DNA from: an uncultured Spirochaetales bacterium
Lineage (GTDB): Bacteria; Spirochaetota; Spirochaetia; SPDA01; CAYXSD01
Direction of reading: 5' to 3'
Length of the DNA: 60,983 bases
Assembly (NCBI GenBank): GCA_964466335.1
Contig: CAYXSD010000003.1
Location: 37,450 to 98,432 of the forward strand
Shown here: in pieces, positions 1 through 60,983 of the stretch
Position numbering within the stretch: position 1 is the first letter of the stretch
How the letters are laid out: each line of letters starts with the position of its first letter
Program-made: the position numbers and the translations under genes
Notes under the pieces: model-generated
Database searches by the model: none
The model's input: only the letters and a program-made list of their open reading frames with translations
What the model was told of the DNA's origin: nothing

Positions 1-3000
1 AGGGAAATAAAAAACCGGTACCCCTTTGTGGAAACAAAGCCGGAACTCTACGGTCCGTATAGAGAGACAAGAGAGAGCCGGGTGGAAGACCTTCTCACCA
101 TCCGTGTGCTGGTACCGGTGGAGGGGTACTCCCTGGAGCCCAACCTTATTCCCGGATCTGTGTCGGTAAAACGAAATGGGCGGAAGGCAACTGATTTCGA
201 GGTAAACTACGAATCCGGACAGGTTAGTTTTTTAGGCTACATCCATCCAAATGATCGAATAGAAATATCCTACCAGACGGTGGGGACGTCTAAAGGGGGC
301 GACATTGTCTTCGGTTTCGGTAACCGTTTTCATTTAGGCCCGAATCTCTTTCTCGATGCCGCCGCAGGTCTGCGCTGGAACATTCTCTCCGGCACCTACT
401 CCACCGAGGAGCGGCAGCATCCAGGTTCCGTGCTGGCCACGGCGGCACTTGACTACAGCACAGAGTCCTTAAAAGCACGTTTGGATACAGGGCTCTCCAT
501 TTCCACGCCTGACACTACCGGCCGCTTCCGCGTCCTGGGGATGGAATCTCAGGGACTGAAAGTGCCGATTTCGGACAGCTCCATCTTCCCGGCTTCTCCT
601 TCATCAATAACAGGCGCGATCTTCGCCCGTAATGTCCGAGGCAAGCTTATCTACAAAGACTACCGCTCCTACTCCCCGCTGGGAGGGGCGACCTTAAACG
701 CTTACACATGGGATCCCCCGGATGATCAGATTTATCCTTACCAAACAGGCAGCCGGCCGGGCCCCTACACCGCTCTCCCGGACACTTCTATTATCGATGG
801 CGAGGTAATGGTACTAGAATACGATTTGTCCGCCAATGAATGGGCCGGGGCCTTCCTGCCCGTCATACCGGGAGAAGAGGGAGTGGACCTTTCAGGGTTC
901 GATTCCCTTACCTTCTACTGGAAGTCCCTGGATGAAACGGGAACGGTGGACCATCACCTCCATATCGGGGCGGTAAGCGAAGACTTAGACGGTGACGGTA
1001 ATATTGACCGGGAGAATTCCGTCTACTCCCGCGGCTTTGATTTTAACGATTCCGCCAATGGAGCTGTCCTCCTCGTCGGCGGAGGCCCGGACCTTACCGG
1101 CAACCGCAGCCTGGAGAGCGAGGACTTCAACGACAACGGCATCCTCGATGGCGACGAAGATGATTTTACGGTCTCGGACGCAATACCCGTAACACCTGAG
1201 GAACAGTGGAAGCGAGTTACCATTGATTTCAGTGAGGCGGACAAGGAAAAGCTCATTTCCTCCAGGGGACTGCGACTCTACATCGAAGAAACCGCCGGGG
1301 CATCCGCTTCGGGAAGGCTTATCGTAAGCGGGTTTACCTTCCAGGGTTCTCCTATGGTGTTGGATGAAACTCCCACAGGGAGCATTGAGGAAACACAGGA
1401 TCTCATCGTCATCCGCGAAATATCCGAGGGCTTTAGCCTCAACCAGCCTCCTGAGCTTCTTACCAGTGTTTATCCCGAAGTCCAGGAGAATTTTCACCCC
1501 CAGGACACGGAGCAGCAGGTCCTGGAAGTAAATTGGGATTCCTCCGGAGGAACAACAAACACTTTACTTCTCATAAAAGGCTACACCTCCCCGGTGCCGG
1601 CTTCCCAATACCGTAAACTCTCCATGTATCTCCGCGTGCCGACCCTCTCAAACCCCGGTGCAACCACCATGACAGTCTCTCTGACCGGTTCCGATGGGGA
1701 GGGCATTAAAGCGGCCTTTACCCCGCCTCAGTTCGACGATTGGAGAAAACTAACGATTAACCTGGACAGCCGGGAAGTAACCCTGGGAGGTGAGACCCTA
1801 TCGGGAAGCACTGTCACCTATACTGGAACTAAAGGCACCCTCTCTCTCTTCTCCATTAGAATGGACGGATCTAATTCCGGGACAATATATATCGATGAAG
1901 TCCACTGCGAAGACTCTTTGGTGAATCTCGGATTCGGGGCCGCCGGTTCGGTGGAGTACAAACGACCGGGAAAACTTCTGTACACTCCAGAATTGGAAAT
2001 TCTTTCGGATATTCGTATCTTCCAAGAGGCATCCTTCTCCACCGAGGACTTTGCCGCGGGCTACCTCGACCAGGGCGGGCCCCTTACCACCCGCTCCTAT
2101 ACCGAGTTGGAAGGCATCCTTCTCTACACTCGTCTTCGTATGGAGCTTGGTATTCTCTATGCTGAACCGGACCTCTTCCTGTCCGGCGGACACTCTCTGA
2201 CAATTCCTGCTTTTCCCTTTCCGGTCACCTTCACCGACTCTTACAGCCAACGGGACGACCCAGGCGGAATAACCATGTCCAGGAGCAATCTAATCGGCAT
2301 TAATATACCGGGCGGAAACATAGTAGAGTTCACCCAAGAGTCCAGTCTTCTTACCTCAACATTGAACCAGGCATGGGAACTAAAGTACTCCACCGATTGG
2401 GAGGTTCCCTTCTCCATATCGCTTATAGGCTCCCTGGGAACAGCAAATAAAAACTGGCCTCTATTAGCGGAGAATTACTTTGCAAACTGGATCTTGGGTT
2501 ACAGCCTCTTCGCGCCGGTCAAAATCGACAAGTTTAGGGAAAGGAGGGGAAATACACTCTATTCTCTTTCCCTTACCACTCTACCTGTGGGAGCCTCTCT
2601 ATCTTTCGATCTCGGCTACTCAGTCGCGGGAGAACAGGAGCGGGAACACTCTTCCAAGGGGGCTATCGATGTATCCATCCCTTTACAATTCCTTCAAGAA
2701 ACACCAGCCGCATGGAGTCTTACCCCGGGGTATCGGCGGTCCTTTTCTTATACTCGCGCGGCCGAGGCCCCGGGGACATTTGGAGATGATTTTTACCTCC
2801 TCTACTCCGGGTTCGGAGTCCAAGAATACATTTACAACACATGGCCGATGGCAGAGCTCTTCTCCCAAAGGACGGAAGACCTATTTATCTCCTCCAGTCA
2901 GGGATACGAAGCAGCACACTTCACCCCTTCTTTCTATATGGATTACAACCGTCGATACGGCTCCAATCTCTACGACCTTTTCCTCCCCTCCACAGTTTCC

Positions 3001-3615
3001 CTCACCTTTTCCAGATCGCTCCGGAGAAACGCCTCCAGTATAGAGGATACCTACCGCTGGGGGACTGAGCTGCGAACTTCGGCGGTTAATCTCTTTGGCA
3101 GCCAGGGGGCCTATTCAATAACCCCAGTCTTCGATTCAGATGAGTACAGCACATCCATTGGGCTCGATGTTACTTCAACGGACACTTTCTTCTTCAAAGA
3201 AGTTGAGTTGATCCTTCAACACTATCTTGCCTTCTACAAGGGGAATACCCATGAACTGAGTGTGGAAAATCGATTCAGCCAAACCTGGGCATCCCACATA
3301 TACGCGACAAATAGAACCGACATTGGTTTTCTTTGGTCCATTTTTCCTGAGGCCCCCATTGTATTTCCCATTTTCAAAAAAATCTTGAACAAGGGATACA
3401 TACGAAATGGTGAGTACCTCGATTGGGTCCTGGAACCCTACACGGAGAATAAAGACAAATATGGTTTCAGCCTTCTCCTGCGGCACGAGACCGGACTTGT
3501 TTTTCCTGATATTGGGGATATGACCGCGCATATTTCCGTAGGTTTCGACCGCATGGTAGAAGAGCTCTCCATTCTTGGGCTTCAAATAGGCATTTCCGCA
3601 CGTTTCCAATTTTAA
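1..3615 (+). CDS. SprA/Sov-like large outer-membrane protein, 5'-truncated (frame +1 is open from base 1)
   Basis: No stop in frame from position 1. Ordered motifs resemble T9SS SprA: IPGSVSVKRNG..DFEVNYESGQVSFL, RGKLIY, RPGPY, EWAG..LTFYW, LHIGAVSEDLDGDG, SEDFNDNG, WKRVTID, EQQVL, SQYRKLSMYLR. The C-terminus is beta-rich and ends ARFQF. The coding call is secure; the product call is from remembered motifs. Confidence 0.6.
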   Translation, partial: REIKNRYPFVETKPELYGPYRETRESRVEDLLTIRVLVPVEGYSLEPNLIPGSVSVKRNGRKATDFEVNYESGQVSFLGYIHPNDRIEISYQTVGTSKGGDIVFGFGNRFHLGPNLFLDAAAGLRWNILSGTYSTEERQHPGSVLATAALDYSTESLKARLDTGLSISTPDTTGRFRVLGMESQGLKVPISDSSIFPASPSSITGAIFARNVRGKLIYKDYRSYSPLGGATLNAYTWDPPDDQIYPYQTGSRPGPYTALPDTSIIDGEVMVLEYDLSANEWAGAFLPVIPGEEGVDLSGFDSLTFYWKSLDETGTVDHHLHIGAVSEDLDGDGNIDRENSVYSRGFDFNDSANGAVLLVGGGPDLTGNRSLESEDFNDNGILDGDEDDFTVSDAIPVTPEEQWKRVTIDFSEADKEKLISSRGLRLYIEETAGASASGRLIVSGFTFQGSPMVLDETPTGSIEETQDLIVIREISEGFSLNQPPELLTSVYPEVQENFHPQDTEQQVLEVNWDSSGGTTNTLLLIKGYTSPVPASQYRKLSMYLRVPTLSNPGATTMTVSLTGSDGEGIKAAFTPPQFDDWRKLTINLDSREVTLGGETLSGSTVTYTGTKGTLSLFSIRMDGSNSGTIYIDEVHCEDSLVNLGFGAAGSVEYKRPGKLLYTPELEILSDIRIFQEASFSTEDFAAGYLDQGGPLTTRSYTELEGILLYTRLRMELGILYAEPDLFLSGGHSLTIPAFPFPVTFTDSYSQRDDPGGITMSRSNLIGINIPGGNIVEFTQESSLLTSTLNQAWELKYSTDWEVPFSISLIGSLGTANKNWPLLAENYFANWILGYSLFAPVKIDKFRERRGNTLYSLSLTTLPVGASLSFDLGYSVAGEQEREHSSKGAIDVSIPLQFLQETPAAWSLTPGYRRSFSYTRAAEAPGTFGDDFYLLYSGFGVQEYIYNTWPMAELFSQRTEDLFISSSQGYEAAHFTPSFYMDYNRRYGSNLYDLFLPSTVSLTFSRSLRRNASSIEDTYRWGTELRTSAVNLFGSQGAYSITPVFDSDEYSTSIGLDVTSTDTFFFKEVELILQHYLAFYKGNTHELSVENRFSQTWASHIYATNRTDIGFLWSIFPEAPIVFPIFKKILNKGYIRNGEYLDWVLEPYTENKDKYGFSLLLRHETGLVFPDIGDMTAHISVGFDRMVEELSILGLQIGISARFQF

Positions 3616-3726
3616 AAGAGGCTGAAATTGCAGAATTAACCGGTTTTTTTTCTCATAAAAATGCTGTATAGTTATGTCTATAGAAGGTTCAATCGAAATG
3701 CACAGCCTTAAGAGGGGGAATTCTAA

Positions 3727-5181
3727 ATGATTAGGCTTATTAAACATATTTGTATTCTTTGTTGTTTCATCCTTTTAGTAACGGCCCTTCCCTCCTTTTC
3801 CCAGGAAATTGACACAGGCGAAGGGGAGAATGAGTCCATTGAGGAAGAAAGCAGGACTGATGAAACCCCAGATGAAATGGAAGAAGATGAGAAAGGCCCG
3901 GAATTTGCCTTTGGTCTCGATCTTGTATTGGGTGCGGAAATATTCAATATTCCCGATTCGGAGGAACAGATTACCTGGCAGAAACTGGCACTCCTTCCGG
4001 ATTTTTCCATTGGTAAGTTTGGAATCGGTATTGATCTGACACTTCATTTTCATTTTACCGGCGGTCCCGGAAATGACCAGTTCGAAGTTCGAAAGGAGGA
4101 CTGGGTACCCGATGAAAATACCTCGTTCTTGGAACTCTATCTTCCAAAGTTTCGTTATATCAGATACGGCGAAAAGGGCGACCCCCTCTATGTAAAACTA
4201 GGCTCTATAGACGACGCTGTCCTGGGAAACGGGTTTATAATGAACAACTACTCCAACACCCTCTTCCTCCCGGAAAAAAGGATTTTCGGTTTGAGCTTCG
4301 ATTTCGATGGAAAAGTTTTCTCCTTTCCCTACTTGGGGATAGAGTATTTTATCGGAAACCTCGCTGTTTTCGACATAATAGGGGGACGAATCTATACAAG
4401 GCCCTTTGCCGGGTTAGAAGTCCCGGTTATTAAGGAGCTTCAGTTAGGCGCTAGTGTTGCTGGAGACAGAGCGCCCTACCATCACTCTGAATTGGACAAT
4501 CCGGAAGCCTCTGTCCTTATTTTCGGATTTGATACTCGAATACCAATTCTATCGGGAGATATCTTTTCATTAGCCGCCTTCGGCGATATTGTGTTTCAAC
4601 CGGGTACTAGAGGCGGAATGATCGGCCTTGGTGGAAGACTATTTTCGATTGTTACCTATGGCGCCCAGATCCGCTTCTTGGGAGAGAATTTTCTCCCCAC
4701 CTATTTCGATGCCACCTATGACCTTTTCCGAGTGGATAAATACCTCATTACCACAGGAAGCGGGCAGACCATACCGCCATATACCGGATGGTACGGTTCA
4801 CTGGGTTTGTCCTTACTGGAAGACCAACTCGTCTTCCGTGTCAGCATGGACGGACCCTTTGGGTATCCCGTTGCTCACAGCATAAACGGCATTCCACCGG
4901 AAGATAATTACGTTAACTACCCCCACTTACGGGCAATCTTTCTCCTTAATCAGGATGTTATTCCAAGTTTCTTTTTCGATATAAGTTACGACAAGAAACT
5001 CATTCGAAACTTTGCCGACTTAGTCAGCCCGGAACAATCTGTTATTACCGCCAAGCTCAACTACAAAGCCGGCGCAGCGGTTATTTCCTTTATCTACTCT
5101 CTTCGTTACAATCCGGATGCCCCGGGAGAGAACTCCTGGGAAACCACTTCCGGACTGCAGACGAGTATCAGTCTTTTTTAA
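3727..5181 (+). CDS. Predicted outer-membrane beta-barrel protein, unknown family
   Basis: N-terminal signal peptide, acidic linker, amphipathic beta-strands and terminal ...TSISLF. RBS GAGGGGG upstream. Paralogous to the C-terminal domain of the next gene. Confidence 0.65.
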   Translation: MIRLIKHICILCCFILLVTALPSFSQEIDTGEGENESIEEESRTDETPDEMEEDEKGPEFAFGLDLVLGAEIFNIPDSEEQITWQKLALLPDFSIGKFGIGIDLTLHFHFTGGPGNDQFEVRKEDWVPDENTSFLELYLPKFRYIRYGEKGDPLYVKLGSIDDAVLGNGFIMNNYSNTLFLPEKRIFGLSFDFDGKVFSFPYLGIEYFIGNLAVFDIIGGRIYTRPFAGLEVPVIKELQLGASVAGDRAPYHHSELDNPEASVLIFGFDTRIPILSGDIFSLAAFGDIVFQPGTRGGMIGLGGRLFSIVTYGAQIRFLGENFLPTYFDATYDLFRVDKYLITTGSGQTIPPYTGWYGSLGLSLLEDQLVFRVSMDGPFGYPVAHSINGIPPEDNYVNYPHLRAIFLLNQDVIPSFFFDISYDKKLIRNFADLVSPEQSVITAKLNYKAGAAVISFIYSLRYNPDAPGENSWETTSGLQTSISLF

Positions 5182-5193
5182 GGAGGACCTCAT

Positions 5194-7455
5194 ATGAAAA
5201 GAATGGTAACGTACATACTGTGCCTCAGTCTCTTCGTGTCGGCACTTGGTTTTGCTCAAACAAGTGAGGCCCCCTACGTGGTATTGGAATACTATACCAA
5301 TGAAAATGAACTTAGAATTCTAACCTCCCAAGGTGAAGAACTTTCTCCCTTTTTTGGAATGGATATCGCTCCCGGAGACACCATAATAACCGGCGCCTCC
5401 CTTGCGGAGCTTCGTTTGGAACCGAACGGTACCATCATAAAGATCTCTCGAAACACGGAATTCTTAATTGAAACCCTCCAGGGTCCCGAGTACAACGTAA
5501 ACGCCTTTTCCATGCTTAGTGGTAAAATCAGGGCCATTGCCGCGAAGAGCGGAGGAAAAGATAATTACTCCTTTGTTACACCCAGTGCGGTGTGCGGTGT
5601 GCGGGGGACAGATGTTTGTCTCTATGCCGAACCGGAAGAGATAGATACCGCCGCTGTTTTAGAGGGAGAGGTTAATTTCATCAATGTTAATACCGGAGAA
5701 AGTCTAACCCTTACAGAGAGAACAAAGGCGAATGTCTTCGCCGATACCTTTTCAGCTCAACCTCTTTCGGAAGAGGAAATGCTCACCCTCTTCAGCGATT
5801 TGGAATTCGAACGTCTTAAACCCAGCAATGTGCCGGGCAATGAAAACAGGGAAGACCCCATAAAAGAGCTGAGAGAGAAAAAGGAGCAGGAGACACTCAC
5901 CGAGGAAAAACAGAAAGAAGAAGAAGAGGATGATGATAATGATGAACAGCCGAAAGCTGAACAACCTGAACTAACTAAAGAGGATACCGAAAAAGAAGAA
6001 AAACCCAAAGAACCGGATTTTTTCGATAATCTCCTTAAATTTCTCGGATTTGAAATCGGAACCCTTACCGTTGACAACAGCACCTACGCCAAAGCGGTAG
6101 TACAACCCAAATTCGAAATTGGCGATTTCCGATTAGGGCTCTATCTGCCGGTGATCTATCAGGACGATTTATTCTCTCCCCAGGACTGGTACCATCCCAA
6201 GGGTAACAACGAGTGGTCCTTCGGTACGGATCAATCAGGCACCCTGAATATTCTCTATGATATTGCGGGAGACCTCTTGCTCAAAATCAAATACATGGAA
6301 TACGGAGAGCAGCGGGACCCGTTCTTTTTTACATTGGGGAATATATCGAGTATTACCATCGGACATGGCATTATTATGCGTAACTACGGAAATGATTCCG
6401 ATTTTCCAGCAGTAAGAAGAATCGGGTTAAACCTTGGGGTTACCACTTCTTTCTTCGGCTTTGAAGGCGTCGTAAACGATTTTGCCGACTTAGAGATTTT
6501 CGGCGGGCGGATCTTTTTTAAACCAATTGGAGACAGTTTTCCTATGGCCATTGGTGTTTCTTCCGTACTCGATCTCTATCCTTCAATGGGAATACCCCGA
6601 AACGAAGGCGAGACCCTTTCCACCCTATACGGGGACCCCATCTTCATTAACGGCGGACTGGATATCGATTTTCCCATTCTGGAAAGCGATACTTTCAGTC
6701 TCGTTTTTTTCGGTGATATAGCCGCTATGCTGCCCTACTTCAGAGAAAATGAGAGTGCCTTTAACATTCGCCGGGGATTTGCCTTAGAAGCCCTCTTTCC
6801 AGGAGGGGTTGTAAATCTGTCCAAACTGAGAAACTACGGATGGTCCGCGGGGGCCTTCGGGAATATCTTTATTGTTGATTGGAGACTGGAGTACCGAAAC
6901 TATCGCGGGACTTTTAAGCCTTCCTTCTTCAATAACACCTATTCCAGGGTTCGAGGACAGTATGTTTTGAACACCGCGGCATATCTTGCTGATCCGGACG
7001 CTTCAGAGTGGGACAAACAGACTATGGGTATATATGGAGAAGCAGGGTTTACCATCGGCGATATATTCACTTTCACCGGCGGATACTTTTGGCCTTGGCA
7101 GGTAGGAAGCTCCGGGGTTGAAGCATTAGAGGAAGATTATTTTCTCCTTAAGCTTCGACTCCATCCCGATGTAATTCCTGTTGTCGGTATCCACGGCTCT
7201 ATCTCTTACGAAAGAACAGGATTTATACCTACCATTTTGCAGTCCGAGGGCAGTGAGGACCTGCTCCTTTTCGATGCCTATACCGTTGTAAAGGGTGAAG
7301 TGGTCATACCTTTAGGACCCAGCTTGGACCTTGCCACAGTTATTGCCACAAACGCTGTATATAACAGCGATGGAACTGTAAGGCGGGACCCGAACAACCC
7401 GACGATGATAAAAATCGCTCCCTCGGTTACTATTGAAACCCGAGTGAGTTTTTAA
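5194..7455 (+). CDS. FecR-domain protein fused to a predicted beta-barrel
   Basis: Signal peptide; FecR-like segment (GDTIITG..AELRL..GTIIKIS.NT, TPSAVCGVRGT, VLEGEV); acidic/charged linker; barrel domain ending ETRVSF. RBS AAGGAGG. Confidence 0.7.
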   Translation: MKRMVTYILCLSLFVSALGFAQTSEAPYVVLEYYTNENELRILTSQGEELSPFFGMDIAPGDTIITGASLAELRLEPNGTIIKISRNTEFLIETLQGPEYNVNAFSMLSGKIRAIAAKSGGKDNYSFVTPSAVCGVRGTDVCLYAEPEEIDTAAVLEGEVNFINVNTGESLTLTERTKANVFADTFSAQPLSEEEMLTLFSDLEFERLKPSNVPGNENREDPIKELREKKEQETLTEEKQKEEEEDDDNDEQPKAEQPELTKEDTEKEEKPKEPDFFDNLLKFLGFEIGTLTVDNSTYAKAVVQPKFEIGDFRLGLYLPVIYQDDLFSPQDWYHPKGNNEWSFGTDQSGTLNILYDIAGDLLLKIKYMEYGEQRDPFFFTLGNISSITIGHGIIMRNYGNDSDFPAVRRIGLNLGVTTSFFGFEGVVNDFADLEIFGGRIFFKPIGDSFPMAIGVSSVLDLYPSMGIPRNEGETLSTLYGDPIFINGGLDIDFPILESDTFSLVFFGDIAAMLPYFRENESAFNIRRGFALEALFPGGVVNLSKLRNYGWSAGAFGNIFIVDWRLEYRNYRGTFKPSFFNNTYSRVRGQYVLNTAAYLADPDASEWDKQTMGIYGEAGFTIGDIFTFTGGYFWPWQVGSSGVEALEEDYFLLKLRLHPDVIPVVGIHGSISYERTGFIPTILQSEGSEDLLLFDAYTVVKGEVVIPLGPSLDLATVIATNAVYNSDGTVRRDPNNPTMIKIAPSVTIETRVSF

Positions 7456-7469
7456 ATACACTGTACTGC

Positions 7470-9281
7470 ATGATTGAGATCCTAAAAGGCGAGGTTGCAA
7501 GGAAAATAGCCGCCGGCGAGGTAATAGACAGGCCTTACGCGGTTACCCGGGAACTCTTGGACAATGCCATTGACGCGGGAGCGGATAAAATAGATGTTTC
7601 TCTTTTCAAGGGAGGCATCGGAGAGACCCGAGTAACCGATAATGGTACCGGCATGAGCCGGGAAGACCTCGAAATCTGTTTCCTTCCCCACGCTACCTCC
7701 AAAATCCAAGAAGCGGAAGACCTCTATACAATACATACACTTGGGTTTCGTGGAGAGGCCCTCTCAAGTATTGCTGCCACATCCCGGCTTGAAATAATAA
7801 GTAAAACTGAGGATGCTGATTCTGCCTTTAAACTTGTAATTCGGGAAGGATTAATAGAAAGCCTTTCCCCCGCCAAAGGGAAACCCGGCACTACCGTCTC
7901 TTCTAAGGAGTTGTTTTACTCCGTTCCCGGCAGACGCCGTTTTTTAAAATCCTACTCCGCGGAAGCAACAATGAGTAGAAATGTCTTTATTGAAAAGTCC
8001 CTGCCCTTTCCTGCTATATCCTTTAGACTCTTCGTTGAAGACACGAGTAAACTACAGCTCTCTCCTTCCAGTCTTAAAGAGCGGGTACTCCAGGCTTTTC
8101 CGGGCAAATTTGAGCCTTCTCTTCTTTTAAAAGAGGAATTTCAATTTCCCGAGTTTTCACTTCAGATAATCCTCGGCAGCCCTGAGCTTATACGAAGGGA
8201 CCGTCGCTACCTCTACACCTACGTAAACAAAAGAAGAGTGCAGGAGTATTCCCTTCTCCAAGCAGTAGAGTATGGATATAAGGAATACCTCCCCGGGGGT
8301 TCCCACCCAATATGCTTCGTTTTTCTTGAAATAGACCCGGAATATGTAGACTTTAATATTCACCCCGCGAAAAAAGAAGTGCGTTTTCGAAACCTTCCCG
8401 AGGTGCACCATCAGCTTGTAGGCGCCGTACAAAGCATGCTCTCCCGCCGCTATCGTGTGGAGGGAAGAATCGGTGAAGAAAGACATACTAGACCAACTAT
8501 GGGGGGTTATACAGTACAGGAAACGCCTTCTAATCCGTTACACCATCCTCCCCGGCAGCGCCAAAAAGGAGAAGAAACCAGATTTGATTTTCCCTTCCAT
8601 GAGATCAGCCTTCTCCATCGCAAAGAAGAGGACTACGCCCATCCTAAGCCTTCTCCCAAAACAGGTCTAACCGCAGCCGGTCAGTTTGCGAAAGAGCCTC
8701 TAGCCGGAGAGCCTCTATATGAGACTTTATCTTCCAAAAGCCCTCTATACTTAGGACAGATTTTTTCACTCTTTTTGCTCGCGGAGTATGAAGATCGACT
8801 TTACATTATAGATCAACATGCCGCCCACGAAAGGATTATCTATAATGAGCTTAAAAAACAGGGTAAAAACCAGCAATCCCTCCTCTTCCCACTGGAGTTC
8901 TGCTTAGAAGAGGATGAACACCGCTGCTTTATTGCCACTTTAGATGCCTATGAAACCCTTGGATTCACCTTTAAAGAGAAAAACCCGGATAAAAGAACAT
9001 GGGAAATAACCTCACTCCCCGCCTTCTGCACAGATAAAGAACATATAGTTATAGAATATGTAAAACAAAAGAGAGGAAAACCGGAAAACCTTGAGCAGGA
9101 AATCTTAGCTGAAATCGCCTGTAAGGAGGCAATTAAGGACGGAGAGCAATTGGATCCCAAAACGGGGTCCGCCCTTGTCCGTTCCGCCATAGATCTGCCA
9201 CAGCCTCGTTGTCCCCACGGTAGACCGATCTGGTATGTTCTTTCCAGGGAGGACCTCTTCTCTTTGGTAGCTCGAGAATAA
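7470..9281 (+). CDS. mutL: DNA mismatch repair endonuclease MutL
   Basis: IAAGEVI, ELLDNAIDAG, TLGFRGEAL, DFNIHPAKKEVRF; endonuclease motifs DQHAAHER, ACK and CPHGRP. Confidence 0.97.
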   Translation: MIEILKGEVARKIAAGEVIDRPYAVTRELLDNAIDAGADKIDVSLFKGGIGETRVTDNGTGMSREDLEICFLPHATSKIQEAEDLYTIHTLGFRGEALSSIAATSRLEIISKTEDADSAFKLVIREGLIESLSPAKGKPGTTVSSKELFYSVPGRRRFLKSYSAEATMSRNVFIEKSLPFPAISFRLFVEDTSKLQLSPSSLKERVLQAFPGKFEPSLLLKEEFQFPEFSLQIILGSPELIRRDRRYLYTYVNKRRVQEYSLLQAVEYGYKEYLPGGSHPICFVFLEIDPEYVDFNIHPAKKEVRFRNLPEVHHQLVGAVQSMLSRRYRVEGRIGEERHTRPTMGGYTVQETPSNPLHHPPRQRQKGEETRFDFPFHEISLLHRKEEDYAHPKPSPKTGLTAAGQFAKEPLAGEPLYETLSSKSPLYLGQIFSLFLLAEYEDRLYIIDQHAAHERIIYNELKKQGKNQQSLLFPLEFCLEEDEHRCFIATLDAYETLGFTFKEKNPDKRTWEITSLPAFCTDKEHIVIEYVKQKRGKPENLEQEILAEIACKEAIKDGEQLDPKTGSALVRSAIDLPQPRCPHGRPIWYVLSREDLFSLVARE

Positions 9282-9282
9282 C

Positions 9283-11202
9283 TTAAGAGGCAAGGAGTTC
9301 CTTCACCTCTTCGGCTTTTTTATAATCCGGGTTCTTTTCCAAAAGAAGAGAGAGAATCTGCTTCCCCGCTTCTTCGTTCCCATCTTTTATAAGAAGGAGT
9401 CCCTGCTGATAATAAGCGTCCCAAAAACTTGGTTCAATTTTTATCAATGTTGTTAAAGCCTTTTGGGCTTCCTCGAAGTTGCTATTCTCTATGTAAGCCA
9501 GGGCTTGATTGTACCGGATCTCAGGATCATTAGGTGAAACTTCAATGGCCTTTGCGTAATGCTTAACACTCTCTTCGTAAAGACCGAGATGAAGATAAGC
9601 GTTCCCTAAATTGTTGTTCACTTCCAGGGCATTGGGATCTATTTTATATGCCTCCACAAGAAATTTTCTCGCCTGTTCGTATGACTCTTCTTCAATGTAA
9701 ATAACACCGAGATTTATAAGGGGTTTTATATAATTCGGGTCCGCTTTTATGGCCTGCATATAGGCTTTCTTTGCAGCTTCCCCGTTTCCGGTGGCTTCGC
9801 TTGCCTCTCCCAGCGTATAGAGATAGGAAGGAGAAGCAGGATGTAAGCTCACTGCCTTTGCCGCATAGGGAAGTGATTCGTTTGATTTGTTAAGTCTCAG
9901 TTTTGTCTGCGCCATATTGTAGTTAAGGACTGCATCTTCCGGCTTCATATCCAGGGCCTTACCGAAGTATGTCTCCGCTTGTTCGTAACGCTCCATTCGA
10001 AAGTAGACGGTGGCAAGCTTAGCTGCAAATATGGGTTGATTTGGATTTAGATCATAGGCCTTTTTATAGGCCTCCGCTGCTGAGCGAAAGTCGCCCAGGT
10101 CCTTCTGAGTTTCGGCCAACTGATAGTAGGCCAATTCAAACTGAGGATCCATGGCGACCGCCTTTCGAAAGGCTGAAGCTGCCATTTGAAGTTGACCCAA
10201 CTTCTGCAGTGTCCTGCCAAGACGGTAGTGGGCATTTGCATAATCTCCTTTCTGATGTATGGAACCTTCAAAGGACTGTCTTGCCGATTCGTACTTTTTC
10301 TGATTGTACTGGACCACGCCCAGGTCGTAGAGGAGGAGGTAATCATCGGGATTCAGCCGTACCGCTTCCTTTAACTCCTTTTCGGCATTCTCGTAGTTTT
10401 TCGCGTCTTTGTAGATTTGCCCTAAGGTATTGTGGGGGACCCAAAGATTTGGGTCCTTCTCTATCGCTTTATTCGAGTAGAGGATTGCCTGTTCGATTTT
10501 CTTCGGGTTTTCATTGTCCTCCAGATAGTAGGATTCTCCGAGTCTCGCATAAGCCTCCGCGGAATCCTTATCAATGGATAGGGCCTCCTGAAAAGCCTCT
10601 CGAGCATCCTCGTAGTTGCCCTTTTGGATCTCCGATACTCCCTTATCAATGAGTTTCCTCACTTCCTCCGCTTTCTTTCGCTCTTCCTCATTCAAAGCAG
10701 CCAGTCTCTCTTCCTCCGCCTTCTTGTCCTTTTCGGATTGTCCGCGAATTGCCCGCTCCTGAGAGGAACCGCCCAACTCTTCCAAACTCTTTTGGAGGGC
10801 CTCCTGTTGCTCCTGTGTCTCCTTTTTCTCCTTCTCTTCCCTTGCAGTTTTTATATCGATGATTTCATCTCTGAGTTTTCGAGCTTCATCATCATCCACG
10901 TCTTCAATAAGAAGCCTGTCCAGCAGATCTAATGCCCTCTGATACTCCCCGTTCTCCATATAATCTTTCGCAAGACGGAGGGTGTTTCTTCTAATTTTCT
11001 CTTGCTCCGTAAGTCCGGCTGGTTCTTCTTGTTCCGCGCCCTGGGATGCCGTTTCATCTTGGGCCTCCCCGGTTTTTCCTTCGGTTCCGGAAAGCAATAG
11101 AATCGCAACAATGCCGAGAATGATAATAACAGCCGCCGCGGCTATAATTATGATTATGAGGTTTTTATTTTGTTTGTTATTTTCCTTATTCATCCAATTC
11201 AA
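9283..11202 (-). CDS. Membrane-anchored TPR protein (Lmp1-like)
   Basis: N-terminal hydrophobic anchor, coiled-coil and about a dozen TPR repeats. ATG at 11193 is an alternative start. The position tail-to-tail with mutL recalls Borrelia lmp1/mutL. Confidence 0.8.
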   Translation of the reverse strand: MNWMNKENNKQNKNLIIIIIAAAAVIIILGIVAILLLSGTEGKTGEAQDETASQGAEQEEPAGLTEQEKIRRNTLRLAKDYMENGEYQRALDLLDRLLIEDVDDDEARKLRDEIIDIKTAREEKEKKETQEQQEALQKSLEELGGSSQERAIRGQSEKDKKAEEERLAALNEEERKKAEEVRKLIDKGVSEIQKGNYEDAREAFQEALSIDKDSAEAYARLGESYYLEDNENPKKIEQAILYSNKAIEKDPNLWVPHNTLGQIYKDAKNYENAEKELKEAVRLNPDDYLLLYDLGVVQYNQKKYESARQSFEGSIHQKGDYANAHYRLGRTLQKLGQLQMAASAFRKAVAMDPQFELAYYQLAETQKDLGDFRSAAEAYKKAYDLNPNQPIFAAKLATVYFRMERYEQAETYFGKALDMKPEDAVLNYNMAQTKLRLNKSNESLPYAAKAVSLHPASPSYLYTLGEASEATGNGEAAKKAYMQAIKADPNYIKPLINLGVIYIEEESYEQARKFLVEAYKIDPNALEVNNNLGNAYLHLGLYEESVKHYAKAIEVSPNDPEIRYNQALAYIENSNFEEAQKALTTLIKIEPSFWDAYYQQGLLLIKDGNEEAGKQILSLLLEKNPDYKKAEEVKELLAS

Positions 11203-11977
11203 GCTCCCCCTCCAGCTCCTGAATATCCTCTGATTCCGCGGATAGAGACTTGGTATCGCTGGAAGCCTGTTCGAGAGCGCCTAGGACTTCATCCAACAGT
11301 GCCTCCTGTCGTTTCTTCTCTTCTTCCGCCTTCCGTTTTTCTTCTTCCAATCGTTTTTTTTCTTCTTCTTCCTTACTCCGCTCTTCCGCCAAACGTTTCG
11401 CTTCTTCTTCTATTTTTTTCTGTTGTTCTTCTGTAATCCTTTGTTCTAGAATTGCTATCACTTTTTCTATTTTACTCTTCTGAGAATCCAGAGGTTTAAG
11501 AACGATATACCGCTTATAATCCTTTAGCGCTTCTTGGCGTTTCTGCAGTTTCATGTAAGCGTTTGCCCGGTTGAGTAATGCGTCCGCCCTTCCGGGTTCT
11601 TCTTTCAGGGATCTTGTATAGGCATTCACCGCCTCATCATATTTTTCGAGGGCAAAGTAATTATTCCCAAGATTAAAGAGGAACTGGCTGTCCATTGAGT
11701 CTGTGACCTCAATTCCCGCCTCTAATATAGAGATGGCCTTTTCATGGTCCCCCAACTGTTCATAGACAATCCCAAGGTAAAGATATACCTTTTCGTTTGC
11801 GGGGTCCTCATGTATAGCAGCTTCAAGCATGGTTGCCGCTTCTTTGGGTTTGTTTTTCATGAACAGCTCTTCCCCTCGCTCGTAGAAGGACTCTCCGTAT
11901 ACCCAAAAAATACCACTAAAGAAAAGAAAAGTAAGGAAACATGCGAAAATAATTAGGTTTTTTCTCGTAATAATCAC
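11186..11977 (-). CDS. Exported TPR protein with C-terminal coiled coil
   Basis: Signal/TM segment, 3-4 TPRs, E/K-rich coiled coil and acidic tail. Overlaps the next TPR gene. Confidence 0.8.
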   Translation of the reverse strand: MIITRKNLIIFACFLTFLFFSGIFWVYGESFYERGEELFMKNKPKEAATMLEAAIHEDPANEKVYLYLGIVYEQLGDHEKAISILEAGIEVTDSMDSQFLFNLGNNYFALEKYDEAVNAYTRSLKEEPGRADALLNRANAYMKLQKRQEALKDYKRYIVLKPLDSQKSKIEKVIAILEQRITEEQQKKIEEEAKRLAEERSKEEEEKKRLEEEKRKAEEEKKRQEALLDEVLGALEQASSDTKSLSAESEDIQELEGELELDE

Positions 11978-12014
11978 CTCATTTCATTTTATTTAATTTT
12001 CGTCAGCTGCTTTA

Positions 12015-12053
12015 GATTTTATATTTCATTATAGCATAATGAAATATAAAATC
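12015..12053. repeat. Perfect 18-bp inverted repeat in a divergent promoter region
   Basis: GATTTTATATTTCATTAT-AGC-ATAATGAAATATAAAATC. Contains an extended -10 (TGcTATAAT) on the minus strand. Confidence 0.9.
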
Positions 12054-12088
12054 GACCCACCATTGACCCTCCGAAAAATGGTAATTTT
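12027..12088 (+). repeat. Dispersed ~62-bp intergenic element, copy 1
   Basis: CATTATAGCATAATGAAATATAAAATCGACCC-N15-AAAAATGGTAATTTT. Matches 42295-42357 on the minus strand. Confidence 0.8.
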
Positions 12089-12113
12089 AAGAGAGGTTCC
12101 GTGACTTTTGGGT

Positions 12114-12142
12114 TTGACAGTCCTGGAAAAACAAATTAATCT
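12114..12142 (+). promoter_or_regulatory. sigma70-like promoter
   Basis: TTGACA-17 bp-TAATCT, 17 nt upstream of ATG 12160. Confidence 0.55.
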
Positions 12143-12159
12143 ACCTATTGGAGATTAAT

Positions 12160-13539
12160 ATGTCAACGGTCCTTATTCTAATTATAATACTCGGTTCCGG
12201 AGCCGGCATTTTAACCTTTTTTATTATAAAAACTGTGCTTCAGCCCAAAAGGGTCGCCACTCTGGCGAATTTACTAAAACAGGGTAAATACTCAGCAGTC
12301 GTACGAACGGCAAAGCAGATCCTGGCAAAAGAACCGCGTAATTCGGAAGCCCACTATCTTATTGGAAAGGCTTATATGGGGGACAACAAACCTGAATTGG
12401 CCCTAATGGAGCTGCAAACAGTAAATGAAATTGGAGATTTCGGGGGAGCTTGCCCTGAAATTGAATTTCGAGAGACCATTGCCGGTCTATTCGAACGTTT
12501 TAAACAACCCGAAGAAGCCTTGAAGGAGTACCTTCTTCTATTAAAGAAGGACCCGGGGAACCCTGAATATTACTTTAAATCCGGTGAATTCTTCGAGGCG
12601 AGGGACAAATCGGAAAAGGCGGCGAACTATTACAGAAAAACAATCGAATTAGACCCGCGCTATGGGATGGCCCACTTCCGACTAGGACAGATTCTTTACC
12701 GGGCAAAAAAACCGGTGGAGGCCAGGGCTGAATTGGAAACGGCTATTAAAATCCTTCCTGAGAACTATAATGCGTATTTCTACCTTGGTAGATTAGTAAA
12801 GGAAAGCCACGACTACGCCACGGCCCTACACCTCTTTGAAAAGGCCCAGCGGGACCCGGAGCTAAAGGTAAAAGCTCTTGTGGAACGCGGCGGGTGCTAC
12901 ATGAATATGAAAAGTTTCGACAGCGCCATTAGTGAACTCGAACGTGCCCTTAAACTCTCTAACAACGACAGCTCTCCGGAAACCCTCTACGGACGTTACT
13001 TTCTCGCTGCCTGCTATGAGAATAAACGGCAAATAGATAAGGCAATAGAACAGTGGGAAGCAATTTATAAAAAAAAGTCGTCCTTCCGGGACGTAGCCGA
13101 AAAGCTCAGTCAGTACCAGGAACTCAGACAGGATGACCGCGTGAAAGATTATTTAACCGCAGGCATGGAAGAGTTTTATCAGATCTGCAAAGACATTACC
13201 GTAGCGCTTAACCTGGGTGTTCGTGATTTGACAAATATACCTAATGGATGCCAGATCGTCGCTGTAGAAGCCGAATCGAAGAAGTGGCTTAACGCGAGGA
13301 AGATGCCCACACTCCTTTGGTTTCTTCGTATACCGGACATTATTCCAGAATCGACAATACGAAACCTCCACGAAGAAATGAAAAAATTAAATGTTACCAG
13401 AGGAGCACTGATTGCGAGTTCTAACTTTCATCGTAAAGCTGTGGAATACGCGGAAACCAGGCCAATCAATCTTTTTAACCAAGAAAAATTACAAAAATTA
13501 CTGGAGAAGGCGGACTCCCTTCAGAAGTCTTCACGATAA
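12160..13539 (+). CDS. Membrane-anchored TPR protein with C-terminal degenerate Mrr-like (restriction endonuclease fold) domain
   Basis: ATG at 12160 after GGAG; N-terminal TM; multiple TPRs. The C-terminal GALIASSNF..A..YAETRPINLFNQEKL resembles the end of Mrr_cat. Confidence 0.75.
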   Translation: MSTVLILIIILGSGAGILTFFIIKTVLQPKRVATLANLLKQGKYSAVVRTAKQILAKEPRNSEAHYLIGKAYMGDNKPELALMELQTVNEIGDFGGACPEIEFRETIAGLFERFKQPEEALKEYLLLLKKDPGNPEYYFKSGEFFEARDKSEKAANYYRKTIELDPRYGMAHFRLGQILYRAKKPVEARAELETAIKILPENYNAYFYLGRLVKESHDYATALHLFEKAQRDPELKVKALVERGGCYMNMKSFDSAISELERALKLSNNDSSPETLYGRYFLAACYENKRQIDKAIEQWEAIYKKKSSFRDVAEKLSQYQELRQDDRVKDYLTAGMEEFYQICKDITVALNLGVRDLTNIPNGCQIVAVEAESKKWLNARKMPTLLWFLRIPDIIPESTIRNLHEEMKKLNVTRGALIASSNFHRKAVEYAETRPINLFNQEKLQKLLEKADSLQKSSR

Positions 13540-14223
13540 ATGAAATTTTTATGTGTTTCCGATCATCGAGACCCATTAATTTACACTAATTCAATTAAAC
13601 AACGATTTAAAGACATTAGTTTTGTTCTCGGTGCCGGCGACGTTGAACTCCCATATTACGGATTTATTGTTTCCTCGCTGAACAAACCCTTGGCCTTTGT
13701 TTTTGGAAATCATAACTTAGGTGAATTTAAGAACTATCGAAAGGAGTACAATGATTCAGGTGAATGCATAGGTACAAGTTGTATCCCCAGGAAATCTTAC
13801 GGTTCTATATACATTGGCGGCAAAGTAAAAACCATAAACGGCATTATTATTGCCGGTCTTGGGGGAAGTATGAAATACAATAACGGCCAAAATCAGTATA
13901 CTGAATTGGGTATGTTCTTCTTCATGTTACGTCTCTTCCCTAAACTACTCTTTAACAGAATCTTCAAGGGACGGTTTCTGGATATTCTACTAACCCACGC
14001 ACCGCCATTTGGCATCCATGACAAACCTAATGACAGATGTCACCGTGGTTTTAAGGTTTTTCTCTGGTTTATGAGGAAATTCAAACCAAAATACTTGATA
14101 CACGGACATATTCACCTATATGATATGAACGCTAAGCGGGTCTCTTACTATAAGAACACAACCATTGTAAATTGTTATGGACACGTCCTGTTAGAAATAG
14201 AGGATAAACATGCACACTGTTAA
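13540..14223 (+). CDS. Calcineurin-like metallophosphoesterase
   Basis: SDH, GAGD, GNHN, LTHAPP and HGHIH motifs. Confidence 0.9.
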   Translation: MKFLCVSDHRDPLIYTNSIKQRFKDISFVLGAGDVELPYYGFIVSSLNKPLAFVFGNHNLGEFKNYRKEYNDSGECIGTSCIPRKSYGSIYIGGKVKTINGIIIAGLGGSMKYNNGQNQYTELGMFFFMLRLFPKLLFNRIFKGRFLDILLTHAPPFGIHDKPNDRCHRGFKVFLWFMRKFKPKYLIHGHIHLYDMNAKRVSYYKNTTIVNCYGHVLLEIEDKHAHC

Positions 14224-15133
14224 TGTAGACCAACAAGCGAAGGATGATTTTAATAAAGTACGAAAACAGGAAGTCATTCAAAAACTGTTTACCCTCCTTA
14301 ATCCTGAAAGACATGAACTTCTCTCCTTCGAAGAGGTACGTAAGCTTATAAAACCGCGGGGAGAATCCTATAGGGGAATGCAGGTTATTCCCATTTCCAA
14401 GATTGTCGGTAGCGAAGGGCGCTACAGAGATTTCAGCAAAGCTTTTCTCCCCAGAAAAGACTATATGCGGGGCAGATGGGAAAACATCGACCGCGCGCAT
14501 CTAAGGGATGTTTTTCTTCCTCCAATTAAGCTGTATGAAGTTGGAGGTGTCTACTTTGTACGAGACGGTAACCACAGGGTCTCTGTTGGCCGGTCCCAAG
14601 GGGTTGAGGCGATAGACGCGGAGGTTACAAGCCTCTCAAGTCATATCACACTGAATTCGGAAATGACCAAAGAAGACCTTAAAAGGGCCGTAATAGAATA
14701 TGAAAAAAAATGCTTCTACCAAGCTCATACTATTTCAGACATTGTTCCTCCAGATGAACTGACTTTTACCGCCACAGGTCGTTACGATGAGGTCAAAGAG
14801 CATATTCTTATTCATAAGTACTATCTTAATGAAAACCGGAAGGAAGAAATTTCTTTCAAAGAAGCGGTTCGGTCATGGTATGGAAATCTCTTTTACCCAA
14901 TAATAAAAACAGTTGAAGAAGAGAATATTCTTACCAGATTCCCTGGACGAACAAAGGCTGATCTCTATGTTTGGATAATTAAACATTGGGATGAATTAAA
15001 AAAGAAATACGGAGATGATCTTTCAATTCAAAAAGCAGCAGTGGATTTCTCCGAAAAATACGGAAAGAGCTTACTCAGACAATTTGTTGACACCATAAAG
15101 AACAGAATATTCTCTAAAAAAAATCGGCAATAG
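14210..15133 (+). CDS. ParB/Sulfiredoxin-like domain protein with helical C-terminal (DUF4032-like) region
   Basis: PPIKLY..YFVRDGNHRVSV motif. Overlaps the phosphoesterase gene by 14 bp. Confidence 0.75.
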   Translation: MHTVNVDQQAKDDFNKVRKQEVIQKLFTLLNPERHELLSFEEVRKLIKPRGESYRGMQVIPISKIVGSEGRYRDFSKAFLPRKDYMRGRWENIDRAHLRDVFLPPIKLYEVGGVYFVRDGNHRVSVGRSQGVEAIDAEVTSLSSHITLNSEMTKEDLKRAVIEYEKKCFYQAHTISDIVPPDELTFTATGRYDEVKEHILIHKYYLNENRKEEISFKEAVRSWYGNLFYPIIKTVEEENILTRFPGRTKADLYVWIIKHWDELKKKYGDDLSIQKAAVDFSEKYGKSLLRQFVDTIKNRIFSKKNRQ

Positions 15134-15863
15134 GATAGGGACCGGAACAGAGGAAGAAGCCATACCCCGGGTCTTTACCACAGATCCAGAAATATTCTGA
15201 GGTTTCTATTTCCCTTTGTCTTCGCTTAAGAAGGTCCTCAAAAAACCGCGGTCCGAAGGAGTTCGTCTCTTCCAAGAAGACAAAGCTGCCGTCTTTCCCG
15301 TAAAAACGCAATTCCCCCATCTCCTGGGAAACAGAAAAAACAGGCCCTCCCTCTTTTTTGTTAATACCCGGAAAATCCACCTCCTCTTCCCTAAGGAGAG
15401 GTGCGTTTATATACAAAGAATACTCACTTCGTTCTCCAGCCTTATCAACCGCAACTACCCTTATCTGACCGCGGGGTACATGTGTCCTCCTTGGAAAGAC
15501 AAGACTGTTTGATCCGATCCAAAGCTCATCCTGCTGCTGATGCAGCACCCAATTCTCCTCTGTTATTCTCCAAAAAAGTTCAGCTTCGTCGAAAATACAG
15601 TAGAGTTCAACAATATCATCATCGCCATCTTCATCAATAATGTGAGCAAAGAGAGAGAGGGTTTCATAGTATTTTCCTTTTACCTCATCTCTTACAAGAT
15701 TTATCTGATAGTACACCTCGGGAATTTCCGGAGGATGCTCATTACAGCTTGCCAAAACAAGGAACAAAAAAAGAAAAAGCAATAGGTACCAAAAAGAAGA
15801 ACATCGGCGCTCTCCGGTTCTTCTGCTATTCCTGATAGCCTTAACGATTAACAATTCTACCAT
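15114..15863 (-). CDS. Hypothetical lipoprotein
   Basis: Basic N-region, hydrophobic stretch and lipobox LASC. Start position is uncertain. Confidence 0.7.
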   Translation of the reverse strand: MVELLIVKAIRNSRRTGERRCSSFWYLLLFLFLFLVLASCNEHPPEIPEVYYQINLVRDEVKGKYYETLSLFAHIIDEDGDDDIVELYCIFDEAELFWRITEENWVLHQQQDELWIGSNSLVFPRRTHVPRGQIRVVAVDKAGERSEYSLYINAPLLREEEVDFPGINKKEGGPVFSVSQEMGELRFYGKDGSFVFLEETNSFGPRFFEDLLKRRQREIETSEYFWICGKDPGYGFFLCSGPYPIADFF

Positions 15864-16479
15864 CCTCCGTTTCTTCGATTATTCCATCCAAACGCATCTT
15901 TTTAAAGAGGGGAATCAAAAATCGTCGGGTATATCCAAGCTTTTCTCTTACCTCCTGAAGGTAAATCTTATCTCCTTTTCGCTTATTGCCAAGAATACAG
16001 TCTACTAATTCTCGGTATTTAGCCGGGGAACAACAGATCCTGTCATCACAAAGGATTAGCAGCTCTAATCGACTTAAGGCACGATATCCTTCCTTTTTTT
16101 CACTATGGCCTAGATGGTATATGTCTAGAATGCCCTGAAAATCTGTTTCCAAGGTTATCAACATGGTACGTAGATAGGGAGGGAGATATTTTTTGAGATC
16201 TAGGTCCAAAGCCCCATGCACAAGCACACTGCCCTTTTTAAGCGAGGGCAACTGTGGTCCAACTGTTTTAAGTACAGCTGCCGCGCTTTGTTCTTCTCCC
16301 GGCGGAAAAACATCCAACACTTCTAAGGTGAACCCTTCGGGTAGAAGATAGACTGTATCACCCTTTTTTATGCCCTCGACCGATTTCCAAGGGCAAATGA
16401 ACCGACACATCCTTTTATTCATATTTGTCAGAGCATCATTTTCTCTATAATGGGAAAGTATCTTTATGGGTCCTTTCAA
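15841..16479 (-). CDS. SelB-like protein lacking the GTPase domain (EF-Tu domain II-like barrel plus C-terminal winged helix)
   Basis: IKKGDTVYLLPEG..V and LKKGSVL resemble domain II. EVREKLGYTRRFLIPLF..GII..EDGRIV resembles the terminal SelB winged helix. Confidence 0.6.
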   Translation of the reverse strand: MKGPIKILSHYRENDALTNMNKRMCRFICPWKSVEGIKKGDTVYLLPEGFTLEVLDVFPPGEEQSAAAVLKTVGPQLPSLKKGSVLVHGALDLDLKKYLPPYLRTMLITLETDFQGILDIYHLGHSEKKEGYRALSRLELLILCDDRICCSPAKYRELVDCILGNKRKGDKIYLQEVREKLGYTRRFLIPLFKKMRLDGIIEETEDGRIVNR

Positions 16480-17609
16480 CCCGACAACGCCTCTCGGTTA
16501 ATTACTGGATTGGCATAGATGAGCATCGCCTTTCTCATCGTATTTTCTGAAAGATCGGCAAACCTATTGAGAAAACTATTCTTTTCCTTCTCTGAATACT
16601 GGTCCTTATATTTTTTTGATGTATGAAACACGTCATAGGCAATGTAGTTACTAGGCCATAAGCGATATATGGAATGAATACATCTGTCTATTGCATCAGC
16701 TACTTGAGGCACTCCTTCCCATACGCCGTGAAGAGGTTTTCCAAAAGCAAGATGTACCCTTCCCTTAAATCCTTTAATACCCTGTATTATTGCCTCTACA
16801 TCCTCGTTTTCAGCTTTTTCGTACGTGCCGGTCTCCTCCTTGATGGTAAGCTCCCTTGCTTTCATTGTATCGCAAGGATCATACTCGTAGGAAACTGCAA
16901 CCGGAACAATCCTGCATTGGTTTATAAAATCAGAGAAATTCAGGCCTTTTTTCCTTTGTGAAAGAAAGAGCATTTTAATAAGGGAAGGATTTGTTCTATC
17001 ATCACCGTCCTTTGCCCTTCCTTCTCGCTGTGCTATCCATACCCCGTTACCCTGGGAGAGGGTGTGCCAGATATACCTGGAGAGCTGATAAGAGGCCTTT
17101 ATGCGTTCCCGAAAGGGAAGGTTCCGCTTTACAATGAATCCTCTGTTTACCCGTATCAGATCTCCTACTAAATCGTTCATGAGTAGATTGTCCCCGAAGG
17201 ATATCTCAGGGGGAGTAATCTTCCTCTCCATAAGGATATGGCCGACAAGGGCCGCGTCCATGACAATATCTCTATGATTAGAGATGAACAGCTTTGACAT
17301 CTCCATTGTCGCGTATTCCAGGCCGGAGATACTCAAAGTTTCAATACTCCCAGGGACTATCCGATCAAGGATTTCTTTTTTAATAATTCCCTGTTGTAAT
17401 TCAACCCTGGTTTTCACCTTTCTCAGTTTGAGCCGCAGATAGAGAGAAAGGATATACTCCAAGGGTTTATTTACAAAGGGCGGACATTTTGGGCACACCA
17501 CTTCCCGAAGAGTTTCAAGGAGAACGCGGTCTCGAAGAAGTCGATGCAGAACATCCGGCAATTCTTCATCTGTATAGGGCCGTATATCTTCAAAGGATGA
17601 ATAGTCCAT
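16476..17609 (-). CDS. Glycerolipid acyltransferase (PlsC superfamily)
   Basis: SNHRDIVMD (HxxxxD), WIAQREGRAKDG, IVPVAVSYEYDP. Confidence 0.88.
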   Translation of the reverse strand: MDYSSFEDIRPYTDEELPDVLHRLLRDRVLLETLREVVCPKCPPFVNKPLEYILSLYLRLKLRKVKTRVELQQGIIKKEILDRIVPGSIETLSISGLEYATMEMSKLFISNHRDIVMDAALVGHILMERKITPPEISFGDNLLMNDLVGDLIRVNRGFIVKRNLPFRERIKASYQLSRYIWHTLSQGNGVWIAQREGRAKDGDDRTNPSLIKMLFLSQRKKGLNFSDFINQCRIVPVAVSYEYDPCDTMKARELTIKEETGTYEKAENEDVEAIIQGIKGFKGRVHLAFGKPLHGVWEGVPQVADAIDRCIHSIYRLWPSNYIAYDVFHTSKKYKDQYSEKEKNSFLNRFADLSENTMRKAMLIYANPVINREALSG

Positions 17610-17658
17610 GACGTTGATAGAGAATAACCTCTTTTTGGTTTTAAGTAAACACCATTCA

Positions 17659-17686
17659 ATATCGGAAATGGTAAATAAAGCTTTTA
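17659..17686 (-). promoter_or_regulatory. Candidate sigma28 (FliA) promoter
   Basis: The minus strand reads TAAA-N16-TCCGATAT, 49 nt upstream of the acyltransferase ATG. Confidence 0.45.
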
Positions 17687-17729
17687 GAGGTTTCTTAACC
17701 TCTCATCTTTCAGGAATACTTTCTCCGGA

Positions 17730-19190
17730 TCAGTTTCCCCTCGATTGATCGAATGTAAGAACTGGAGTTCTAGCCGCCCTTACCTCATCCAACCGACGCA
17801 CCGGCGTAGAATAGGGGGCTTGAGTACAAAAATCGGGGTCTTTTTCCGCCTTATCCTTAATCCATTTCATTACCTGGATAAAATGGTCCAAGGTCTCCTT
17901 CGATTCCGTCTCTGTTGGTTCTATCATGAGGGCTTCATGAACAATCAGGGGGAAATACACTGTAGGAGGATGGATCCCCTCTTCCACCAGCATCTTTGCC
18001 ACATCTAAAGCTGATACCCCCGTTTCCTTTTTAAGCTTCTCCGCTGATAGGACAAACTCGTGCTTACATACACCGGGAAAAGGAAGATGGTATACCGCCT
18101 CTAGTTCCGCTTTTACATAGTTCGCGTTCAGAACAGCCAGTTCGCTTACTCTGGATAAACCGTCCGAACCCATGGAAAGTAGATACGTATAGGCCCTCAC
18201 CAGGACAGCTACATTGCCGTAAAATCCCGCGACCTTGCCAATAGACTGCGGAGAAGAGTAATCCCAACGATACAGTCCTTCTTCTTCACGGATATCCGGT
18301 ACGGGCAAAAAAGGTGTAAGAAGTTCACCCACCAGTACCGGCCCGGCACCGGGGCCGCCTCCTCCGTGAGGAGTGGAAAAGGTCTTATGAAGATTTAAAT
18401 GGACAGCGTCAAAGCCCATATCCCCGGGGCGTACCTGCCCCATAATCGCGTTAAGATTCGCACCGTCGTAATAGAGAAGACCTCCCGCGCCATGTATCAT
18501 CTCGGCGATCTCAAGGATATGTTTTTCGAACTTGCCAAGGGTATTGGGGTTTGTGAGCATTATACCCGCTAATTTCTTATTGCAGTGCGGCGAGACCGCC
18601 TTGGGAGATATCATTCCTTCCCTATCCGAAGGGACTTCCAACACCTCGAAACCGGCAATATGAGCTGATGCGGGGTTCGTACCGTGAGCAGAATCAGGAA
18701 CGAGTATCACCCGTCGGTCTTTCTCTCCTCTGCTGTCGAAGTAGGCTCGAAAGAGTTTTAAAGCGGTGAACTCTCCCTGGGCGCCGGCGAAGGGCTGGAG
18801 GGTACCCCAGGACATTCCGGTTATCTCACAAATTCCTTTGAGAAGCTCATGCATCAATCTCATTGTACCCTGGGCACAGTCCACCTCCTGAAGAGGGTGG
18901 ATATTAAAGCCTGGTAGAGAAGCGCTGTCTTCATTAATTTTAGGATTGTACTTCATAGTACAAGATCCTAAGGGGTAGAATCCTATGTCCACTGCGTAAT
19001 TCCGCTTAGAGAGATTTATATAGTGTCTTACCACGTCCACCTCGTATAACTCAGGGAATTCTACTTCGTCCTCCCGCAAAAACTTTTTTGGCAAGATCTC
19101 CGATGCTTTCTTCGCATCTTTGCTTTTTTCCGGAAATTTCCAGCCTCGCCTGCCAGGTACATGTTTTTCAAATACGAGGGGATAACTCAT
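17730..19190 (-). CDS. gcvPB: Glycine dehydrogenase (decarboxylating) subunit 2
   Basis: YPLGSCTMKYNP, PLP-lysine motif HLNLHKTFSTPHGGGGPG, MIEPTETESK. Confidence 0.96.
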   Translation of the reverse strand: MSYPLVFEKHVPGRRGWKFPEKSKDAKKASEILPKKFLREDEVEFPELYEVDVVRHYINLSKRNYAVDIGFYPLGSCTMKYNPKINEDSASLPGFNIHPLQEVDCAQGTMRLMHELLKGICEITGMSWGTLQPFAGAQGEFTALKLFRAYFDSRGEKDRRVILVPDSAHGTNPASAHIAGFEVLEVPSDREGMISPKAVSPHCNKKLAGIMLTNPNTLGKFEKHILEIAEMIHGAGGLLYYDGANLNAIMGQVRPGDMGFDAVHLNLHKTFSTPHGGGGPGAGPVLVGELLTPFLPVPDIREEEGLYRWDYSSPQSIGKVAGFYGNVAVLVRAYTYLLSMGSDGLSRVSELAVLNANYVKAELEAVYHLPFPGVCKHEFVLSAEKLKKETGVSALDVAKMLVEEGIHPPTVYFPLIVHEALMIEPTETESKETLDHFIQVMKWIKDKAEKDPDFCTQAPYSTPVRRLDEVRAARTPVLTFDQSRGN

Positions 19191-20527
19191 GACAGTTCCT
19201 CCTTCATCGCATTTACAAAGGAGTCCATCTCCTCCTGAGTGCGTTTTTCGGTAACCGCAAGGGTAAGTTGCTTATTGTCTTTCCCGGTAAGTCTTTCCCG
19301 TGGAACTCCGGCCAGGAATCCTTTTTGCATCAGTTCTGTCACAACCAGTTTGGGCGATTTCTTAAGGATTAAGGTGAATTCATTGAAGAATTCCCTTTCC
19401 TCGTAGGAAGTTATTCCTGGGACTTTAATAAGTTTTTCATAAAGATAGTGGGCGTTCTCGAGGTTCCTCCGGGCCACCTCCTTCATACCCTCTTTCCCCA
19501 TTAGAGCACAGTACACACTGTTCGCCAGGGCTGCTAATGCTTGGTTGGAACAGATATTGGAACTTGCTTTTTCTCTACGGATATGCTGTTCTCTGGCCTG
19601 AAGGGTCAGCACAAAACCACGTTTTCCATCCTGGTCAACCGTTTCGCCGGCTATCCTTCCGGGCATCTTGCGGATATACTTCTCTCTAGCGGTAATATAC
19701 CCTACACTCGGTCCACCGAAATATGATTGTAACCCCAGAGGCTGGGTATCCCCGATAGCAATATCCGCGCCCCACTGCGCTGGAGTTTTCAGGATACCCA
19801 GTGAAAGGGGATTCGAAGACAAAATAAAAATGCCTTTTGTTTTTTCCAGCATTGACGAAATGTCTGTTACATCTTCCAGGTATCCGTAGGTATTTGGAGA
19901 CTGCAAGATCACTGCCGCTACAGAAGGAGTAAGTTTTTCCTCCAGGTCTTTAATGGATGTAACTCCCCTATCCTCTTTAATCTCCACACAGGCTATTTCC
20001 GTTCCTCCAAAGTAGGTGGTAAGAACTTTTTTCGTGAAGGGATGGATCGTGGAGGAATAGAGAATGGTATCGGTTTTTCTTACCGAGTTGAGGGCAATCA
20101 CCGAGGCCTCGTACGCGGCAGTATGGCCGTCGTAGAGACCCGCATTGGAAACATCCAAACCTGTTAAACGGCACATGAAGGTTTGAAATTCAAAAATTGC
20201 CTGCAAAACTCCCTGGGAAATTTCCGCCTGATATGGAGTGTATGCAGTGGTGAATTCGGAACGCCCTGTTATATGGTGCACCACTGAAGGAATGTAGTGA
20301 TCATAGCTGCCACATCCAAGAAAAGAGATACCCTGTTTGTTCTGATTGGACAGAGTACGAAGGAAATCTATTACTTCGTACTCTGATTTCCCCGGAGGAA
20401 GCTGGATTTTCTCTTTCATCCTAATCGCCTGGGGAACGTCTTGGAAGAGCTCCTCCACAGATGTAACACCAATTGCTTTTACCATTTTCCTTTCGTCTTG
20501 TGGTGTATGGGGAAGATAGGGGTGCAT
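19187..20527 (-). CDS. gcvPA: Glycine dehydrogenase (decarboxylating) subunit 1
   Basis: YLPHT, TAYTPYQAEISQG, TLQAREQHIRREKASSNICSNQAL. Confidence 0.96.
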   Translation of the reverse strand: MHPYLPHTPQDERKMVKAIGVTSVEELFQDVPQAIRMKEKIQLPPGKSEYEVIDFLRTLSNQNKQGISFLGCGSYDHYIPSVVHHITGRSEFTTAYTPYQAEISQGVLQAIFEFQTFMCRLTGLDVSNAGLYDGHTAAYEASVIALNSVRKTDTILYSSTIHPFTKKVLTTYFGGTEIACVEIKEDRGVTSIKDLEEKLTPSVAAVILQSPNTYGYLEDVTDISSMLEKTKGIFILSSNPLSLGILKTPAQWGADIAIGDTQPLGLQSYFGGPSVGYITAREKYIRKMPGRIAGETVDQDGKRGFVLTLQAREQHIRREKASSNICSNQALAALANSVYCALMGKEGMKEVARRNLENAHYLYEKLIKVPGITSYEEREFFNEFTLILKKSPKLVVTELMQKGFLAGVPRERLTGKDNKQLTLAVTEKRTQEEMDSFVNAMKEELS

Positions 20528-20537
20528 ATAATTCCGC

Positions 20538-20930
20538 CTATTCCTCTTCCTTTTCTTTCTCTACCACCTCTTTATACCCGCCGGCATCGAGGAGATCTTC
20601 CAGTTCGGAGGGATCACTCATTTTTAAGACAAAGAGATACTGCTCATAAGGATTTTCGTTAATTAGCTCAGGCTTTTCCTCAAGGTCCTCATTTACCTTC
20701 TCGATTGTGCCTGAAACCGGAGCATATATGGATGAAGCGGCCTTAACCGATTCAATGGTCAGCACCTCGTCTCCCGCGGTAAACTCGTCTCCGGGTTCCG
20801 GAAGTTCAACAAATACAATATCCCCAAGTGAATCCTGCGCGTAATCAGATATACCAACATACGCCAAATCTTCTTCGGTTTTTACCCACTCATGAGTTTC
20901 TCTGTACTTAAGTTCCTTCGGTAGATTCAT
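20538..20930 (-). CDS. gcvH: Glycine cleavage system H protein
   Basis: THEWV, GISDYAQDSLGDIVFVELP, lipoyl-lysine motif IESVKAAS. Confidence 0.96.
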   Translation of the reverse strand: MNLPKELKYRETHEWVKTEEDLAYVGISDYAQDSLGDIVFVELPEPGDEFTAGDEVLTIESVKAASSIYAPVSGTIEKVNEDLEEKPELINENPYEQYLFVLKMSDPSELEDLLDAGGYKEVVEKEKEEE

Positions 20931-21436
20931 TGATCTCCTCCTGATTTTTTGTTCTTTGATTTTTCTTCTGTGGACCCATTTTCGATTTCCGGTTCATCTT
21001 GATGGATATAAGGGACCTTTAGATTGTATCCCTTATACACCACGAAGGTCTCCACGGACTGTACTTCCTCAATCCTATCCACCTCCTGGGTAAAAAATTC
21101 GAGTAAACCGAAATTGTTCCCCAGAACCACAGTTACCAGAAGATCGTATCTTCCGGTAACTACACTCACGGCAATTACTCCTCTCAAGGTGCTGAACTCC
21201 TCACCTTTTTTTACCAGGTTCATGGTGTTCAGCTTAACCCCTATATGCGCGATTTCCATTCCCGGCACACTTTCCGGGTCCACCATTCCGGTAATCTCCA
21301 GGCTGCCTTCTTCTATCAATCTGCTGACCCTAGTCCTCACAGTGTTTTCAGTAATTCCAAGAGCATCAGCTATCTTTTTAAAGGGTTTTCTGCCTTCCTG
21401 TAGATGATAGAGGATTGATTTGTTTGTTCCATCCAT
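20927..21436 (-). CDS. Lrp/AsnC family transcriptional regulator
   Basis: N-terminal HTH (IADALGITENTVRTRVSRL) and RAM domain (VTGRYDLL..V..VETFVV). Confidence 0.93.
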   Translation of the reverse strand: MDGTNKSILYHLQEGRKPFKKIADALGITENTVRTRVSRLIEEGSLEITGMVDPESVPGMEIAHIGVKLNTMNLVKKGEEFSTLRGVIAVSVVTGRYDLLVTVVLGNNFGLLEFFTQEVDRIEEVQSVETFVVYKGYNLKVPYIHQDEPEIENGSTEEKSKNKKSGGDQ

Positions 21437-21454
21437 TTGTAAGTTCTCTACACT

Positions 21455-21483
21455 ATTTTAGGCCATTCTTCGGAATATGTCAA
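21455..21483 (-). promoter_or_regulatory. sigma70 promoter of the lrp-gcvH-gcvPA-gcvPB operon
   Basis: The minus strand reads TTGACA-17 bp-TAAAAT. Confidence 0.75.
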
Positions 21484-21541
21484 TCTTTTTGCCTACTTTT
21501 TATATTATACGTAATTTCGAGTTAGGCTTTTTATTATTTTC

Positions 21542-22525
21542 TCACCCAATACCCACTAACGCTTTTACGTACTGGCTTCGTTCATATTCGACCGGGTCAG
21601 CGCTTCTCTCCTGAGAAAGTAGCCCTCTGAAATCATCAATACCTGCGTATCCCTTTTTATCCATCCATTCAGCCAAACCATTCACCATGCTTCTTATGTG
21701 TTCTACTCCCTTGGAAAAGAGAACTGAACAGGTCTGAACGCTCCGAGCTCCTGCTAGTATTTGTTTTATTACGTCCGTTGCTTCGTGTACACCGGTAGAA
21801 GCAGAAAAATCAATGTCCACCTCTTCCGAGAGGAGGGCAATCCACTGAAGGGTTACCATTCCTTCTTGTGGGGTACTTAAGGTCATAGTGGGTTTCAGTT
21901 TAATTTCTTCAATGTCCAAATCGGGACGATAAAAGCGGTTAAAGAGCACAATTCCGTCCGCCCCGGCATCGCCTATGGAACGCACCATATTAGCCAGTCC
22001 GGTGAAATGAGGTCCAATCTTTACGGCCATGGGGACCTTCACCTGTTTGCGCATTTCTTCGACAATGGTGAGATACTGTGCTTCGTATTCCGAGCCTTTT
22101 ACATCGGGATCACCGGGTAAGAGAAATATGTTAAGCTCTAAGGCGTCGGCGCCGGCATCCACAACATTCTTTGCGTATTCCATCCACTTTCCAGTACTAA
22201 CGCAGTTTAAACTGGGGATAACAGGTATGCTAAGTTCCTTCTTAGTCTCCTCAACCAGGGTAATATACCTTTCTAAGAAATGCTCTTCACTAATGTTTTG
22301 CAGATAATCTAAAGCTTCTACGTGCCCCTGATATCTAGATTCTTTAAGCACTGTATTAATTTCACTCACAATTTGTTCTTCAAAAAGCGATTTCAAAACA
22401 ACCGCCCCGGCACCTGCCTTTTCGCAGGCAACACACTGCTCGACTGAGGCTGTTAAACGGGAACTTCCCGCGATAATTGGATTCGGCAGGGTAAGCCCCA
22501 TATATTTGGTACTGAGATCAGCCAT
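21542..22525 (-). CDS. Dihydroorotate dehydrogenase-like FMN protein
   Basis: LSTKYMGLTLPNPII, GAVVLKSLFEEQI, PMAVKI, DGIVLFNRFY, STGVH. Lacks the NxSCPN catalytic loop. Confidence 0.88.
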   Translation of the reverse strand: MADLSTKYMGLTLPNPIIAGSSRLTASVEQCVACEKAGAGAVVLKSLFEEQIVSEINTVLKESRYQGHVEALDYLQNISEEHFLERYITLVEETKKELSIPVIPSLNCVSTGKWMEYAKNVVDAGADALELNIFLLPGDPDVKGSEYEAQYLTIVEEMRKQVKVPMAVKIGPHFTGLANMVRSIGDAGADGIVLFNRFYRPDLDIEEIKLKPTMTLSTPQEGMVTLQWIALLSEEVDIDFSASTGVHEATDVIKQILAGARSVQTCSVLFSKGVEHIRSMVNGLAEWMDKKGYAGIDDFRGLLSQERSADPVEYERSQYVKALVGIG

Positions 22526-22681
22526 TTTTTCCTCCCTCTACTAAAGCTATATCTTCTAAACGTGCAGTCCATACATAGACCTTCATAGAAATACACGCGA
22601 TAACAATAGATGATTTTTTTGTAATAATCAATGCAGCCAATTTCGAAATGCAGCAATTTTAACATCAGATTTTCTTTCCAT

Positions 22682-22714
22682 AAAAAAAGACCCCCGGATT
22701 TTTATCTCCGAGGG
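22682..22714 (-). terminator. Intrinsic terminator of the ABC-GntR-DUF2807 operon
   Basis: Minus strand CCCTCGGA-loop-TCCGGGGG (one G-U pair) followed by TCTTTTTTT. Confidence 0.7.
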
Positions 22715-22738
22715 CCAGGATGCGTATTATTCTTACTA

Positions 22739-22780
22739 TATTGAGGCTCTGAAAAATAGCATTTTGAAAGAGCCTCAATA
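22739..22780. repeat. Palindromic REP/MITE-like element, family A copy 1
   Basis: TATTGAGGCTCT...AGAGCCTCAATA. 37 of 38 nt are identical to 35586-35623 in inverted orientation. Confidence 0.8.
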
Positions 22781-22783
22781 GTA

Positions 22784-23503
22784 TTACCGATGTTTTACAC
22801 TTCCCAATCCGTCGACTTTTATCGTTTCTCGCTTTACCGTTCCGATATACACCACATTAGCTAAACCCGCCACTGTGCCGGTTAGATTCCCCCCGTTCAT
22901 ACGTAATTTTACGCTGCCTGCTCCTTCTACATCGAGATGGGCGTTAACAATTTCGCAGTTTCCGCAATCTACGTTGGTTGCCCCTTCAGCGGTAATAAAG
23001 AGGTCTTCAATGTCTGAGTCTTCCCCCTTCAGGTTACTCGCTCCTTCCAGGTCCACCTCCAGGCGATCAATAGTAAATCCTGAAAATTGTATCGATGTAC
23101 CACCTTTACTCTCGATTCTTTCCAATTCAGGCATTCGAATTACCGCCTTAGCGCCGCGGGAAGAAATTGACGAATGGAGGGGATAGTTGAGATTCAATGT
23201 GTTTCCTCGGCTTTCGACCCTAAGCTTTTCCATTATAGAATCCGCCGCAGTGACGGTAATGGAATGATCATCTCCTTTCTCGATTCTCACTTCCCAGGCC
23301 CCGACTATTTTCAGTTCTGTAAATGTTCCTACCTCCGGATTATTTGAAACCTTTTCTCCGTCGGAGACAGCCATCTTGTCTTTTTCGCCTTCAAAAGTAA
23401 CGATATTCCCCACCATTACTCTGGAGATAACCACTACCGCTATTATAAATGCCAGAACCGCGGCACCGGTAACCATTAGTATTTTATTACTCGTTTTCAT
23501 CAA
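22784..23503 (-). CDS. DUF2807/GIN-domain (beta-helix) membrane-anchored protein
   Basis: N-terminal TM and repeated xxxGASxV/L units (GGTSIQF, GASNL, GATNV, GAGSV, GLANV). Confidence 0.8.
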   Translation of the reverse strand: MMKTSNKILMVTGAAVLAFIIAVVVISRVMVGNIVTFEGEKDKMAVSDGEKVSNNPEVGTFTELKIVGAWEVRIEKGDDHSITVTAADSIMEKLRVESRGNTLNLNYPLHSSISSRGAKAVIRMPELERIESKGGTSIQFSGFTIDRLEVDLEGASNLKGEDSDIEDLFITAEGATNVDCGNCEIVNAHLDVEGAGSVKLRMNGGNLTGTVAGLANVVYIGTVKRETIKVDGLGSVKHR

Positions 23504-23871
23504 TGTTCCTCCCTGTTTATATACTCGGTATAGTATTCTTTTAAATCTTCAATATCCAAGGATAAGAGTTGCATTGTTTTAAAAAGATAGGGCAATTCTC
23601 TTTTAATAAAATCTTCTTTTTTTATAGTCATTGTTAACTCCCTTGCTCCGTCACTTATAAAATAGCCAATTCCTCTTTGGTTTCGAATAATCTCCTGGTC
23701 CTGTAGGTAGTTGTAGGTGCGTAACACGGTGTTAGGATTCACCTCCATGGAAACCGCCAACTCCCGGATAGATGGAATTTTATCTCCATCTTTATATACA
23801 CCACGCAGAATATCCTCACAGAGTATGTCTCCGATCTGCTGATATATGGGCTGTTCACCTCTAAATTCCAT
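23500..23871 (-). CDS. GntR family regulator, YtrA subfamily
   Basis: PIYQQI, KIPSIRELAVSMEVNPNTV, RGIGYF; short 123-aa protein. Confidence 0.93.
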   Translation of the reverse strand: MEFRGEQPIYQQIGDILCEDILRGVYKDGDKIPSIRELAVSMEVNPNTVLRTYNYLQDQEIIRNQRGIGYFISDGARELTMTIKKEDFIKRELPYLFKTMQLLSLDIEDLKEYYTEYINREEH

Positions 23872-23873
23872 AT

Positions 23874-24641
23874 CTATGCCTCACTTTCTCTTAATCGAAA
23901 ATATGAAAGCACCCAGAAAAGAGGTGGAAGGACAAACTTTGACACGACCTCCGCGATTAACCAAAGTGATTCGAAGAATTTTTTCCCCTTTTCCCAATCG
24001 TACATCTGTCCCTCCACTCGCAGAGCGAAAGATCCCTCATTAAATAAACCGGCGAAGGCAATTCTCATTACCAATCCAGCAAAGAGACCAATAAGAATGG
24101 AGAGTGCTGTAATGCTTAAAAGTGTTTTTACTAACGCGTATTTCTTAAAGTATACAGATCCGAAGAAAAAAACAGAATGTATCATGAAATAGAGACCTGC
24201 CACCTTCACTATTAACGGATGGAATGGATTAAAAATAGGATGAGCTCTTCCAAATATTGGTAATGTAATAGCGATAGAGAGCAAACTGAACAGGAAGTAT
24301 AGTAAGGCACTCATTACAATGTAAAACACTGTGACAAAGAGTAACTTAACCAGCCACTTTTCAAACATCGATGCGGGAGTCATAAGATAGTGCATATTCT
24401 TAGGCCATTGATGTAGATCATTAAAAACCATTGAACTAGTGACAGTCCCGCCTATTAGAAGAATGAGCGGGTAGAATATAAGATGCATATTCCACTGGCC
24501 GGTGGAATTGATGGAACCGATACTAATAATCAGCATTAGGCCCAGTATTGCTCCGGCTGTAATGAGGATATTCTTTCGATGTAACAAGACTTCCGATTTT
24601 GACGCGTTGAAGAACCTTTTCAGGCTGAAAACTTCATTCAT
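23874..24641 (-). CDS. ABC-2 type permease
   Basis: About six TM helices, YLMTPASMFEKW; adjacent to the ABC ATPase. Confidence 0.8.
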   Translation of the reverse strand: MNEVFSLKRFFNASKSEVLLHRKNILITAGAILGLMLIISIGSINSTGQWNMHLIFYPLILLIGGTVTSSMVFNDLHQWPKNMHYLMTPASMFEKWLVKLLFVTVFYIVMSALLYFLFSLLSIAITLPIFGRAHPIFNPFHPLIVKVAGLYFMIHSVFFFGSVYFKKYALVKTLLSITALSILIGLFAGLVMRIAFAGLFNEGSFALRVEGQMYDWEKGKKFFESLWLIAEVVSKFVLPPLFWVLSYFRLRESEA

Positions 24642-25486
24642 TGTACAACCTCCTTATGAAAAATTTTGGAGATTTTTTCTCTGTTCCCCACAACCGTAGA
24701 AAACAGGAGTTCCAAATCTATCTGAGACTCCTGACCCGTGGAATTTTCCTCCAGGGTAATGTACCTTCCCATAGCTTTTTCCCAGTGGACCACACCCTCC
24801 CAACTAGGTTCTTCTGCATATTGGTTCAAAGATAGTTTGTTCATAACTTCTCCCATTGTTTCCTGAAAAATGATCTTCCCAGAATCGAGTATAATAATGG
24901 GGTCTATCAGGTTCTCCATGTCCCTAACCTGGTGTGTTGAAATAATAAAGGTCCTTTCTTCAGTAATAGATGCCGCTATAAGTTTTCGAAATTGGCTTTT
25001 GGAAGGAATATCTAATCCGTTGGTGGGTTCATCCAAAAAGAAGATTTTTGAATTCGTAGCAAGGCCGAAGGCCAAGAGGAACTTCTTTTTCTGTCCATAG
25101 GAAAGACTGGTTAGAAGGTCTTTCTCCTTAAGATCGAATTCATCCAAATACTCCCTGAATATCTCTTGGTTAAACCTTGGATAGAAGGGTGCGTTTAAAG
25201 AGACATACTCCCCTCCTTTTACCGGCGGCAGAACAAATTCCTCTGTAATAAAAAATATCTCTCTTAACATACCCGGCTTTCTATTCCTTGGATTATATCC
25301 GAGGATATCAATAGCGCCACTCAGGGGGTAGAGAGTTCCTGCTAACAATTTTAATAGGGTAGTTTTCCCTGCCCCGTTTTTCCCAAGAAGACCGTAGATA
25401 GTTCCCGACGTTAAACTGCAGGAGAGGTCTTCGAAGAGATCTTCCTTTTTCCCGTATCGGAAAAAAAGAGATTCAACCTGTATCAT
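24638..25486 (-). CDS. ABC transporter ATP-binding protein
   Basis: GKNGAGKT, LSYGQKK, LDEPTNGLD, STH. ATG at 25486 follows GGAGG. Confidence 0.93.
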   Translation of the reverse strand: MIQVESLFFRYGKKEDLFEDLSCSLTSGTIYGLLGKNGAGKTTLLKLLAGTLYPLSGAIDILGYNPRNRKPGMLREIFFITEEFVLPPVKGGEYVSLNAPFYPRFNQEIFREYLDEFDLKEKDLLTSLSYGQKKKFLLAFGLATNSKIFFLDEPTNGLDIPSKSQFRKLIAASITEERTFIISTHQVRDMENLIDPIIILDSGKIIFQETMGEVMNKLSLNQYAEEPSWEGVVHWEKAMGRYITLEENSTGQESQIDLELLFSTVVGNREKISKIFHKEVVQ

Positions 25487-25501
25487 ATCATCCTCCATTA
25501 G

Positions 25502-25537
25502 TGTACTATTAGTCTATGACAGTAATAAAGTAATACA
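25502..25537. promoter_or_regulatory. Two overlapping YtrA-type operators over the operon promoter
   Basis: TGTACTA-N6-TATGACA overlapping GACAGTA-N6-TAATACA. TTGACC (-35) lies on the minus strand at 25550-25555. Confidence 0.65.
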
Positions 25538-25649
25538 GTTATTGCTATTGGTCAAGGAGTTTTATTAAAAAAACATTACTTTTTTTAGAGGCCTAATGGT
25601 AGCCGGGAGGCCCTCCTAATTCTATTGTTCGCTGGGCCTGTATGAGTGT

Positions 25650-25689
25650 AAAAACAAAACCATTCCTCCAAGAGAGAAGGAACGGTTTT
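25650..25689 (-). terminator. Intrinsic terminator after rpsU
   Basis: Minus strand AAAACCGTTCCT-loop-AGGAATGGTTTT followed by GTTTTT. Confidence 0.7.
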
Positions 25690-25725
25690 TCTAAAATGTG
25701 TTTGGCTTATTTTGCAATGCCTGGC

Positions 25726-25944
25726 TTAGTAGTTTCTCATTGCTTGCATTTTTCGCACTTTTTTTTGTTGTTTTCTCTCCATGGCTTTTCTCTTTTTATT
25801 TCTGATGGTGGAGGGTTTCTCAAAGTACTCGCGTTTCTTCCATTCTCTGATGATTCCTTCCTTCTCAACCATTCGCTTAAACCGCTTGAGCGCCTTCTCA
25901 AGCGGCTCGCCATCATCTATTCTTACCTGTGCTATATCAATCAC
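25726..25944 (-). CDS. rpsU: 30S ribosomal protein S21
   Basis: [33 protein letters not shown]. The true start may be ATA at 25935. Confidence 0.96.
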
Positions 25945-26962
25945 CTCCTTTGTGGTCCAGTCGATTCATCTTATCAATTATTTCTTCTTTGTCAATAACC
26001 GGTTTTTCCATGAGAAGCTCCGGCTTTACGGGGACCCCTGCCACCCGAATTTCCCAGTGGAGATGGGGGCCCGTTGCTAAGCCGGTACTTCCAAGCGTTC
26101 CTAAAATATCACCTTGCTTTACCATATCCCCCTTTTCTACCGATATGGAGTCAAGATGATAGTAGAGGCCGTACATACCCGGCATGTGCTCTACTATTAC
26201 GGAATTACCTGTGATTATTCTCGGTCCGGCGAATACGACCATACCGTCACCACCGGCCAATATAGGGGTACCTATAGGAGCAGCAAGATCAATACCATTG
26301 TGTATGGAAGAAGCCACATTACCATCGGAGTAAAGATAGTTTCTTCTGTCCCCGAAATAGCTGGTGTATATACCTCCTGGAAGCGGATGAGCTTGTCTTC
26401 CAGTACAAAATTGATGTTCTTGGTTGATATTCCGTAGAATCGCAATCAACTGTCGATATTCTTCAATCTTTTTCGGGTCCGGTGTTTGGCGGAGGTCCGT
26501 CATGGCCTGATTAAGAGGAATATCTTCATGTACAAATTCCCGCTGCAGAATAGTAATCAACCTGTTTCCCTCCTGACCTTCCCCATCCTTCCACTCCAAA
26601 AGGTATTTACCCGGTGTAAGTGTAGAAGGTACTCCTAAAAGCCCCATAAGTCCTATAGTAGTTTCATCATCACCGGGTAGTGAGAAAGGGAAACAGGTAG
26701 ATTCAGCTATTACCTTTCCATTTTGTCTATAGGACAAACGTACCCTTACATCTATATTAGACCCGTCACCATCGGGATTATCAGATAGTTTTGGAAGATC
26801 TACATCGAAAAAAAATATCTTTATTGTATCGCCTTGGTAGTAAGTCCCATCGAAAACAGGGATTCCTTCCGCTGTGAGTGTGAAGAGGAAAACGAAAAAG
26901 TAACAGTATAAAACAAGCCACCTGATATTTCTTCCTTTTCCTTTCCATATTCCTAGACCCAT
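25937..26962 (-). CDS. M23 family metallopeptidase
   Basis: HNGIDLAAP (HxxxD), [19 protein letters not shown] at 26962 precedes a signal-like segment. Confidence 0.9.
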
Positions 26963-27005
26963 AGTATTTCCCTTTCGTTTTCTTCCGCGATTCTTTATCT
27001 TTTCA

Positions 27006-29117
27006 TCATCGCGAAATATCAAGAAGTGTCAATTGTAACCGTTCGGTATTCTGAAAATAGTTTCTTCCCAGACGGAATACAATATCCACTTTATCTCCCA
27101 AAGAAAAATCTTTTTCCACTCTCTCAGCCCCATTCCACAGTAAGGCCGGCCATTTATACTTTCCGGTATCTACTAGAAGTTTTACATGCTGTTTTTCTGT
27201 TTTTCCGATAATGTCCAGTTGCGAAATGGTTACCTTTCTAGAGAGGAAAATCAGAGGGGTGTTTTTCTCTCCATAGGGCTCGAAGCGTTCCACGGTCTGG
27301 ATTAGTTCCGGTGTGAGGTACTTATTTGGAAGCTCAGCGTCAATTTCCAGCGGCTTTTCCTCGTAGGGTTTCGCAGTATATTCCTTCATGTAAATTTTTG
27401 TTTTTCTGTAAAAATCTTCAAGATGTTCGGGTAATAGACTGAAGCCGGCAGCAAAATCATGCCCTCCCCAGTCGATGAAGAGAGGGGAACAGTAGGACAA
27501 GTAGGGTTTAACTTCAAAATCACCTGGACTGCGCACCGAACCTACTATCTTTCCCTCAATAGTAGAGAGAACAACAGCGGCTACGTGGAATAATTTACTC
27601 AACCTGGACGCCAATATACCGGTAACCCCGCGGTTTATAACCCGATCATAGACGACCACTAGTTTTCCCTCCATCTCCCTAAAACTCTCTTTCGCCTTGT
27701 TCTGAATTGTATTCCAGGCTTCATCTCCCATTTTTTTTCTCTTGTTGTTTAGCTGAATTATTTCCTCTACCAACGGAAGACTGTCGGAGGTCGTTTCCGT
27801 AAGAAGAAGTTCTACCGCCTTGTCTGGTTGGCCCATCCTTCCTGTAGCATTGATAAGTGGTGAAATCTGCCAGGCCAGATCCGTGGTGCTGAGTTTCTTT
27901 CCCAAGAGGGACTGACGTTCGAGGAGTCCCAAAAGTCCCGGCCTTTTCGTTGTGGCAATTTCTTTCAGCCCCAGAAAGACCAATATTCTGTTTTCATCCA
28001 CTAGGGGCATCATATCGGCTATGGTTCCCAGACAGACCAGTTCCAAAAGAGGAATGAATTCCTCGTAGATAGCAGGGCTCCTACGATAAACAAAGGCATT
28101 GAAAAGATTAACAACAATATCGATTTCTTCTACAGGTTTGCTCGTGTAGCGGGCCATTCTACTTTTTCCCATTATCTGGATAATGCTCCGATTATCGAGA
28201 AATGAAAATTCCTTCCGCAGCTCCGGCGCAAGGTCCTCCAAGTGTATTTCCACGGAATCACCGAAGATCTTTCTCAGCATCTTCTCCTGCATTGGAGCAT
28301 CATAAACGTAAATAGATTGGCCCTGAATAAACGGCCATAAACGAGTCCGCTCAAGATCCACTACCCCTGGAACAAGGTTTTCAGTTATTCTTTCCATCTC
28401 CACCAGATTGACCAATTTTACCGCTTCTATGATAAACGTTTCGTTCCCAGGACGGACATTAAGAAGGCATATTGCTTGATTATACATATCAAACTCGGAG
28501 AAACGCAGGGCCCAAATTACCTTAGCAGTTACAGCGCATCCGGCTAAATCCTTAAAAGGATATCCCGAATCCTCTACTTTTGGATTTATGATGGCCTTCG
28601 CCTCGGGCAATTCCTTTCGCGGGTTGTGGTGGTCCAGGACGATGGTATCAATGCCCTTCTCGCGAGCATAAGCAATTTCTTTATACTCAGAAATTCCACA
28701 ATCTACGGTAATTATAAGGGTACAATCATTTTCAACTACTCGCTCTACATTCTCGATTGTTAATCCGTAGGGTTCATCCCCCATTGGAAGGGACCAGGAT
28801 ACCTCTAAACCTTTGGATCTCAACTCCTGAAGGAGAAGTACGGTTGCTGTAATGCCGTCCACATCACGATCTCCGAAGATATGAACCTTTTCGCCTTCTT
28901 GAACGGCCATACGTATTCGATCTACGGCGTCTTCCATTTCGACAAAGAGAAACGGATTATGAGTATAGAGAACATCTTTCTCTATGAAGTAGCACAATTC
29001 CTCCGGCTTAGTAATATTGCGGCGAGCAAGAATAGAGGCGCTTAAGAGATCGATATCGAAACGGGTGGAAAGTTCTCTTACTTGGTCATTTTCTATTTCT
29101 TTTTTTTTCCAATTCAT
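27006..29117 (-). CDS. recJ: ssDNA exonuclease RecJ with a ~140-aa insertion
   Basis: GDRDVDG, TVDCG, LDHH, LAGC, LGTIAD, PLINATGR, GSVRS, GGHDFAAG. Confidence 0.95.
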   Translation of the reverse strand: MNWKKKEIENDQVRELSTRFDIDLLSASILARRNITKPEELCYFIEKDVLYTHNPFLFVEMEDAVDRIRMAVQEGEKVHIFGDRDVDGITATVLLLQELRSKGLEVSWSLPMGDEPYGLTIENVERVVENDCTLIITVDCGISEYKEIAYAREKGIDTIVLDHHNPRKELPEAKAIINPKVEDSGYPFKDLAGCAVTAKVIWALRFSEFDMYNQAICLLNVRPGNETFIIEAVKLVNLVEMERITENLVPGVVDLERTRLWPFIQGQSIYVYDAPMQEKMLRKIFGDSVEIHLEDLAPELRKEFSFLDNRSIIQIMGKSRMARYTSKPVEEIDIVVNLFNAFVYRRSPAIYEEFIPLLELVCLGTIADMMPLVDENRILVFLGLKEIATTKRPGLLGLLERQSLLGKKLSTTDLAWQISPLINATGRMGQPDKAVELLLTETTSDSLPLVEEIIQLNNKRKKMGDEAWNTIQNKAKESFREMEGKLVVVYDRVINRGVTGILASRLSKLFHVAAVVLSTIEGKIVGSVRSPGDFEVKPYLSYCSPLFIDWGGHDFAAGFSLLPEHLEDFYRKTKIYMKEYTAKPYEEKPLEIDAELPNKYLTPELIQTVERFEPYGEKNTPLIFLSRKVTISQLDIIGKTEKQHVKLLVDTGKYKWPALLWNGAERVEKDFSLGDKVDIVFRLGRNYFQNTERLQLTLLDISR

Positions 29118-29129
29118 ACGTACTATTAT

Positions 29130-29690
29130 TTAACCGGTGGAGACATCGGTAAAGGTAATGTTCCCCCTTTCTTCATATTTGGGTCCCTTCGGTCCCAATA
29201 CTGATTGAAATAAGACCATTCGGTCAATGGTTTCCTTACCATTTAGAGGTACAGCGTATAGTTCTTTCAGCGGATATTTTTGGTCCTTAACCCGAGCCAA
29301 GGTTATGTGGGGAATGAATTTTTTTCTGTCCGGAGAAACAATTCCACGCGACAACTCAACGGCTGCCCTGTGCAGCGCGATACATTCATCCCGGCCTAAG
29401 GCCACCGGAGTGTAGAGGACCCTGGGTTTTCCCCGCAGCGGAAAAGTCGAAAGCCCGGAATAAGAGAGAAGGAATTTCGTAAAATCCTGTCTCTCTTCTC
29501 GCTCGACCATTCTCTTTTTCAACACCTCCAACTGTTCTTCATCAATTTCTCCAATGAAAAAAAGAGTAACATGAAGGGCGTCTTTGGAGACCCACTTCAA
29601 CTGAGGAAACCTTTTTCTCGCATCGCCAAGTGCTTCGTAAATTCCAAGCCGTGTGTCATGCGGGAGCGGCAGTGCATAAAACATTCTCAC
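29130..29690 (-). CDS. thpR: RNA 2',3'-cyclic phosphodiesterase (2H family)
   Basis: LHVTLFFIG and PHITLAR HxT motifs. Confidence 0.9.
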   Translation of the reverse strand: MRMFYALPLPHDTRLGIYEALGDARKRFPQLKWVSKDALHVTLFFIGEIDEEQLEVLKKRMVEREERQDFTKFLLSYSGLSTFPLRGKPRVLYTPVALGRDECIALHRAAVELSRGIVSPDRKKFIPHITLARVKDQKYPLKELYAVPLNGKETIDRMVLFQSVLGPKGPKYEERGNITFTDVSTG

Positions 29691-30442
29691 GCGAAAAGAT
29701 CTCCTGCCATAAGACTTTTTAGATTATACTCCAGATTGTCCTGGAGAAAACGCAGCAATACCCTTTTTAGCTCAAGCCGGGATTTGTTGTCCAAAGTAGT
29801 AGAGAGGGAACCCTGCAATGTGTACGATTCAATGTGGTTTAAAAAAGCCCTTCCTCCCGGCGTAATCTCTTGATATCCTTCCAAGGCACATGTACCGCAA
29901 ACGAAATTCCCCTCCCTTCTGGAGTAAAATGCCGATTCCTCTACCTTAAGGATTCTACCACAGGTCCCGCAACTGTTCAATTCTGGCTTTGTGCCGGAAT
30001 AGAGAAGAAACCGCCATACAAATTGCAGGACAAGATTATCTACACTACGTTGCTCCGCCGAATCCAAGTAATCCAAGGTTTCCTTAAGAAGGGTATAAAA
30101 GACGTTGCTCTGCTCTCCCCCTCCGTGAGATACCAGAATGGTTTCGGAAAATAAAGCTGCTCGCTGAAGTTTCTCTATTTCCCGCTTTATATTATCGTTG
30201 GAATGTATTACCTCAACATCGGTAAACTTCCAAGAATTTTTTACCGGCTCTACATAGAGGTAGGCCTTAATAAGTGTATACGGGTCCGTAGTTCCACTGA
30301 ATCTATTCCTCCCTCTATAGGCCCCGTGGGCTATCCCGCGCACAATACCCATGCCTGGTGTGAGCATGTGGACAATTTTATGCATTTCCCCCATTCGACT
30401 GTTCTTAAGCACAACTGCAGGGGTTTGGATGTTCCTTTTCAT
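29687..30442 (-). CDS. recO: DNA repair protein RecO
   Basis: N-terminal OB fold (VLK..GEMHKIV..LT..GI..IAHG) and CxxC...CxxC zinc finger. Confidence 0.92.
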   Translation of the reverse strand: MKRNIQTPAVVLKNSRMGEMHKIVHMLTPGMGIVRGIAHGAYRGRNRFSGTTDPYTLIKAYLYVEPVKNSWKFTDVEVIHSNDNIKREIEKLQRAALFSETILVSHGGGEQSNVFYTLLKETLDYLDSAEQRSVDNLVLQFVWRFLLYSGTKPELNSCGTCGRILKVEESAFYSRREGNFVCGTCALEGYQEITPGGRAFLNHIESYTLQGSLSTTLDNKSRLELKRVLLRFLQDNLEYNLKSLMAGDLFA

Positions 30443-30498
30443 TTTCTCGCCTATGGCCTCTTCTCTCCAACCGTGTCAACCGCGTCATGAATAAAAAC

Positions 30499-30528
30499 TT
30501 GACATCCCCTCTCTCGCAGACATATTTT
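30499..30528 (+). promoter_or_regulatory. Possible sigma70 promoter for lon
   Basis: TTGACA-18 bp-TATTTT. Confidence 0.45.
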
Positions 30529-30626
30529 ATACCAAACCGATATACCCGAAGGAAAATGGATAGATCAGTTGCTATTACAGTGTATTATTGTATCGGTTTG
30601 ATACTTTTTATGTAAGGATTCTTTTA

Positions 30627-32978
30627 ATGCCAAATAAACAGATAGTACCAGCAGATCAAATATTACCACAACGACTCCTCATTCTTCCTCTACAGGGAAA
30701 ACCCATCTTCCCGGGGATTTTCACTCCTCTCATGATTAATGATCAGGAGGACATGAAAATCATAGAACAGTCCATGGAGTCGGATAACTTCATTGGCCTC
30801 CTCCTCTTGAAGGACGAGGAAGGGACAGCGGAAGGAAATGACCCCGCGGCTGACCTTCATCGTATCGGGACAGCCGCTAAGATTGTAAAAAAAATTAATC
30901 TTCCCGACGGAGGATACAATATTTTTATCTCCACTTTAAAGCGATTCAGGGCGAAAAAGTTCATCCGTCAGGAAGACCGCCCAGTGGCCGCCGCTGCAGA
31001 ATATCTTGAAGACACAAACACCGACTCCGATGAAGTAAAAGCCCTTACCCGTTCTCTTATAAGTGAAATGAAACAGGTCTCCGAAAATAATCCCCTCTTT
31101 TCTGAAGAAATGCGTTTGAATATGGTCAACATCGACCATCCCGGTAAAATTGCGGATTTCATTACTTCTATTCTCAATATCAGCAGAAAGGAACAGCAGC
31201 AGATATTAGAGACCCTGGATATTCAAAAAAGGATGGAACAGGTCCTCGTTTTTATTAAAAAAGAACAGGAACTGTTAAGGATCCAAAAACGGATTCAGCA
31301 GCAGATTAATGAAAAAATAGAAAAGAGCCAGCGAGAATACTTCCTTAAGGAGGAGCTTAAGGCAATAAAACAAGAACTTGGAATGCCTGTAGACGCTAAG
31401 AGCAGCGAATACAATAGGTTCAAAGAAGAAATAGAAGCCCTTGACCTTGATGAAGATGTTAAGGAGGCAGTGGAACAAGAATTAGAAAAATTCTCCCTCA
31501 TGGACCCCAACTCCTCCGAATTCGTGGTTACCAGAAACTACTTAGACACCATTGTTTCCCTTCCATGGAAGGAACCGGACACGGAGAAATTTGAAATGGA
31601 AGAGGCAAGAAAGGCCCTGGAAGCTGACCACTACGGCATGGAGGATGTTAAAGAGCGGATTATGGAGTATTTAGCTATCCGTAAAATGAAGAAAGATACT
31701 AAAGGCTCCATAATCTGTCTCGTTGGTCCTCCAGGTGTGGGGAAGACTTCTGTGGGGAAATCGGTCGCCGGCGCATTGCATAAGAAATTCTTTCGCTTTT
31801 CGGTCGGGGGAATGCGGGATGAAGCAGAAATAAAAGGCCACCGACGAACTTATGTTGGAGCAATGCCCGGAAAGATAATTCAGGGCTTAAAGATCGTAAA
31901 AACCAAGGACCCGGTTTTTATGATCGATGAAATAGATAAACTAGGTGTCTCCTTTCAAGGTGACCCCTCCTCTGCCCTCTTAGAAGTCCTGGATCCTGAA
32001 CAGAACGTTGCATTTCGGGACCATTACCTCGATCTTCCCTTTGATATTTCCAATATCCTCTTTATTGTTACTGCCAACACCACCGATACCATTCCTATGC
32101 CGTTGCAGGACCGAATGGAGATCATAAGACTTGCCGGATATATTGATCAGGAAAAAGTAGCAATTGCCCAAAAATACCTCATACCCAAAAGTTTAAACCG
32201 AGCAGGTTTAAAAAAAGCCCAGGTCCGTTATGGAAAAAGTTCGCTTAATACCATCGCTGAACAGTACGCAAGAGAAGCGGGGGTACGTAATTTTGAAAAA
32301 GCGCTTGACAAGATAAACCGTAAAGTTGCTCGAAAGATGATTGAGCTAAAAAAGACACCTCCCTTTCCCATAAAAAAGGAAAATATTGAAGAATACCTTG
32401 GGAAACCAACATTCAGAGAGGATGATCTTAAAAGAATAACCCGTCCCGGAATGTGCATCGGCCTCGCTTACACACCCTATGGTGGAGATACCCTTATCAT
32501 TGAGGCAGTTTCCAATCCTGGCAAAGAAGGTTTTAAATTGACCGGAAATATGGGCGAGGTAATGCAAGAATCCGCGAGTATCGCCTATACGTATGCCCGC
32601 CACATAGCCGAGGAGTACAATGTAGATAAGGAGTTTTTCGAAAAAAACCACATTCATCTCCACATTCCCGAGGGAGCGACACCAAAGGACGGACCTTCGG
32701 CGGGAATCACCATGGCCATAACCTTGGTTTCACTGGCCACAGGGAAACGGGTAAAAAAGAATATTGCTCTTACCGGCGAACTTTCTCTGGTGGGCAAAGT
32801 CCTTCCCATTGGCGGGCTAAAAGAAAAGACCATTGCGGCTCGACGAAATAAGGTGAAAAAGATAGTATTGCCAAAGGCGAACTTGAAGGACCTTGAGGAG
32901 ATTCCAGACCACGTGAAAAAGGGTATAGAGTTTATTCCCGTAGAAACGATGGAGGAAGTGCTTGAAGCTGCGCTATAG
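30627..32978 (+). CDS. lon: Lon protease
   Basis: GPPGVGKT, IDEIDK, HRRTYVGAMPG, catalytic DGPSAG and KEK. ATG 30627 chosen; the ORF track extends to 30588. Confidence 0.97.
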   Translation: MPNKQIVPADQILPQRLLILPLQGKPIFPGIFTPLMINDQEDMKIIEQSMESDNFIGLLLLKDEEGTAEGNDPAADLHRIGTAAKIVKKINLPDGGYNIFISTLKRFRAKKFIRQEDRPVAAAAEYLEDTNTDSDEVKALTRSLISEMKQVSENNPLFSEEMRLNMVNIDHPGKIADFITSILNISRKEQQQILETLDIQKRMEQVLVFIKKEQELLRIQKRIQQQINEKIEKSQREYFLKEELKAIKQELGMPVDAKSSEYNRFKEEIEALDLDEDVKEAVEQELEKFSLMDPNSSEFVVTRNYLDTIVSLPWKEPDTEKFEMEEARKALEADHYGMEDVKERIMEYLAIRKMKKDTKGSIICLVGPPGVGKTSVGKSVAGALHKKFFRFSVGGMRDEAEIKGHRRTYVGAMPGKIIQGLKIVKTKDPVFMIDEIDKLGVSFQGDPSSALLEVLDPEQNVAFRDHYLDLPFDISNILFIVTANTTDTIPMPLQDRMEIIRLAGYIDQEKVAIAQKYLIPKSLNRAGLKKAQVRYGKSSLNTIAEQYAREAGVRNFEKALDKINRKVARKMIELKKTPPFPIKKENIEEYLGKPTFREDDLKRITRPGMCIGLAYTPYGGDTLIIEAVSNPGKEGFKLTGNMGEVMQESASIAYTYARHIAEEYNVDKEFFEKNHIHLHIPEGATPKDGPSAGITMAITLVSLATGKRVKKNIALTGELSLVGKVLPIGGLKEKTIAARRNKVKKIVLPKANLKDLEEIPDHVKKGIEFIPVETMEEVLEAAL

Positions 32979-32994
32979 TGCTACCGGCGGCACA

Positions 32995-33912
32995 ATGTTA
33001 CATCTTCTCCCCCCCCTAATGGGCTTTATACTCCTTTTCGGTGTACTCTTCCTCTCCTGCGCCCAGGAGGGCGTGAACCCTGGTGAACAAATGAAAAGCT
33101 CAGAAGAGACATCTTTAACAGAACAGAACGAGGAAGGAAGAGAGAAATCCGCACAGGATGATGAAGAAAAAATGAATACAATCCTTCATACCGATTTTGA
33201 CATAACGCGGGCAGCCCTGGAGGATATGATCAGCTCTCTTCCTGAAGAGATACAGGCTTCAATTTTGAAAAAACCCGAACATTTTCTTGAATGCCTTTCT
33301 AAGGCCTTGGACCTTCCCCATTACGCCACCATTCTGGTGGATAAGGAACATTCCCTATCTGAAGATTACTATCCAGAGGACCTGGTCGCTTTAAGCGAAT
33401 ACGATCTTCTACTTAATAAAAACGACCTTACTCTTCGTTCGGTTGTTTTGCCCGATCTGCTTGCTATGGTGGAAGCCGCCAGGATCGATAGTATTCAGCT
33501 CCCGCTCTCTTCTACTTTCCGTTCCTACTCTTACCAAAAGGGGCTGTGGGAGAGAAACGTCGAACAACTCGGTTTGGAACAAGCTTCCAGAGAATCCGCC
33601 CGTCCGGGGACTTCTCAACATCAGCTTGGCACAACCATAGACTTTGGAAGCATTACCGATGCCTTTGCTGATACCGAAGCAGGTCGATGGCTCGCGCATG
33701 AGGCTTGGAAGTATGGATTTTCTATGTCTTACCCAGCCGGATACGAACACCTTACTGGTTATAAGTATGAAAGTTGGCACTTTCGTTATATCACCAGATT
33801 TGGTTCCTATATTGAACATGAATTTTTTCAAGGAATACAGCAGCACTATCTACTCTTTCTTCACAACAACAGGGACCGTCTTGAAGCTGCAGTATTCTCG
33901 TGTAAGCTTTAG
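32995..33912 (+). CDS. VanY-like D,D-carboxypeptidase (M15B), lipoprotein
   Basis: Lipobox FLSC; SSTFRSY, RPGTSQHQLG..ID, YESWHFRY. Confidence 0.88.
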   Translation: MLHLLPPLMGFILLFGVLFLSCAQEGVNPGEQMKSSEETSLTEQNEEGREKSAQDDEEKMNTILHTDFDITRAALEDMISSLPEEIQASILKKPEHFLECLSKALDLPHYATILVDKEHSLSEDYYPEDLVALSEYDLLLNKNDLTLRSVVLPDLLAMVEAARIDSIQLPLSSTFRSYSYQKGLWERNVEQLGLEQASRESARPGTSQHQLGTTIDFGSITDAFADTEAGRWLAHEAWKYGFSMSYPAGYEHLTGYKYESWHFRYITRFGSYIEHEFFQGIQQHYLLFLHNNRDRLEAAVFSCKL

Positions 33913-33914
33913 CT

Positions 33915-35111
33915 ATGGAACTTCTTTCTCCCGCGGGTAACCTGGAAAAACTGCAATTTGCCTATCAATACGGTGCCGACGCCGCTTATATCGGTCTGGA
34001 AAGGTTTTCTCTTAGAGCAAAGGCGGACAATTTTTCCGAAGAAGATTACAAGCGGGTTGCCGCCCTTAAGGGAAATAAGAAACTCTACTGTGCCTTAAAT
34101 ATATTTTTCAAAGACCAGGATCTTCGAGAGTTGGAGGAGGAGTTGGATATCCTTACCCTCTATCCTTTTGATGCTTTTATTATCAGTGATCTTGGGGTCC
34201 TGCCCTTTCTGAGAAAATACTTCCCCTCTACACCTCTCCATCTTAGCACTCAGGCTAACTGTATCAACGCCGAAGCTGCCAAAATCTATGGTGACCTCGG
34301 TTTTTCCCGGATCATTCTTGGCAGAGAGATGGACTTGGATAGCATTCGATGGGTAAAGGAGAAACTACCCGACCTGGAGGTGGAGGTTTTTGTTCACGGC
34401 GCCATGTGCCTTGCTTACTCCGGACGCTGTTTTCTCAGCGCCTATACAACAGGGCGTTCCGGGAATCGTGGAGATTGCGCGCATACATGCAGATGGGAGT
34501 ACCGGGTCTTAGAAGAGAAGGAGCGTCCCGGGGAATATTTCCCCGTGGAAGTGGGGGAAAACTATACTACCCTTTTAAGCTCTAAAGACCTTTGCATGAT
34601 TGATTATATTCCTCAACTGCTGCAAGCGGGTATCGACTCCGCTAAAATAGAAGGCCGCATGAAATCCATCTATTATACAGCTGTAGTTACCCGGGCTTAT
34701 CGAAAAGCCATCGATGCGGCTAAGGGTGTCGATGTGGAAAATCTGTCGGAGTTTATCGCAGACCTCCACAGGGTAAGTCACAGGGAATACACCACGGGGT
34801 TCTTTTTTAAGGACCCGGCCGTCCACATCCCGACAGAAAAGAGTTACCTAAAAACTCACACTCTGCTCGGAACCGTTGAAGAAGAAAGCATCCCCCGAAG
34901 GTGGAAGATCAGTGTAAAGAATTCCCTCCACAGGGGCGAAAGGGTCGAATTTTTAGGGCCGGAACTTCCGATCTACATTGAAGAATGCCTCGACCTTAGG
35001 GACAAAGATGGAAATCCTGTTGATGCGGCACATCATGGAAAGGGGGAGTATTACATTCAAACGAACGCACCGATTCATCCTTTCTGTATTATAAGAAGAA
35101 ACGACGCCTGA
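33915..35111 (+). CDS. U32 family protein (TrhP-like tRNA hydroxylation)
   Basis: ELLSPAG, HLSTQ, FVHGAMCLAYSGRC, CAHTCR, KIEGRMK. Confidence 0.9.
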   Translation: MELLSPAGNLEKLQFAYQYGADAAYIGLERFSLRAKADNFSEEDYKRVAALKGNKKLYCALNIFFKDQDLRELEEELDILTLYPFDAFIISDLGVLPFLRKYFPSTPLHLSTQANCINAEAAKIYGDLGFSRIILGREMDLDSIRWVKEKLPDLEVEVFVHGAMCLAYSGRCFLSAYTTGRSGNRGDCAHTCRWEYRVLEEKERPGEYFPVEVGENYTTLLSSKDLCMIDYIPQLLQAGIDSAKIEGRMKSIYYTAVVTRAYRKAIDAAKGVDVENLSEFIADLHRVSHREYTTGFFFKDPAVHIPTEKSYLKTHTLLGTVEEESIPRRWKISVKNSLHRGERVEFLGPELPIYIEECLDLRDKDGNPVDAAHHGKGEYYIQTNAPIHPFCIIRRNDA

Positions 35112-35134
35112 ATAGCTGATTTCAGAATCAAATA

Positions 35135-35152
35135 ATTTTGAAAGAGCCTCAA
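35135..35152. repeat. Family A repeat, half copy
   Basis: ATTTTGAAAGAGCCTCAA is identical to 22761-22778. Confidence 0.7.
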
Positions 35153-35187
35153 ATAAAAAAATGAGATGCTTTTAAGAAAAACCTCAC

Positions 35188-35469
35188 CTACCAGAGTCCG
35201 AGCATGGTACCGGCACGGGTCAGAAACCAAATAAAAATGATTTCCGTAATTCCGATATAGACATAAAACCAAAGGCCTATGCTCATTCCCTCGTTTGCTA
35301 CGGTAATTGATTGGACTACTGAAACAACTAAAGCTACAATAAAACCGATTATTGACAGTATACCTAAAAATACAATTCCTTCGGCTAAGGCTATCGTAAA
35401 TAGTACGAAGGAAAACACAAAAAGTACTACCAATAGCAATAGCGATAAGATGTAACTCCTTCCATCCAT
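35188..35469 (-). CDS. Small membrane protein (about 3 TM), unknown function
   Basis: ATG at 35469 after GGAG; 93 aa, highly hydrophobic. Confidence 0.65.
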   Translation of the reverse strand: MDGRSYILSLLLLVVLFVFSFVLFTIALAEGIVFLGILSIIGFIVALVVSVVQSITVANEGMSIGLWFYVYIGITEIIFIWFLTRAGTMLGLW

Positions 35470-35585
35470 GTCGTCTTCTCCTTTGCTCTTAATTAGAACG
35501 GGTCGAGTACTCCCGCATTTCAATACAATTGTAACTTATGTTATTATCCTGTGCAATACAGTAAAAAAAAAATTAAAGCTCTTTC

Positions 35586-35623
35586 GAGGCTCTTTCAAAA
35601 TGCTAGTTTTCAGAGCCTCAATA
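35586..35623. repeat. Family A repeat, copy 2
   Basis: GAGGCTCTTTCAAAATGCTAGTTTTCAGAGCCTCAATA, 26 nt past the ilvD stop. Confidence 0.8.
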
Positions 35624-35649
35624 TTATTTCTTCTTCGTTATATGAATAA

Positions 35650-37488
35650 TCAGCTATCTGGTAGCTCCCTTACCGCTCCCTTATCGGCAGAGGAGGCAAA
35701 ATACCCAAAGGCCTTTAGGGCGACGGAAATTTTCCGTTTTCTCCCCCTGGGGGTAAATCCTTCCTTTCCCAGAGCTTCCTCCTCCTTCCTTCTGGCAGCT
35801 AGTTCTTCGTTCGAGAGGAGAACATTCATCTTTCGGTTTGGAATATCAATTTCTATAACGTCTCCATCTTTAATCAATCCTATTTCCCCTCCTGCTGCTG
35901 CCTCAGGAGAAACATGCCCAATAGAGAGACCTGAAGTACCGCCGGAAAAACGGCCGTCTGTAATTAAGGCGCATTTTTTACCAAGATTTTTGCTTTTAAG
36001 ATAGCTGGTAGGATAGAGCATCTCCTGCATACCCGGTCCGCCTTTCGGACCTTCGTAAAGAATAACCACTATATCTCCAGCGGAGACTTCTCCATTGAGA
36101 ATGCCTTCGCACGCATCATCCTGAGAGAGATACACCCGGGCTTTTCCCTGAAATTTGAGAATCGAAGGGTCCACCCCAGCAGTTTTTACTATAGAACCTC
36201 TACTTGCAATATTCCCATAAAGAACAGCTAAACCGCCGTCTTTGTAATAGGCATTTTCAAGCGACCGCAGACATCCCGTTTCTCGGTCAATATCAAGGTC
36301 TTCATATTCAACACTCTGGGAAGCCAGCACCAAATTCCTGCCCTTCGCTGCAGGAGCGCTTCTCCAGCGTTTTATAGCCTCAGGCACGACACTGGAACTT
36401 CTTATGTCCCATTTCTTAATGGCCTCTCTTAAAGTATCCCCGTCTACCCGCTGAACATCCAGACTCAGGAGATCACCTCGGGCTAACTCGCCTAAAATGG
36501 AGAGGATACCTCCCGCCCTGTTGACATCCTCAATATGGTAATGAGAACTAGGAGCCACTTTACAAATACAGGGGGTTTTTTTAGAAAGAGCATCAATATC
36601 TTCCATGGTAAAGTCCACTTCGCCTTCACGGGCAACGGCAAGGAGGTGAAGCACCGTGTTTGTAGAGCCTCCCATGGCAATATCCAAAGACATGGCGTTA
36701 AGAAAGGCCTTCCGGGAGGCGATAGATCGGGGGAGAACCGAAATATCACCTTTTTCATAATAATCGAAGGCCATTTCAACTATTCGCTCAGCTGCTTCTT
36801 GGAACAAACCCTCCCTGTTTTTGTGAGTTGCAACAATCGTACCGTTTCCCGGCAAAGACATTCCCAATGCTTCTGTTAGACAGTTCATCGAATTCGCCGT
36901 GAACATGCCGGAACAACTGCCGCAAGTTGGGCAGGCAGACCGTTCTAGCCGGTCAATGTCTGCATCGGAAACCGATTCGTCTCCCGCCTGTATAATGGCA
37001 TCGATAAGGTCATACTTGTTCTCTCCCACCACTCCGGCCTCCATAGGCCCTCCGGAAACAAAAATTGCCGGAATATTAAGCCGCATGGCAGCCATGAGCA
37101 TCCCCGGAGTTATTTTATCACAGTTGCTTATACAGATCAGAGCGTCCACATAATGCGCATTGGCCATGTACTCTACGGAATCGGCAATCAGTTCCCTGGA
37201 AGGAAGAGAATACAGCATCCCCTCATGACCCATAGCAATACCATCGTCAATAGCAATGGTATTAAACTCCGCGGCAAAACATCCTTTACTTTGGATGATT
37301 GATTTTACCTTTTGCCCAATCTCATGCAGGTGAACGTGCCCGGGGACGAACTGGGTAAAGGAATTGGCAATGCCGACAATAGGTTTTCCGAACTGCTTAT
37401 CTACTACACCATTTGCTCTCCAGAGACTTCTGGCCGCGGCCATTCTCCGACCCTCTGTGGAAATACTACTTCTTAGGGGTATTTTCAT
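35650..37488 (-). CDS. ilvD: Dihydroxy-acid dehydratase
   Basis: [58 protein letters not shown] at 37488 after AGGAG. Confidence 0.97.
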
Positions 37489-37521
37489 TAGCTCCTTCCT
37501 TTTGTGCAAAGTATGCGCATG

Positions 37522-39036
37522 TTAAAGAAATTCTTTTTCTAAGAATTCCAAATCCAACTCGGGATACACAGGATATGAATCCAGAAGCTCTCCGACCTCT
37601 TGATTTATCCTCTCCTGAACGGACCTGGGAATATTGAATTTGCTGCGGCTTTCCTCGCCCTTTCGCTTTCCTGTCGTTAACGTTATTGGTGTAATGTTGG
37701 AGAGAACGTCCTTTAATAATCGAGCAATTCCTCGCATTTCATCCCTTCCCATTCCAAGAGTAGTCACTGCTGGGGTCCCTACCCTTAATCCGCTGGTATA
37801 CCAAGGTCCATTTGGATCGAAGGGAAGTGAATTCCTGTTCAGGGTAATCCCGCAGAGTCTCATGGCGTCCTCTGCTTGCCTGCCCGTTACCCCGTAAGGC
37901 CTAACATCAATGAGAAAGAGGTGGTTATCCGTCCCGCCAGTGGCAATGGTCATGCCCAGACGCTTGCACTCTTCCGCCATGGTCCTGGCATTATCTATAA
38001 TCTTTCTACTGTAAGCCTTAAACACTTCCGTCTCCGCCTCAGCGAAGGCGACAGCTTTAGCCGCCAATACATGTGGAAGCGGCCCGCCGATTACCATAGG
38101 ACAGCCCTTGTCAATTGCCTCTGCAAATTCCTTTTTCGAAAGGATTATTCCTCCTCTCGGCCCCCTTAGCGTTTTATGGGTGGTACTGGTAACTACATGA
38201 GCGTAGGAAACCGGGTCAGCTTCTCCGGATATAGCACCACCGGCAACCAAACCGCCGAAGTGGGCCATATCAGCCATAAGTACCGCGTTCACCTCATCCG
38301 CGATTTCTCTCATTTTTCTGAAATTGATAAGTCGAGGGTAGGCGCTGTAACCGGCAAGGAGAACTAAGGGCTTAATTTCCTTGGCCATATTCCGTATTTC
38401 TTCGTAATCAATAAGACCAGTTTCTCTGTTTACTCCGTAGGTGTAAGCCTCGAACATGTGTCCCGAAACGTTGGCCCTGTACCCGTGAGTAAGGTGCCCG
38501 CCCGAATAGTAGCCCATTCCCAATAATTTTTGGTTTCCGGTTATTTTCCGTATTTTCTTCCAGTCTTCCAGACTGAGATTGGCCGGATTTAATTCGCCGA
38601 GCTTTTCCAAAGCCGGGACCTCCACTCGGGTATGTATTATTGCCCAGTAGGCCATGAGATTGGCGTCAGCGCCGCTATGGGGCTGAACATAGGCGTGTTC
38701 AGCATTAAATAGTTTTTTTACCAGATCAACGGCACGCTTTTCAATGAAATCAACATTATCACAACCGGCATAAAATCGATGATACGGTGAGCCTTCAGCG
38801 TATTTATCCGTTAATAGGTTGGCCATAGCCATCTGTGTAGCATAAGATGAGTAATTTTCGCTGGCAATAAGCTTAAGATACCCTCGTTGGTCCTGCAGCT
38901 CTTTCACAATGGCCGAAGCGATTGCCGGATTCTGAGCCGCGATGTTACAGAGGTTTGATAAATACCCAATAAATGCGGTATTTACCCCGGAAACATCCCG
39001 GTCTTCTAAGTATCGATGCAATGCGGTACAACCCAT
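37522..39036 (-). CDS. glyA: Serine hydroxymethyltransferase, long form
   Basis: LIASEN, KYAEG, VQPHSGA, GGHLTHG, STTHKTLRGPRGG, SGLRVGTP. Confidence 0.97.
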   Translation of the reverse strand: MGCTALHRYLEDRDVSGVNTAFIGYLSNLCNIAAQNPAIASAIVKELQDQRGYLKLIASENYSSYATQMAMANLLTDKYAEGSPYHRFYAGCDNVDFIEKRAVDLVKKLFNAEHAYVQPHSGADANLMAYWAIIHTRVEVPALEKLGELNPANLSLEDWKKIRKITGNQKLLGMGYYSGGHLTHGYRANVSGHMFEAYTYGVNRETGLIDYEEIRNMAKEIKPLVLLAGYSAYPRLINFRKMREIADEVNAVLMADMAHFGGLVAGGAISGEADPVSYAHVVTSTTHKTLRGPRGGIILSKKEFAEAIDKGCPMVIGGPLPHVLAAKAVAFAEAETEVFKAYSRKIIDNARTMAEECKRLGMTIATGGTDNHLFLIDVRPYGVTGRQAEDAMRLCGITLNRNSLPFDPNGPWYTSGLRVGTPAVTTLGMGRDEMRGIARLLKDVLSNITPITLTTGKRKGEESRSKFNIPRSVQERINQEVGELLDSYPVYPELDLEFLEKEFL

Positions 39037-39053
39037 GGTCTCTCCTTCACAGC

Positions 39054-39096
39054 AATTCGTAAAGGTGAAGTCTAAAAGACTTCACCTTTACGAATT
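39054..39096. repeat. Perfect 20-bp hairpin just upstream of the glyA RBS
   Basis: AATTCGTAAAGGTGAAGTCT-AAA-AGACTTCACCTTTACGAATT. Confidence 0.9.
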
Positions 39097-39143
39097 TGCC
39101 TCCAATCCTTTGAATTACAAACAAATTCAAGGAAATTGAAGGT

Positions 39144-39188
39144 CAGTTCTCAATCTGGAAGGCCTTAGGTCTTTCAGATTGAGAACTG
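39144..39188 (+). repeat. 22-bp hairpin, repeat family B copy 1
   Basis: CAGTTCTCAATCTGGAAGGCCT-T-AGGTCTTTCAGATTGAGAACTG. Both mismatches are G-U pairs on the plus strand. Confidence 0.85.
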
Positions 39189-39250
39189 CTGTCTCCTTCA
39201 GACATACTGTATATCATTTTATGGGGGACCGCTTCAAGATAGCCTAAATT

Positions 39251-40519
39251 TTACACCACCTTTTCCCTCAGCCTGGTGAGGCGGTCTGCTAGGAGGCGGG
39301 CCAAAAAAATGCCGTAGTGGGGGTTCTCCTTAACTACTGAGAGAAATTCATCGCGGGAAATTTTAATAAGCACACTTTTCCCGGAGGAGATGACCGTAGC
39401 TGAACGTTTGTCATCCCGAAGAAAGGACATCTCTCCGAGGAAAATGTCATCCGCTGTTAGGGTGGAAAGATGCTTCTTTCCACCCATTACTCTGAATCTA
39501 CCGGAAACGATGTAGTATAGATTGTTTGACTCTTCTCCTTCGCGAAAAACGATTTGGTTATTCTTAAAGGTTATTTCCTTCTGTTTCTCAAACGCCTGGG
39601 GAATTTTAACCTTTTCATTTTCGTTGTGCTGGAAATCAAAGGATACCTGATTTCCCCGGCTATTGTATCGAACGTTACTAGCGTAAAAACCGGCCATTTT
39701 AATTCCATGACCATGCAGTTCAAGACGTTTCGCCGGAGAGGAGGGATCTAGGTACATCTTCCAGTTAAAGCCGTTTCCCTCATCTTGAATAGTAAAAGAA
39801 GATTTTCTAGGGGTAATTTTATAAGAGAAATAGACTCTCTTTTTTCGTACTGTTTGCAACTTATTTTTTTCCCGTATTAGATCGATGATATTGCCCCTCT
39901 CTTCTAACCAGGCAGTTTTTTCATCATAACTAATAACACAATTACCATGTTCAATGGCATTCATTAAGAGTTCATGAATTGCCACATGAAGACGTTCGCG
40001 GTTATCATTATTAGTGTAGTTACAGTTATAGAGATAGTTGGTAACCAGGTTTGTATATGTCCTTACATCTAAAGGATCATTTTCCATGGTAAAGGTCCCT
40101 GTTATTGTCTTCATAAAACTGGTGTGAAGGTTCCGCTGGAAGAGAAAGCGTCTATTCTTTTTTATAATTCGCAGTACTCGTGGAAGGTCTTTTTCTAATT
40201 CACTGTAAGTGATAATACTGATTATATTTGACCCTCGCATCCATTCTATTAGCTCTTTCTCATAATCTGATGTATAGAGACCTAAAACACCACCGTAGTG
40301 TAACCAGGTATCATTTTTTATCTCCTCTAAAATTGAATGAGAAGCTTCACTTCCAAAGTTAATAATGCTTAGTTCGGGCATTTCAAATTTTATGTAGTCG
40401 AGAAAGACATCCTTATCCCGGACAAATACCGGCCGAAAAAATCCCCCGTTTTTTTTCGCCTCTCCTTGAATGATCTCTTTAATGCTTCCTTCGACGTTGA
40501 ATACAGGTACTTTTTTCAT
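39251..40519 (-). CDS. Pseudo-receiver + RsbW-like HATPase + cyclic-nucleotide-binding domain protein
   Basis: HELLMNAIEHGN, IQDEGNGF, HGHGI; C-terminal FREGEESNNLYYIVSG..FLGEMSFL..RSATV. Confidence 0.8.
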   Translation of the reverse strand: MKKVPVFNVEGSIKEIIQGEAKKNGGFFRPVFVRDKDVFLDYIKFEMPELSIINFGSEASHSILEEIKNDTWLHYGGVLGLYTSDYEKELIEWMRGSNIISIITYSELEKDLPRVLRIIKKNRRFLFQRNLHTSFMKTITGTFTMENDPLDVRTYTNLVTNYLYNCNYTNNDNRERLHVAIHELLMNAIEHGNCVISYDEKTAWLEERGNIIDLIREKNKLQTVRKKRVYFSYKITPRKSSFTIQDEGNGFNWKMYLDPSSPAKRLELHGHGIKMAGFYASNVRYNSRGNQVSFDFQHNENEKVKIPQAFEKQKEITFKNNQIVFREGEESNNLYYIVSGRFRVMGGKKHLSTLTADDIFLGEMSFLRDDKRSATVISSGKSVLIKISRDEFLSVVKENPHYGIFLARLLADRLTRLREKVV

Positions 40520-40596
40520 ACGTAATTACTTTATCGGTTCAGCTACTTTCAAAATTAGTTGACTTTGTAAGAAAACAATCATCCGCTAACCTACGC

Positions 40597-41721
40597 TCAA
40601 AAGGCGGCCCTATACCCTAAGGTAAAACAAGTCTCAGTTTCTCTCCCGCTTATGTATGAGATAATATAGGCTGACAGATTGTTCCAGAAATGCAGTGCAA
40701 TGGATTTCTCGAAATTGTACTCCTCCTTCCTTGTTATCATTGCCGAATACAAGCCAAACCCCAAACCCTCCAAGCTCCCAATAATTGTTCTTTCCGCCGA
40801 CCTCGCCGGTATCAAGATATTTCCCATTCTTGAAAACCCAAAAAAGATAGAAGAGGTTACTGGTCCGGTCCTGTCCATGAGAACACCCCTGAAAACTGCC
40901 TCATCGGTTACGGCGGCTGCTAAAGAAAATAGTACTCCGCTTCCCAGAGCCATAGCAAGTCCACCCCATGGGCTTATGGAAATATTCCAAAAATCCACCT
41001 CGGAAGAACGGAAAAAGGAATCTATGTCGTTGAAATCGGTACCCATCAATCTGGAAGATGTGGTGAAAGTAAGAGGTGCGATAACCTCAAAAGAGAGGAA
41101 GTTTCTCGGTAAGAAAGGGGCCCCCAGGGCATTACTTAACGGCAGCAGCCTTTTCTTTTTACTGCCGGCCGGTTCCATTCTCCCCTTACCATATGTATCC
41201 ATCCATACCCGATGGGCCTCGTACTGACTATACGCACCAAGCATGAGACCATATACCATTAAAGCCGAACTGGAAAAGAGCAATGCGTAATCAACTGTAT
41301 CTAATTCCCGCTTCCCGAATTGAACAACTGTAGTTTCCCCCCTTTCATCTTTTAGAACATTAAAATGAAGCCCATCTAGGTGCTGTGTCAGTGTGTAGAG
41401 AAAAAGTCCTCCTCCCGCCAAGGTAACCGGTAAGGACCATACGTACATCATTCCCGCCCTACCCTGCCCAAGGGTAAATTGAGCAGTTCCCGGGACAAAC
41501 GTATTTAGGAGCATCATCTTCGTGTAATCCGGTATCTCTTGGGCTTCAATGGATTCTTGATTTTTTGTTTTTTCTTCCTCCTCCGAAGCGGAAAGAGGAG
41601 TAATACCCTGAATCATAAACACAAGAAAGATTGGTATAATCAGAATCTGTGCTGTCCGGTATCTAAAGAAAAAGGTTCGTGTCATACGACTTATTGTAGG
41701 GGAAAAAATAATCCGGGGCAA
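40597..41721 (-). CDS. CPBP/Abi-like membrane protein with degenerate motifs
   Basis: DEAVFRG, FFGFSR and LHFWNN lie at the three CPBP motif positions; multiple TM segments. Confidence 0.65.
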   Translation of the reverse strand: MPRIIFSPTISRMTRTFFFRYRTAQILIIPIFLVFMIQGITPLSASEEEEKTKNQESIEAQEIPDYTKMMLLNTFVPGTAQFTLGQGRAGMMYVWSLPVTLAGGGLFLYTLTQHLDGLHFNVLKDERGETTVVQFGKRELDTVDYALLFSSSALMVYGLMLGAYSQYEAHRVWMDTYGKGRMEPAGSKKKRLLPLSNALGAPFLPRNFLSFEVIAPLTFTTSSRLMGTDFNDIDSFFRSSEVDFWNISISPWGGLAMALGSGVLFSLAAAVTDEAVFRGVLMDRTGPVTSSIFFGFSRMGNILIPARSAERTIIGSLEGLGFGLYSAMITRKEEYNFEKSIALHFWNNLSAYIISYISGRETETCFTLGYRAAF

Positions 41722-41732
41722 CGGTCAACAGA

Positions 41733-41762
41733 AGTTCTCAATCTTAAAAGGCCTAAGGCCTT
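41733..41762 (+). repeat. Repeat family B, partial copy 2
   Basis: AGTTCTCAATCT-TAA-AAGGCCTAAGGCCTT, compared with AGTTCTCAATCT-GG-AAGGCCTTAGGTCTT at 39145. Confidence 0.65.
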
Positions 41763-41799
41763 CCTTCCGAGATCAGCAATGCTTAATTGCTGGGTCTTC

Positions 41800-42246
41800 T
41801 TAGGGTCGTTTTAGAGAATTATCACGTTTCCTTCCGAATAGTGCAAGAAAAAGGAAGAAAATGCATCCAAGACTTATAGAAAGAGTACGAAACAGTTCTT
41901 CATTAGCGTTATACTGTAGTTCTCCTTTTATATTTCTTCCAACTGAATAAAAACTCTCCTCTTTCTTATATCCTTCAGGACGAATAATACCCTCATCCTC
42001 TTCGTAGTACCCAAGAACCCGGGCATTTAAAGTTACCTTCTCTGGACTCTCCTGGAGTGCTGTAAGCTCATCCTTAAGTTCCAGATTGTGTTTCTTTAGC
42101 TCAGATACGTTTTTCGCCAGTTTTTCTCTGTGGGAAATTAGTTTTTCAGTAGCATAAATACCGGTATTCCCAAAGCCAATATCCAGCAAAGTGTAGAGGG
42201 AAAAACCAATATATATGGCGACAGCAAGACGCAGAAGGGTCCTCAT
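41800..42246 (-). CDS. Septum formation initiator (FtsB/DivIC-like)
   Basis: TM, FGNTG, coiled coil, ARVLGYYEEDE; extra C-terminal TM. Confidence 0.75.
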   Translation of the reverse strand: MRTLLRLAVAIYIGFSLYTLLDIGFGNTGIYATEKLISHREKLAKNVSELKKHNLELKDELTALQESPEKVTLNARVLGYYEEDEGIIRPEGYKKEESFYSVGRNIKGELQYNANEELFRTLSISLGCIFFLFLALFGRKRDNSLKRP

Positions 42247-42294
42247 ATTAGATTTTACGGTTCTTTTTCTTCCTTTCTTTAATGAGGTTCTTGC

Positions 42295-42357
42295 AAAATT
42301 ACCTTTTTTAATAACCTCTATCGCGGGTCGATTTTTCTATTTCATTATACTATAATG
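42295..42357 (-). repeat. Dispersed ~62-bp intergenic element, copy 2
   Basis: The minus strand reads CATTATAGTATAATGAAATAGAAAAATCGACCC-N15-AAAAAAGGTAATTTT. Confidence 0.8.
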
Positions 42358-42547
42358 TATTAGAGAAATCTAAAGATAGAACCGCATTCAAATCACTAAT
42401 TCTTATATTGGTTGATTTGAGAGCAGCTGTACTATTTATACCATTTTAGGGGGTACGCTAGATCATCTTCTTAGATATTGCGAATTCTTACGTTTTGCGA
42501 TATATTCTATTCAGAGATGTGTGTAATGCTAATGAGGCAGAAAGTGA

Positions 42548-42575
42548 TCAATTGTTCCCTGCTATCTTCCGATAA
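42548..42575 (+). promoter_or_regulatory. Candidate sigma28 (FliA) promoter
   Basis: TCAA-N16-TCCGATAA, 36 nt upstream of ATG 42612. Confidence 0.5.
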
Positions 42576-42611
42576 AGACACTAGTGAAAAGTACTTTTTC
42601 AGGAGCAAATA

Positions 42612-45503
42612 ATGGCCTCAGAAGAAAAAAACAACGCCGCAACCAACAATGACGTATCCCTGGATGAATTCGATTTCGAGGACTTCGAACCCGAAACAAT
42701 GGATAACTCTGAGGAAGATATTGAGCAGTACGGTGTCTGGGTAAAGTCAGGTCCCGAAGATATTGATATGGTTACCCCTCCTTCTTCTGAAGAAATTGAA
42801 GCGGATTTTGACACCTTGGAAAACGCGACCATCCTTACTGAAGAAGAAGAGGCCCTTCTTGCCGATCTTGAAGAGGAAGCACCGGATGAGGAAGAAGTCA
42901 TTAGTGATATAGAATCCATGGAAGTACCGAAAGAAGAGGAAACAACAGCTGAAAAAGAAGAATTTGATCTTGCAGGACCGGATTCTATTGAAGGGGACAA
43001 AGATGCGGAGGATGAATTAGAAAATCTCGATGAATTTGAAATAGAAGACTTTGATGGTTCTCCGGATATAGAATCCGACATGGAGGAACTCTCCCTGGAA
43101 GATGAATCAACTGAAAGAACGGAGGAAGAAGAACTTACATTGGGAAGTTCTGAAGACGAACTTCATATTCCCGAGGAAATTGACTCTGTTTCCGAATCTG
43201 CCGATGAAGACTTAGAAGACCTTGACGATTTTGATATCCCCGACCTTGAGGGAGAAGAGGATATCGATATAGGACCCACAGATACTGAGACCCTTGAAAC
43301 ATCTTTCACATCGGAGGAAGAGGACGACCTCATTGAAATCCCCCTTGGAGAGGCTAAAGACGAGGAAAATGATGAATTAGAGCCTACTGAATTATCAGAA
43401 GAGTCAGAAGAAGCACCTGCGGAAGAAGTTCAGAAAGCCGAAGATAGTTTAGAAGAGATTGATATTGAAGAATTGCAAGAATCTGATTACGGCGAGGAAC
43501 TCCCTGAACTTGCTATAGATGATTTGGAAGAAGAGAATGCTCCTCTTCTCGAAATTGAAGATGAAGACGAAGCTATAGAGGATGATCTATCTTCCTCCTT
43601 AGAAGAAGATATCGCAGTTGAAGAAATCGAAGAACTTGAAGGAGATGAAGATATTTTATCGGAGTCTTCAGATGATGATGAAATGATATCCCCCATACCT
43701 GAGGCCTCCATTGAGGAGTCTACTATCGAAGAAGAACCATCAGAACCTGATAGCGCCCCCATACCCGGCGAATCATCTTCTGATAATTCTTCAGGAATCC
43801 TTACAAAAATCGAAGCAGAGCTTCATTCTATAAAAGATGAACTCTCCTCTTTAAAATCTGAGCTCTCGACACTTCGAGATATAAAAACAAAAGATACTGT
43901 TGAAAAAGAACATAAGGTTGAAGATACGGAAGAAGAAGGTGCGGGAGGATTCTTTGAGGAGGAAGAAGATGAAACCATTGCTCTCACCGGAGATGAATTA
44001 GATAATATACTCAACACCGCTGATGTAAAAGAAGAAACTGGAGAAGCAGAATCTCTCGACGAAGATGAAGAAACTCTCACCGATGATGAGCTCGATAATA
44101 TTTTAGAAACCGCAGATTTTGATCAAAAAGAAGGAAAATCAGAAGACGTTGAAGAAGATTCAACAATAACAGATCAAACCAAGCATGATGCAGAAGAAAC
44201 TGATGAGGATGAAACGCTAACCTTAGATGGACTTAACAACATCATTCAAACTTCGGATTTCGATGAACAACACGCGGCTTTAGAAGCACCTGAAGAACTT
44301 GAAGATGAAATAACACTTGAAGGACCTGAAGAACTCTCAGATAGGGAAGATATTATCGACCTCGAAGATAATGAGGAAATTAAAGAGCCGGGACCTTCTT
44401 TTGAAGATGTGGAAGAAAATAACAATCTTATTGATGCTATCGATGAAGTTTCTTCTGAAGCTGAGGAACAAACACCTGAACCGGAGGACCATGTTTCAGT
44501 AGAAACGACTGAGGATGAAGATACTTTGGAATTTGAAACTGATATTTCAGATACTGACATCTCAGACACTGCTACATCCGATGAAGAGGAAGGACTTGAT
44601 ATAATTACCGAACATGAAGAACCTCTTAAAGAAGATGTAGAGGATTACGAACTTTCCATTGAAGACGAAGAAGCACAAGGAGAGGATGAAAGAGGCACCG
44701 ATGAATTATCTCTCTCAGATGAACATGAATTAATAATCGATGATGCAGCATACAACGATAGTTCTGAGTCATCCACAGAGCAGGAAGAAACGCTTTACTC
44801 TGATTTGAATGAGGGGGATGAAATTGAAATTGATGTACCTGAAATCGAGGAGATAGAGACTGATCAGATACCAGATGAACCTGTTTCTCAAGAACCGGAA
44901 TTAGATATTGAAGAACCAAAATCGGAAGACCAACCTTCAGAAGAAGTAGAACTTTCTTATGAAGAAGAAATAGTACCTGAAGAAGAGATAGTACCTGGTA
45001 TTGAAGAAGAAGGTGAGTTAGAAGAAGACCTTCCTGAAGATTTTCAGATAGAAGAAGACATAGAAGAGACCGCCATAGATGAACCTCTTGAAGAAATTGC
45101 TATAGAAGAACCTATAGAAGATGAAGAAGAGATCTTCCAAGAAGAAGATCATAAAGATTCAGAAGGAATAACCATAGATTCTACAGAAATTATTGAAGAG
45201 ACAAGCATAGAAGAACCCCTGTCGGAAGTTACTGTTTCTGAGGAACCAATAGATACAATTGAAACTGAATCTATGGATGAATCAGTAGAGATAGAAGATA
45301 CCTATAAAAGTTCCAAACCAGCGGAGGATACAGAAACAAAAGAATCTCAGATACCAGAAGAACTGAAATCTGAAATTAAATCTGTGCTTAGTTATATGGA
45401 CCAGTTATTAGAGTCCCTTCCTGAAGAGAAAATTGAAGAATTTGCAAAATCCGAGCACTTTGAAGTCTATAAAAAATTATTTGAAGAACTTGGTTTAAAA
45501 TAA
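42612..45503 (+). CDS. Very acidic, largely disordered protein with helical islands
   Basis: D/E-dominated sequence; EQYGVWVKSGP near the N-terminus; central coiled coil; three LTxDxLxNI repeats; folded C-terminal EIKSVLSYMDQLLESLPEEKIEEFA..YKKLFEELG. RBS AGGAG. Confidence 0.85.
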   Translation: MASEEKNNAATNNDVSLDEFDFEDFEPETMDNSEEDIEQYGVWVKSGPEDIDMVTPPSSEEIEADFDTLENATILTEEEEALLADLEEEAPDEEEVISDIESMEVPKEEETTAEKEEFDLAGPDSIEGDKDAEDELENLDEFEIEDFDGSPDIESDMEELSLEDESTERTEEEELTLGSSEDELHIPEEIDSVSESADEDLEDLDDFDIPDLEGEEDIDIGPTDTETLETSFTSEEEDDLIEIPLGEAKDEENDELEPTELSEESEEAPAEEVQKAEDSLEEIDIEELQESDYGEELPELAIDDLEEENAPLLEIEDEDEAIEDDLSSSLEEDIAVEEIEELEGDEDILSESSDDDEMISPIPEASIEESTIEEEPSEPDSAPIPGESSSDNSSGILTKIEAELHSIKDELSSLKSELSTLRDIKTKDTVEKEHKVEDTEEEGAGGFFEEEEDETIALTGDELDNILNTADVKEETGEAESLDEDEETLTDDELDNILETADFDQKEGKSEDVEEDSTITDQTKHDAEETDEDETLTLDGLNNIIQTSDFDEQHAALEAPEELEDEITLEGPEELSDREDIIDLEDNEEIKEPGPSFEDVEENNNLIDAIDEVSSEAEEQTPEPEDHVSVETTEDEDTLEFETDISDTDISDTATSDEEEGLDIITEHEEPLKEDVEDYELSIEDEEAQGEDERGTDELSLSDEHELIIDDAAYNDSSESSTEQEETLYSDLNEGDEIEIDVPEIEEIETDQIPDEPVSQEPELDIEEPKSEDQPSEEVELSYEEEIVPEEEIVPGIEEEGELEEDLPEDFQIEEDIEETAIDEPLEEIAIEEPIEDEEEIFQEEDHKDSEGITIDSTEIIEETSIEEPLSEVTVSEEPIDTIETESMDESVEIEDTYKSSKPAEDTETKESQIPEELKSEIKSVLSYMDQLLESLPEEKIEEFAKSEHFEVYKKLFEELGLK

Positions 45504-45507
45504 TAAA

Positions 45508-46638
45508 ATGGGATTGTTAGACATAGCACTTACTCTACACGATGATGACGCCCCAATAAATAAGGGACTCTTCTATAAGGCTTCACAGGTCAAAATAAAT
45601 CCTTTAGAACTAATCGAAAACACTATTTTACTCCAAAAATCTGCCATAACATTTACTGGAGATGGCCATAGAGAGACTGAGGATAGTACCGAAACCAATC
45701 AAAATGAATTCTTTATCAATCGCGAATTATTTTCGACAAAATTGGAAGAGTTCCCATCGAATGCGGATACACCTTTATATTTGTTTTCATTCCTTAAGAA
45801 GGAATTGGGTATTGAGAAAGGATCCCTTTTACTTCTCGATCCTGAAAAAAAAGTATATTTTCCTTGGGCTATTACCGGATATGATGAAACGACCAATCAT
45901 AGATTACGCATTCCCTACGAATTATTACAATTAATACTTACTACAGAAGAAGAGCCTGTTTTTATTCTTTCCACTCTTAATAATGATACTAAACAAGAAA
46001 AAATAAAAAAGTATTTCAGTTTGAGAGAGTTTTCCGTACTTGAACGTCTACTTTTTTTGCCTTTAGAGATTAACGATGAAGTTTTCGGTCTGCTTATAGC
46101 TACATCTGCAAAATCTTTTTCTTCTGAAGACGAACTTCTCAATCTACTCAAAGAGAATCAGGAAAAAATATCAAACATTATCTATCAAAGTAGAGCTGAC
46201 CATCTTTTTTCCACTTCGGTTTCCTCATTAAAAGAAAAAGATGAGGCCATTACTACAGTATCCCATTTAATAGCTACCCTGCCGCATAATTCTACAGGCT
46301 TAGTACTTTTCGTATTCGATTTAAACAAAATTATTAAACAAATTCTTAAAAACAACGAAGATGCAGATTCTTTAAGAATTCGCGAAGATGTGCTTAGGAT
46401 CTTAACACCCATGATCAGTGAAAATGGGTCTATCGTTACTTTGGATACTCTTCAATTACTCATTGTTATACCAAAATCCCGATTACGGCGAAATGATCTT
46501 TTTGCTCATCAAATAGCTTCAGCTATAAAGGGATACTTTTCTCTTCCAAATAGTGCCCCAAATCCTATTTCACATATAAAAGCTTTTCCGGATGATGGGA
46601 CAAACGCTGAAGAACTTCTCTCGGATATTTTAAACTAA
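45508..46638 (+). CDS. GAF-like plus degenerate GGDEF-like domain protein
   Basis: GSLLLLDPEKKVYFPWAITG and LLFLPLEINDEVFGLLI (GAF-like); C-terminal FPDDGTNAEELL. Confidence 0.55.
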   Translation: MGLLDIALTLHDDDAPINKGLFYKASQVKINPLELIENTILLQKSAITFTGDGHRETEDSTETNQNEFFINRELFSTKLEEFPSNADTPLYLFSFLKKELGIEKGSLLLLDPEKKVYFPWAITGYDETTNHRLRIPYELLQLILTTEEEPVFILSTLNNDTKQEKIKKYFSLREFSVLERLLFLPLEINDEVFGLLIATSAKSFSSEDELLNLLKENQEKISNIIYQSRADHLFSTSVSSLKEKDEAITTVSHLIATLPHNSTGLVLFVFDLNKIIKQILKNNEDADSLRIREDVLRILTPMISENGSIVTLDTLQLLIVIPKSRLRRNDLFAHQIASAIKGYFSLPNSAPNPISHIKAFPDDGTNAEELLSDILN

Positions 46639-46642
46639 TTAT

Positions 46643-48265
46643 ATGAAAGAAGTTTCACTTCGTACTGCCCGTAACGGAAGCACAATAGCTTTTTTAAACG
46701 GCGTAAGACTTCAATCTCCATACGATCCTCAAAAAGAAGCTGAAAAATTTATTTATCTTCAAACCTCTGGAACTGTACCTAATACAATTATTTTTTTTGG
46801 TTGTTCATTAGGATACCTTCCTTTAACTGCTCGAAAATTATTTCCCCAGACAAAGATTATCGCTTTATTTCTTACTGACATTTTTTATGAGCAATCAAAA
46901 AATATTCTTCATAACAAAAATATCATTTCTTGGTCCGAAAAATCCCATGGTTTGCTTACGTCTTTTTTATCTGAACACTTGTTTGAAACTGATATTCCAC
47001 ATCTTCTTTTTCTTTCGTGGCCTGCTGCCACAGAGGCTTTACCCAACTATTTTAGGAATATTTCTTCAGTTGTAAAAAGTATAATACAACAACATAACGG
47101 GAGTTTAAAAACGACCAAGGTTTTTGGTAAGCGCTGGATTAAGAATGTACTTAACAATTTTATAAATAACCGAATGTATGCGGGTTTATCTGCCATTGAA
47201 AAACCTATACTTGTTACCGCTTCCGGCCCATCCCTCAATGAAACATTGCCCTTAGTAATATCTCATCGAAAAAAATTTTGTCTTATTGCTCTACCCTCCT
47301 CTCTTAAAGCATTACAATATTATTCCATCTATCCTGATTTTGTTATCACTACAGATCCAGGTTTTTGGGCAGGCCAACATCTATATTCTCTCCATCCTTC
47401 TTCTGTATTAGTAGCACCTCTTTCCGCACAACTTCACCATTTTAACAATGATAATCCTATTGCCTTAATTTCTGATGGTGTTCCGGGCGAAAAGAACTGT
47501 ATATTTCATGAGAGACTCCCATACATTTCTCTTCCTCCTAACGGCACTGTTGCGGGAACCGCGTTAGAATTTTCCTTTTACTATACGAATAACTCTATTT
47601 TTTTCCTTGGCTTCGATCTAGCAGTACGAGATATACAAGGGCATGTAATTCCTCATCCTTTTGATTTACACTTGTGTCTTTCTACATACCGGTACCATCC
47701 ACTTCAATATGAGTATTTTGAACGGGCGCTTTTATTCTATCCGGATCGCATGAAATCGAAATACTATAGAACTTCTAAAAGCCTTGAAACGTATGCTAAT
47801 TGGTTTCGTAGGAATTCGAATCGTTGGAAAAAACGTATTTACAGGGTCGGATTTTCTCCAGTTTCGCTGCCGAATATTCCTTTTATTGATAATAAAGAAT
47901 TTACAGAGATACTCTCTGATATTCCTGTACCGACAAAAGAGGAACAAAATTGCAAGAAAGAGTACAGTATTTTTCCACTATCTTCCAAACGAAATCAAAG
48001 AGTGGAATTTGTAACCTCGCTTCTTAATTCGTGGATTAAAAAAATTGAAAATGAAAAAAATATTTTTTTTTACAAAGAACAGTATCTTCCCATAGACCCA
48101 ATAATTAAAGAATTATTTAAGTATATAGTAACTCAAGATTATATAGATTCCAAAAATCTTCTCTTAGTAAGAGGTAGAAAAAAATGGGAAGACTATTTTT
48201 TTTCTTCCCTTAGCCGTCTTAAAATGGAACTAACTTCATTAAGGGGTATGATTACGGATGTATAA
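46643..48265 (+). CDS. Motility accessory factor (Maf/DUF115, MptE-like) 1
   Basis: LQSPYDPQKEA, TASGPSL, TTDPG, GTVAGTAL, FLGFDL. Confidence 0.8.
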   Translation: MKEVSLRTARNGSTIAFLNGVRLQSPYDPQKEAEKFIYLQTSGTVPNTIIFFGCSLGYLPLTARKLFPQTKIIALFLTDIFYEQSKNILHNKNIISWSEKSHGLLTSFLSEHLFETDIPHLLFLSWPAATEALPNYFRNISSVVKSIIQQHNGSLKTTKVFGKRWIKNVLNNFINNRMYAGLSAIEKPILVTASGPSLNETLPLVISHRKKFCLIALPSSLKALQYYSIYPDFVITTDPGFWAGQHLYSLHPSSVLVAPLSAQLHHFNNDNPIALISDGVPGEKNCIFHERLPYISLPPNGTVAGTALEFSFYYTNNSIFFLGFDLAVRDIQGHVIPHPFDLHLCLSTYRYHPLQYEYFERALLFYPDRMKSKYYRTSKSLETYANWFRRNSNRWKKRIYRVGFSPVSLPNIPFIDNKEFTEILSDIPVPTKEEQNCKKEYSIFPLSSKRNQRVEFVTSLLNSWIKKIENEKNIFFYKEQYLPIDPIIKELFKYIVTQDYIDSKNLLLVRGRKKWEDYFFSSLSRLKMELTSLRGMITDV

Positions 48266-49925
48266 TCGACACCTTTTCGAAAAAAATCTCCTCGCTCTCT
48301 CATCTCGGCATCCTCAACTTGCAAAGTCCGCAGCCACTGTAACCCCTTCAAAATTCTCAAGCGTGTGTACAAGTCGGACCGGTCTTCCCGTTCCTTTTAT
48401 TGAAAAGGGTGGTCGACAATATCCTTTGCACTCTACTTTCGATCCATTAAAAGAGTCTAAACGCTTATACCAACAAAATCCTAAGGAACATTTTCTTATA
48501 TTTTTTGGTCTAGGCGGTGGATACCATATCGCACCTTACCTAGAAAATAAAAATGTTTCTTATGCTATTATCATTGAAAGAGAAATATCTCATTTCGCTT
48601 TTTTGCTTTCTGTCATCAATTTTCACAATCTATTTTTGGATCCCAGGGTTTTTCTTCTTGTTGACGTTAATGAAGATGAGATTAAAGAGGTAATTATTTC
48701 GAAATATGTTCCTCCAATTACCGGTGATATCTCTACTGTAAGTCTCCGCTCTCAACTTGTTCATGATGAACCATATTTTTTACGTATTACCCAGGGGATA
48801 AAAGAGGCATTGAATGAAGTCTCTGATGATTATACGGTACAGACTCATTTTGGAAAAACCTGGTTTAAGAATACTATTGTTAATTTAGCAACGGCAGAAA
48901 AATCTTATCCCTCTTTAGGCCCTGTAAGGAAAGCAATAATTACCGGGGCCGGTCCTTCATTGGAAATGCAGATACCGACATTACTAAAGAAAAAAGAAGA
49001 ATCTACTCTTATAGCTACTGATACTTCCCTTCCAGCCCTTTTAGAACAGAACATTTTGCCGGATATCGTCATATCCATCGATTGTCAGCATATTTCATAT
49101 CATCACTTTATCTCAGGTTTACCGAAAGATATCCCCCTAATATTAGATTTAGCAAGCCCTCCTGTTTTAACAAGACTCACCAAGAACCCGGTTTTTTTCT
49201 CCAGTGGACATCCTTTTTCCCGCTATGTTAGTACTCATTGGCGTCCCTTTCCCACTATTGACACATCGGGAGGCAATGTAAGTCATGCTGCTATTTCATT
49301 AGCAGATTTTCTTGGAGCAAAGGAAATATATCTTTTCGGACTAGACTTCTCTTTCCCGCAAGGGAAATCCTATGCCAGGGGCACATATCTATATAAAATG
49401 TTTGGCAGTATTTCAAACAGAACTAGTCCGGAAGAATCCCTATTTTTTCAATTTCTTTTAAGAAATGAAAATATAACTCTCGAAAAAAAAGACGACTACA
49501 TCATTTACACAACGAAACCAATGATAAGCTATAAGGAACGTCTGGAAAAAGCAGCTTCCTCTTTAAGCAGCAATCTTGTCCCGCAACATGGAATGGGAGT
49601 ACCTCTTAATATCGATACCAATCGACTTGTGGGCAGACCACAAAACAAAAAGACTCTTTTCGCGGCAGGCAAAGCTAACATGACAGCAAAAAGTTTTTTG
49701 GAATCTTATAAACAGAAAATTCAATCTCTATCAACACCCTACCACCCTTTCGCAAAATATTTTCAAGGTTTAGGAGATACAGAAAAAGAATTGTGGTTTA
49801 CGATGTTTCCGGCGACAGCAAAAATACGAAAAGAAACCGGCCCCTTAGAAGGAATAGAAATCCTTGACCAGGTTAGAAATTGGTCTCTTGAAGTTCTTAA
49901 GCATACGATTTCATCTCTTTACTGA
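48258..49925 (+). CDS. Motility accessory factor (Maf/DUF115, MptE-like) 2
   Basis: LHSTFDPLKE, FGLGGGYH, GAGPSL, ATDTS, SIDCQ, GGNVSHAA, LFGLDFS. Confidence 0.85.
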   Translation: MYNRHLFEKNLLALSSRHPQLAKSAATVTPSKFSSVCTSRTGLPVPFIEKGGRQYPLHSTFDPLKESKRLYQQNPKEHFLIFFGLGGGYHIAPYLENKNVSYAIIIEREISHFAFLLSVINFHNLFLDPRVFLLVDVNEDEIKEVIISKYVPPITGDISTVSLRSQLVHDEPYFLRITQGIKEALNEVSDDYTVQTHFGKTWFKNTIVNLATAEKSYPSLGPVRKAIITGAGPSLEMQIPTLLKKKEESTLIATDTSLPALLEQNILPDIVISIDCQHISYHHFISGLPKDIPLILDLASPPVLTRLTKNPVFFSSGHPFSRYVSTHWRPFPTIDTSGGNVSHAAISLADFLGAKEIYLFGLDFSFPQGKSYARGTYLYKMFGSISNRTSPEESLFFQFLLRNENITLEKKDDYIIYTTKPMISYKERLEKAASSLSSNLVPQHGMGVPLNIDTNRLVGRPQNKKTLFAAGKANMTAKSFLESYKQKIQSLSTPYHPFAKYFQGLGDTEKELWFTMFPATAKIRKETGPLEGIEILDQVRNWSLEVLKHTISSLY

Positions 49926-49929
49926 TCCT

Positions 49930-50763
49930 TTAGTTGTCTGTATAAATAATCCCTGCATACCCAACAAAGCTATCAGCTTGATGGATATCCAAACTTGTTT
50001 TGTAAGCAAGAAGCTTACCCTTTTCCAGGCCCTTAGAACGTGCAAAGATAAGCGCTGTAATAGCAGCTCCAACAGAACATGCTGCCCTATCCTCTACTCC
50101 TCTCGCTAAAGCTACTTTCTCATTCATATTTACTAGAGCTTCTATAATTCTTCTATCGTTATTTTCACGTACCCAGTTTTCAGCTTCAACACCGGTCCCT
50201 TTCGGATAGAATCCGTAATTGGGTCCATAATGGGTAAGGTCTGTTGATCCTAGTACTATTATTTGTCTATTTAGTTCTTTTGCTGTTTCTGCCAAAGCCG
50301 TTCCCAGTTCTGAAGCTTTTAGCCCCTGCTCAACCCTAAGGCAAAGAACTCTTTTATCAGGATAAAGATAGTGTACCATAGGTACCACCGATTCGACGGT
50401 ATTGTCAGCCGAAGTATCCGAGGAAAGGGTCAACCGTTTTTCAACTTTTTGAGAGAATTCTTTGTCGCTTTTTACTATTCCCGTAGGCGTTTCCCAACCC
50501 TCATGTGTGTCCAAGAGAATGCCTCCATTTTTTGGCATGTGTCCTCCCACAACTACTACTGTTTCTATTTCAGGGGGTATTCTTCTTACAACATCGTATG
50601 TTATATCTCCGCTAAATACCCATCCTGCATGAGGAACAATTCCGGCAGTAATATTTTTCTCAGCTTCTACCATGTTGTTCTGCCATGATGATATCATTGC
50701 GGACATCTCATTTTCGTTATCTGGATACCAACCTCTGGGCAAGATCCTTCTTCTAATATTCAT
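49930..50763 (-). CDS. amrB: MEMO1/AmmeMemoRadiSam protein B
   Basis: GWYP, IVPHAGWVFSG, WETPTG, DNTVE, GSTDLTHYG, FVGYAGI. Confidence 0.85.
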   Translation of the reverse strand: MNIRRRILPRGWYPDNENEMSAMISSWQNNMVEAEKNITAGIVPHAGWVFSGDITYDVVRRIPPEIETVVVVGGHMPKNGGILLDTHEGWETPTGIVKSDKEFSQKVEKRLTLSSDTSADNTVESVVPMVHYLYPDKRVLCLRVEQGLKASELGTALAETAKELNRQIIVLGSTDLTHYGPNYGFYPKGTGVEAENWVRENNDRRIIEALVNMNEKVALARGVEDRAACSVGAAITALIFARSKGLEKGKLLAYKTSLDIHQADSFVGYAGIIYTDN

Positions 50764-50904
50764 GTTGCATCACCTCATCCCTCTTACGTACAATATAGTA
50801 AAATTTCATGGCTAATTCAAAAATACACCGGTTCAAACACTAAAAATTCGCAGATTTTAAAAAAACTATTCCCCTTTCCGCGTATTTTCGTATAATATAC
50901 AAAT

Positions 50905-52101
50905 ATGAAGGTGCGAAGTTTTTCCATTTATGTTTTTCTTAGTATTATAGTAATCATTGCAATTTTACTCTCGTCTTTTATGCGATACTATAATAAAAAG
51001 AGCAATGTTGAAAAAATTGCTCGTGAATCCTTTGAATCGGTAAAAAATACTCTTTCTTCAGCTTATTTAGCATCTGGAAGTTTTGAGGCCCCTTTTTTCA
51101 GCGAAGAAGTTAAACAGGTTTTTAAGAAAACCAATAATTTGCGTGTTGTAGCCCTGTATACAGAAAAGAGCGGTATTGAATATCTTTACGCAATTACGCC
51201 GCGTTATTTAGTGGCGGTACCGGATCCTTAGACTGAATGGACCCCCTGGAGCTCCTATAGACTCCCAACCTTAATGGATAACCTTTTTTTTTTGTCTCTT
51301 TCTCTTCCTAATGGTGAATCTTATAGAATTGATGGTGTGTATACCCTTATTTCGCAAACAGCTCTTTTTCAGATTATTCGCGACAGCTTCCTGCTATTAA
51401 TTCTTTTTTTACTATTCTCACTCTCATTCAACCTTCTTTTTTTAAGATCTAAGCGGGCACTTCCTGACCTAGAGCGCCATGAAAAAGATAGTAAAGAGTC
51501 ATCTGACCTCCAGAGCCACACTCCTGCCCTTGGGTCCACAGCTGAAGGCTTTTCAAAAATAACCTCATCTTCTATTTCAGATTCGAGTATTGGTCAATGT
51601 GAGAACAAAGACAGGCCGGAAATGAAAGGGGGGTTGTCTTATATAAAACAGCGACTCAGCTTTGAACTCGAACGCGCTGCCTCTTTCGATCAAGATCTTA
51701 CCTTGGTAGTTTTGGAATGTGTGGAAGACTGCGGAACAAAAGAGATCTACAATAACATCGGCAGCACTTTGGCTGAAACCATTAGCTTTCAGGATTTAAT
51801 TTTCGAATGTGGAAAAAAGGGATTTGCCATTATTATCCCAAATGTTGATTTAGATACTACTATAAAGGACCTTGAACTTTTTCAGAAAAAAATTACTGAA
51901 AAGAACGATAAACCCAGCAACCTGCGCTTTGGTGTAAGTTCAAGAAACGGGCGACTCATTCGTTCAGATCTTCTCCTGAAAGAAAGTCTCCTGGCGCTAA
52001 GAAAGGCCAAAAATGAGAAAGGACCTCATATAGTGGGTTTCAGAAGTGATCCGGAAAAATACAGAAACTATATTACGAACCACGAAACTGCCAAAGGTTA
52101 A
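50905..52101 (+). pseudogene. Two-TM membrane protein with degenerate GGDEF domain, interrupted by one in-frame TAG at 51229-51231
   Basis: ORFs 50905-51231 and 51274-52101 are in the same frame with 14 sense codons between them. The joined product has TM-periplasmic-TM-GGDEF-like architecture. Confidence 0.65.
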
Positions 52102-52121
52102 ATTGTTCCTATTCATTAATT

Positions 52122-53048
52122 CTATTCGATAAATGGGATAGTAATGACTTTCCTGTCTCTCGAGAGATGGGTATTAGAAAAAACAGCAGCCGCTTCTTTC
52201 TTAAGTGTTTTTAAGTCTCTCTCTGTGTATCTTGGGCTGTAGTGGATCAGCTCCATTCTTTTTACGCTGCCGTCTCTGCCAATTCTTCCCGCCTGTTCAG
52301 CGGTCAAATGCTTTTTCTCCCTGGCACTTTCTTCCAAATCTTTTGTGAACATTGCTTCGCAGATTAGTAAGTCTGAGTTGCTCACCCTTTCGGCTATGTG
52401 TGGTTTATAGGTAGTGTCTGTTACAAAGGAAAACTTTCTTCCCTTTCTCGGCTGTCCCATGACCTGCTCAGATGTTATCCAATCTCCATTCTCTCCTATT
52501 ACACTTTCTCCGTTCTGTAATTGTGACCACTTTGGCCCCCTTGGTACGCCCATGGATTCAGCTTTCTCCGGGTAAAAGACACCTGGCCTTTCATCTTCAA
52601 TAAAGGTGTATCCATAGCAGGGCTTCGTATGGCTCAATGGAAAAGCTTGGACTGTAAAACCGTCTCCCGTATATACGGGCCCCTCTTCGGTAATCTCATG
52701 TACATGAATTTCATAATTAATGTACATATCCAAGACTCTTCTGCTGGTTTCGATGTACTCCTTTATTTTTGGAGGACCAATAATATAGAGAGGATCTTCT
52801 CTGTCAACTTGTGAGGAGAGCATTAACATACCCGGTATCCCGGTTACATGGTCAGCGTGGGTATGGCTTACAAAAATAACAGAGATCTTTTTCCATCGTA
52901 GATTTAATCGACGTAGAGAAACTTGAGTTCCCTCTCCGCAGTCAAAGAGGAACAACTGCCCCTCCCGTCGTAATAACACAGAAGTAAGATGCCTGTGTGG
53001 TAACGGCATCATACCTCCGCTTCCAAGTATAAAAGCTTCCAGGTTCAT
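52122..53048 (-). CDS. rnz: Ribonuclease Z
   Basis: FDCGEGTQ, SHTHADH, flexible arm GVPRGP, FVTDT, CEAMF, IHYSPRY. Confidence 0.95.
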   Translation of the reverse strand: MNLEAFILGSGGMMPLPHRHLTSVLLRREGQLFLFDCGEGTQVSLRRLNLRWKKISVIFVSHTHADHVTGIPGMLMLSSQVDREDPLYIIGPPKIKEYIETSRRVLDMYINYEIHVHEITEEGPVYTGDGFTVQAFPLSHTKPCYGYTFIEDERPGVFYPEKAESMGVPRGPKWSQLQNGESVIGENGDWITSEQVMGQPRKGRKFSFVTDTTYKPHIAERVSNSDLLICEAMFTKDLEESAREKKHLTAEQAGRIGRDGSVKRMELIHYSPRYTERDLKTLKKEAAAVFSNTHLSRDRKVITIPFIE

Positions 53049-53087
53049 TATACTGTCCAGTTTGTTACAGAAATAGTATTTCCGCAG

Positions 53088-55595
53088 TTAATTCAGAATA
53101 GGCTCAGGGGCCTTTTTCTCCTGTTTTTTTTCTCTGCTTTTTAAGCGGAAGGATAATTTTCCGCTTCGTACCCCTATGCCAATGGTATCGCCGGAAACAA
53201 ATCTTCCCTTTAGGATTTCCACAGATAGAGGATCTTCAAGATCTTTTTGTATTACCCGCCTTAAAGGGCGTGCTCCGTACTTAGCTTCGTATCCATGCCC
53301 AATGATGTACTCTTTTGCTTGTCGACTAACATCCATGAGCATGTTCATCTCATGCAGCCTTTCCATTACCTCTTCCAACATAATCTCAACAATAATTTTT
53401 AGCTGTTCGTGGTTGAGACTGTGAAACACCACGATTTCATCGACTCGGTTAATGAATTCCGGTCTAAATAGGCGTTTGAGTTCATTCATAGCAGAGGATT
53501 TTATGTCAGCGTAACTCATGAAACCATCTTGCGCTTTAAACCCCACATTACTGCTATGAGAAATCTCTCTGGCGCCGGCGTTAGAGGTCATTATAAGTAT
53601 AGTATTTCGAAAGGAGACTTTATGTCCAAGATTGTCCTGAAGCTCGCCTTCCTCTAACACCTGAAGAAGCATATTAAAAACGTCAGGGTGGGCCTTCTCA
53701 ATTTCGTCTAAAAGCACAACACTGTATGGTCTTCTTCGTATTTTCTCTGTTAACAGTCCTCCTTCTTCATAACCAACATACCCGGGAGGCGCGCCGACAA
53801 GACGAGAAACGTTATGCTTCTCCATAAAGTCGCTCATGTCTATTCTCACCAGAGCATCTTCGTCTCCGAAGAGGAATTCTGCCAGTGTTTTTGCGAGGAG
53901 AGACTTACCCACACCAGTAGGCCCAAGAAAAACGAAAGAACCCATCGGCCTTTTTGGCGAATTTAGTCCTATTCTGCTCCGCCGAATCGAAGAAGCAACC
54001 GCTACAATAGCCTGGTCTTGACCGATGACTGTTCTATGTAGTTCTTCTTCAATATGTAGGAGCTTCTGAGATTCGCTCTCCGCCAAACGGGACAGAGGAA
54101 TCCCTGTAATATTGGAAATAACCAACTGTATATCGTGGGAGTCCACGATGTTTTTTTCATTCCTTAGAGAGATCTTCCAGTCATTTTTCATCTCCTCCAC
54201 CCGTTCCTTTAACTGACGTACAGTGTCTCGGATGGCTGCCGCTTTTTCATAGTTTTGGCTGTTTACCAACGCCATTTTTTCGCCTGTTAGGTCCTCAATT
54301 TCTTTCTCCAATTCGGCAAGTTCCTTCGGTCTTACACTGTTATGTATTCTCTTCCTAGAACCTGCCTCATCTATAAGATCTATCGCCTTGTCAGGTAGAA
54401 AGCGGTCAGAAACATACCTATGGGAAAGGTGTACAGCTAACTCCAATGCACCAGGGGTGTAGGTAACATTGTGATGTTCCTCATACCTTAATTTTATCCC
54501 CTCTAAGATTCTAAGACTTTCCGCGGCATTCGGCTGGTCTACATAAATCATCTGGAAACGGCGCTCTAAGGCTGCGTCCTTTTCAATGTACTTCTTATAC
54601 TCATTTAACGTTGTAGCACCTATGCACTGTAATTCACCCCTTGATAGAGCAGGTTTTAGCATATTCGAGGCATCGATGGCTCCTTCAGCGCCTCCTGCCC
54701 CTATAATAGTGTGGAGTTCATCTATGAAAAGAATGATATTCTTAGCGGTAACAATCTCTTTCATTACTCGCTTTAATCGTTCTTCGAATTCACCACGGTA
54801 CTTCGTCCCCGCGATAAGAGATGCCAGATCCAGAGTCATTACCCGTTTACCCATAAGTACCTCGGGGGCGCTTCCATCTACAATCTTTTGGGCCAAACCC
54901 TCCACTATTGCTGTCTTTCCTACACCTGGTTCACCTATGAGGACAGGATTGTTTTTTGTGCGGCGAGCTAAAATTTGTATTACCCTCTGTATTTCGTTTT
55001 CTCTACCAATAACAGGATCAAGCTTTTTCTGCCGCGCGTAATCCGTTAAATCCCGTGAAAACTCATCTACCGTTGGAGTGGTCTTTTTTGCTCCCCCACT
55101 GTGGACCTTGCGTTTCTGTTGATACGGCTGCTGACTTTGGCCTTCTTTCGGTGGAGAAGAGCCGCTAACCTCAACAATTGCCGCTCTAATATCTTCTACA
55201 CTGACATTATGCCGTTTTAGAACCCGGTCTACTACGCTGCCGTCTTCCTTAGCCGCCGCCAAAAGTAGATGTTCCGTACCGATATATTCATGCCCTAAAC
55301 TTCTTGCTTCTTCCGCGGAACCTTCCAGGACTTTTTTTCCCCGCTTTGAAGGGGGAACATCGCCCAGGACAAAGCCCCCAGTCTTTTTAGTTATGCTTTC
55401 CTCCACCTCCAGCTGCATTTCCGCCGGATCAATATGTAGCTTTGTTACTATTTTATATCCTAAACCCCCGCCGTCTTTCATAATCGCGAGAATGATATGC
55501 TCAGGCAACAACTGATCTGAATGGAAACGTTTTGCTTCCTGTTGTGCCAGTATTGTCAATATTCTCTGTGCTCTCTGTGTCAAGCCTTTGAACAT
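53088..55595 (-). CDS. clpC: ClpC AAA+ chaperone
   Basis: Clp N-domain, GEPGVGKT and GPTGVGKS Walker A motifs, UVR-like M domain. Confidence 0.93.
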   Translation of the reverse strand: MFKGLTQRAQRILTILAQQEAKRFHSDQLLPEHIILAIMKDGGGLGYKIVTKLHIDPAEMQLEVEESITKKTGGFVLGDVPPSKRGKKVLEGSAEEARSLGHEYIGTEHLLLAAAKEDGSVVDRVLKRHNVSVEDIRAAIVEVSGSSPPKEGQSQQPYQQKRKVHSGGAKKTTPTVDEFSRDLTDYARQKKLDPVIGRENEIQRVIQILARRTKNNPVLIGEPGVGKTAIVEGLAQKIVDGSAPEVLMGKRVMTLDLASLIAGTKYRGEFEERLKRVMKEIVTAKNIILFIDELHTIIGAGGAEGAIDASNMLKPALSRGELQCIGATTLNEYKKYIEKDAALERRFQMIYVDQPNAAESLRILEGIKLRYEEHHNVTYTPGALELAVHLSHRYVSDRFLPDKAIDLIDEAGSRKRIHNSVRPKELAELEKEIEDLTGEKMALVNSQNYEKAAAIRDTVRQLKERVEEMKNDWKISLRNEKNIVDSHDIQLVISNITGIPLSRLAESESQKLLHIEEELHRTVIGQDQAIVAVASSIRRSRIGLNSPKRPMGSFVFLGPTGVGKSLLAKTLAEFLFGDEDALVRIDMSDFMEKHNVSRLVGAPPGYVGYEEGGLLTEKIRRRPYSVVLLDEIEKAHPDVFNMLLQVLEEGELQDNLGHKVSFRNTILIMTSNAGAREISHSSNVGFKAQDGFMSYADIKSSAMNELKRLFRPEFINRVDEIVVFHSLNHEQLKIIVEIMLEEVMERLHEMNMLMDVSRQAKEYIIGHGYEAKYGARPLRRVIQKDLEDPLSVEILKGRFVSGDTIGIGVRSGKLSFRLKSREKKQEKKAPEPILN

Positions 55596-55606
55596 TTATT
55601 CCTCCA

Positions 55607-56668
55607 TTATATATTACAGGACATTAGGGTATCTCTCACCACCTGTGCCCTCACATAGTCTATATATTTACTATCGGCACCCATTTCTTTACTGCTTATC
55701 CTCTTTTGTATGTGCGACTTCTGAGTTCTAAACAGAAGAGATGTCAGCAGCTCAATCGGCACTTTCAGCCAACCCAGGGCCGATCCCAATCTAAGAGAAG
55801 AAATAAGCTCTATTGCCTCTCGAGCGGGCAGATAACGGCAATATTTTAAGATTCCCACCGCACGGAATATTCGATCTTCCGTATCCACCCTTCTCTTTTC
55901 AATCATCTCTTCTCTTGCCCTTCTCTCATAATGTACTATCTGTTTGGTAATATTTTCAAGTTTTTCTATAATTTCTTTTTCAGAAATCCCGATTGTAGTT
56001 TGACTAGAGATCTGGTACATATCCCCTAAGGAATTCTCAGCATCACTAAAGAACCCCTTCACTGTCAGCCCAACCTGTACAACAGCTTTGAATGTTTTCT
56101 CAATCAACCCTGATTCTACCAGCGCGGGTAGATGAAGCATTACAGAACTTCTTAAACCGGTACCACTATTAGTTACTTCCGTATTTAGATACCCCAATTC
56201 AAAATTTACCGCGTAATCCATGTGTTCTTCCAATTCTCTATCTAAGGTGTCCAATTCCTCATATCCTCTTTGGAAACTTCCTCCCCCGTGTATTGCTGTC
56301 AACCTAAGATGGTCGATTTCATTTATCAACACCGAAAGTGTTTGATTGTCATTGAAAATTATTGCATTGTCCGATTTAAGCGAATACTCCTGACTTATTA
56401 TGTTTCTCTCTAACAGCATTTTTCTCTGGGAGGGCGAAAGTTGAGATAGAAGAAAGCGGTTATACAAGTTTTCTTTTGATATTTTATCAAATATCTCTAT
56501 TACTTCGTCCCTGAGTAGACGCTCTTCCTCTTTTTTCATCATTCCGGGAAAAGGATATCCTTGAAGATTTCTAGAGAGTCGTATCCTCGAAGCTAAGGCA
56601 ACATCGTTATCTTGTCCTGCTTCAAAAAACCAGCCTGTACCGTCTCCCAGGACATCATTGCTCACCAT
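55607..56668 (-). CDS. mcsB: McsB-family ATP:guanido phosphotransferase, catalytic residues altered
   Basis: SRIRLSRNL, GTGLRSSVMLHLPAL, YQIS; located between mcsA and clpC. Confidence 0.88.
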   Translation of the reverse strand: MVSNDVLGDGTGWFFEAGQDNDVALASRIRLSRNLQGYPFPGMMKKEEERLLRDEVIEIFDKISKENLYNRFLLSQLSPSQRKMLLERNIISQEYSLKSDNAIIFNDNQTLSVLINEIDHLRLTAIHGGGSFQRGYEELDTLDRELEEHMDYAVNFELGYLNTEVTNSGTGLRSSVMLHLPALVESGLIEKTFKAVVQVGLTVKGFFSDAENSLGDMYQISSQTTIGISEKEIIEKLENITKQIVHYERRAREEMIEKRRVDTEDRIFRAVGILKYCRYLPAREAIELISSLRLGSALGWLKVPIELLTSLLFRTQKSHIQKRISSKEMGADSKYIDYVRAQVVRDTLMSCNI

Positions 56669-57185
56669 GATTTTCCTCCGCTGCTTTCTCGAGCTCGTTT
56701 ATTCTGTCCCTTAAGTCTGCCGCTGTTTCGTAATCTTCTTCTTGGATCGCCCTTTGCAATTTTTCCTTTAACTGCTCCTTATCAACTAAGAGTTTCTTAT
56801 ATGCCAAGAGTTTTTTAGGATATTTCCCTCTATGCCGCGGAGCAGCTGTAATATTAGACAATATAGACATTATTGCCTCATGGAAACTATTATAACACTC
56901 TGCACACCCTACCTTTCCCTCTTTTCGAAAGTCCTGATATGTCATGCCGCAATTCGGACATTGGTCTAAATTCTTTTTATCTGTCAGTGGACTGTTGGCA
57001 TCTAAAAGTCCTGTGAGCAGCTCTGACAGTGAAAGCTCTATAGACTCGTTCTTACTTATAATACCTTTTTCATGAGCACAGACCTCGCAGAGATGAAGAT
57101 CAATAATTTCATTTCCCATAATCTGCTGAACATGAATAACAGCGTCTCGTTCCTTGCATATTTCACATTTTTTCTGCTCTTCCAT
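56655..57185 (-). CDS. mcsA: McsA (UvrB/UvrC motif zinc protein)
   Basis: Four CxxC motifs, HRGKYP, C-terminal UVR (EEDYETAADLRD). Confidence 0.92.
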   Translation of the reverse strand: MEEQKKCEICKERDAVIHVQQIMGNEIIDLHLCEVCAHEKGIISKNESIELSLSELLTGLLDANSPLTDKKNLDQCPNCGMTYQDFRKEGKVGCAECYNSFHEAIMSILSNITAAPRHRGKYPKKLLAYKKLLVDKEQLKEKLQRAIQEEDYETAADLRDRINELEKAAEENHGEQ

Positions 57186-57310
57186 ATCATCTTCAGTGTA
57201 ACTAAAATTATCTTTACTGTCTAATATAATGTGGTTTACCGAGATGGCAAAGAAATTTCAGTAGTTTTAGCTAACGGACATACCTAAAACCTTTCGTATT
57301 TATCGCTCCC

Positions 57311-58624
57311 CTAATGCTTTCGCAAGATATCCAAGGGCTTTGTTCTTCCAGCTTTCGCTGCAGGAATTGTTGCCGCCAAAATTGAAAGGAAAATGGTAAA
57401 TGCCATTGCTCCGGTTATTTCAGGCCAGTATAAGCGAAGAGGTATTTCCGTAAGGTAGTAGCTTGGATCGAGGAGTCGAAAGGTCACTGAGGGTCCCTCC
57501 CAAATTGGAGACAGCAGAATTCCCAGTAGATCGATTATTCCATTGATCAATCTTTCTAAAAGCCGTACCGCTTCGTTAATGTTGACCGAAAGGAATAGAC
57601 CCGCCAAGGTCCCCAAGACCGCCCCGGACAAACCGCAGATTCCACCGGCAAGAAGGAATACCATGGTTATTTCCCCCGGCTGGGCCCCGATGCTTTTCAT
57701 TATTGCTATTTCCTCTTGCTTTTCCATCACAAGCATAATAAGAGAAGACGAAATCGTTACAGAAGCAACAATAATTATCATGGCCATTATAAAGAGTAAT
57801 ATCCTCTTTGTCATTTCCAGCGAACGATACATGTTTCCTTCCAACTCCCTCCAACTGTAGACATACCAGTCTGAAGGAAGTATTTGCCCTATTTCCTCTT
57901 TTACATTCCTTAGTTCTTTTCTTGAATATGGGGCATGTACTTTTATTCCGAAGAAGAAGCTGCCAGCTCCGCTAAACACCCTCCACCCCTGATCTTCTGA
58001 TATGTAGAGAGAAAGCTTGTCTAATTCAAAATAGCCGGTAGTAAAAATTCCGCTAACCGTATAGGAAGAAGGTCTTAAGATGGGAGGCCTCCCGGGAAGC
58101 GACTTTGCAGTAATAAGTTTCACCGTATCTCCACAGGAAAGGGATAGCTTGTTCGCAGTTTCTTCACTCAAAAGTATGTGTTCGTCTTTTTTCAGATTAA
58201 ATGAACCCCGAAGAATGGTAAAATATCGTTGAAATCCCTCGTCCGTATCATATACATCAGCAGGAACACCCCTCAATGTAACTCCTTGCTTAGTCTCTTC
58301 GGAATATACCAACCCCAAACCTTGTTTTATTGGTATAACATGCTTAACGCCTTCTACCTCCTCTATCAGAGACTCTATGAATTCCGCGTCTTTTTTATCC
58401 GGTTCCCCATAGTGTTTGACTTGAAGATGAAACGATCCAATCTCTAGATATCGCCTGGTAATACCCTCAATCATACCGTTGGCCACCTCTTGTACCAAAA
58501 TAAGCGGTACAAGACTCAAGGCTATACCGAAGACTGCGTTTCTAAGCTGTTTATGTTCCGATCGTTTATGCCACTCTCTACTAAAAAACCGAAAACACAC
58601 ATTGAGAACAAACCGTAATCTCAT
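57311..58624 (-). CDS. LolC/E-like (FtsX/MacB) ABC permease
   Basis: Four-TM topology, VANGM, EKQEEIAIMKSIGA, YYLTEIP. Confidence 0.85.
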   Translation of the reverse strand: MRLRFVLNVCFRFFSREWHKRSEHKQLRNAVFGIALSLVPLILVQEVANGMIEGITRRYLEIGSFHLQVKHYGEPDKKDAEFIESLIEEVEGVKHVIPIKQGLGLVYSEETKQGVTLRGVPADVYDTDEGFQRYFTILRGSFNLKKDEHILLSEETANKLSLSCGDTVKLITAKSLPGRPPILRPSSYTVSGIFTTGYFELDKLSLYISEDQGWRVFSGAGSFFFGIKVHAPYSRKELRNVKEEIGQILPSDWYVYSWRELEGNMYRSLEMTKRILLFIMAMIIIVASVTISSSLIMLVMEKQEEIAIMKSIGAQPGEITMVFLLAGGICGLSGAVLGTLAGLFLSVNINEAVRLLERLINGIIDLLGILLSPIWEGPSVTFRLLDPSYYLTEIPLRLYWPEITGAMAFTIFLSILAATIPAAKAGRTKPLDILRKH

Positions 58625-59295
58625 AGTTTCAGTAATGTCCCTCCCTCAAGAGAAAATTTTCGTTCTCCCTTATCACAAATTTCGGGATCATGTGAAACAA
58701 GAACTAATGTTTTTCCGTATGTCCGGACCAATTCAAAAAGGATGTCCTCCACATTTTTAGAGTTTTTTTTATCCAGGTTCCCCGTTGGTTCATCTGCTAA
58801 AATTATTTTTGGATCGTTCATTAGTGCTCTGGCGACGGCTGCCCGTTGACGCTCGCCACCGGAGAGGGTAGCAGGAAAGTGATCAGCTCTATTGAGCAAT
58901 TTCACCATTTCTAGAAGCTCTAGAGCCCTTGCTTTTGCCTCCTCCTTTTTCATCCCAGCAACAAGCCCCGGAAGCATTACATTCTCCATACTGGAAAAAT
59001 CTTTTAATAAATAGTGGAACTGAAAAATGAATCCAATAATCGTGCTGCGATACCATGATAGCTCCTTTTCTTTTAGATTTGAAACCGCCACCCCAGCAAC
59101 CTGAATTTCTCCTCTGGTAGCCGTGTCCAAACCTCCAATAAGATTTAAGAGAGTACTTTTGCCGGAACCACTTTCCCCGGTAATAGTAATGACCTCTCCT
59201 TCTTTAATGGTAAGGTTAAGTCCGTTAATAATAGTTAAGGACTCGACACCAGTGGTAAAAGTCTTTACTAGATTAGAAAGCTCACACATTGACAT
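58621..59295 (-). CDS. lolD: LolD-like ABC ATPase
   Basis: GESGSGKS, GFIFQFHYLL, LSGGERQR, LADEPTGNLD. Confidence 0.85.
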   Translation of the reverse strand: MSMCELSNLVKTFTTGVESLTIINGLNLTIKEGEVITITGESGSGKSTLLNLIGGLDTATRGEIQVAGVAVSNLKEKELSWYRSTIIGFIFQFHYLLKDFSSMENVMLPGLVAGMKKEEAKARALELLEMVKLLNRADHFPATLSGGERQRAAVARALMNDPKIILADEPTGNLDKKNSKNVEDILFELVRTYGKTLVLVSHDPEICDKGERKFSLEGGTLLKL

Positions 59296-59325
59296 CCTTT
59301 TACCGCCTTCATGGAATAATTGTTG

Positions 59326-60591
59326 TTATTCATATCTTAAAACTTCGCTTGGGCGTATCCGGATTACCCGGCGAGAAGCAAAATACGATGCCAATAAGGT
59401 GGACCCGGTTGCAAATAGCTGAATTAGGAGAATTTCATGGAATATCACTCTCACAGGAACATTGGACATATAAAAGACGCTGGGGGAAAAGAAAGCCAAG
59501 TCTCGTTGAGAAAATACGTTTATGATAGTCTCAACCCAGGAGAACACCTCATTTATATGGCTTGTTAAAAGCAATCCGAATAATATACCTATTGAGGATC
59601 CAATAAAACCAATAATGGCACCTTCCAGGATAAAAACCAATCTGACCCCCTTTGGAGAAGCGCCGATGGATTTTAGCAAGCCTATTTCCTCAGTTCTTTC
59701 AAAGACTGTCCGCTTTTGAGAATGATAGATATTAACTCCCACCACCAAAAAGATAAGCCCAACGAGAATCATCATCATCAATTTTTCAGTGCGGAGGGCC
59801 CCAAAAAAGGACTTGTTGTAATCTCTCCAACTCTTTACTTCTACAGAGGAACTATTCAGCTTTGATTTTATCCTACTGATGACATTGCTGTCTTGAAATC
59901 TGTTTCTGAGCTTTATTCCCCAGGTGGGAGGAGTCTCGGTATCTTCAATCCGATTAAAATCCTTTAAATTCATAAACCCCAGAGCGGAATCATACTCATA
60001 AAAACCGCTACGAAATACTGCGGCGACCTTCATTTCAATCTGAACGGGGCTGCCTCTTAGATTTTTTTGATTATTGATAGATACAAGATAAATTGTCTCC
60101 CCAGGTCCTACGCCAAGTTTTTGTGCAAGTTCTATTCCCAGAACAATTTCTCCCTGTTCAATTAGTATTGCTTCTTTGGTATCCTTCCCTGAAAGAATGT
60201 TTAACTCTTTCAAAAGGCCGGTGTCTCGGTTAAAGCCGTCCCATGGGATTCCTTTTAATAGGAGGCCTCGAAAATCGGAATAGTCTCCCTTTACAATAAT
60301 CTGTGCCTCTCTGAAAGGGAGGACCGCCTTTACGCCTGGTATGCTTAAAATATCGGAAGGGCCATAATCCAAGTCACCTATTATACGAACGCGCAGATGA
60401 TAGCTGCTAATCTCCAAAATATCCTCTATAAATCCCATCTGGAACCCATTCATAACTCCTAAAACAGCGATGAGAGTGATCACCCCAAAGGCTATTCCAC
60501 CAACTGCAAGAAATGATGTCGATAATCCTCTCTCTTTTCTCGTGGATTGTACATATCTTCTGGCTACAAATAAGATCCAAGATAGTCTCAA
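59326..60591 (-). CDS. LolC/E-like (FtsX/MacB) ABC permease
   Basis: VLGVMNGF, FRSGFYEYD, ALRTEK, EEIGLLKSIGA. Confidence 0.85.
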   Translation of the reverse strand: MRLSWILFVARRYVQSTRKERGLSTSFLAVGGIAFGVITLIAVLGVMNGFQMGFIEDILEISSYHLRVRIIGDLDYGPSDILSIPGVKAVLPFREAQIIVKGDYSDFRGLLLKGIPWDGFNRDTGLLKELNILSGKDTKEAILIEQGEIVLGIELAQKLGVGPGETIYLVSINNQKNLRGSPVQIEMKVAAVFRSGFYEYDSALGFMNLKDFNRIEDTETPPTWGIKLRNRFQDSNVISRIKSKLNSSSVEVKSWRDYNKSFFGALRTEKLMMMILVGLIFLVVGVNIYHSQKRTVFERTEEIGLLKSIGASPKGVRLVFILEGAIIGFIGSSIGILFGLLLTSHINEVFSWVETIINVFSQRDLAFFSPSVFYMSNVPVRVIFHEILLIQLFATGSTLLASYFASRRVIRIRPSEVLRYE

Positions 60592-60983
60592 TTTTCTCCA
60601 TTCTCCGCGGATGGTAATAGCTGTTCACCTTCCTTTTCAGTTCCTTGATAGGTTACTTCTAAAAAAGGGGTCCCATTTCTATAGAGAATTTCCGTCCTCC
60701 GGTCCTCTTTTCCATAGCGAATGACCTTCCGCGTGTTTTCGTTAACACTGTACACTTCTTCTGTGAGGACATTATTATTCTTATATCGGTATACCCAACG
60801 TTCTCTCATTCCTGATGACCTTCGAAACTTCATACTTACGTTATCTTTGCTGTCATACTCCCAACGAATCAATTCGTAAAAATTCCCGTTTTTTCTGGTG
60901 GTTTTTTCCATCAATCGTTCATTTTCTATTATTTCTGTTATATGTATATTTTCAACGTAGTGTTGTGTCTCTTTAATTGTTGT
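60588..60983 (-). CDS. Hypothetical protein, 5'-truncated at the window edge
   Basis: The frame stays open from 60914 to 60983; repeated short beta units (WEYD, WVYRY, VIRY, EILY); overlaps the permease start. Confidence 0.6.
   Translation of the reverse strand, partial: TTIKETQHYVENIHITEIIENERLMEKTTRKNGNFYELIRWEYDSKDNVSMKFRRSSGMRERWVYRYKNNNVLTEEVYSVNENTRKVIRYGKEDRRTEILYRNGTPFLEVTYQGTEKEGEQLLPSAENGEN

What the first reader, a model, noticed from the sequence alone, without database searches (positions are those of the whole stretch)
1..3615. SprA/Sov (type IX secretion translocon)-like protein in an apparent spirochete
Seen: an ORF of more than 1200 aa with a beta-rich, Phe-terminated C-terminus and these motifs in order: IPGSVSVKRNG..DFEVNYESGQVSFL..IEIS; RGKLIY; RPGPY; EWAG..LTFYW; LHIGAVSEDLDGDG; SEDFNDNG; WKRVTID; RGLRLYI; EQQVL; SQYRKLSMYLR. 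From memory, Bacteroidota SprA has the same ordered series (GSVxV..DYTVNY..GRV.IL; RAKLAWY; RGPYN; NWGG..YIEFW; NLGNISED.LKDG; EDINRD; W.QFRI; NEQSL; QYK.LKMF). SprA is the 36-strand translocon of T9SS, which is regarded as FCB-restricted. Inference: this is a compact SprA homolog, and the two SED motifs only ~50 aa apart suggest the internal duplication is missing. No porK/L/M/N motor genes are in the window.
Basis: partly seen in the sequence, partly recalled or inferred. Interest (0 to 1): 0.85.

Follow-up and report, generated by a model that had tools for sequence, protein, structure and literature searches.

The report
SprA-like giant outer-membrane barrel, spirochaete
This is the last three quarters of a 1,603-residue spirochaete outer-membrane protein whose predicted fold most resembles SprA, the giant secretion pore thought to be confined to Bacteroidota and their relatives, so spirochaetes may have an unrecognised export channel.

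Summary
Frame 1 of window 1-3615 is open from the first base and encodes 1,204 residues ending in ...ARFQF. All 13 quoted motifs are present, in order. A near-identical contig (L054) supplies the 5' end: the gene encodes 1,603 aa with a signal peptide.

- Two separate AlphaFold2 models, one of the window part and one of the N-terminal 700 aa of a 96%-identical homolog, each hit only F. johnsoniae SprA strongly in the PDB (Foldseek E 7e-28 and 1.6e-16). The next barrel, LptD, scores about 1e-4 to 1e-3.
- The SprA model TIGR04189 is the top NCBIfam hit. For a family consensus it gives E 5.9e-7, with two matches in the same order along both sequences. The score is 27 bits against a cut-off of 200, so this is not a family member by the curated test.
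- No Pfam SprA_N match was found.

The family has about 960 clusters at 50% identity. All sampled members are Spirochaetota, about 1,600 aa long, and named 'hypothetical' or, in Treponema, hidden inside ORFs named 'DNA polymerase IV'. No T9SS genes lie in the window. Two paralogous Phe-terminated secreted proteins follow the gene in most loci.

Function as a translocon is inferred, not shown. The 'missing internal duplication' claim was not tested.

The parts
1..3615 (+). 3' three quarters (residues 400-1603, plus stop) of a 1,603-aa SprA-like outer-membrane protein gene. The 5' 1,197 nt lie outside the window.
   Evidence: Open frame and translation. Full gene recovered from the near-identical contig at L054:5078-9889. 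Foldseek top hits are SprA.
142..273 (+). Segment PGSVSVKRNG...DFEVNYESGQVSFL...IEISYQT, which aligns to SprA family model TIGR04189 positions 603-651.
   Evidence: Window aa 48-91, E 0.043. The same region of the family consensus gives E 1.4e-4 as an isolated segment.
301..507 (+). Four long predicted beta-strands (model residues 97-165), probably barrel strands that precede the central domains.
   Evidence: DSSP of the AF2 model, pLDDT 62-83. The same strands appear in the independent N-terminal model at residues 501-570.
748..1365 (+). First central beta-sandwich domain (EWAG...LTFYW...WKRVTID...RGLRLYI...), interrupted by a low-confidence acidic insertion.
   Evidence: AF2 strands at model residues 252-450. 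Conserved W/G/D columns in family alignments.
976..1164 (+). Insertion carrying two DxDxDG-type (calcium-binding-like) loops: SEDLDGDGNID and SEDFNDNGILDGDE.
   Evidence: The sequence itself. E728, D729, L730, D731, D776 and D784 are invariant or nearly so in the family. pLDDT < 50 in the model. Calcium binding is inferred from the motif only.
1504..1914 (+). Second central beta-sandwich domain, CBM11-like jelly roll (EQQVLEVNW...SQYRKLSMYLR...WRKLTINL...GTIYIDEVH).
   Evidence: The 120-sequence family profile hits CBM11 of endoglucanase H (2lro/1v0a), E 0.03, at profile positions 901-1033. Foldseek hits 6r31_A (CBM11) at 4.4e-3.
1876..3606 (+). C-terminal array of 26 long antiparallel beta-strands (barrel wall), ending in a BAM-type beta-signal ...LQIGISARFQF.
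   Evidence: DSSP strands E622-E1198 of the AF2 model, mean pLDDT ~85. C-terminal Phe is invariant in the family.
3727..5181 (+). 484-aa secreted protein ending in Phe, with no known family. Candidate partner encoded 111 nt downstream.
   Evidence: Translation. No Pfam or PDB match. No terminator or promoter consensus in the spacer. Conserved directly downstream in 18 of 42 related genome loci and in L005, L008, L009 and L010.
5194..7455 (+). 753-aa secreted protein with an N-terminal FecR domain, a charged linker and a C-terminal domain paralogous to the 484-aa protein. It ends in Phe. Candidate partner.
   Evidence: Pfam FecR 1.6e-8. LipL45-like 3.8e-7. BLASTP against the 484-aa protein gives E 3e-22. 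It co-occurs with the 484-aa gene.

Best explanation
[quoted passage not shown] Proposed architecture:
- About 8 N-terminal strands, 4 middle strands and 26 C-terminal strands build one very large barrel wall.
- Two central beta-sandwich domains sit over one mouth of the barrel as a cap, as in SprA. One carries two DxDxDG loops. The other is CBM11-like.

Proposed function: a wide, gated conduit that lets folded proteins or other large molecules cross the spirochaetal outer membrane. It is not part of a canonical T9SS. It probably works with spirochaete-specific partners, the best candidates being the two paralogous Phe-terminated proteins encoded just downstream. One of these has a periplasmic FecR-type domain. 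They could play the gate or carrier roles that Plug and PorV play for SprA.

Shown: the ORF, the signal peptide and C-terminal Phe, the predicted strand array, SprA as the best structural neighbour of both halves, the weak same-order SprA profile matches, restriction to Spirochaetota in the sample, conserved synteny, and absence of T9SS genes nearby.

Inferred: membrane location, cap position, channel function, cargo, partners and energy source.
For: Structure:
- The AF2 model of window aa 5-1204 has mean pLDDT 73, and ~85 over the C-terminal barrel region.
- Foldseek against the PDB puts four SprA chains on top (E 7e-28 to 2e-21, probability 1.0, ~1,700 aligned columns). Next come a PNGase (3e-7), ApoB100 (7.5e-5) and LptD (4e-4).
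- An independent model of residues 1-700 of the 96%-identical P0001, mostly outside the window, again hits only SprA strongly (1.6e-16, 2.8e-16, 1.2e-13, 1.5e-5). The next hit is at 1.7e-3 with probability 0.10.

Sequence:
- TIGR04189 is the only or top NCBIfam hit for the window (E 0.043) and for P0001 (0.0054). Three of 19 members hit it, best E 4.8e-6.
- For the 135-sequence consensus it gives E 5.9e-7, with two stretches in the same order along both sequences.
- Signal peptide, and a C-terminal ...F invariant across the family.

Family and context:
- 964 representative clusters at E<=1e-3. The best 150 are ~1,500-1,720 aa or fragments.
- All 42 genome loci are Spirochaetota.
- The chromosomal position is conserved between the TilS/ComFB genes and MutL, which suggests a core envelope function.
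- The downstream paralog pair is present in 18 of 42 loci.
- Published SprA is a 36-strand capped barrel with a ~7 nm lumen and a lateral opening, gated by PorV or Plug (PMC10994853; PMC7463736).
Against: - No experiment and no cargo are known.
- Sequence similarity to SprA is marginal: 10-13% identity in the structural alignments, and 27 bits against a 200-bit cut-off.
- HMMER profiles of the family do not find F. johnsoniae SprA in the PDB at E<=10.
- Pfam SprA_N is not matched.
- Global TM-scores are low (0.31-0.37 normalised to the query). The protein had to be modelled in two pieces, so barrel closure, strand number, cap position and a lateral opening could not be checked.
- No PorV, PorK/L/M/N, SprE, PorU or CTD-cargo families are in the 61-kb window. 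T9SS is reported only from Bacteroidetes/FCB (PMC4793230).
- The downstream pair is missing next to the gene in some lineages.
Confidence: 0.6

Rival explanations
1. It is the translocon of a genuine but divergent T9SS. The other parts (PorV/PorQ-like carrier, motor, ring, sortase, CTD-tagged cargo) would be encoded elsewhere in the genome, too diverged or too scattered to be seen from this window.
For: sprA is also a scattered 'loner' gene in Bacteroidetes T9SS models (PMC4793230). A Brachyspira protein is classed as PorV/PorQ family, a 14-strand FadL-like barrel (bioRxiv 10.1101/2025.01.03.631275), so PorV-like proteins exist in spirochaetes. The structural match to SprA is strong.
Against: Systematic surveys found T9SS in no phylum but Bacteroidetes. 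No T9SS Pfam family is found in 61 kb here or in about 20 kb around nine related loci. The protein is one third shorter than SprA.
Confidence: 0.12
2. It is a giant outer-membrane pore for uptake or binding of large substrates such as glycans, not for secretion. The central CBM-like domains would capture carbohydrate at the cell surface.
For: A CBM11-like jelly-roll domain: HMM E 0.03 and Foldseek 6r31_A 4.4e-3, plus glycosidase-domain hits. Many free-living Spirochaetales are saccharolytic (general knowledge).
Against: The CBM similarity is weak, and jelly-roll domains are common scaffolds, so it says little about ligand. The gene sits among housekeeping genes, not in a polysaccharide-utilisation locus. 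The best overall match is a secretion translocon.
Confidence: 0.12
3. It is a structural or biogenesis component of the spirochaetal envelope (membrane tethering, lipid or lipoprotein handling) that merely shares ancestry with SprA.
For: Single gene in a conserved core-genome position next to mutL, tilS and other housekeeping genes across hundreds of lineages. LptD, a lipid-handling barrel, is the next-best barrel match.
Against: LptD matches are more than 20 orders of magnitude weaker than SprA matches. No LptD, Omp85 or AsmA family signal was found.
Confidence: 0.1
4. The resemblance to SprA is not homology. Any very large predicted beta-barrel would pick the largest solved barrel, and the profile hits are chance.
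For: Low TM-scores and about 11% identity. Profile-to-sequence searches miss SprA.
Against: Other large barrels score far worse with the same query: LptD with 26 strands at 4e-4, SlpA at 3e-3. The N-terminal model, whose confident part is largely non-barrel, independently hits only SprA. TIGR04189 is the top hit among 18,950 models, at E 5.9e-7, with two stretches in the same order.
Confidence: 0.06

Closest known systems
SprA/Sov, outer-membrane translocon of the type 9 secretion system (F. johnsoniae SprA, PDB 6H3I, 6H3J, 8GL6, 8GL8; NCBIfam TIGR04189)
   Same: It is the best and only strong structural neighbour of both halves of the protein. It shares a very large array of barrel strands split between the N- and C-terminal parts, with beta-sandwich domains inserted between them. 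The SprA family model gives weak matches in the same order along both sequences. Both have a signal peptide and a C-terminal aromatic residue.
   Different: - 1,603 aa, against ~2,300-2,400 aa (profile length 2,319; solved chains have 1,988-2,290 modelled residues).
- 27 bits against the 200-bit cut-off, and no Pfam SprA_N match.
- Found in Spirochaetota, not Bacteroidota/FCB.
- No T9SS genes nearby.
- Different neighbours: two paralogous unknown secreted proteins, one with a FecR domain.
- Strand count, cap and lateral opening are unverified.
LptD (lipopolysaccharide transport barrel, 26 strands)
   Same: Large outer-membrane beta-barrel, and the second-best barrel class in Foldseek (E 4e-4 to 1e-2).
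   Different: It scores more than 20 orders of magnitude worse than SprA. It is half the size, and there is no LptD family match. The N-terminal model matches LptD only at probability 0.10.
Deinococcus SlpA / SDBC (30-strand S-layer-anchoring barrel, PDB 8AE1, 7ZGX, 8AGD)
   Same: Another giant outer-membrane barrel outside Proteobacteria, with weak Foldseek hits (about 1e-3).
   Different: Weak similarity only. SlpA is trimeric with SLH and coiled-coil parts that are absent here.
CBM11 carbohydrate-binding module (C. thermocellum endoglucanase H, PDB 1V0A, 2LRO, 6R31)
   Same: Window aa ~502-638 has a jelly-roll domain with weak profile similarity (E 0.03) and structural similarity (4.4e-3).
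   Different: It is a domain-level resemblance only, and ligand-binding residues were not examined.

Membership tests
SprA/Sov T9SS translocon (TIGR04189; Pfam SprA_N PF14349) | Scores above the curated cut-off of the family model (TIGR04189, 200 bits) or matches Pfam SprA_N | tested here: not met
   Window fragment 10.9 bits. P0001 13.9 bits; 3 of 19 members hit, best E 4.8e-6. Family consensus 27 bits, E 5.9e-7. No PF14349 hit for the window or for 19 members at E<=10.
SprA/Sov T9SS translocon | Fold most similar to solved SprA structures | tested here: met
   Foldseek against the PDB gives SprA chains at ranks 1-4 for both models: E 7e-28 to 2e-21 and 1.6e-16 to 1.5e-5. The next barrel, LptD, is at 4e-4 and 1.7e-3.
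SprA/Sov T9SS translocon | Single 36-strand barrel, capped on the outside, with a lateral opening | tested here: inconclusive
   DSSP gives 26 long C-terminal strands plus 4 middle strands and about 8 N-terminal strands, roughly 38 candidates in all. The protein exceeds the 1,200-aa modelling limit and no coordinates were available, so closure, cap and lateral opening could not be examined.
SprA/Sov T9SS translocon | Length of about 2,300-2,500 residues | tested here: not met
   1,603 aa. Family members are 1,500-1,720 aa.
SprA/Sov T9SS translocon | Co-occurs with T9SS core genes (PorK/L/M/N, PorV, PorT, PorU, SprE/PorW) | tested here: not met
   None is found in the 61-kb window or in about 16-20 kb around nine related loci. 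Whole genomes could not be searched with these tools, so absence from the genome is not shown.
SprA/Sov T9SS translocon | Genome encodes cargo with T9SS C-terminal domains (TIGR04183/TIGR04131) | not testable with these tools
   No such Pfam family appears among window genes, but the rest of the genome is not available.
SprA/Sov T9SS translocon | Taxonomic range: Bacteroidota / FCB superphylum | tested here: not met
   All 42 genome loci and all named homologs are Spirochaetota: Spirochaetales, Marispirochaeta and Treponema.
BAM-dependent outer-membrane beta-barrel proteins (general class) | N-terminal signal peptide, beta-strand array, C-terminal beta-signal ending in an aromatic residue | tested here: met
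   Signal peptide (M/V)RKETASILIFLILPFFSLFSQS. 26 consecutive long strands. C-terminal ...GISARFQF, with terminal F invariant in the family.
LptD | LptD family profile match and LptD as best structural neighbour | tested here: not met
   No LptD family hit in Pfam or NCBIfam. Foldseek E 4e-4 against 7e-28 for SprA.

The most novel reading that the evidence does not exclude
The protein is the core of a previously unrecognised spirochaete outer-membrane protein-export system. This system would share ancestry with the T9SS translocon but use its own partners and its own way of gating or energising. The candidate partners are the downstream paralog pair, one with a periplasmic FecR-type domain. 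If so, it would be a candidate route by which spirochaetes move folded proteins or surface lipoproteins across the outer membrane. It would also push the origin of SprA-type translocons outside the FCB lineage.
Probability: 0.3. Interest if true: 0.9.

Novelty: new variant of a known kind. Interest (0 to 1): 0.72.

Why it matters
SprA is the largest known single-chain outer-membrane barrel, and it defines the T9SS. That system is described as specific to Bacteroidota or the FCB superphylum (PMC4793230, PMC7463736, PMC10994853).

This result points to a large, conserved SprA-like family in Spirochaetota: about 960 clusters at 50% identity, including Treponema. Its members are annotated only as 'hypothetical protein' or hidden inside ORFs named 'DNA polymerase IV'. 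Six full-text literature searches found no paper describing an SprA-like protein in spirochaetes or outside the FCB group.

If it is a translocon, three things follow:
- It gives a concrete, testable candidate for protein export across the spirochaetal outer membrane, which is poorly understood.
- It shows which parts of SprA are dispensable, since one third of the protein is missing.
- It allows the evolution of the T9SS translocon to be studied apart from its motor and ring.

Tried and rejected
1. Direct sequence searches against PDB chains found no SprA at E<=10. I tried the window protein, a 19-sequence profile and a 120-sequence profile. Only a CBM11 domain appeared.
2. Pfam gave nothing for the window protein or for 19 family members.
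3. A profile-profile (HHalign) test against a real SprA alignment could not be run, because no genuine SprA sequence could be obtained with the tools. The word-indexed search cannot reach it, and the tail of the 964 profile hits is not listed.
4. The first profile job failed because it had more than 1,200 positions. It was rerun with a trimmed alignment.
It was redone with 8 closer sequences. That run used only two N-terminal peptide patterns, so it samples one branch of the family.
6. LptD, SlpA, usher and Omp85 identities were considered and rejected on Foldseek E-values and missing family hits.
7. The downstream 484-aa protein was tested as a PorV/FadL-like partner. It has no PDB or Pfam match, so its fold remains unknown.
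8. An Rfam scan of the window found nothing.
9. Lauber et al. 2018 (PMC6927815) is not held, so SprA architecture was taken from PMC10994853 and PMC7463736.
Full report
**1. What is in the sequence**

Frame 1 of the + strand is open from the first base of the window to a stop at 3613-3615. That is 1,204 codons, ending ...LQIGISARFQF.

The gene is cut by the window edge. A look-up of the downstream 484-aa protein returned a 60-kb microbial-mat contig, L054 (JGI 3300012009 Ga0153773_1000303). It differs from the window at 3 of 15,000 aligned bases. There the gene is L054:5078-9889, with a GTG start and 1,603 aa. The window product equals residues 400-1603 exactly. The missing N-terminus begins with a typical signal peptide, (M)RKETASILIFLILPFFSLFSQS.

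**2. The family**

- A word-indexed search found 23 relatives. The full-length ones are 1,509-1,666 aa, none has a Pfam domain, and all are unnamed or 'hypothetical protein' from Spirochaetes MAGs.
- A profile of nine trimmed members was read against 1.84 billion representative proteins. It found 964 clusters at E<=1e-3 and 567 at E<=1e-30. The best 150 are 1,500-1,720 aa or fragments.
- A scan of species-representative genomes returned 42 loci, all labelled Spirochaetota: Spirochaetales, Spirochaetaceae and Marispirochaeta, including Ca. Marispirochaeta associata JC231 and several complete MAG chromosomes. One sulfidic-cave MAG (L047) is labelled 'Borreliella garinii'.
- A divergent branch is in Treponema, including T. 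parvum.

**3. Is it SprA-like?**

*Sequence level*
- Pfam gives nothing.
- NCBIfam gives one hit for the window fragment, TIGR04189 'T9SS outer membrane translocon Sov/SprA'. It has E 0.043 and aligns residues 48-91 to model positions 603-651 of 2,319.
- Among 19 members, three hit this model, best E 4.8e-6.
- I built a 135-sequence alignment and took its HMM consensus. The consensus hits TIGR04189 as top family with E 5.9e-7 (27 bits).
- Scanned in 260-aa segments, two segments hit independently, in the same order along both sequences: consensus 124-223 to model 162-256 (E 0.0035), and 454-500 to model 603-652 (E 1.4e-4).
- This is significant but far below the curated 200-bit cut-off.
- HMMER profiles of the family do not retrieve F. 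johnsoniae SprA from PDB sequences at E<=10.

*Structure level*
- AlphaFold2 on window residues 5-1204 with an 11-sequence alignment gave mean pLDDT 73, and about 85 over the last ~580 residues.
- Foldseek against the PDB ranked the four SprA entries first: 8gl8_A 7.1e-28, 6h3i_A 1.1e-26, 8gl6_A 1.1e-26 and 6h3j_A 2.4e-21. All have probability 1.0 and about 1,700 aligned columns.
- Next came a PNGase domain (3e-7), ApoB100 (7.5e-5), LptD (4e-4 and weaker) and SlpA (3e-3).
- A second, independent model covered residues 1-700 of the 96%-identical P0001, mostly outside the window. It is confident over residues 100-530. It again hit only SprA strongly (1.6e-16, 2.8e-16, 1.2e-13, 1.5e-5). The next hit was at 1.7e-3 with probability 0.10.
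- Other large barrels score more than 20 orders of magnitude worse. So the match is not simply 'big barrel finds biggest barrel'.
- Global TM-scores are low (0.31-0.37). This is expected for partial models of a barrel that cannot close, but it means the global architecture is not verified.

**4. Anatomy (residues of the full protein; window residue = full residue minus 399)**

- After the signal peptide come about 8 strands (residues ~57-200).
- These are followed by small beta domains (~210-480), which include the TIGR04189-matching segment.
- Four long strands follow at ~500-570.
- Next is a first beta-sandwich domain. It is interrupted by a low-confidence acidic insertion with two DxDxDG-type loops, SEDLDGDGNID and SEDFNDNGILDGDE. 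Their acidic residues are nearly invariant in the family.
- A second, CBM11-like jelly roll follows (profile E 0.03 against 2lro/1v0a; Foldseek 6r31_A).
- The protein ends with 26 consecutive long strands up to the terminal Phe.
- The sum is about 38 candidate barrel strands, compatible with an SprA-sized barrel (36 strands; PMC10994853; PMC7463736).
- If that holds, the protein is shorter than SprA through shorter extramembrane parts rather than a smaller barrel. I could not confirm this without a full-length model.
That was not tested. On their own they read as two adjacent calcium-binding-type loops.

**5. Context**

The window holds housekeeping genes:
- MutL and TPR proteins;
- the glycine-cleavage system, RecJ, RecO, Lon, SHMT, IlvD and Maf/MptE-like genes;
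- ClpC/McsB and LolCDE-like genes.

Around nine relatives the order is conserved: DUF1577/PilZ, aconitase, HD_assoc_2, TilS-like, ComFB, then DUF503, an Ion_trans channel and a ~310-aa unknown on the opposite strand, then the large gene, a ~450-484-aa unknown, a ~745-aa FecR-domain protein, MutL and TPR proteins.

The two downstream proteins are window 3727-5181 and 5194-7455.
- Both have signal peptides and end in Phe.
- They are paralogs of each other (BLASTP E 3e-22).
- The larger one adds an N-terminal FecR/LipL45-like domain.
- They match no PDB or Pfam entry.
- They follow the large gene directly in 18 of 42 genome loci. In 7 loci MutL follows directly instead.
- The 111-nt spacer before the first of them has no terminator or promoter consensus, and has a good ribosome-binding site.

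**6. Interpretation**

The best-supported reading is a Sec-exported, BAM-inserted giant outer-membrane barrel that shares ancestry with the T9SS translocon. SprA is a capped 36-strand barrel with a ~7-nm lumen and a lateral opening, alternately closed by the carrier PorV and by Plug. By analogy, I propose that the spirochaete protein is a gated conduit for folded proteins or other large molecules, working with lineage-specific partners. The downstream paralog pair are the obvious candidates.

The homology is reasonably secure, at about 0.85 in my judgement. The function is an inference.

Rivals:
- a genuine but scattered, divergent T9SS; a PorV/PorQ-family protein is reported in Brachyspira;
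- a glycan-uptake pore, suggested by the CBM-like domain;
- an envelope-biogenesis role, suggested by the core-genome position;
- non-homology.

**7. Novelty**

T9SS and SprA are described as specific to Bacteroidetes/FCB (PMC4793230; PMC7463736; PMC10994853). Six full-text searches found no description of an SprA-like protein in spirochaetes or outside the FCB group.

I rate it a new variant of a known kind. It has the SprA fold but is one third shorter, lies in a different phylum, lacks T9SS context and has different neighbours.

By the membership tests it is not a member of TIGR04189. What it works like remains open, and is testable.

Noticed in passing
window 3727-5181 and 5194-7455 (+): Two paralogous secreted proteins of 484 and 753 aa, both ending in Phe, with no known family (BLASTP E 3e-22 between them). 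The larger has an N-terminal FecR/LipL45-like domain and a charged linker. Both give weak hits to Leptospira 'ImpL63' (NF047543). They are conserved directly downstream of the SprA-like gene in 18 of 42 related genome loci.
   Followed up: partly
P0023, P0173-P0327 (Treponema proteins); junction in P0023 near residue 390-415: In Treponema the SprA-like protein is almost always called as one ~1,900-2,080-aa ORF, fused in frame behind a complete DNA polymerase IV (DinB) domain. There is no stop codon before the barrel protein's signal peptide. NCBI names these 'DNA polymerase IV' (e.g. Treponema parvum, 2,049 aa). A few relatives are unfused, and in L011 dinB is a separate gene 1.6 kb upstream. 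It is unknown whether one or two products are made.
   Followed up: partly
L054:2665-5038 (upstream of the window; minus strand): A conserved, divergently transcribed trio lies next to the gene: a ~318-aa unknown protein, a ~374-aa Ion_trans-family channel and DUF503. The 318-aa protein and the channel are present in the same loci that carry the downstream paralog pair. Both are absent where MutL follows the large gene directly.
   Followed up: partly
window ~42600-49925: A low-GC stretch (35-37%, against ~45% elsewhere) holds two unknown proteins with no Pfam match (963 aa at 42612-45503 and 376 aa at 45508-46638). They are followed by two Maf/MptE-like genes (46643-49925). This may be a flagellin-glycosylation island, possibly acquired horizontally.
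   Followed up: no
L047 (DYOB01000037.1): A sulfidic-cave MAG labelled 'Borreliella garinii' carries a 25-26%-identical family member with the same downstream pair and MutL. The species label looks wrong for an environmental spirochaete.
   Followed up: no
window 53088-57185 (-): A ClpC-type ATPase, an McsB-like protein arginine kinase (ATP:guanido phosphotransferase) and a UVR-motif (McsA-like) protein lie together. This arrangement is best known from Firmicutes.
   Followed up: no
window 12148-13539 (+): A TPR protein with a C-terminal Mrr_cat (restriction-endonuclease-like) domain, conserved in the same position in related loci.
   Followed up: no

What the first reader, a model, noticed from the sequence alone, without database searches (positions are those of the whole stretch)
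12027..12088. A ~62-bp element shared by two divergent promoter regions 30 kb apart
Seen: the copy at 12027-12088 (+) and the copy at 42295-42357 (-) match at 30 of 33 positions over CATTATAGYATAATGAAATA..AAAATCGACCC. An identical 15-nt spacer length follows, then a 14 of 15 match to AAAAAWGGTAATTTT. Both copies point toward the downstream gene (the TM-TPR-Mrr operon and ftsB-like). The conserved blocks follow a -10-like hexamer and could pair (AAAAT..ACC with GGT..ATTTT) around a variable loop. Inference: an undescribed cis-regulatory leader RNA or promoter module that may co-regulate a division gene and the TPR-Mrr operon, or a decayed MITE.
Basis: partly seen in the sequence, partly recalled or inferred. 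Interest (0 to 1): 0.7.

Follow-up and report, generated by a model that had tools for sequence, protein, structure and literature searches.

The report
Interspersed palindromic repeat in a spirochaete
The two matching 62-bp stretches are real, but they are two old copies of a high-copy hairpin-forming repeat that litters the intergenic DNA of this salt-mat spirochaete, not a private switch shared by two operons.

Summary
In detail: 12027-12088 (+) and 42295-42357 (-) match as described, far beyond chance. The element is larger and more structured than reported. Stems covary between copies.

It is not private to two promoters. HP2 units occur alone at 22738-22780 and 35586-35624, with a half unit at 35135-35152. 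In source-type mat metagenomes the HP2 core has roughly 350-640 times single-copy contig depth, and the HP1-HP2 composite 10-25 times. Composite copies also occur in two other MAGs.

Related spirochaetes lack the element at the TPR-Mrr locus, and one relative lacks it at ftsB. The conserved TPR-Mrr core promoter lies downstream of copy A. A conserved, predicted divergent-promoter block lies upstream of copy B.

Best reading: a new family of REP/BIME-like (MITE-like) mosaic palindromic repeats in uncultured Spirochaetia. HP1 could still supply outward promoters. The mobilisation mechanism is unknown.

The parts
12016..12110 (+). Copy A of the composite repeat (HP1 + tag + HP2 + 11-nt tail), bounded as an insertion
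   Evidence: A low-depth contig in run X5 joins 12015 directly to 12111 (CTTTAG|GGTTTGACAG). Relatives L095, L097 and L098 have ..TAG|RTTTGACAG with no element.
12013..12055 (.). HP1 of copy A: AT-rich palindrome TAGATT..CATTAT-AGC-ATAATG..AATCGA. It carries nATAAT -10-like hexamers on both strands, each 16 nt from a T[A/C]GATT hexamer.
   Evidence: The promoter scan lists TTTAGA-18-CATAAT at 12011-12040.
12048..12058 (+). Tag AAAATCGACCC. It overlaps the right foot of HP1 and lies at a fixed 8 nt before the HP2 stem.
   Evidence: The consensus of flanks 5' of many HP2 units reads ..AAAATCGACACA.
12065..12099 (+). HP2 of copy A (decayed): lower stem GACCCTC/GAGGTTC, apex AAAAAT-GGTA-ATTTT
   Evidence: CM R1 scores 65 bits.
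42284..42466 (-). Copy B of the composite, long form (HP0 remnant + HP1 + tag + HP2), bounded by an indel polymorphism
   Evidence: A relative in run X12 skips 42284-42466 and has 35 unrelated nt instead. Relatives in X4 and X6 (L005 type) skip 42380-42466. Alignment A2.
42328..42372 (.). HP1 of copy B (22-1-22 arms, 18 of 22 paired), with TATAAT on both strands
42284..42318 (-). HP2 of copy B: GAGGTT...AACCTC around AAAAAAGGTAATTTT
   Evidence: 72 bits. L009 has the compensatory pair GAAGTT/AACTTC.
42377..42431 (-). HP0 remnant of copy B (decayed third hairpin). It corresponds to GGTAATTTCAAAAAT-cgagc-ATTTTTGAAATTACC in L056.
   Evidence: (I10, 74% complementary), the sequence printed, and the absence of this segment from L005.
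22738..22780 (+). Solo HP2-type palindromic unit of the master type, ATATTGAGGCTCTGAAAAATAGCATTTTGAAAGAGCCTCAATA. It sits between the stop codon of the DUF2807 gene (- strand) and what reads as a G+C-rich hairpin plus T-run.
   Evidence: CM R1 gives 36.5 bits, E 1e-6. Summed contig depth is 5678-6459 against 10.1 in the flanks in X2.
35586..35624 (-). Second solo HP2 unit, 38 of 39 identical to the unit at 22738. It lies 3' of the dihydroxy-acid dehydratase gene.
35135..35152 (+). Half HP2 unit (3' arm ATTTTGAAAGAGCCTCAA), just after the stop codon of the peptidase U32 gene
12114..12142 (+). Not part of the repeat: the native TPR-Mrr core promoter-like block TTGACA-N17-TAATCT, followed by GGAG and ATG. 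It is conserved in four genera and lies downstream of copy A.

Best explanation
The two matches are two members of a multi-copy, interspersed, mosaic palindromic repeat family. The family is REP/BIME-like, and MITE-like in the loose sense. Its host lineage is uncultured Spirochaetia from hypersaline microbial mats.

The basic unit is HP2, an imperfect palindrome of about 43 nt (GAGGYTC..AAAAT-loop-ATTTT..GARCCTC). It is often preceded at a fixed distance by the tag AAAATCGAC. It occurs alone or fused to a second palindromic unit, HP1 (TAGATT..ATTAT-NNN-ATAAT..AATCGA). In long forms a third unit, HP0, is also present. Copies A and B are old composite copies whose HP2 has partly decayed.

Shown:
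- The repeat is multi-copy.
- Its parts occur in different combinations.
- It is present or absent at orthologous sites in relatives.
- The conserved native promoter-like blocks lie outside it.
- The hairpin stems covary.

Inferred:
- Units spread as non-autonomous DNA, probably through single-strand hairpin intermediates handled by a trans-acting enzyme (RAYT or IS200/IS605-like). I put this at about 0.4; nothing here tests it.
- Quasi-palindrome template switching keeps the arms complementary.
- Effects on neighbouring genes are side effects: RNA hairpins in 5' or 3' UTRs, and possibly weak outward promoters from HP1.
For: Copy number:
- Summed contig depth over the composite is 109-262 against 5.8-11 in the flanks. 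For copy A it is 191-201 against 8 in run X6. For copy B it is 97-112 against 9.9.
- Short unitigs of 64-113 nt have 14-16 times single-copy depth.
- Several long contigs of single-copy depth carry the module in other contexts.
- The solo HP2 unit reaches 5678-6459 against 10 in X2, 2083-2422 against 4.4-6.7 in X1 and 3112-3391 against 7.9 in X6. It lies on 61-89 contigs per run.

Other copies:
- Solo HP2 units in the window were found by CM R1 and blastn.
- Composite copies were found in Spirochaeta sp. MAG locus L056 and in MAG contig L037.

Insertion status:
- The TPR|TPR-Mrr intergenic region is 68-118 nt without the element in L095, L097 and L098.
- An X5 contig gives an empty site at locus A.
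- A relative in X12 lacks the 183-nt element at ftsB, and the L005 type lacks the HP0 part.
- At the DHO_dh/DUF2807 pair the intergenic region is 258 nt here, against 46-70 nt in relatives.

Structure:
- HP1 has 90% of cells paired against 32-46% when partners are slid. Five pairs change on both sides and none on one side only. An A x G mismatch is invariant.
- HP2 has 83% of cells paired against 35-54% slid, with five double changes.
- L005 and L056 fold into stems of 17-19 bp with at most one mismatch, z-scores -11.8 and -12.0.

Databases and context:
- No Rfam family matches.
- A second, unrelated palindromic repeat of about 143 nt at 39050-39192 has about 50 times single-copy depth. This genome therefore hosts several such families.
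Against: - No transposase or RAYT was seen. Pfam labels cover only part of the window, and the rest of the genome is unavailable.
- No consistent target-site duplication was found. Only an imperfect CTTTAG/CTTTTG pair flanks copy A.
- Neither GTAG nor CGTC lies at the ends of HP2.
- Metagenome depth can pool several related species, so per-genome copy numbers are rough.
- Copies A and B are old: they are present at the same loci in relatives about 7% diverged.
- HP2 at ftsB kept its stem through a compensatory change in L009. That could mean exaptation rather than junk.
- All three composite copies with known context lie in divergent 5' intergenic regions, with sigma70-like geometry on both strands.
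Confidence: 0.8

Rival explanations
1. Mobile or exapted bidirectional promoter cassette. HP1 supplies two back-to-back sigma70 promoters (T[A/C]GATT-N16/17-nATAAT on each strand). HP2, and HP0 on the other side, become 5'-terminal stem-loops of the outward transcripts. This is compatible with the repeat-family reading; it adds a host-level function.
For: - The -35-like to -10-like spacing of 16-17 nt is kept in A, B, L005 and L056 on both strands, despite 1-nt indels that are mirrored on both arms.
- The promoter scan lists TTTAGA-18-CATAAT in A and TTTAGA-18-AATAAT in L056.
- In L056 the element fills 143 of the 224 intergenic nt between divergent maf and a membrane-protein gene, so at least one promoter probably lies inside it.
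- All three composites with known context are in divergent regions, whereas solo HP2 units are in 3' regions.
- Loose ends show AAAATCGACCC+HP2 behind a different promoter-like sequence (CTTGTCA-N17-TAAGGT) at the same distance.
Against: - The -35-like hexamers match TTGACA at only 3 of 6 positions.
- At A the conserved core promoter is downstream of the element.
- At B a conserved predicted divergent-promoter block lies upstream. Metatranscriptome contigs of relatives for the 963-aa gene start at 42521, not at HP1.
- There are no TSS data.
- Promoter function would not require the spacer arms to stay complementary.
Confidence: 0.2
2. Dedicated cis-regulatory leader RNA (riboswitch-like or protein-binding) that defines a regulon including ftsB and the TPR-Mrr operon.
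For: - The hairpins have conserved loops (GGTA; ATAGYAT) and covarying stems.
- The copies are in sense orientation and 20-115 nt upstream of start codons at A, B and L056.
- The HP2 stem is preserved by a compensatory change in L009.
Against: - There are hundreds of HP2 units, including units in 3' regions and in antisense orientation.
- The element is absent upstream of TPR-Mrr orthologues.
- At A it lies upstream of the conserved promoter, so it is probably not in that mRNA.
- Downstream genes are functionally unrelated.
- Identical 93-113-nt unitigs that include non-transcribed flanks indicate DNA-level copying.
- No Rfam family matches.
Confidence: 0.05
3. Operator for a dimeric transcription factor. 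On this reading HP1 is a protein-binding palindrome overlapping the -10 hexamer.
For: - There is perfect dyad symmetry with conserved outer (TAGATT/AATCGA) and inner (ATTAT/ATAAT) blocks.
- The half-sites loosely resemble Fur-box hexamers. This comparison is from memory and was not tested.
Against: - The nine positions between the conserved blocks differ between copies yet remain complementary. Protein binding does not require that.
- The palindrome always travels with the tag and HP2.
- Its copy number and insertion polymorphism fit a repeat.
Confidence: 0.03

Closest known systems
REP / BIME elements of enterobacteria and REPINs of Pseudomonas (RAYT-associated)
   Same: Both are short imperfect palindromes of 35-45 nt. 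Both are extragenic, with hundreds of copies and near-identical master copies alongside decayed relics. Different palindromic units combine into mosaics. They often sit between a stop codon and a terminator. The stems stay complementary.
   Different: No GTAG or CTAC lies at the ends of HP2. The tag is AAAATCGAC, 8 nt from the stem. The stems are AT-rich. No RAYT gene is known for this lineage. HP1 and HP2 are unrelated in sequence, not inverted copies of one unit.
GTAG- and CGTC-tagged stem-loop repeat super-families (Di Nocera et al. 2013, PMC3733652)
   Same: Both are tagged palindromic repeats that form dimers and arrays. That paper reports CGTC repeats in Spirochaetes and notes that untagged or other families probably exist.
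   Different: The tag here is neither GTAG nor CGTC, and it is separated from the stem. Some long-form copies have CTAC just upstream of CTTTAG (GGCCCTAC|CTTTAG). Its meaning is unresolved.
Correia elements (CREE) of Neisseria and ERIC repeats
   Same: Both are non-autonomous palindromic repeats of about 100-180 nt. They insert near genes, can carry outward promoters, and add RNA hairpins to UTRs.
   Different: Correia elements have 26-bp terminal inverted repeats, a TA duplication and promoters at their ends. Here there are two or three tandem hairpins with putative promoters at the centre, and no clear TSD.
Putative mobile promoters (Matus-Garcia, Nijveen and van Passel 2012; PMC3575422)
   Same: Both are highly similar sequences of at least 50 nt upstream of unrelated genes in one genome.
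   Different: That class is operational, not mechanistic. Here the shared sequence is resolved into repeat units that also occur away from promoters.
IS200/IS605-derived palindrome-associated elements (PATEs)
   Same: Both have tandem subterminal hairpins. There is possible site-specific insertion 3' of a short motif: every copy follows CTTTAG, and empty sites read ..TAG|.
   Different: The two hairpins here are dissimilar. The motif abuts the foot of the hairpin. No TnpA was found. Orientation is mixed, two copies on + and two on -.

Membership tests
REP (repetitive extragenic palindrome) | Short (about 20-45 nt) imperfect palindrome | tested here: met
   HP2 is 43 nt with an internal loop. 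HP1 is 43-45 nt with an invariant A x G mismatch.
REP (repetitive extragenic palindrome) | High copy number, confined to extragenic DNA | tested here: met
   Summed contig depth is roughly 350-640 times single copy for HP2 and 10-25 times for the composite. All window copies are intergenic. The per-genome number is uncertain because the data are metagenomic.
REP (repetitive extragenic palindrome) | Conserved terminal tetranucleotide GTAG (or CGTC) at one end | tested here: not met
   None of GTAG, CTAC, CGTC or GACG lies at either end of the HP2 units at 22738, 35586, A, B, L005, L056 or L037. CTAC precedes CTTTAG in some long-form copies only.
REP (repetitive extragenic palindrome) | Cognate RAYT (IS200/IS605-like Y1 transposase) gene in the genome, flanked by REPs | not testable with these tools
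   Only about 67 kb of this genome is available. No transposase appears among the Pfam-labelled genes.
MITE | Terminal inverted repeats | tested here: inconclusive
   Each unit is itself a palindrome. The composite as a whole has only loose left-right symmetry: HP0 and HP2 share CAAAAT/ATTTTG apices.
MITE | Target-site duplication flanking each copy | tested here: inconclusive
   Copy A is flanked by CTTTAG...CTTTTG, a 5 of 6 match. Nothing comparable flanks B, L056 or the solo units.
MITE | Presence/absence polymorphism at orthologous sites | tested here: met
   Locus A has empty sites in X5, L095, L097 and L098. Locus B is empty in a relative in X12 and partly deleted in the L005 type.
Cis-regulatory leader RNA / riboswitch | Located in the 5' UTR of the regulated genes, in sense orientation, with conserved genomic context across species | tested here: not met
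   Units also lie in 3' regions and on either strand. The element is absent upstream of TPR-Mrr orthologues, and copy A is upstream of the conserved core promoter.
Cis-regulatory leader RNA / riboswitch | Match to a curated RNA family | tested here: not met
   Rfam 15 gives nothing at gathering thresholds over the whole window, and only chance-level hits around both copies.
Bidirectional sigma70 promoter | -35/-10 hexamers with 16-18 nt spacing on both strands | tested here: inconclusive
   The geometry T[A/C]GATT-N16/17-nATAAT is conserved, and scan hits occur in A and L056. The -35 matches only 3-4 of 6 positions, and nothing is listed for B.
Bidirectional sigma70 promoter | Mapped transcription start sites | not testable with these tools
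   Only sparse metatranscriptome contigs exist, and they are uninformative over the element.

The most novel reading that the evidence does not exclude
The HP1-tag-HP2 composite is a self-propagating bidirectional promoter cassette. Its central cruciform-prone palindrome fires outward on both strands and gives each transcript a 5' stem-loop. A hairpin-recognising enzyme that uses a non-GTAG signal (CTTTAG| and/or AAAATCGAC) spreads it. Some copies, such as the one at ftsB, have been kept by selection as the working promoter or leader.
Probability: 0.15. Interest if true: 0.6.

Novelty: new member of a known kind. Interest (0 to 1): 0.3.

Why it matters
For annotation, similar pairs of "shared promoter elements" in this lineage should be read as repeat insertions, not regulons. 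These repeats also break metagenome assemblies: contigs end at or begin with them.

For biology, this is a well-resolved example of a mosaic, non-GTAG palindromic repeat system in Spirochaetia, a phylum where such elements are barely described. Several features make it a usable model for how hairpin repeats spread and get co-opted:
- Three unit types are combined in different ways.
- The stems covary, and one mismatch is invariant.
- The left junction is always CTTTAG.
- Composites and solo units occupy different genomic niches.

Tried and rejected
- A symmetric-pattern scan of metagenome contigs returned only chance hits. The source metagenomes are not in that collection, so no census came from it.
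- The genome-contig scan returned mostly coding-sequence chance hits. Only L056 and L037 were true members, and the window's own genome is not among the representatives.
- Three viral-contig scans found no family member. The plasmid search found nothing. There is therefore no phage or plasmid link.
- Rfam gave nothing.
- I considered sigma54 (the GG-N7-GC spacing is wrong) and sigma28, and dif/Xer, attC and LexA or Fur-type operators. I rejected them from the sequence and from memory of their consensus sequences; none was formally tested.
- I rejected intrinsic terminators because neither HP1 nor HP2 is followed by a T-run in the composites.
- Metatranscriptome contigs were too sparse to place a TSS.
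- I looked for a transposase in Pfam-labelled window genes and found none.

Full report
**Observation**

The 20-mer CATTATAGYATAATGAAATA occurs only at these two loci, where 0.01 matches are expected by chance. It matches on both strands there because it is palindromic. AAAATCGACCC and AAAAAWGGTAATTTT follow with an identical 15-nt spacer. Similarity also extends upstream (CTTTAGATT), so the shared region is about 90 nt.

**Anatomy**

- HP1. Each copy contains a large AT-rich palindrome. In A the arms 12015-12032 and 12036-12053 are 100% complementary. Over 12013-12055 the arms match at 19 of 21 positions, in B at 18 of 22, and in the orthologue L005 at 20 of 22. Across A, B, L005 and L056, 90% of cells pair, against 32-46% when partners are slid. 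Five pairs change on both sides and none on one side only. One A x G mismatch is invariant. A 1-nt indel on one arm is mirrored on the other.
- HP2. Downstream of the tag AAAATCGACCC lies a second hairpin. In L005 and L056 both hairpins have stems of 17-19 bp with at most one mismatch (-42.5 and -45.2 kcal/mol, z about -12). In A and B, HP2 is decayed. HP2 has 83% of cells paired against 35-54% slid, with five double changes.
- HP0. Long-form copies (B, L056, and the abundant variant seen in unitigs) carry a third hairpin left of CTTTAG.

**It is a repeat family**

I laid Logan contigs of the source-type microbial-mat runs on the loci.
- The composite has summed depth 109-262 against 5.8-11 in the flanks at A. 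It has 191-201 against 8 in a relative-dominated run, and 97-112 against 9.9 at B.
- Short unitigs of 64-113 nt have 14-16 times single-copy depth. Several long contigs of single-copy depth carry the module in other contexts.
- A covariance model of tag+HP2 and blastn found further HP2 units in the window. These are 22738-22780, 35586-35624 (38 of 39 identical to the former), and a half unit at 35135-35152.
- The solo unit has depth 5678-6459 against 10 in X2, 2083-2422 against 4.4-6.7 in X1 and 3112-3391 against 7.9 in X6, on 61-89 contigs per run. The consensus of its 5' flanks often reads AAAATCGACACA.
- Composite copies also occur in Spirochaeta sp. MAG locus L056, between divergent maf and a membrane-protein gene. 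Another lies at the start of MAG contig L037, upstream of DUF433/HicB-like genes.
- The unit's k-mers are held by mat, microbialite and salt-lake metagenomes only.
- The organism is an uncultured member of Spirochaetia, judged from the names of its best protein hits.

**Both window copies are insertions beside native promoters**

- Locus A. The TPR|TPR-Mrr gene pair is syntenic in other genera. Their intergenic regions are 68-118 nt in L095, L097 and L098, and none of the relatives' regions, including the longer one in L099, contains the element. All share a block TTTGACA-N17-TAATCT..GGAG..ATG. In the window that block is at 12114-12142, downstream of copy A. The empty sites read ..TAG|RTTTGACAG. 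A low-depth contig in X5 joins 12015 to 12111, which bounds copy A as 12016-12110. Closer relatives (X4, X6, X12) do have the element at A.
- Locus B. The relatives differ. The L005 type lacks 42380-42466. L009 has a decayed HP1 but keeps HP2, with a compensatory GAAGTT/AACTTC pair. A relative in X12 lacks 42284-42466 altogether.
- Upstream of B lies a 150-nt block (42460-42611) that is almost invariant in all relatives. It holds predicted overlapping divergent promoters. Metatranscriptome contigs of relatives for the 963-aa gene begin at 42521.
- The DHO_dh/DUF2807 intergenic region that holds the solo unit is 258 nt here, against 46-70 nt in relatives.

**Interpretation**

They fit a REP/BIME-like, MITE-like family of mosaic palindromic units.

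The spread mechanism is not shown. I infer a DNA-level, hairpin-mediated process, for four reasons:
- Identical unitigs include non-transcribed flanks.
- The stems stay complementary, which is also expected from quasi-palindrome template switching.
- Every composite follows CTTTAG.
- Empty sites end in TAG.

Against simple filing: HP2 has no GTAG or CGTC tag, no RAYT is known for this lineage, and no consistent TSD was found.

**What remains open**

HP1 has a conserved T[A/C]GATT-N16/17-nATAAT geometry on both strands. All three composites with known context lie in divergent 5' regions, whereas solo HP2 units lie in 3' regions. In L056 the element nearly fills the intergenic region. An outward bidirectional promoter function, possibly exapted at ftsB, is therefore plausible at about 0.2, but there are no TSS data.

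**Comparison and novelty**

The closest known kinds are these:
- REP/BIME and REPIN elements.
- The tagged stem-loop families of Di Nocera et al. (PMC3733652), who note that further families probably exist.
- Correia and ERIC elements.
- The operational class of putative mobile promoters (PMC3575422).

I found no description of this family in Rfam or in three full-text searches. I rate it a new member of a known kind. Interest is modest. The main value is correct annotation, plus a tidy example of a non-GTAG mosaic hairpin repeat in Spirochaetia.

Noticed in passing
window 39050-39192: A second, unrelated interspersed repeat of about 143 nt lies here. It contains one perfect palindrome (39054-39096, 20-nt arms, 100% complementary) and one near-perfect palindrome (39144-39188, 22-nt arms, 91%). 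Summed contig depth is 500-700 against 10-12 in the flanks, on 70-78 contigs per run. Several contigs begin or end in it.
   Followed up: partly
window 42460-42611: This 150-nt intergenic block is almost invariant in relatives whose FtsB is only 82-89% identical. It holds predicted overlapping divergent promoters (+ TTGCGA-17-TATATT at 42478-42506; - TTAGCA-17-TAGAAT at 42532-42504). It probably also forms the 5' UTR of the 963-aa ORF of unknown function. Metatranscriptome contigs of relatives start at 42521. No Rfam family matches.
   Followed up: partly
window 12065-12099 versus HP2 of other copies: In copy A the lower stem of HP2 has its arms swapped (GACCCTC...GAGGTTC instead of GAGGTTC...GAACCTC), while the apex keeps its orientation. 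A relative in run X12 has the usual orientation at the same locus. This amounts to three adjacent compensatory changes or one templated event.
   Followed up: partly
window 12114-12159 and L095, L098, L099: The TPR-Mrr core promoter-like block TTGACA-N17-TAATCT is conserved across genera. It sits so close to GGAG and ATG that the predicted leader would be only about 11 nt. AGATTA on the opposite strand could serve the divergent TPR gene.
   Followed up: no
L021 6201-6237: An unrelated 50% GC metagenome contig carries a near-perfect 37-bp palindrome (16 of 17 arm pairs), GATTTGTACGTCATTAT-GCT-ATAATGATGTACAAATC. On its complementary strand its central 15 nt read the same as HP1 of copy A (CATTATAGCATAATG). 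It may be an operator or promoter, or a chance hit of the pattern.
   Followed up: no
L037 1-560: A composite copy (tag + HP2) lies at the very start of a MAG contig labelled Bacteroidales, directly upstream of DUF433-like and HicB-like small genes. This suggests either mis-binning or a wider host range for the repeat.
   Followed up: no
window about 51084-51240 and window right end: Independent assemblies break at these places. JGI contig Ga0153773_1000303 ends near 51084. Ga0153773_1011801 spans about 51240 to the window end.
   Followed up: no
window 22686-22722 (- strand): By eye, a G+C-rich hairpin plus T-run (CCCTCGGA..TCCGGGGG then TCTTTTTTT) follows the solo HP2 unit. If it is an intrinsic terminator, the repeat lies inside the 3' UTR of the DUF2807 gene. 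No scan was run on this region.
   Followed up: no

Follow-up and report, generated by a model that had tools for sequence, protein, structure and literature searches.

A protein that carries the RNA-binding end of an elongation factor but not its motor raises the question of where it came from and what it might do. Among elongation factors, SelB is the textbook example of one guided by a structure in the mRNA. Its two terminal winged helices, WH3 and WH4, constitute the SECIS-binding module and clamp the SECIS hairpin of the mRNA (PMC4605307; the SelB domain boundaries used here are from the same source). The stretch of DNA analysed here (60,983 nucleotides from an uncultured Spirochaetales bacterium, hereafter the window) encodes a 212-aa protein, mini-SelB, which an earlier note described as a stand-alone SelB derivative: a domain II-like barrel joined to the last SelB winged helices, with no GTPase domain. 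We asked whether mini-SelB is a fragment, an orphan or a member of a family, and which function its remaining parts would allow.

Results

The mini-SelB gene and its overlapping neighbours

The open reading frame occupies 15841..16479 on the minus strand, begins with TTG and ends with a stop codon at 15841-15843; the coordinates and length given in the earlier note were exact. The same gene, at the same length, was called in JGI, ENA, NCBI and Logan assemblies. In three DNA variants from assemblies of microbial mats sampled under PRJEB25599 (the window, L089 and L092) the length is 212 aa and the start TTG throughout; the six protein variants, which share 91-100% identity, are likewise all 212 aa long. 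Met20 and Met24 were considered as internal starts and rejected because neither is conserved among the variants.

The gene overlaps a neighbour at each end, as had been claimed. At its start, a TTGA overlap (16476..16479, minus strand; TTG in the window, L089 and L092) is shared with the stop codon of a PlsB-like acyltransferase gene (16476..17609, minus strand), the last of a gcvH-gcvPA-gcvPB-acyltransferase run; this arrangement suggests translational coupling with the acyltransferase gene. At its 3′ end it runs into a downstream lipoprotein gene (15114..15863, minus strand; lipobox LASC) by 23 nt if the lipoprotein starts at the ATG at 15863, or by 14 nt if it starts at the TTG at 15854, which is the call in other assemblies. 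The gcv genes, the acyltransferase gene, mini-SelB and the lipoprotein gene form an operon-like run with overlapping start and stop codons.

A SelB WH3-WH4 module at the C-terminus

Residues 93-211 (15847..16203, minus strand) form a tandem winged-helix module that phmmer, hhalign and HMMER each identify as homologous to SelB WH3-WH4. When 1.84 billion representatives were searched exhaustively with phmmer at a cut-off of E <= 1e-3, 24 further proteins emerged (E 7.8e-10 to 1e-3), all of which align to residues about 81-212 of mini-SelB and are either SelB C-termini or proteins with SelB-wing_3 only. Comparison with the long-form spirochaetal family described below gave a probability of 98% and E 2.9e-13 over WH3-4 with hhalign, and 62 bits (1.7e-21) over WH3-WH4 with HMMER, the full-sequence E being 4.1e-22; the profile of that family in turn matches PDB entries 1wsu, 1lva, 2ply and 4zu9. 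A direct sequence search of the PDB with mini-SelB found no match. The WH4 core (residues 170-209; 15853..15972, minus strand) matches Pfam SelB-wing_3 (PF09107) at 17.8 bits (E 0.0025), short of the gathering score of 23.2 bits, while the phmmer relatives carry the same domain at 32-51 bits and so lend transitive support to the homology. The earlier claim of SelB winged helices is thus upheld by phmmer and hhalign, with the Pfam profile itself remaining sub-threshold.

Within WH4, the sequence TRRFLIPLF (residues 184-192; 15904..15930, minus strand) is the counterpart of the SelB motif S-R-K-Y-x-I/L-P-L-L in an alignment of eight full-length SelBs, Moorella 1WSU and members of the long-form family. 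The basic pair of the WH4 wing, K/R-R in canonical SelBs, is E-E in mini-SelB. The WH3-4 region as a whole is basic (pI 8.9), like that of canonical SelBs; in most long forms it is acidic (about 5). As judged by these alignments, mini-SelB keeps WH3-WH4, the SECIS-binding module of SelB.

A putative domain II-like segment and the missing SelB domains

The N-terminal half is harder to place. Residues 22-87 (16219..16416, minus strand) may form a small beta-barrel derived from domain II of SelB/EF-Tu, an assignment with weak to moderate support. HMMER aligns these residues with residues 26-88 of the long-form family (pairwise E 0.0078). A SelB-D2 profile aligned by hhalign to residues 37-85 scores 23.7, with a probability of 25%, a score reached by none of 300 shuffles (mean 10.4, sd 2.2, maximum 18.2); barrel 1 of the family scores 20.7, reached by one of 300. 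Among ten segments the signal is specific to D2 and barrel 1, the eight other SelB or family segments scoring 8.6-13.5. In the MAFFT alignment, residues 19-56 fall into register with the N-terminal barrel of the family; its placement of residues 57-82 on family residues ~179-208 (VFP..PSLK) was dropped, having been reproduced by neither HMMER nor hhalign. Pfam shows no GTP_EFTU_D2 or other match in the N-terminal half even at E <= 10, and Pfam and NCBIfam together find nothing in the N-terminal 106 aa. A single-sequence AlphaFold model of mini-SelB is uninformative (pLDDT 38); the N-terminus of the short form has no alignment depth. The domain II-like barrel proposed earlier therefore survives as a weak but SelB-D2-specific profile match, with no Pfam match behind it; that residues 22-87 derive from SelB domain II is a tentative reading and the least supported part of the assignment.

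What mini-SelB lacks is clearer. The protein begins directly with the barrel-like segment, contains neither a Walker A nor an NKxD motif and has no Pfam GTP_EFTU match, in agreement with the earlier statement that it has no P-loop and no GTPase domain. Between the barrel-like segment and WH3 there is room for only ~5 residues. Counterparts exist in mini-SelB only for residues 26-88 and 302-419 of the long-form family; family residues ~89-301, a stretch of ~213 residues comprising the D3-like barrel, WH1 and WH2, are absent. Without a G domain and D3, mini-SelB cannot be a tRNA-delivering elongation factor.

A longer spirochaetal family at the same chromosomal position

The long-form family consists of proteins of 416-431 aa (P0002 and P0026-P0045) that MAG annotations carry under the NCBI label 'SelB C-terminal domain-containing protein'; none has a GTPase domain. 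An AlphaFold2 model of P0002 (pLDDT 86, pTM 0.74) shows two barrels and four winged helices. Its best Foldseek matches are full-length SelBs, 4zu9 (E 4e-17 over 456 columns) and 5lzb_z (E 5e-15), followed by 1lva and by EF-Tu D2-D3. Profile comparisons of the family with SelB match barrel 1 to D2 (93%), WH2 to WH1-2 (94%) and WH3-4 to their namesakes (99.7%). On the predicted structure and these profiles the long form is SelB minus domain I, that is D2-D3-WH1-4 with both barrels of EF-Tu type, and we take it as the ancestral form. D3, WH1 and WH2 have been lost from mini-SelB relative to all 20 long-form relatives.

Gene order places mini-SelB at the position of this family. Every long-form locus has the SelB-like gene followed by an overlapping lipoprotein gene, and where the contig extends far enough there follow the convergent genes for a ~300-aa protein, Metallophos and TPR+Mrr_cat, and then genes for a TPR protein, a ~650-aa protein, MutL and FecR. 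(The contig of P0002, L081, ends just past the lipoprotein gene.) The gene order in the window matches this order downstream of the SelB-like gene: the shared block at 5194..15133 encodes a FecR-domain protein, MutL, a ~640-aa TPR protein, a TPR protein, a TPR+Mrr_cat protein, a metallophosphoesterase and a 307-aa protein. Synteny breaks immediately upstream, at the acyltransferase gene; the long-form genes have instead a divergent pth upstream, with or without an N6-methyltransferase gene. The neighbouring genes are 42-55% identical to their counterparts at the long-form loci, and tblastn identities across the block against L083 range from 31 to 55%; no gene of the block has diverged faster than mini-SelB, whose identity is 27-34% to the long form and 24-34% to whichever SelB or relative it is compared with.

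Mini-SelB is thus a domain-reduced positional (syntenic) orthologue of the 416-431-aa family, and hence not an orphan, nor a piece that recently broke off selB. The earlier note had named a recent origin from a full-length selB as the finding that would count against it; identities of 24-34% and the absence of any other SelB-like remnant from the window speak against such an origin. Nor is mini-SelB an isolated invention, given syntenic orthologues ~213 residues longer. The two forms share chromosomal position, the overlapping downstream lipoprotein gene, WH3-4, the register of the putative N-terminal barrel and the lack of a GTPase domain; they differ in that mini-SelB is half as long, has another upstream neighbour and has a basic rather than, as in most long forms, an acidic WH3-4. 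Only one 90%-identity cluster represents the short form: a word-indexed protein search for close relatives returned mini-SelB alone, and scanning GTDB genomes and JGI metagenomes by pattern gave no match. MAG GCA_963992545.1 and a bin of ENA ERZ1757541 with a 203-kb contig carry the short form; MAGs GCA_016936555.1 and GCA_024449685.1 carry the long form.

The lipoprotein belongs to a family of 54 clusters. Its overlapping pairing with the SelB-like gene is present in all family loci examined, but members of this lipoprotein family in other lineages lie downstream of unrelated genes – an aminotransferase gene or a TK-like gene, the latter unrelated to the SelB-like family – which weakens the case for a functional link between mini-SelB and the lipoprotein. 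Locus scans based on the lipoprotein were swamped by its acidic DEDG pattern.

Selection on mini-SelB

Between variants, mini-SelB has a dN/dS of 0.40-0.47, against 0.06-0.18 (about a third) in housekeeping neighbours. Its variable codons comprise 23 nonsynonymous and 14 synonymous changes, where neutrality predicts about 3.4:1 (binomial p = 0.025), which would place the gene under relaxed yet detectable purifying selection. Residues 143-212 are less variable in amino acids (2 of 70 positions) than the rest of the protein (21 of 142; p = 0.009), but this region also has fewer synonymous changes (2 versus 12), so that selection on WH4 and low mutational input are not separable.

Discussion

Our data support the view, held in the earlier note, of a stand-alone, SelB-derived protein that has no G domain and keeps WH3-WH4; what that interpretation missed was the long-form family and the loss of ~213 residues. 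We place a probability of about 0.6 on the reading that mini-SelB is a domain-reduced orthologue of a spirochaete-specific family of GTPase-less SelB paralogues. A long form with the architecture D2-D3-WH1-4 has lost ~213 residues in the lineage of the window, so that WH3-WH4 now directly follow a putative barrel derived from D2. On this account the product would bind nucleic acid without GTP, RNA stem-loops via WH3-WH4 being the likeliest ligand, and would act as a post-transcriptional regulator rather than as part of the selenocysteine machinery. The E-E pair in the WH4 wing and a dN/dS about three times that of the neighbours counsel caution in assuming binding of the SECIS type. The junctions between mini-SelB and the lipoprotein gene at five loci fold no better than shuffled sequences (z -0.4 to +1.2), the regions upstream of four long-form genes show no consensus RNA structure, and a search for sequencing runs containing the mini-SelB locus found 13 DNA runs but no RNA-seq run. 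PADLOC defence models match neither mini-SelB nor P0002, the lipoprotein or the 307-aa neighbour.

The main rival, which we consider unlikely, is that mini-SelB is a functionless relic: a deletion or rearrangement halved a long-form gene, and the reading frame persists for lack of time. The loss of D3, WH1 and WH2 relative to every long-form relative would fit such decay, as would the elevated dN/dS, the fastest divergence within the syntenic block, the lost basic residues of the WH4 wing, the single cluster that represents the short form and the break in synteny directly upstream. Against it, three DNA variants with dS up to about 0.1 agree in length, frame and TTG start, and six of six protein variants agree in length; synonymous changes exceed the neutral expectation relative to nonsynonymous ones; and overlapping start and stop codons are retained at both ends. 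An intact frame and the TRRFLIPLF motif persist at 27-34% identity to the long form, and at ~70% amino-acid divergence a pseudogene would not retain both.

A bolder extension of the preferred reading, to which we attach only a small probability, is that the GTPase-less SelB paralogues, including the minimal D2+WH3-WH4 form, are a new class of GTP-independent translational regulators. The D2-derived barrel would dock on the shoulder of the 30S subunit, as domain II of EF-Tu and SelB does. WH3-WH4 would hold on to a particular hairpin where the mRNA enters, so that the translation of selected messages is paused or repressed without recourse to selenocysteine; mini-SelB would be the minimal functional core of such a class.

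Winged helices most often bind DNA, and mini-SelB could in principle be a DNA-binding transcription regulator descended from SelB, its barrel serving for oligomerisation or ligand binding. Its relatives do show sub-threshold Pfam MarR, GntR and HTH matches over the same helices, and GntR-family regulators in the PDB are weak matches to the family profile (3fms, E 6.6e-4). We nevertheless regard this as improbable: nothing but SelB WH3-WH4, a pair that binds RNA, is significantly similar to mini-SelB, matches to DNA-binding families all stay below the gathering score, and no palindromic operator was seen beside the gene, the nearest long inverted repeat lying at 12015-12053.

A link to selenium has to be judged against the genomic setting. 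The window contains no selA, selB, selD, grd or fdh (Pfam survey of large open reading frames, and annotated copies of the locus), and across its 61 kb no tRNA, tRNA-Sec included, no recognisable selenoprotein gene and no Rfam match, so that the earlier observation that sel genes are absent from the window stands. Full-length canonical SelB genes do occur in related Spirochaetaceae MAGs, among them PWNW01, whose gcvPB is 61% identical to that of the window; the clade thus uses selenocysteine, and the SelB-like paralogue probably arose from a spirochaetal selB. That mini-SelB tunes UGA recoding, either by buffering SECIS hairpins or as a competitor of canonical SelB for them, would suit the SECIS-binding ancestry of WH3-WH4 (PMC4605307) and the presence of canonical SelB in these relatives, but it is improbable in view of the lack of sel and selenoprotein genes in the 61 kb, the location of both mini-SelB and the long-form genes among housekeeping-type genes (pth, mutL, gcv) and wing residues unlike those of canonical SelBs.

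Comparison with known systems sets out what is shared and what is not. The C-terminal 119 residues of mini-SelB are homologous to WH3-WH4 of bacterial SelB from Aquifex aeolicus (PDB 4ZU9), Moorella thermoacetica (1LVA, 1WSU, 2PLY and 2UWM, all C-terminal fragments, with or without SECIS RNA) and E. coli (5LZB, SelB on the ribosome). They have the S/T-R-K/R-aromatic-x-I/L-P-L motif in common with mini-SelB, as well as a terminal R-I/V-V strand, and the N-terminal segment resembles domain II; mini-SelB differs in lacking D1, D3, WH1 and WH2, in its length (212 versus about 580-640 aa), in its acidic WH4-wing pair and in not lying beside selA. In E. coli the selAB leader contains a SECIS-like hairpin by which SelB regulates itself, an instance of the SelB winged-helix module repressing translation via an mRNA hairpin without selenocysteine insertion. 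This is a precedent for the mode proposed for mini-SelB, with the differences that the E. coli system employs the whole of SelB, G domain included, together with tRNA-Sec, and that no target hairpin for mini-SelB was found at the junctions and upstream regions folded.

SelB paralogues outside selenocysteine decoding have a parallel in the archaeal SelB-like proteins (aSelBL or 'EF-Pyl'; PMC3037878), whose domain retention is the opposite of that of mini-SelB: aSelBL retains the GTPase domain and D2-D3 and is without the bacterial winged helices. Closer in kind are stand-alone SelB WH2-WH4 proteins of high-GC bacteria (for example P0020, 202 aa, locus L100), which like mini-SelB are GTPase-less and encoded by complete genes within their contig. 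They have no barrel, however, and comprise WH2-WH4 rather than D2+WH3-WH4; given a 67% GC lineage and an unrelated gene context, they probably lost their N-terminal half independently.

The literature that could be searched describes no conserved bacterial family with every SelB domain except the GTPase. If the short form is decaying, it illustrates ordinary gene erosion at a rearrangement breakpoint. As a domain-reduced orthologue, mini-SelB is a natural minimal version of the family, in which D3, WH1 and WH2 are dispensable and the D2-like barrel and WH3-WH4 are retained. Should these proteins bind RNA hairpins, they would show a recoding factor turned plain regulator, and would offer a compact, naturally evolved hairpin-binding module.

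Results

The 212-aa mini-SelB ORF (15841–16479, minus strand) opens with a TTG codon that overlaps, as TTGA, the stop codon of the PlsB-like acyltransferase at 16476–17609. Its 3′ end extends into a lipoprotein ORF (15114–15863; lipobox L-A-S-C) whose start is placed at the TTG at 15854 in the gene calls of other assemblies. In microbial-mat metagenome assemblies from JGI, ENA, NCBI and Logan the same gene is called at identical length. The copies make up one 90%-identity cluster, so far confined to metagenomes of microbial mats and sediments, with six protein variants (91–100% identity), each of 212 aa. Translation is best read as starting at codon 1, since the methionines at positions 20 and 24 differ among these variants and all three distinct DNA versions begin with TTG. 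The sequencing runs listed as containing the locus include no RNA-seq run. Walker A and NKxD motifs were looked for and neither is present, nor is there a Pfam match to GTP_EFTU: the ORF described in the earlier note, without a GTPase, is confirmed exactly. The same note saw no sel genes in the window, and this was borne out: a Pfam survey of the window's large ORFs and the annotated locus copies gave no selA, selB, selD, glycine-reductase or formate-dehydrogenase genes, and tblastn of the window with SelB and SelB-like proteins matched the mini-SelB ORF alone. No tRNA and no Rfam family was found within the window.

Searched exhaustively with phmmer, 1.84 billion representative proteins yielded 24 further ones at E ≤ 1e-3 (best 7.8e-10), every one aligning to mini-SelB residues about 81–212. 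They are of two kinds: C-termini of about 580–640-aa canonical SelBs (GTP_EFTU + GTP_EFTU_D2 + SelB-wing_3), and shorter proteins with SelB-wing_3 alone. The SelB-wing_3 match of mini-SelB itself (residues 170–209; E 0.0025, 17.8 bits) lies below the Pfam cut-off of 23.2 bits. Aligned over the winged helices WH3 and WH4 with eight full-length SelBs and Moorella thermoacetica WH3/4 (PDB 1WSU), mini-SelB shares the L-S/P-P start of WH3, the R-x-L-x-R-L helix, the terminal R-I/V-V strand and the WH4 motif S/T-R-K/R-Y/F-x-I/L-P-L-L/F, which reads TRRFLIPLF at residues 184–192. The region is basic (pI 8.9), as in canonical SelBs; in the wing, however, the K/R-R pair of canonical SelBs is replaced by E-R in long-form proteins and by E-E in mini-SelB. 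On sequence, the C-terminal half is identifiable as SelB WH3–WH4. In SelB it is these two domains that contact SECIS RNA (PMC4605307).

The top phmmer match, P0002 (426 aa), also lacks a GTPase domain. It belongs to a long-form family of 21 clusters – 20 aligned, of 416–431 aa, the remaining one a 292-aa partial – from Spirochaetaceae and Spirochaetales MAGs, labelled by NCBI 'SelB C-terminal domain-containing protein'; among GTDB species representatives the long form was found in three Spirochaetales or Spirochaetaceae MAGs only. With the 20-sequence alignment as input, AlphaFold2 modelled P0002 confidently (mean pLDDT 86, pTM 0.74) as two beta-barrels (about 18–93 and 99–183) followed by four winged-helix units. 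Foldseek against the PDB placed full-length SelB at the top (4zu9, E 4e-17, 456 columns; ribosome-bound E. coli SelB, 5lzb_z, E 5e-15), followed by a Moorella WH1–4 fragment (1lva) and then by many EF-Tu structures over about 200 columns, a length fitting two barrels (D2–D3). Segment profiles paired family barrel 1 with SelB D2 (93%, E 3.7e-7), family WH2 with SelB WH1–2 (94%) and family WH3–4 with SelB WH3–4 (99.7%, E 1.4e-25). Model, structural matches and profiles thus identify the long form as SelB without domain I, the G domain. Archaeal 'SelB-like' proteins differ in having kept the GTPase (PMC3037878); a literature search found no paper on GTPase-less SelB proteins of the long-form type.

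In long-form loci the SelB-like gene is followed by an overlapping lipoprotein gene; convergent to this pair are genes for a ~300-aa protein, a metallophosphoesterase and a TPR+Mrr_cat protein; a TPR protein and a ~650-aa protein come next, then MutL and a FecR-domain protein on the opposite strand. All loci examined have the lipoprotein gene 3′ of the SelB-like gene; the genes beyond it are seen wherever the contig is long enough (that of P0002, L081, stops right past the lipoprotein gene). From 5194 to 16479 the window has exactly this order, with 42–55% identity to the long-form locus L083 for the 307-aa protein, metallophosphoesterase, TPR-Mrr and MutL (tblastn), 31% for the lipoprotein and 27–30% for the mini-SelB C-terminus. 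By position, then, mini-SelB is orthologous to the long-form gene of about 425 aa. Synteny breaks directly upstream: the long form has a divergent pth there, in some loci together with an N6-methyltransferase, and the window lineage a same-strand gcvH-gcvPA-gcvPB-acyltransferase series.

What mini-SelB retains can be read against the family profile. Residues 93–211 match family 302–419 (HMMER, 62 bits, E 1.7e-21) and, more weakly, residues 22–87 match barrel 1 (family 26–88; pairwise E 0.0078), a register also found by hhalign; MAFFT independently placed residues 19–56 on family 27–66. The N-terminus scored 23.7 against the SelB-D2 profile (300 shuffles: mean 10.4, sd 2.2, maximum 18.2) and 20.7 against family barrel 1 (reached in 1/300 shuffles), but only 8.6–13.5 against eight other segments (SelB D1, D3, WH1-2 and WH3-4; family barrel 2, WH1, WH2 and WH3-4). 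The domain II-like barrel of the earlier note has, then, a specific signal, but a weak one: Pfam gave no match to the N-terminal half, and a single-sequence fold was uninformative. The net picture is of a putative D2-derived barrel, a short linker and WH3–WH4, with family residues about 89–301 (D3, WH1 and WH2) deleted.

Other features of the window and related loci

A fused N6-methyltransferase/Eco57I/TaqI_C (type IIG-like) gene lies, divergently, between the SelB-like gene and pth in the long-form loci L081, L083 and L087 (about 7926–9915): it is present in three of four long-form lineages examined and absent from L085/L086. The trio at 12148–15133 (a TM/TPR protein with a C-terminal Mrr_cat nuclease-like domain, a metallophosphoesterase weakly matching PADLOC candidate PDC-S10, and the 307-aa protein, whose sole match is a weak one to DUF4032) keeps its order in the window, in L083, L085 and L087 and in the short-form copies L089 and L092, the spirochaete lineages being only 44–59% identical. 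Between the divergent TPR (11186–11977, minus) and TPR+Mrr_cat (12148–13539, plus) genes lies an AT-rich inverted repeat (12015–12053) whose 18-bp arms pair perfectly around a 3-nt spacer; it could act as an operator or as a terminator for both directions. The family of the lipoprotein (15114–15863) numbers at least 54 clusters, lacks any Pfam domain and has the conserved motif ESLSLF..DEDG.DD..W; its genes (including L102 and L103–L105) always lie a few nucleotides behind, or overlap, an upstream gene that varies by lineage (SelB-like, aminotransferase or TK-like).

Two long near-perfect hairpins (39054–39096 and 39144–39188), one with a 20-bp stem and a 3-nt loop, the other with a 1-nt loop between 22-nt arms of 91% complementarity, occupy the 214-nt spacer between an SHMT gene (37522–39036, minus; 504-aa ORF) and a cNMP-binding/HATPase gene (39251–40519, minus). 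They may be the long intergenic hairpins of the earlier note; neither has SECIS-like features. The SHMT ORF matches Pfam SHMT in two stretches, the best covering residues 167–439 only, which suggests an N-terminal extension, an insertion or an over-long ORF call. An operon at 53088–57185 (minus) encodes McsA-like (UVR motif), McsB-like (ATP:guanido phosphotransferase) and ClpC-type AAA+ proteins; this protein-arginine-kinase/Clp arrangement is best known from Firmicutes, and here it is in a spirochaete. Large ORFs without a Pfam match at E ≤ 1e-5 lie at 28–3615 (1195 aa), 3727–5181 (484 aa), 40597–41721 (374 aa), 42612–45503 (963 aa) and 45508–46638 (376 aa), the last two preceding two tandem MptE-like/Maf-type genes (46643–49925).

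Discussion

Having no G domain and no D3, mini-SelB cannot serve as an elongation factor. Its most likely activity would be GTP-independent binding of structured RNA, since it retains the mRNA-hairpin module of SelB and its WH3–4 region is basic. A SECIS-like hairpin in the leader lets SelB repress the operon that encodes it, and this is the nearest functional precedent. The stand-alone RNA-hairpin-binding factor of the earlier note is supported in part: mini-SelB is a separate SelB derivative with the C-terminal winged helices and no GTPase, and hairpin binding would be its predicted property. No conserved or unusually stable structure that might be the target RNA was found at gene junctions or in upstream regions. 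Nor is the lipoprotein partner a reliable guide to the target, because its family follows unrelated genes in other lineages.

Three less likely readings compete with RNA binding: gene decay, SECIS competition and a winged-helix regulator that binds DNA. The last would rest on weak, sub-threshold MarR/GntR-like matches in relatives. Competition for SECIS elements would gain from the canonical SelB encoded in related Spirochaetaceae MAGs, but selenium-related genes are absent from the mini-SelB locus and its orthologous loci. The presence of canonical SelB in those MAGs does indicate that the GTPase-less paralogue probably arose from a spirochaetal selB. Gene decay could account for a fast-evolving copy (dN/dS 0.40–0.47 over three DNA variants, as against 0.06–0.18 for the acyltransferase, gcvPB and 307-aa protein and 0.23–0.36 for the lipoprotein), but variable codons divide into 23 nonsynonymous and 14 synonymous where about 3.4:1 is expected without selection (binomial p = 0.025), frame, length and both overlapping junctions are conserved, and the open frame and WH4 motif persist despite about 70% divergence from the long form. 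We read mini-SelB, by a small margin, as a gene under relaxed purifying selection and not a dead one.

GTPase-less SelB derivatives also exist outside spirochaetes. P0020 (202 aa), encoded by an intact gene of a 67%-GC organism (L100, 978–1586), has WH2–WH4 only; the gene lies in the interior of its contig, downstream of a ThiS-like gene and with no SelB N-terminal remnant beside it, and is probably an independent case. Some other short matches are probably contig-edge fragments. Mini-SelB is a new, domain-reduced variant of a named but unstudied SelB-derived family, and the long-form family marks a genuine gap in what is known of how SelB evolved.

Follow-up and report, generated by a model that had tools for sequence, protein, structure and literature searches.

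A hyper-acidic protein of the TP_0179 family heads a predicted flagellin-glycosylation operon with a putative sigma-28 type promoter in a spirochaete

Results

Organization of the locus

The window (the whole 60,983-nucleotide stretch of DNA analysed, from an uncultured Spirochaetales bacterium) contains a gene for a hyper-acidic protein that heads a predicted, tightly packed operon, in which it is followed by genes for a GAF-domain protein and for two Maf proteins (Table 1). The consecutive genes are separated by a 4-nt gap, a second 4-nt gap and then an 8-nt overlap, and no convincing plus-strand terminator was found between them. The second gene, detected in about 59 loci, encodes a product with a weak Pfam match to GAF, an AlphaFold model of modest confidence (pLDDT 61.6) and Foldseek matches to GAF domains down to E = 9e-7. 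The same model also matched PelD and GAF-GGDEF cyclases, and its second domain is predicted to resemble a degenerate GGDEF domain in a PelD-like layout, the GGDEF motif as such being absent from this product. The maf pair is followed in 49 loci by a conserved fifth neighbour, which is split into two ORFs in the window (50905-51231 and 51274-52101) and intact in relatives (398 and 415 aa), and whose C-terminal profile matches GGDEF structures at E = 6e-10. When the profiles of the cluster's two GGDEF-like domains were compared with each other, no significant similarity emerged (probability 15%).

The first-pass annotation had placed the acidic gene divergently from an ftsB-like gene and upstream of maf genes, and this arrangement is indeed what we find. 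In 46 loci the minus strand upstream carries the DivIC/FtsB-like gene, a conserved neighbour outside the operon, and a Maf flagellin glycosyltransferase is encoded downstream in all of the 62 loci that have 2.5 kb or more of flanking sequence, a neighbourhood confirmed by unbiased clustering. Elsewhere in the 61-kb window, which holds RecO/RecJ, MutL, Lon, ClpC-McsAB, glycine cleavage and ABC transporter genes, no flagellar or chemotaxis genes were found.

Table 1. Coordinates of the genes and sequence features of the locus (positions are those of the window).
Feature	Position	Strand	Residues	Remarks
DivIC/FtsB-like gene	41800..42246	-		Divergently transcribed; PF04977 at 1.1e-7
Putative sigma-28 (FliA)-type promoter	42548..42575	+		-35 TCAA (42548-42551), N16, -10 TCCGATAA (42568-42575); ends 36 nt before the ATG
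Ribosome-binding site AGGAG	42601..42605	+		6 nt 5' of the acidic-gene ATG
CDS of the hyper-acidic protein	42612..45503	+		963 aa; ATG start; PF27359 member by homologue labels
Island 1, YGVWVK motif	42720..42755	+	37-48	IEQYGVWVKSGP; conservation 0.83
Island 2	42834..42875	+	75-88	LTEEEEALLADLEE; consensus LTxEEExLLGxLE; conservation 0.57
Acidic disordered tract 1	42876..43781	+	89-390	pLDDT <50
Island 3, leucine-zipper coiled coil	43782..43901	+	391-430	Predicted as one helix, pLDDT 81-95; conservation 0.69
Island 4	43944..44039	+	445-476	GGFFEEEEDETIALTGDELDNILNTADVKEET; near-invariant family-wide motif GFF..ETIALTGDELDNILNTA; conservation 0.87
Repeat 1 (within island 4)	43971..44027	+	454-472	
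Repeat 2, extra copy of the island-4 motif	44070..44120	+	487-503	ETLTDDELDNILETADF; 100% conserved in relative L080
Repeat 3, degenerating extra copy	44211..44261	+	534-550	ETLTLDGLNNIIQTSDF; 62% identity to relative L080
Acidic disordered tract 2	44271..45344	+	554-911	pLDDT <50; most variable part
Island 5, C-terminal three-helix module (PF27359 TP_0179 domain)	45345..45497	+	912-962	pLDDT 79-90
Operon gene 2	45508..46638	+		GAF domain and second alpha/beta domain; fast-evolving orphan
Operon gene 3	46643..48265	+		Maf-family (MptE-like) putative flagellin nonulosonic-acid glycosyltransferase; PF01973 at 4.5e-19
Operon gene 4	48258..49925	+		Second Maf-family putative glycosyltransferase (Maf_flag10_N + MptE-like; PseD-like); Pfam PF01973 2e-33 and PF20157 5.7e-8, NCBIfam FlagModPseD 5.6e-22
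Conserved fifth neighbour	50905..52101	+		Membrane-anchored protein with degenerate GGDEF domain

Composition and predicted disorder of the acidic protein

The acidic protein was described in the first-pass annotation as D/E-rich tracts broken by short islands and devoid of a transmembrane segment or signal, a description that its composition and hydropathy bear out. D and E together account for 41% of the residues (27.7% E, 13.2% D; 43% outside the islands) and K and R for 3.7%, giving a net charge of -358, and no run free of D and E exceeds 10 residues (QYGVWVKSGP). Against a mean D+E content of 13.8 +/- 3.6% in the remaining 45 ORFs of the window, the acidic protein is an outlier with z = 7.6; since the proteins encoded around it are ordinary in this respect, a halophile (salt-adapted) proteome was rejected as the source of its acidity. 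The maximum Kyte-Doolittle hydropathy in a 19-residue window is only 0.17, arguing that there is no transmembrane segment, and no signal peptide is apparent at the N-terminus, which is acidic and in this unlike a signal peptide.

The AlphaFold2 model, built from 121 sequences, shows pLDDT values below 50 at 843 out of 963 residues, so that ∼88% of the chain is predicted to be disordered, in agreement with the expectation of the earlier annotation. The ordered parts of the model are a long helix (residues 391-430, pLDDT 81-95) and a C-terminal three-helix unit (916-959, pLDDT 79-90), with weaker helices at 77-88 and 460-469. Overall, these predictions define a cytoplasmic, largely disordered and polyanionic protein.

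The two long acidic tracts are variable. Tract 1 holds a weakly conserved D-I-D..GEELPEL patch (residues 283-300), for which an ExLPEL consensus is seen in family alignments, and tract 2 is 80% identical to its counterpart in L080, a close relative, with 14 gapped positions. A strain variant of tract 2 carries an in-frame insertion of 9 nt at 44291 and an in-frame deletion of 6 nt at 44819; all indels seen in strain variants of the acidic gene are in-frame. A recent expansion of tandem DNA repeats was considered as the origin of the tracts and rejected, only a few 15-27-nt duplications being present.

Conserved islands and repeats

The residue conservation among 121 family members amounts to 0.57-0.87 in five islands (118 residues) as compared with 0.20 elsewhere, which in these alignments is far beyond chance and confirms the islands postulated in the first-pass annotation. 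The YGVWVK motif, the central coiled coil and the helical C-terminal domain, all named there, are real: each is conserved, and the latter two are helical in the AlphaFold2 model. In island 1, 32 sequences show no variation at Y40-K45 and at P48, and the motif is found in Treponema orthologues as well; as AlphaFold leaves this island unfolded, it is probably a motif that folds upon binding. Island 2 is predicted to form a short amphipathic helix (77-88, pLDDT about 60). The zipper of island 3 comprises four heptads with I or L at all of the a/d positions (L397, I400, L404, I407, L411, L414, L418 and L421), of which I400, L404 and L414 are invariant. The best conserved part of the protein is island 4, which contains a short predicted helix (460-469) and is 100% identical in the L080 orthologue (86% identical overall).

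Three repeats had also been noted, and all of them are present in the sequence, but only the first one, which falls within island 4, is family-wide. One copy of the motif is present in 112 out of 121 family proteins and more than one copy in only 6, so that repeat 1 is, by this comparison, ancestral and repeats 2 and 3 are lineage-specific copies. The third copy is decaying relative to the L080 orthologue, where its counterpart still reads LTGDELDKIIH. The independent duplication of the island-4 motif in some lineages fits selection for multivalency.

Island 5 consists of three predicted helices (916-935, 938-946 and 948-959). It is matched by 120 out of 120 top homologues and is always located at the extreme C-terminus; clustering at 50% identity gives 2,298 clusters for the module.

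Family membership

These homologues assign the acidic protein to the Pfam family PF27359 "TP_0179", named after the hypothetical protein TP0179 of Treponema pallidum, the assignment being an indirect one taken from precomputed labels. Our searches returned 1,455 homologues, of which the top 120 are all spirochaetal, all carry the precomputed PF27359 label and all align over residues 920-963. In another relative (L079), the PF27359:TP_0179 label is attached to a 76-aa C-terminal fragment that is 93% identical to the C-terminus of the protein from the window. The N-terminal M-A pair is conserved in the alignment of homologues. Relatives are encoded in at least 519 species-level spirochaete genomes; the Treponema orthologues (700-1,750 aa) retain the five islands, and the YGVWVK motif, the zipper and the ETIALTGDELDNILNTA motif are common to PF27359 members including those of Treponema. 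As compared with the family medians (633 aa, 32% D+E), the protein studied here is longer and more acidic and carries the two extra motif copies.

Searches of Pfam and NCBIfam (E <= 0.1) and of PDB sequences with the full acidic protein gave no match, and Foldseek comparison of its full model with PDB gave 0 matches. Only insignificant PDB matches (MICAL bMERB, E = 0.03; an aminotransferase, E = 0.44) were obtained when the C-terminal module and the central motif were searched as profiles. Overall, no sequence or structural match in Pfam, NCBIfam, PDB or Foldseek ties any of the islands to a known binding domain. Several PF27359 members are auto-annotated as 'FimV', which reflects compositional likeness. 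One atypical member (P0121), inspected as a possible domain-fusion clue, has its C-terminal module duplicated in tandem and a gene context unrelated to maf.

In the literature, TP0179 figures solely as a 'hypothetical protein' that is recombinant or variable, in population genomics (PMC8789261, PMC6602244); no functional study of PF27359/TP0179 was found, and no TP0179 entry was seen in the portion of the T. pallidum two-hybrid tables that was searched.

A putative sigma-28 type promoter and evidence of expression

The operon is preceded by a putative late-flagellar promoter of the sigma-28 type, and FliA-dependence of its expression is predicted. The pattern TAAA/TCAA-N15-16-GCCGATAA occurs upstream of 34 out of 61 orthologues, as compared with 10 out of 856 other ORFs (1.2%), 3 out of 61 antisense and 0.006 per shuffle; in its strict form it is missing in the other 27 orthologues. 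It matches the form of the sigma-28 promoter of T. denticola flaB2 mapped by RLM-RACE (-35 TTAA, -10 CCGATAA; PMC9481697). The promoter call thus combines a consensus match with comparative enrichment. Three short metatranscriptome contigs cover 42598-42821, 43965-44158 and 45944-46150, for which DNA carry-over is possible, and the first of them begins 23 nt past the -10 element. The conserved islands, the occurrence in more than 500 species, the exclusively in-frame indels and the transcripts led us to reject a spurious low-complexity reading frame.

Discussion

Proposed role and its alternatives

The best reading of these data, to which we assign a rough probability of one half, is that the acidic protein is an oligomeric, multivalent cytoplasmic scaffold for late flagellar assembly and flagellin modification. 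Sigma-28 would turn on the operon together with the flagellin genes after completion of the basal body. The acidic protein would then oligomerise via its four-heptad leucine zipper, and perhaps also via its C-terminal three-helix module, and by being oligomeric it should be multivalent, i.e. a highly extended polyanionic tether. Its YGVWVK, LTxEEExLL and ETIALTGDELDNILNTA motifs, together with the C-terminal module, would dock conserved flagellar partners, so that flagellin could be brought into contact with the Maf enzymes, and with the GAF and GGDEF-like regulators encoded alongside, ahead of export, while the acidic tracts would act as spacers keeping the assembly soluble and extended.

The Maf proteins share 25-50% identity among themselves, as opposed to the near-invariant motifs of the acidic protein, an indication that the latter may mainly serve a purpose not specific to Maf. 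Flagellin or its chaperone, or components of the export apparatus or switch, would therefore be likelier main partners than the Mafs themselves. Moreover, conserved gene order in spirochaetes is by itself no proof of shared function. There is a precedent in GlfM, an accessory protein from an adjacent gene that some Maf enzymes require (bioRxiv 10.1101/2023.12.03.569772).

The first-pass annotation had proposed a hub protein for division or motility. Its scaffold-like build (disordered tracts, helix-forming motifs, zipper and C-terminal module) stands, and the link to motility has gained from the conserved, predicted sigma-28 type promoter and the invariable synteny with Maf flagellin glycosyltransferases. 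The link to division rests only on the divergent adjacency to divIC, which means intergenic DNA in common and no operon. Weighed in its general form, as a PopZ/HubP-like polar hub or condensate for both division and motility with an incidental maf linkage, this idea appears unlikely to us. It would accommodate the predicted PopZ-like layout (a motif near the N-terminus, disordered acidic sequence and a helical module at the C-terminus), the divIC neighbour of the 46 loci, the 'FimV' labels of several members and also the GGDEF-like proteins encoded alongside, as HubP recruits a GGDEF-domain protein. However, the protein has neither the FimV/HubP hallmarks (LysM, transmembrane segment, FimV C-terminal motif) nor a PopZ domain, divIC lies on the opposite strand, and the predicted sigma-28 promoter implies a late expression that would be odd for a landmark having to precede the structures it recruits.

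We are slightly more sceptical of a ChePep-like regulator binding CheY or FlhG, in which ETIALTGDELDNILNTA would be an 'EIDAL-type' peptide of the FliM-N or CheZ-C kind and the protein would sequester CheY-P (or FlhG) or localise it close to the motors. Sigma-28 dependence also applies to the chemotaxis genes in many bacteria. The best windows of the 12-15-residue motif profile in E. coli FliM and in CheZ are precisely their CheY-binding peptides (ILSQAEIDALLN and ASQDQVDDLLDSL, respectively), both aligning in register and with a background frequency per position between 1e-4 and 8e-4, and the motif is predicted to be helical and has multiplied in some lineages. Nevertheless, these scores reach only the ∼95th percentile of the per-ORF best score, an unrelated internal segment of FliN scores higher, the motif HMM finds no FliM, FliY or CheZ among PDB sequences at E <= 10, and the comparison was picked after the resemblance had been noticed; the likeness is suggestive but weak. 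In addition, neither the window nor the conserved neighbourhood of the loci contains che genes, and a REC domain of the ChePep kind is missing from the Pfam results.

Equally doubtful is a spirochaete flagellar-pole organiser, i.e. a sigma-28-timed zipper scaffold that would dock CheY/FlhG and flagellin or its chaperone and recruit the GAF, degenerate-GGDEF and Maf proteins via its C-terminal module; if true, the sensing of second messengers, the glycosylation of flagellin and the control of the motor would be physically linked through it. Highly improbable, finally, is a late flagellar type III substrate, with an N-terminal export signal and a chaperone-binding C-terminal module (as in the FliC/FliS and FlgK/FlgN precedents), forming a periplasmic polyanion around the flagella: the predicted sigma-28 class expression, the disordered N-terminus without a Sec signal peptide, the unfolded chain and the invariable location of the module at the very C-terminus would suit it, but the orthologue is not reported among purified T. 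denticola flagellar filament proteins, a leucine zipper with several internal docking motifs suits a cytoplasmic adaptor better, and no similarity to known export substrates was found in Pfam, NCBIfam or PDB.

Significance

The family itself is already catalogued as PF27359; what is new is that the acidic gene heads a predicted flagellin-glycosylation operon with a putative sigma-28 type promoter, which gives the TP_0179 family its first testable role. An anonymous low-complexity ORF is thereby turned into a testable candidate for organising flagellin modification and late flagellar assembly in spirochaetes, within a family present in essentially all examined Treponema- and Spirochaeta-type representatives including the syphilis agent (TP0179). 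Motility ranks among the virulence determinants of spirochaetes, and filament assembly in T. denticola requires flagellin glycosylation, so that a lineage-specific adaptor would be genuinely interesting. Regulated glycosylation is hinted at by the conserved module of five genes (scaffold, GAF protein, two Mafs and degenerate GGDEF membrane protein). The family is also well suited as a natural example of extreme acidity and disorder in a protein with its function placed in ∼12% of the residues.

Comparison with known systems

Membership in the PopZ, FimV or HubP families was rejected, as the acidic protein has no transmembrane segment and gave no match (E <= 0.1) to LysM in Pfam, to the C-terminal FimV motif (TIGR03504) in NCBIfam or to the PopZ domain (Pfam DUF2497/PopZ). 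The likeness to PopZ of Caulobacter is one of design principle. In PopZ, which has no membrane anchor, a short motif that binds clients at the N-terminus is joined through an acidic disordered linker to a helical module at the C-terminus, and the architecture of the acidic protein, as modelled by AlphaFold2, matches this layout; there is, however, no sequence relationship, and the acidic protein is 5-10 times longer, adds a central leucine zipper and internal motifs, and is predicted to be expressed under a flagellar sigma factor. HubP and FimV (Vibrio, Shewanella, Pseudomonas) sit in the membrane and combine a LysM domain in the periplasm with a transmembrane helix and a C-terminal FimV motif. 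Long acidic regions are common to them and the acidic protein; in HubP and FimV these provide docking sites for clients from the flagellar and chemotaxis systems. Associations with GGDEF-domain proteins are likewise seen in both cases, in cis for the acidic protein.

The chemotaxis regulator ChePep of Helicobacter pylori, a polar protein, is likewise very acidic, lineage-specific and linked to motility. The acidic protein differs from it in lacking a genomic link to che genes and a REC-like domain: its N-terminus is predicted to be disordered and has no match to Response_reg or any other Pfam entry. The core motif resembles the class of FliM-N/CheZ-C CheY-binding peptides in register, a statistically weak resemblance.

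GlfM, the accessory factor for Maf-2 flagellin glycosyltransferases, is maf-adjacent and helical, as is the acidic protein. It folds as a four-helix bundle of 89 residues and has no disordered tracts (10.1101/2023.12.03.569772), as opposed to 963 residues with a 45-residue three-helix module in the acidic protein, so that the two differ in size and architecture. Its precedent indicates that a Maf enzyme may need an adaptor encoded next to it in order to engage flagellin (10.1101/2023.12.03.569772).

Composition and predicted structure of the acidic protein

The description given in the first-pass annotation, of a hyper-acidic protein whose low-complexity tracts are broken by short ordered islands, proved accurate; the feature is real, and each of the motifs listed there was found in place (see table). 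The acidic protein contains 27.7% E, 13.2% D and only 3.7% K+R (net charge -358), and its M-A start is common to the homologues. The 45 other ORFs of the window are ordinary in this respect (mean D+E 13.8 ± 3.6%, K+R 12.1%; z = 7.6 for the acidic protein), which rules out a halophile signature as the source of the acidity and makes it a property of this particular protein. Nor are the acidic tracts recent DNA tandem arrays, as just a few duplications of 15-27 nt were found. The protein has no hydrophobic segment (the highest 19-residue hydropathy is 0.17), bearing out the earlier claim that it lacks a transmembrane helix, and its N-terminus is acidic. In the AlphaFold2 model, built from a 121-sequence alignment, 843 of 963 residues have a pLDDT below 50; a long helix (residues 391-430, pLDDT 81-95) and a C-terminal three-helix unit (916-959, pLDDT 79-90) are well modelled, and weaker helices appear at 77-88 and 460-469.

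Features of the acidic gene, its product and its neighbourhood (nucleotide positions are those of the window; islands are in amino acid positions)
Feature	Position	Strand	Description
Sigma-28-like element	42548-42575	+	TCAA-N16-TCCGATAA, 36 nt upstream of the acidic-gene ATG
Ribosome-binding site		+	AGGAG, 6 nt ahead of the acidic-gene ATG
Acidic protein CDS	42612-45503	+	963 aa
Island 1	aa 37-48		IEQYGVWVKSGP
Island 2	aa 77-85		inside helix LTEEEEALLADLE
Island 3	aa 397-418		canonical heptad zipper
Island 4 (central motif)	aa 445-476		GGFFEEEEDETIALTGDELDNILNTADVKEET; short form ETIALTGDELDNILNTA; highest conservation, 0.87
Island 5 (C-terminal module)	aa 920-962		
Orphan gene 2	45508-46638	+	between acidic gene and Mafs; fast-evolving
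Degenerate GGDEF gene, split	50905-51231 and 51274-52101	+	after the maf pair

Family membership

A search of 5.8 billion proteins gave 1,455 matches, the best 120 of which are all spirochaetal proteins of 529-908 aa with a precomputed assignment to Pfam PF27359. Genomes were scanned as well, and at least 519 of them, counted at species level, encode a relative; the genera include Treponema, Spirochaeta, Alkalispirochaeta, Sediminispirochaeta, Marispirochaeta, Oceanispirochaeta and Thalassospirochaeta. In the gene table of a close relative the label "PF27359:TP_0179" is attached to a 76-aa C-terminal fragment, 93% identical to the C-terminus of the window protein. This identifies the Pfam domain as the C-terminal module; the family takes its name from Treponema pallidum TP0179. 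The literature consulted mentions TP0179 only under the label "hypothetical protein", its variable tract being described as recombinant (PMC8789261, PMC6602244), and no functional study of it was found there. A filter-free profile search with the C-terminal module matched 2,298 clusters (50% identity level), and in the best 150 of these the module always lies at the extreme C-terminus. To this catalogued family the acidic protein adds a new and extreme member (963 aa and 41% D+E vs family medians of 633 aa and 32%).

In the closest relative (L079, 5032-7996; 96% identity in the neighbouring gene), two ORFs of 804 and 76 aa take the place of the acidic gene. The length of the region cannot be divided by three; this low-complexity gene has undergone a frameshift, which probably explains why near-identical full-length orthologues were missing from the protein search.

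Conserved islands and repeats

Column conservation over 121 family members defined five islands comprising 118 residues, with values of 0.57-0.87 against a background of 0.20, and all five are kept in Treponema orthologues of 700-1,750 aa. The a/d positions of the zipper are L397, I400, L404, I407, L411, L414, L418 and L421. The three repeats reported at first pass are all present as copies of the central motif, which is single-copy in 112 of the 121 family proteins (P0001 and P0003 have two copies and another protein, P0056, an extra N-terminal one). Compared with the orthologue in locus L080 (overall identity 86%), motifs 1 and 2 show full (100%) conservation, against 95% for the C-terminal module, 88% for disordered tract 1 and 80%, with in-frame indels, for disordered tract 2; the third repeat, at 62%, is decaying in the window copy. 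Indels in a metagenome strain variant of the acidic gene are likewise in-frame only. The C-terminal module behaves as an autonomous unit, since the atypical 317-aa protein P0121 (L081, 8001-8954) carries two in tandem, after a non-acidic N-terminal domain of unknown type. The P0121 gene has no maf genes around it and adjoins a gene whose 967-aa product matches Flg_new and SH3_3 weakly.

The Maf operon and its neighbourhood

The acidic gene heads an operon with two Maf genes, in the order acidic protein, 376-aa orphan, Maf, Maf; the first two junctions of these four genes are 4-nt gaps, and at the third the genes overlap by 8 nt. The search for a plus-strand terminator between the genes gave no convincing candidate. 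Sigma-70-like sites show no enrichment. The first Maf is MptE-like (4.5e-19), and the second matches MptE-like (2e-33), Maf_flag10_N and PseD-like profiles. Of the related loci, 62 offer 2.5 kb or more of downstream sequence, and all 62 have a Maf gene there. When the ORFs of the related loci were clustered without bias, the neighbourhood was recovered, with a Maf (64 loci), the orphan (40 + 19), a divergent DivIC (46) and a plus-strand gene of ~400 aa after the maf pair (49). As stated at first pass, the acidic gene of the window is divergent from a DivIC/FtsB-like gene and upstream of maf genes.

The orphan, with four homologues in a word search and no Pfam family, is predicted to consist of a GAF domain and a second alpha/beta domain (pLDDT 61.6). 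Over both domains, the structures that match it best are PelD and GAF-GGDEF cyclases; the layout resembles that of PelD (GAF plus a GGDEF-like domain), and the GGDEF motif is absent from the second domain. It may act as a small-molecule sensor for the operon. The ~400-aa gene encodes an N-terminal membrane segment and a C-terminal domain whose profile matches GGDEF structures (E = 6e-10) with a degenerate site, FEYGxxxFAxILP. Close relatives have it intact, as one gene of 398 or 415 aa, so the two ORFs of the window point to pseudogene formation or misassembly.

Elsewhere the 61-kb window carries housekeeping genes. The second maf faces a convergent gene for a Memo/AmmeMemoRadiSam system protein B (49930-50763, -), which is not evidently connected with the operon and recurs at this place in at least 21-26 related loci. 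At 53088-57185 (-) stands a trio of genes for ClpC, McsB (ATP:guanido phosphotransferase) and a McsA-like protein (UVR motif), a protein-arginine-kinase quality-control module best known from Firmicutes and present here in a spirochaete. Two ORFs, 28-3615 (+) and 3727-5181 (+), encode proteins of 1,195 and 484 aa without a Pfam match at E <= 1e-5 and are followed by a gene for a FecR-domain protein.

A putative sigma-28 promoter

The pattern T[ACT]A[AT]-N14-17-[GTA]CCGAT[AT][AT], sought within 200 nt upstream, precedes 34 of 61 family genes vs 10 of the 856 other ORFs (150 aa or longer) of these loci; it occurred on the antisense strand in 3 of 61 cases and 0.006 times per shuffled region. Within the 250 nt upstream, 43 of 60 loci carry a CCGAT[AT][AT] element. 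Most of the ten matches at other ORFs are 10-11 nt from the ATG or represent one locus counted thrice, and two sit 53-56 nt before the degenerate GGDEF gene, which in loci L019 and L053 has a sigma-28-like promoter of its own. This comparative signal suggests sigma-28 control of the acidic gene. The pattern has the same form as the RLM-RACE-mapped sigma-28 promoter of T. denticola flaB2 (-35 TTAA, -10 CCGATAA), in an organism that possesses FliA and FlgM (PMC9481697).

Metatranscriptome contigs from the same kind of microbial mat cover 42598-42821, 43965-44158 and 45944-46150. The first starts 23 nt past the -10 element, which fits a sigma-28 start site but is not proof of one. A strain variant (run X4) has GGCCG in place of 87 nt in the divIC/acidic-gene intergenic region (42379-42467), and the sigma-28-like element is intact in it. 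A similar element, TAAT-N15-ACCGATAA (about 40530-40557, -), ends 11 nt before the ATG of a cNMP-binding/HATPase_c_2 gene (39251-40519), whose product is anti-sigma-kinase-like and cyclic-nucleotide-binding. The element is conserved in the relatives L079 and L080, and its distance from the start codon is too short for a normal promoter.

Proposed role

Overall, with a probability of about 0.5, we propose that the acidic protein is a cytoplasmic multivalent scaffold of late flagellar assembly and flagellin modification. It would be made late in assembly, alongside flagellin, oligomerise via its zipper and work as an extended multivalent scaffold, whose invariant motifs would dock conserved flagellar partners and so bring flagellin to the Maf enzymes and to the GAF and GGDEF-like proteins of the same operon region. 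The motifs are nearly invariant vs 25-50% identity among the Mafs, which argues for partners that are, in part at least, highly conserved themselves; candidates are flagellin, its chaperone, and proteins of the export apparatus or the switch.

The general polar hub for division and motility envisaged in the first-pass annotation draws on the PopZ-like layout and the divIC neighbour, but we consider it unlikely, as the defining sequence features of FimV/HubP (LysM domain, transmembrane segment, C-terminal FimV motif) and of PopZ (its domain) were not found and late-class expression would be odd for a landmark. Somewhat less probable still is a regulator binding CheY or FlhG: the best windows of the motif profile in E. 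coli FliM and CheZ are the true CheY-binding peptides, in register, yet their scores are only at the ~95th percentile of background and below that of an unrelated FliN segment, a motif HMM search of PDB sequences found neither FliM nor CheZ, and the gene has no che-gene linkage. Export as a late type III substrate, which would fit the disorder, the C-terminal helical module and the sigma-28 class, is improbable for a protein unreported in purified T. denticola flagella.

As far as the literature consulted shows, the sigma-28 promoter signal and the invariable head position in the Maf operon are new. With the GAF protein and the degenerate GGDEF protein added, these two features mark out a module conserved in spirochaetes. 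Maf enzymes can need an adaptor encoded next to them, as with GlfM (10.1101/2023.12.03.569772); GlfM, however, is a small four-helix bundle, and the acidic protein is clearly a different protein.
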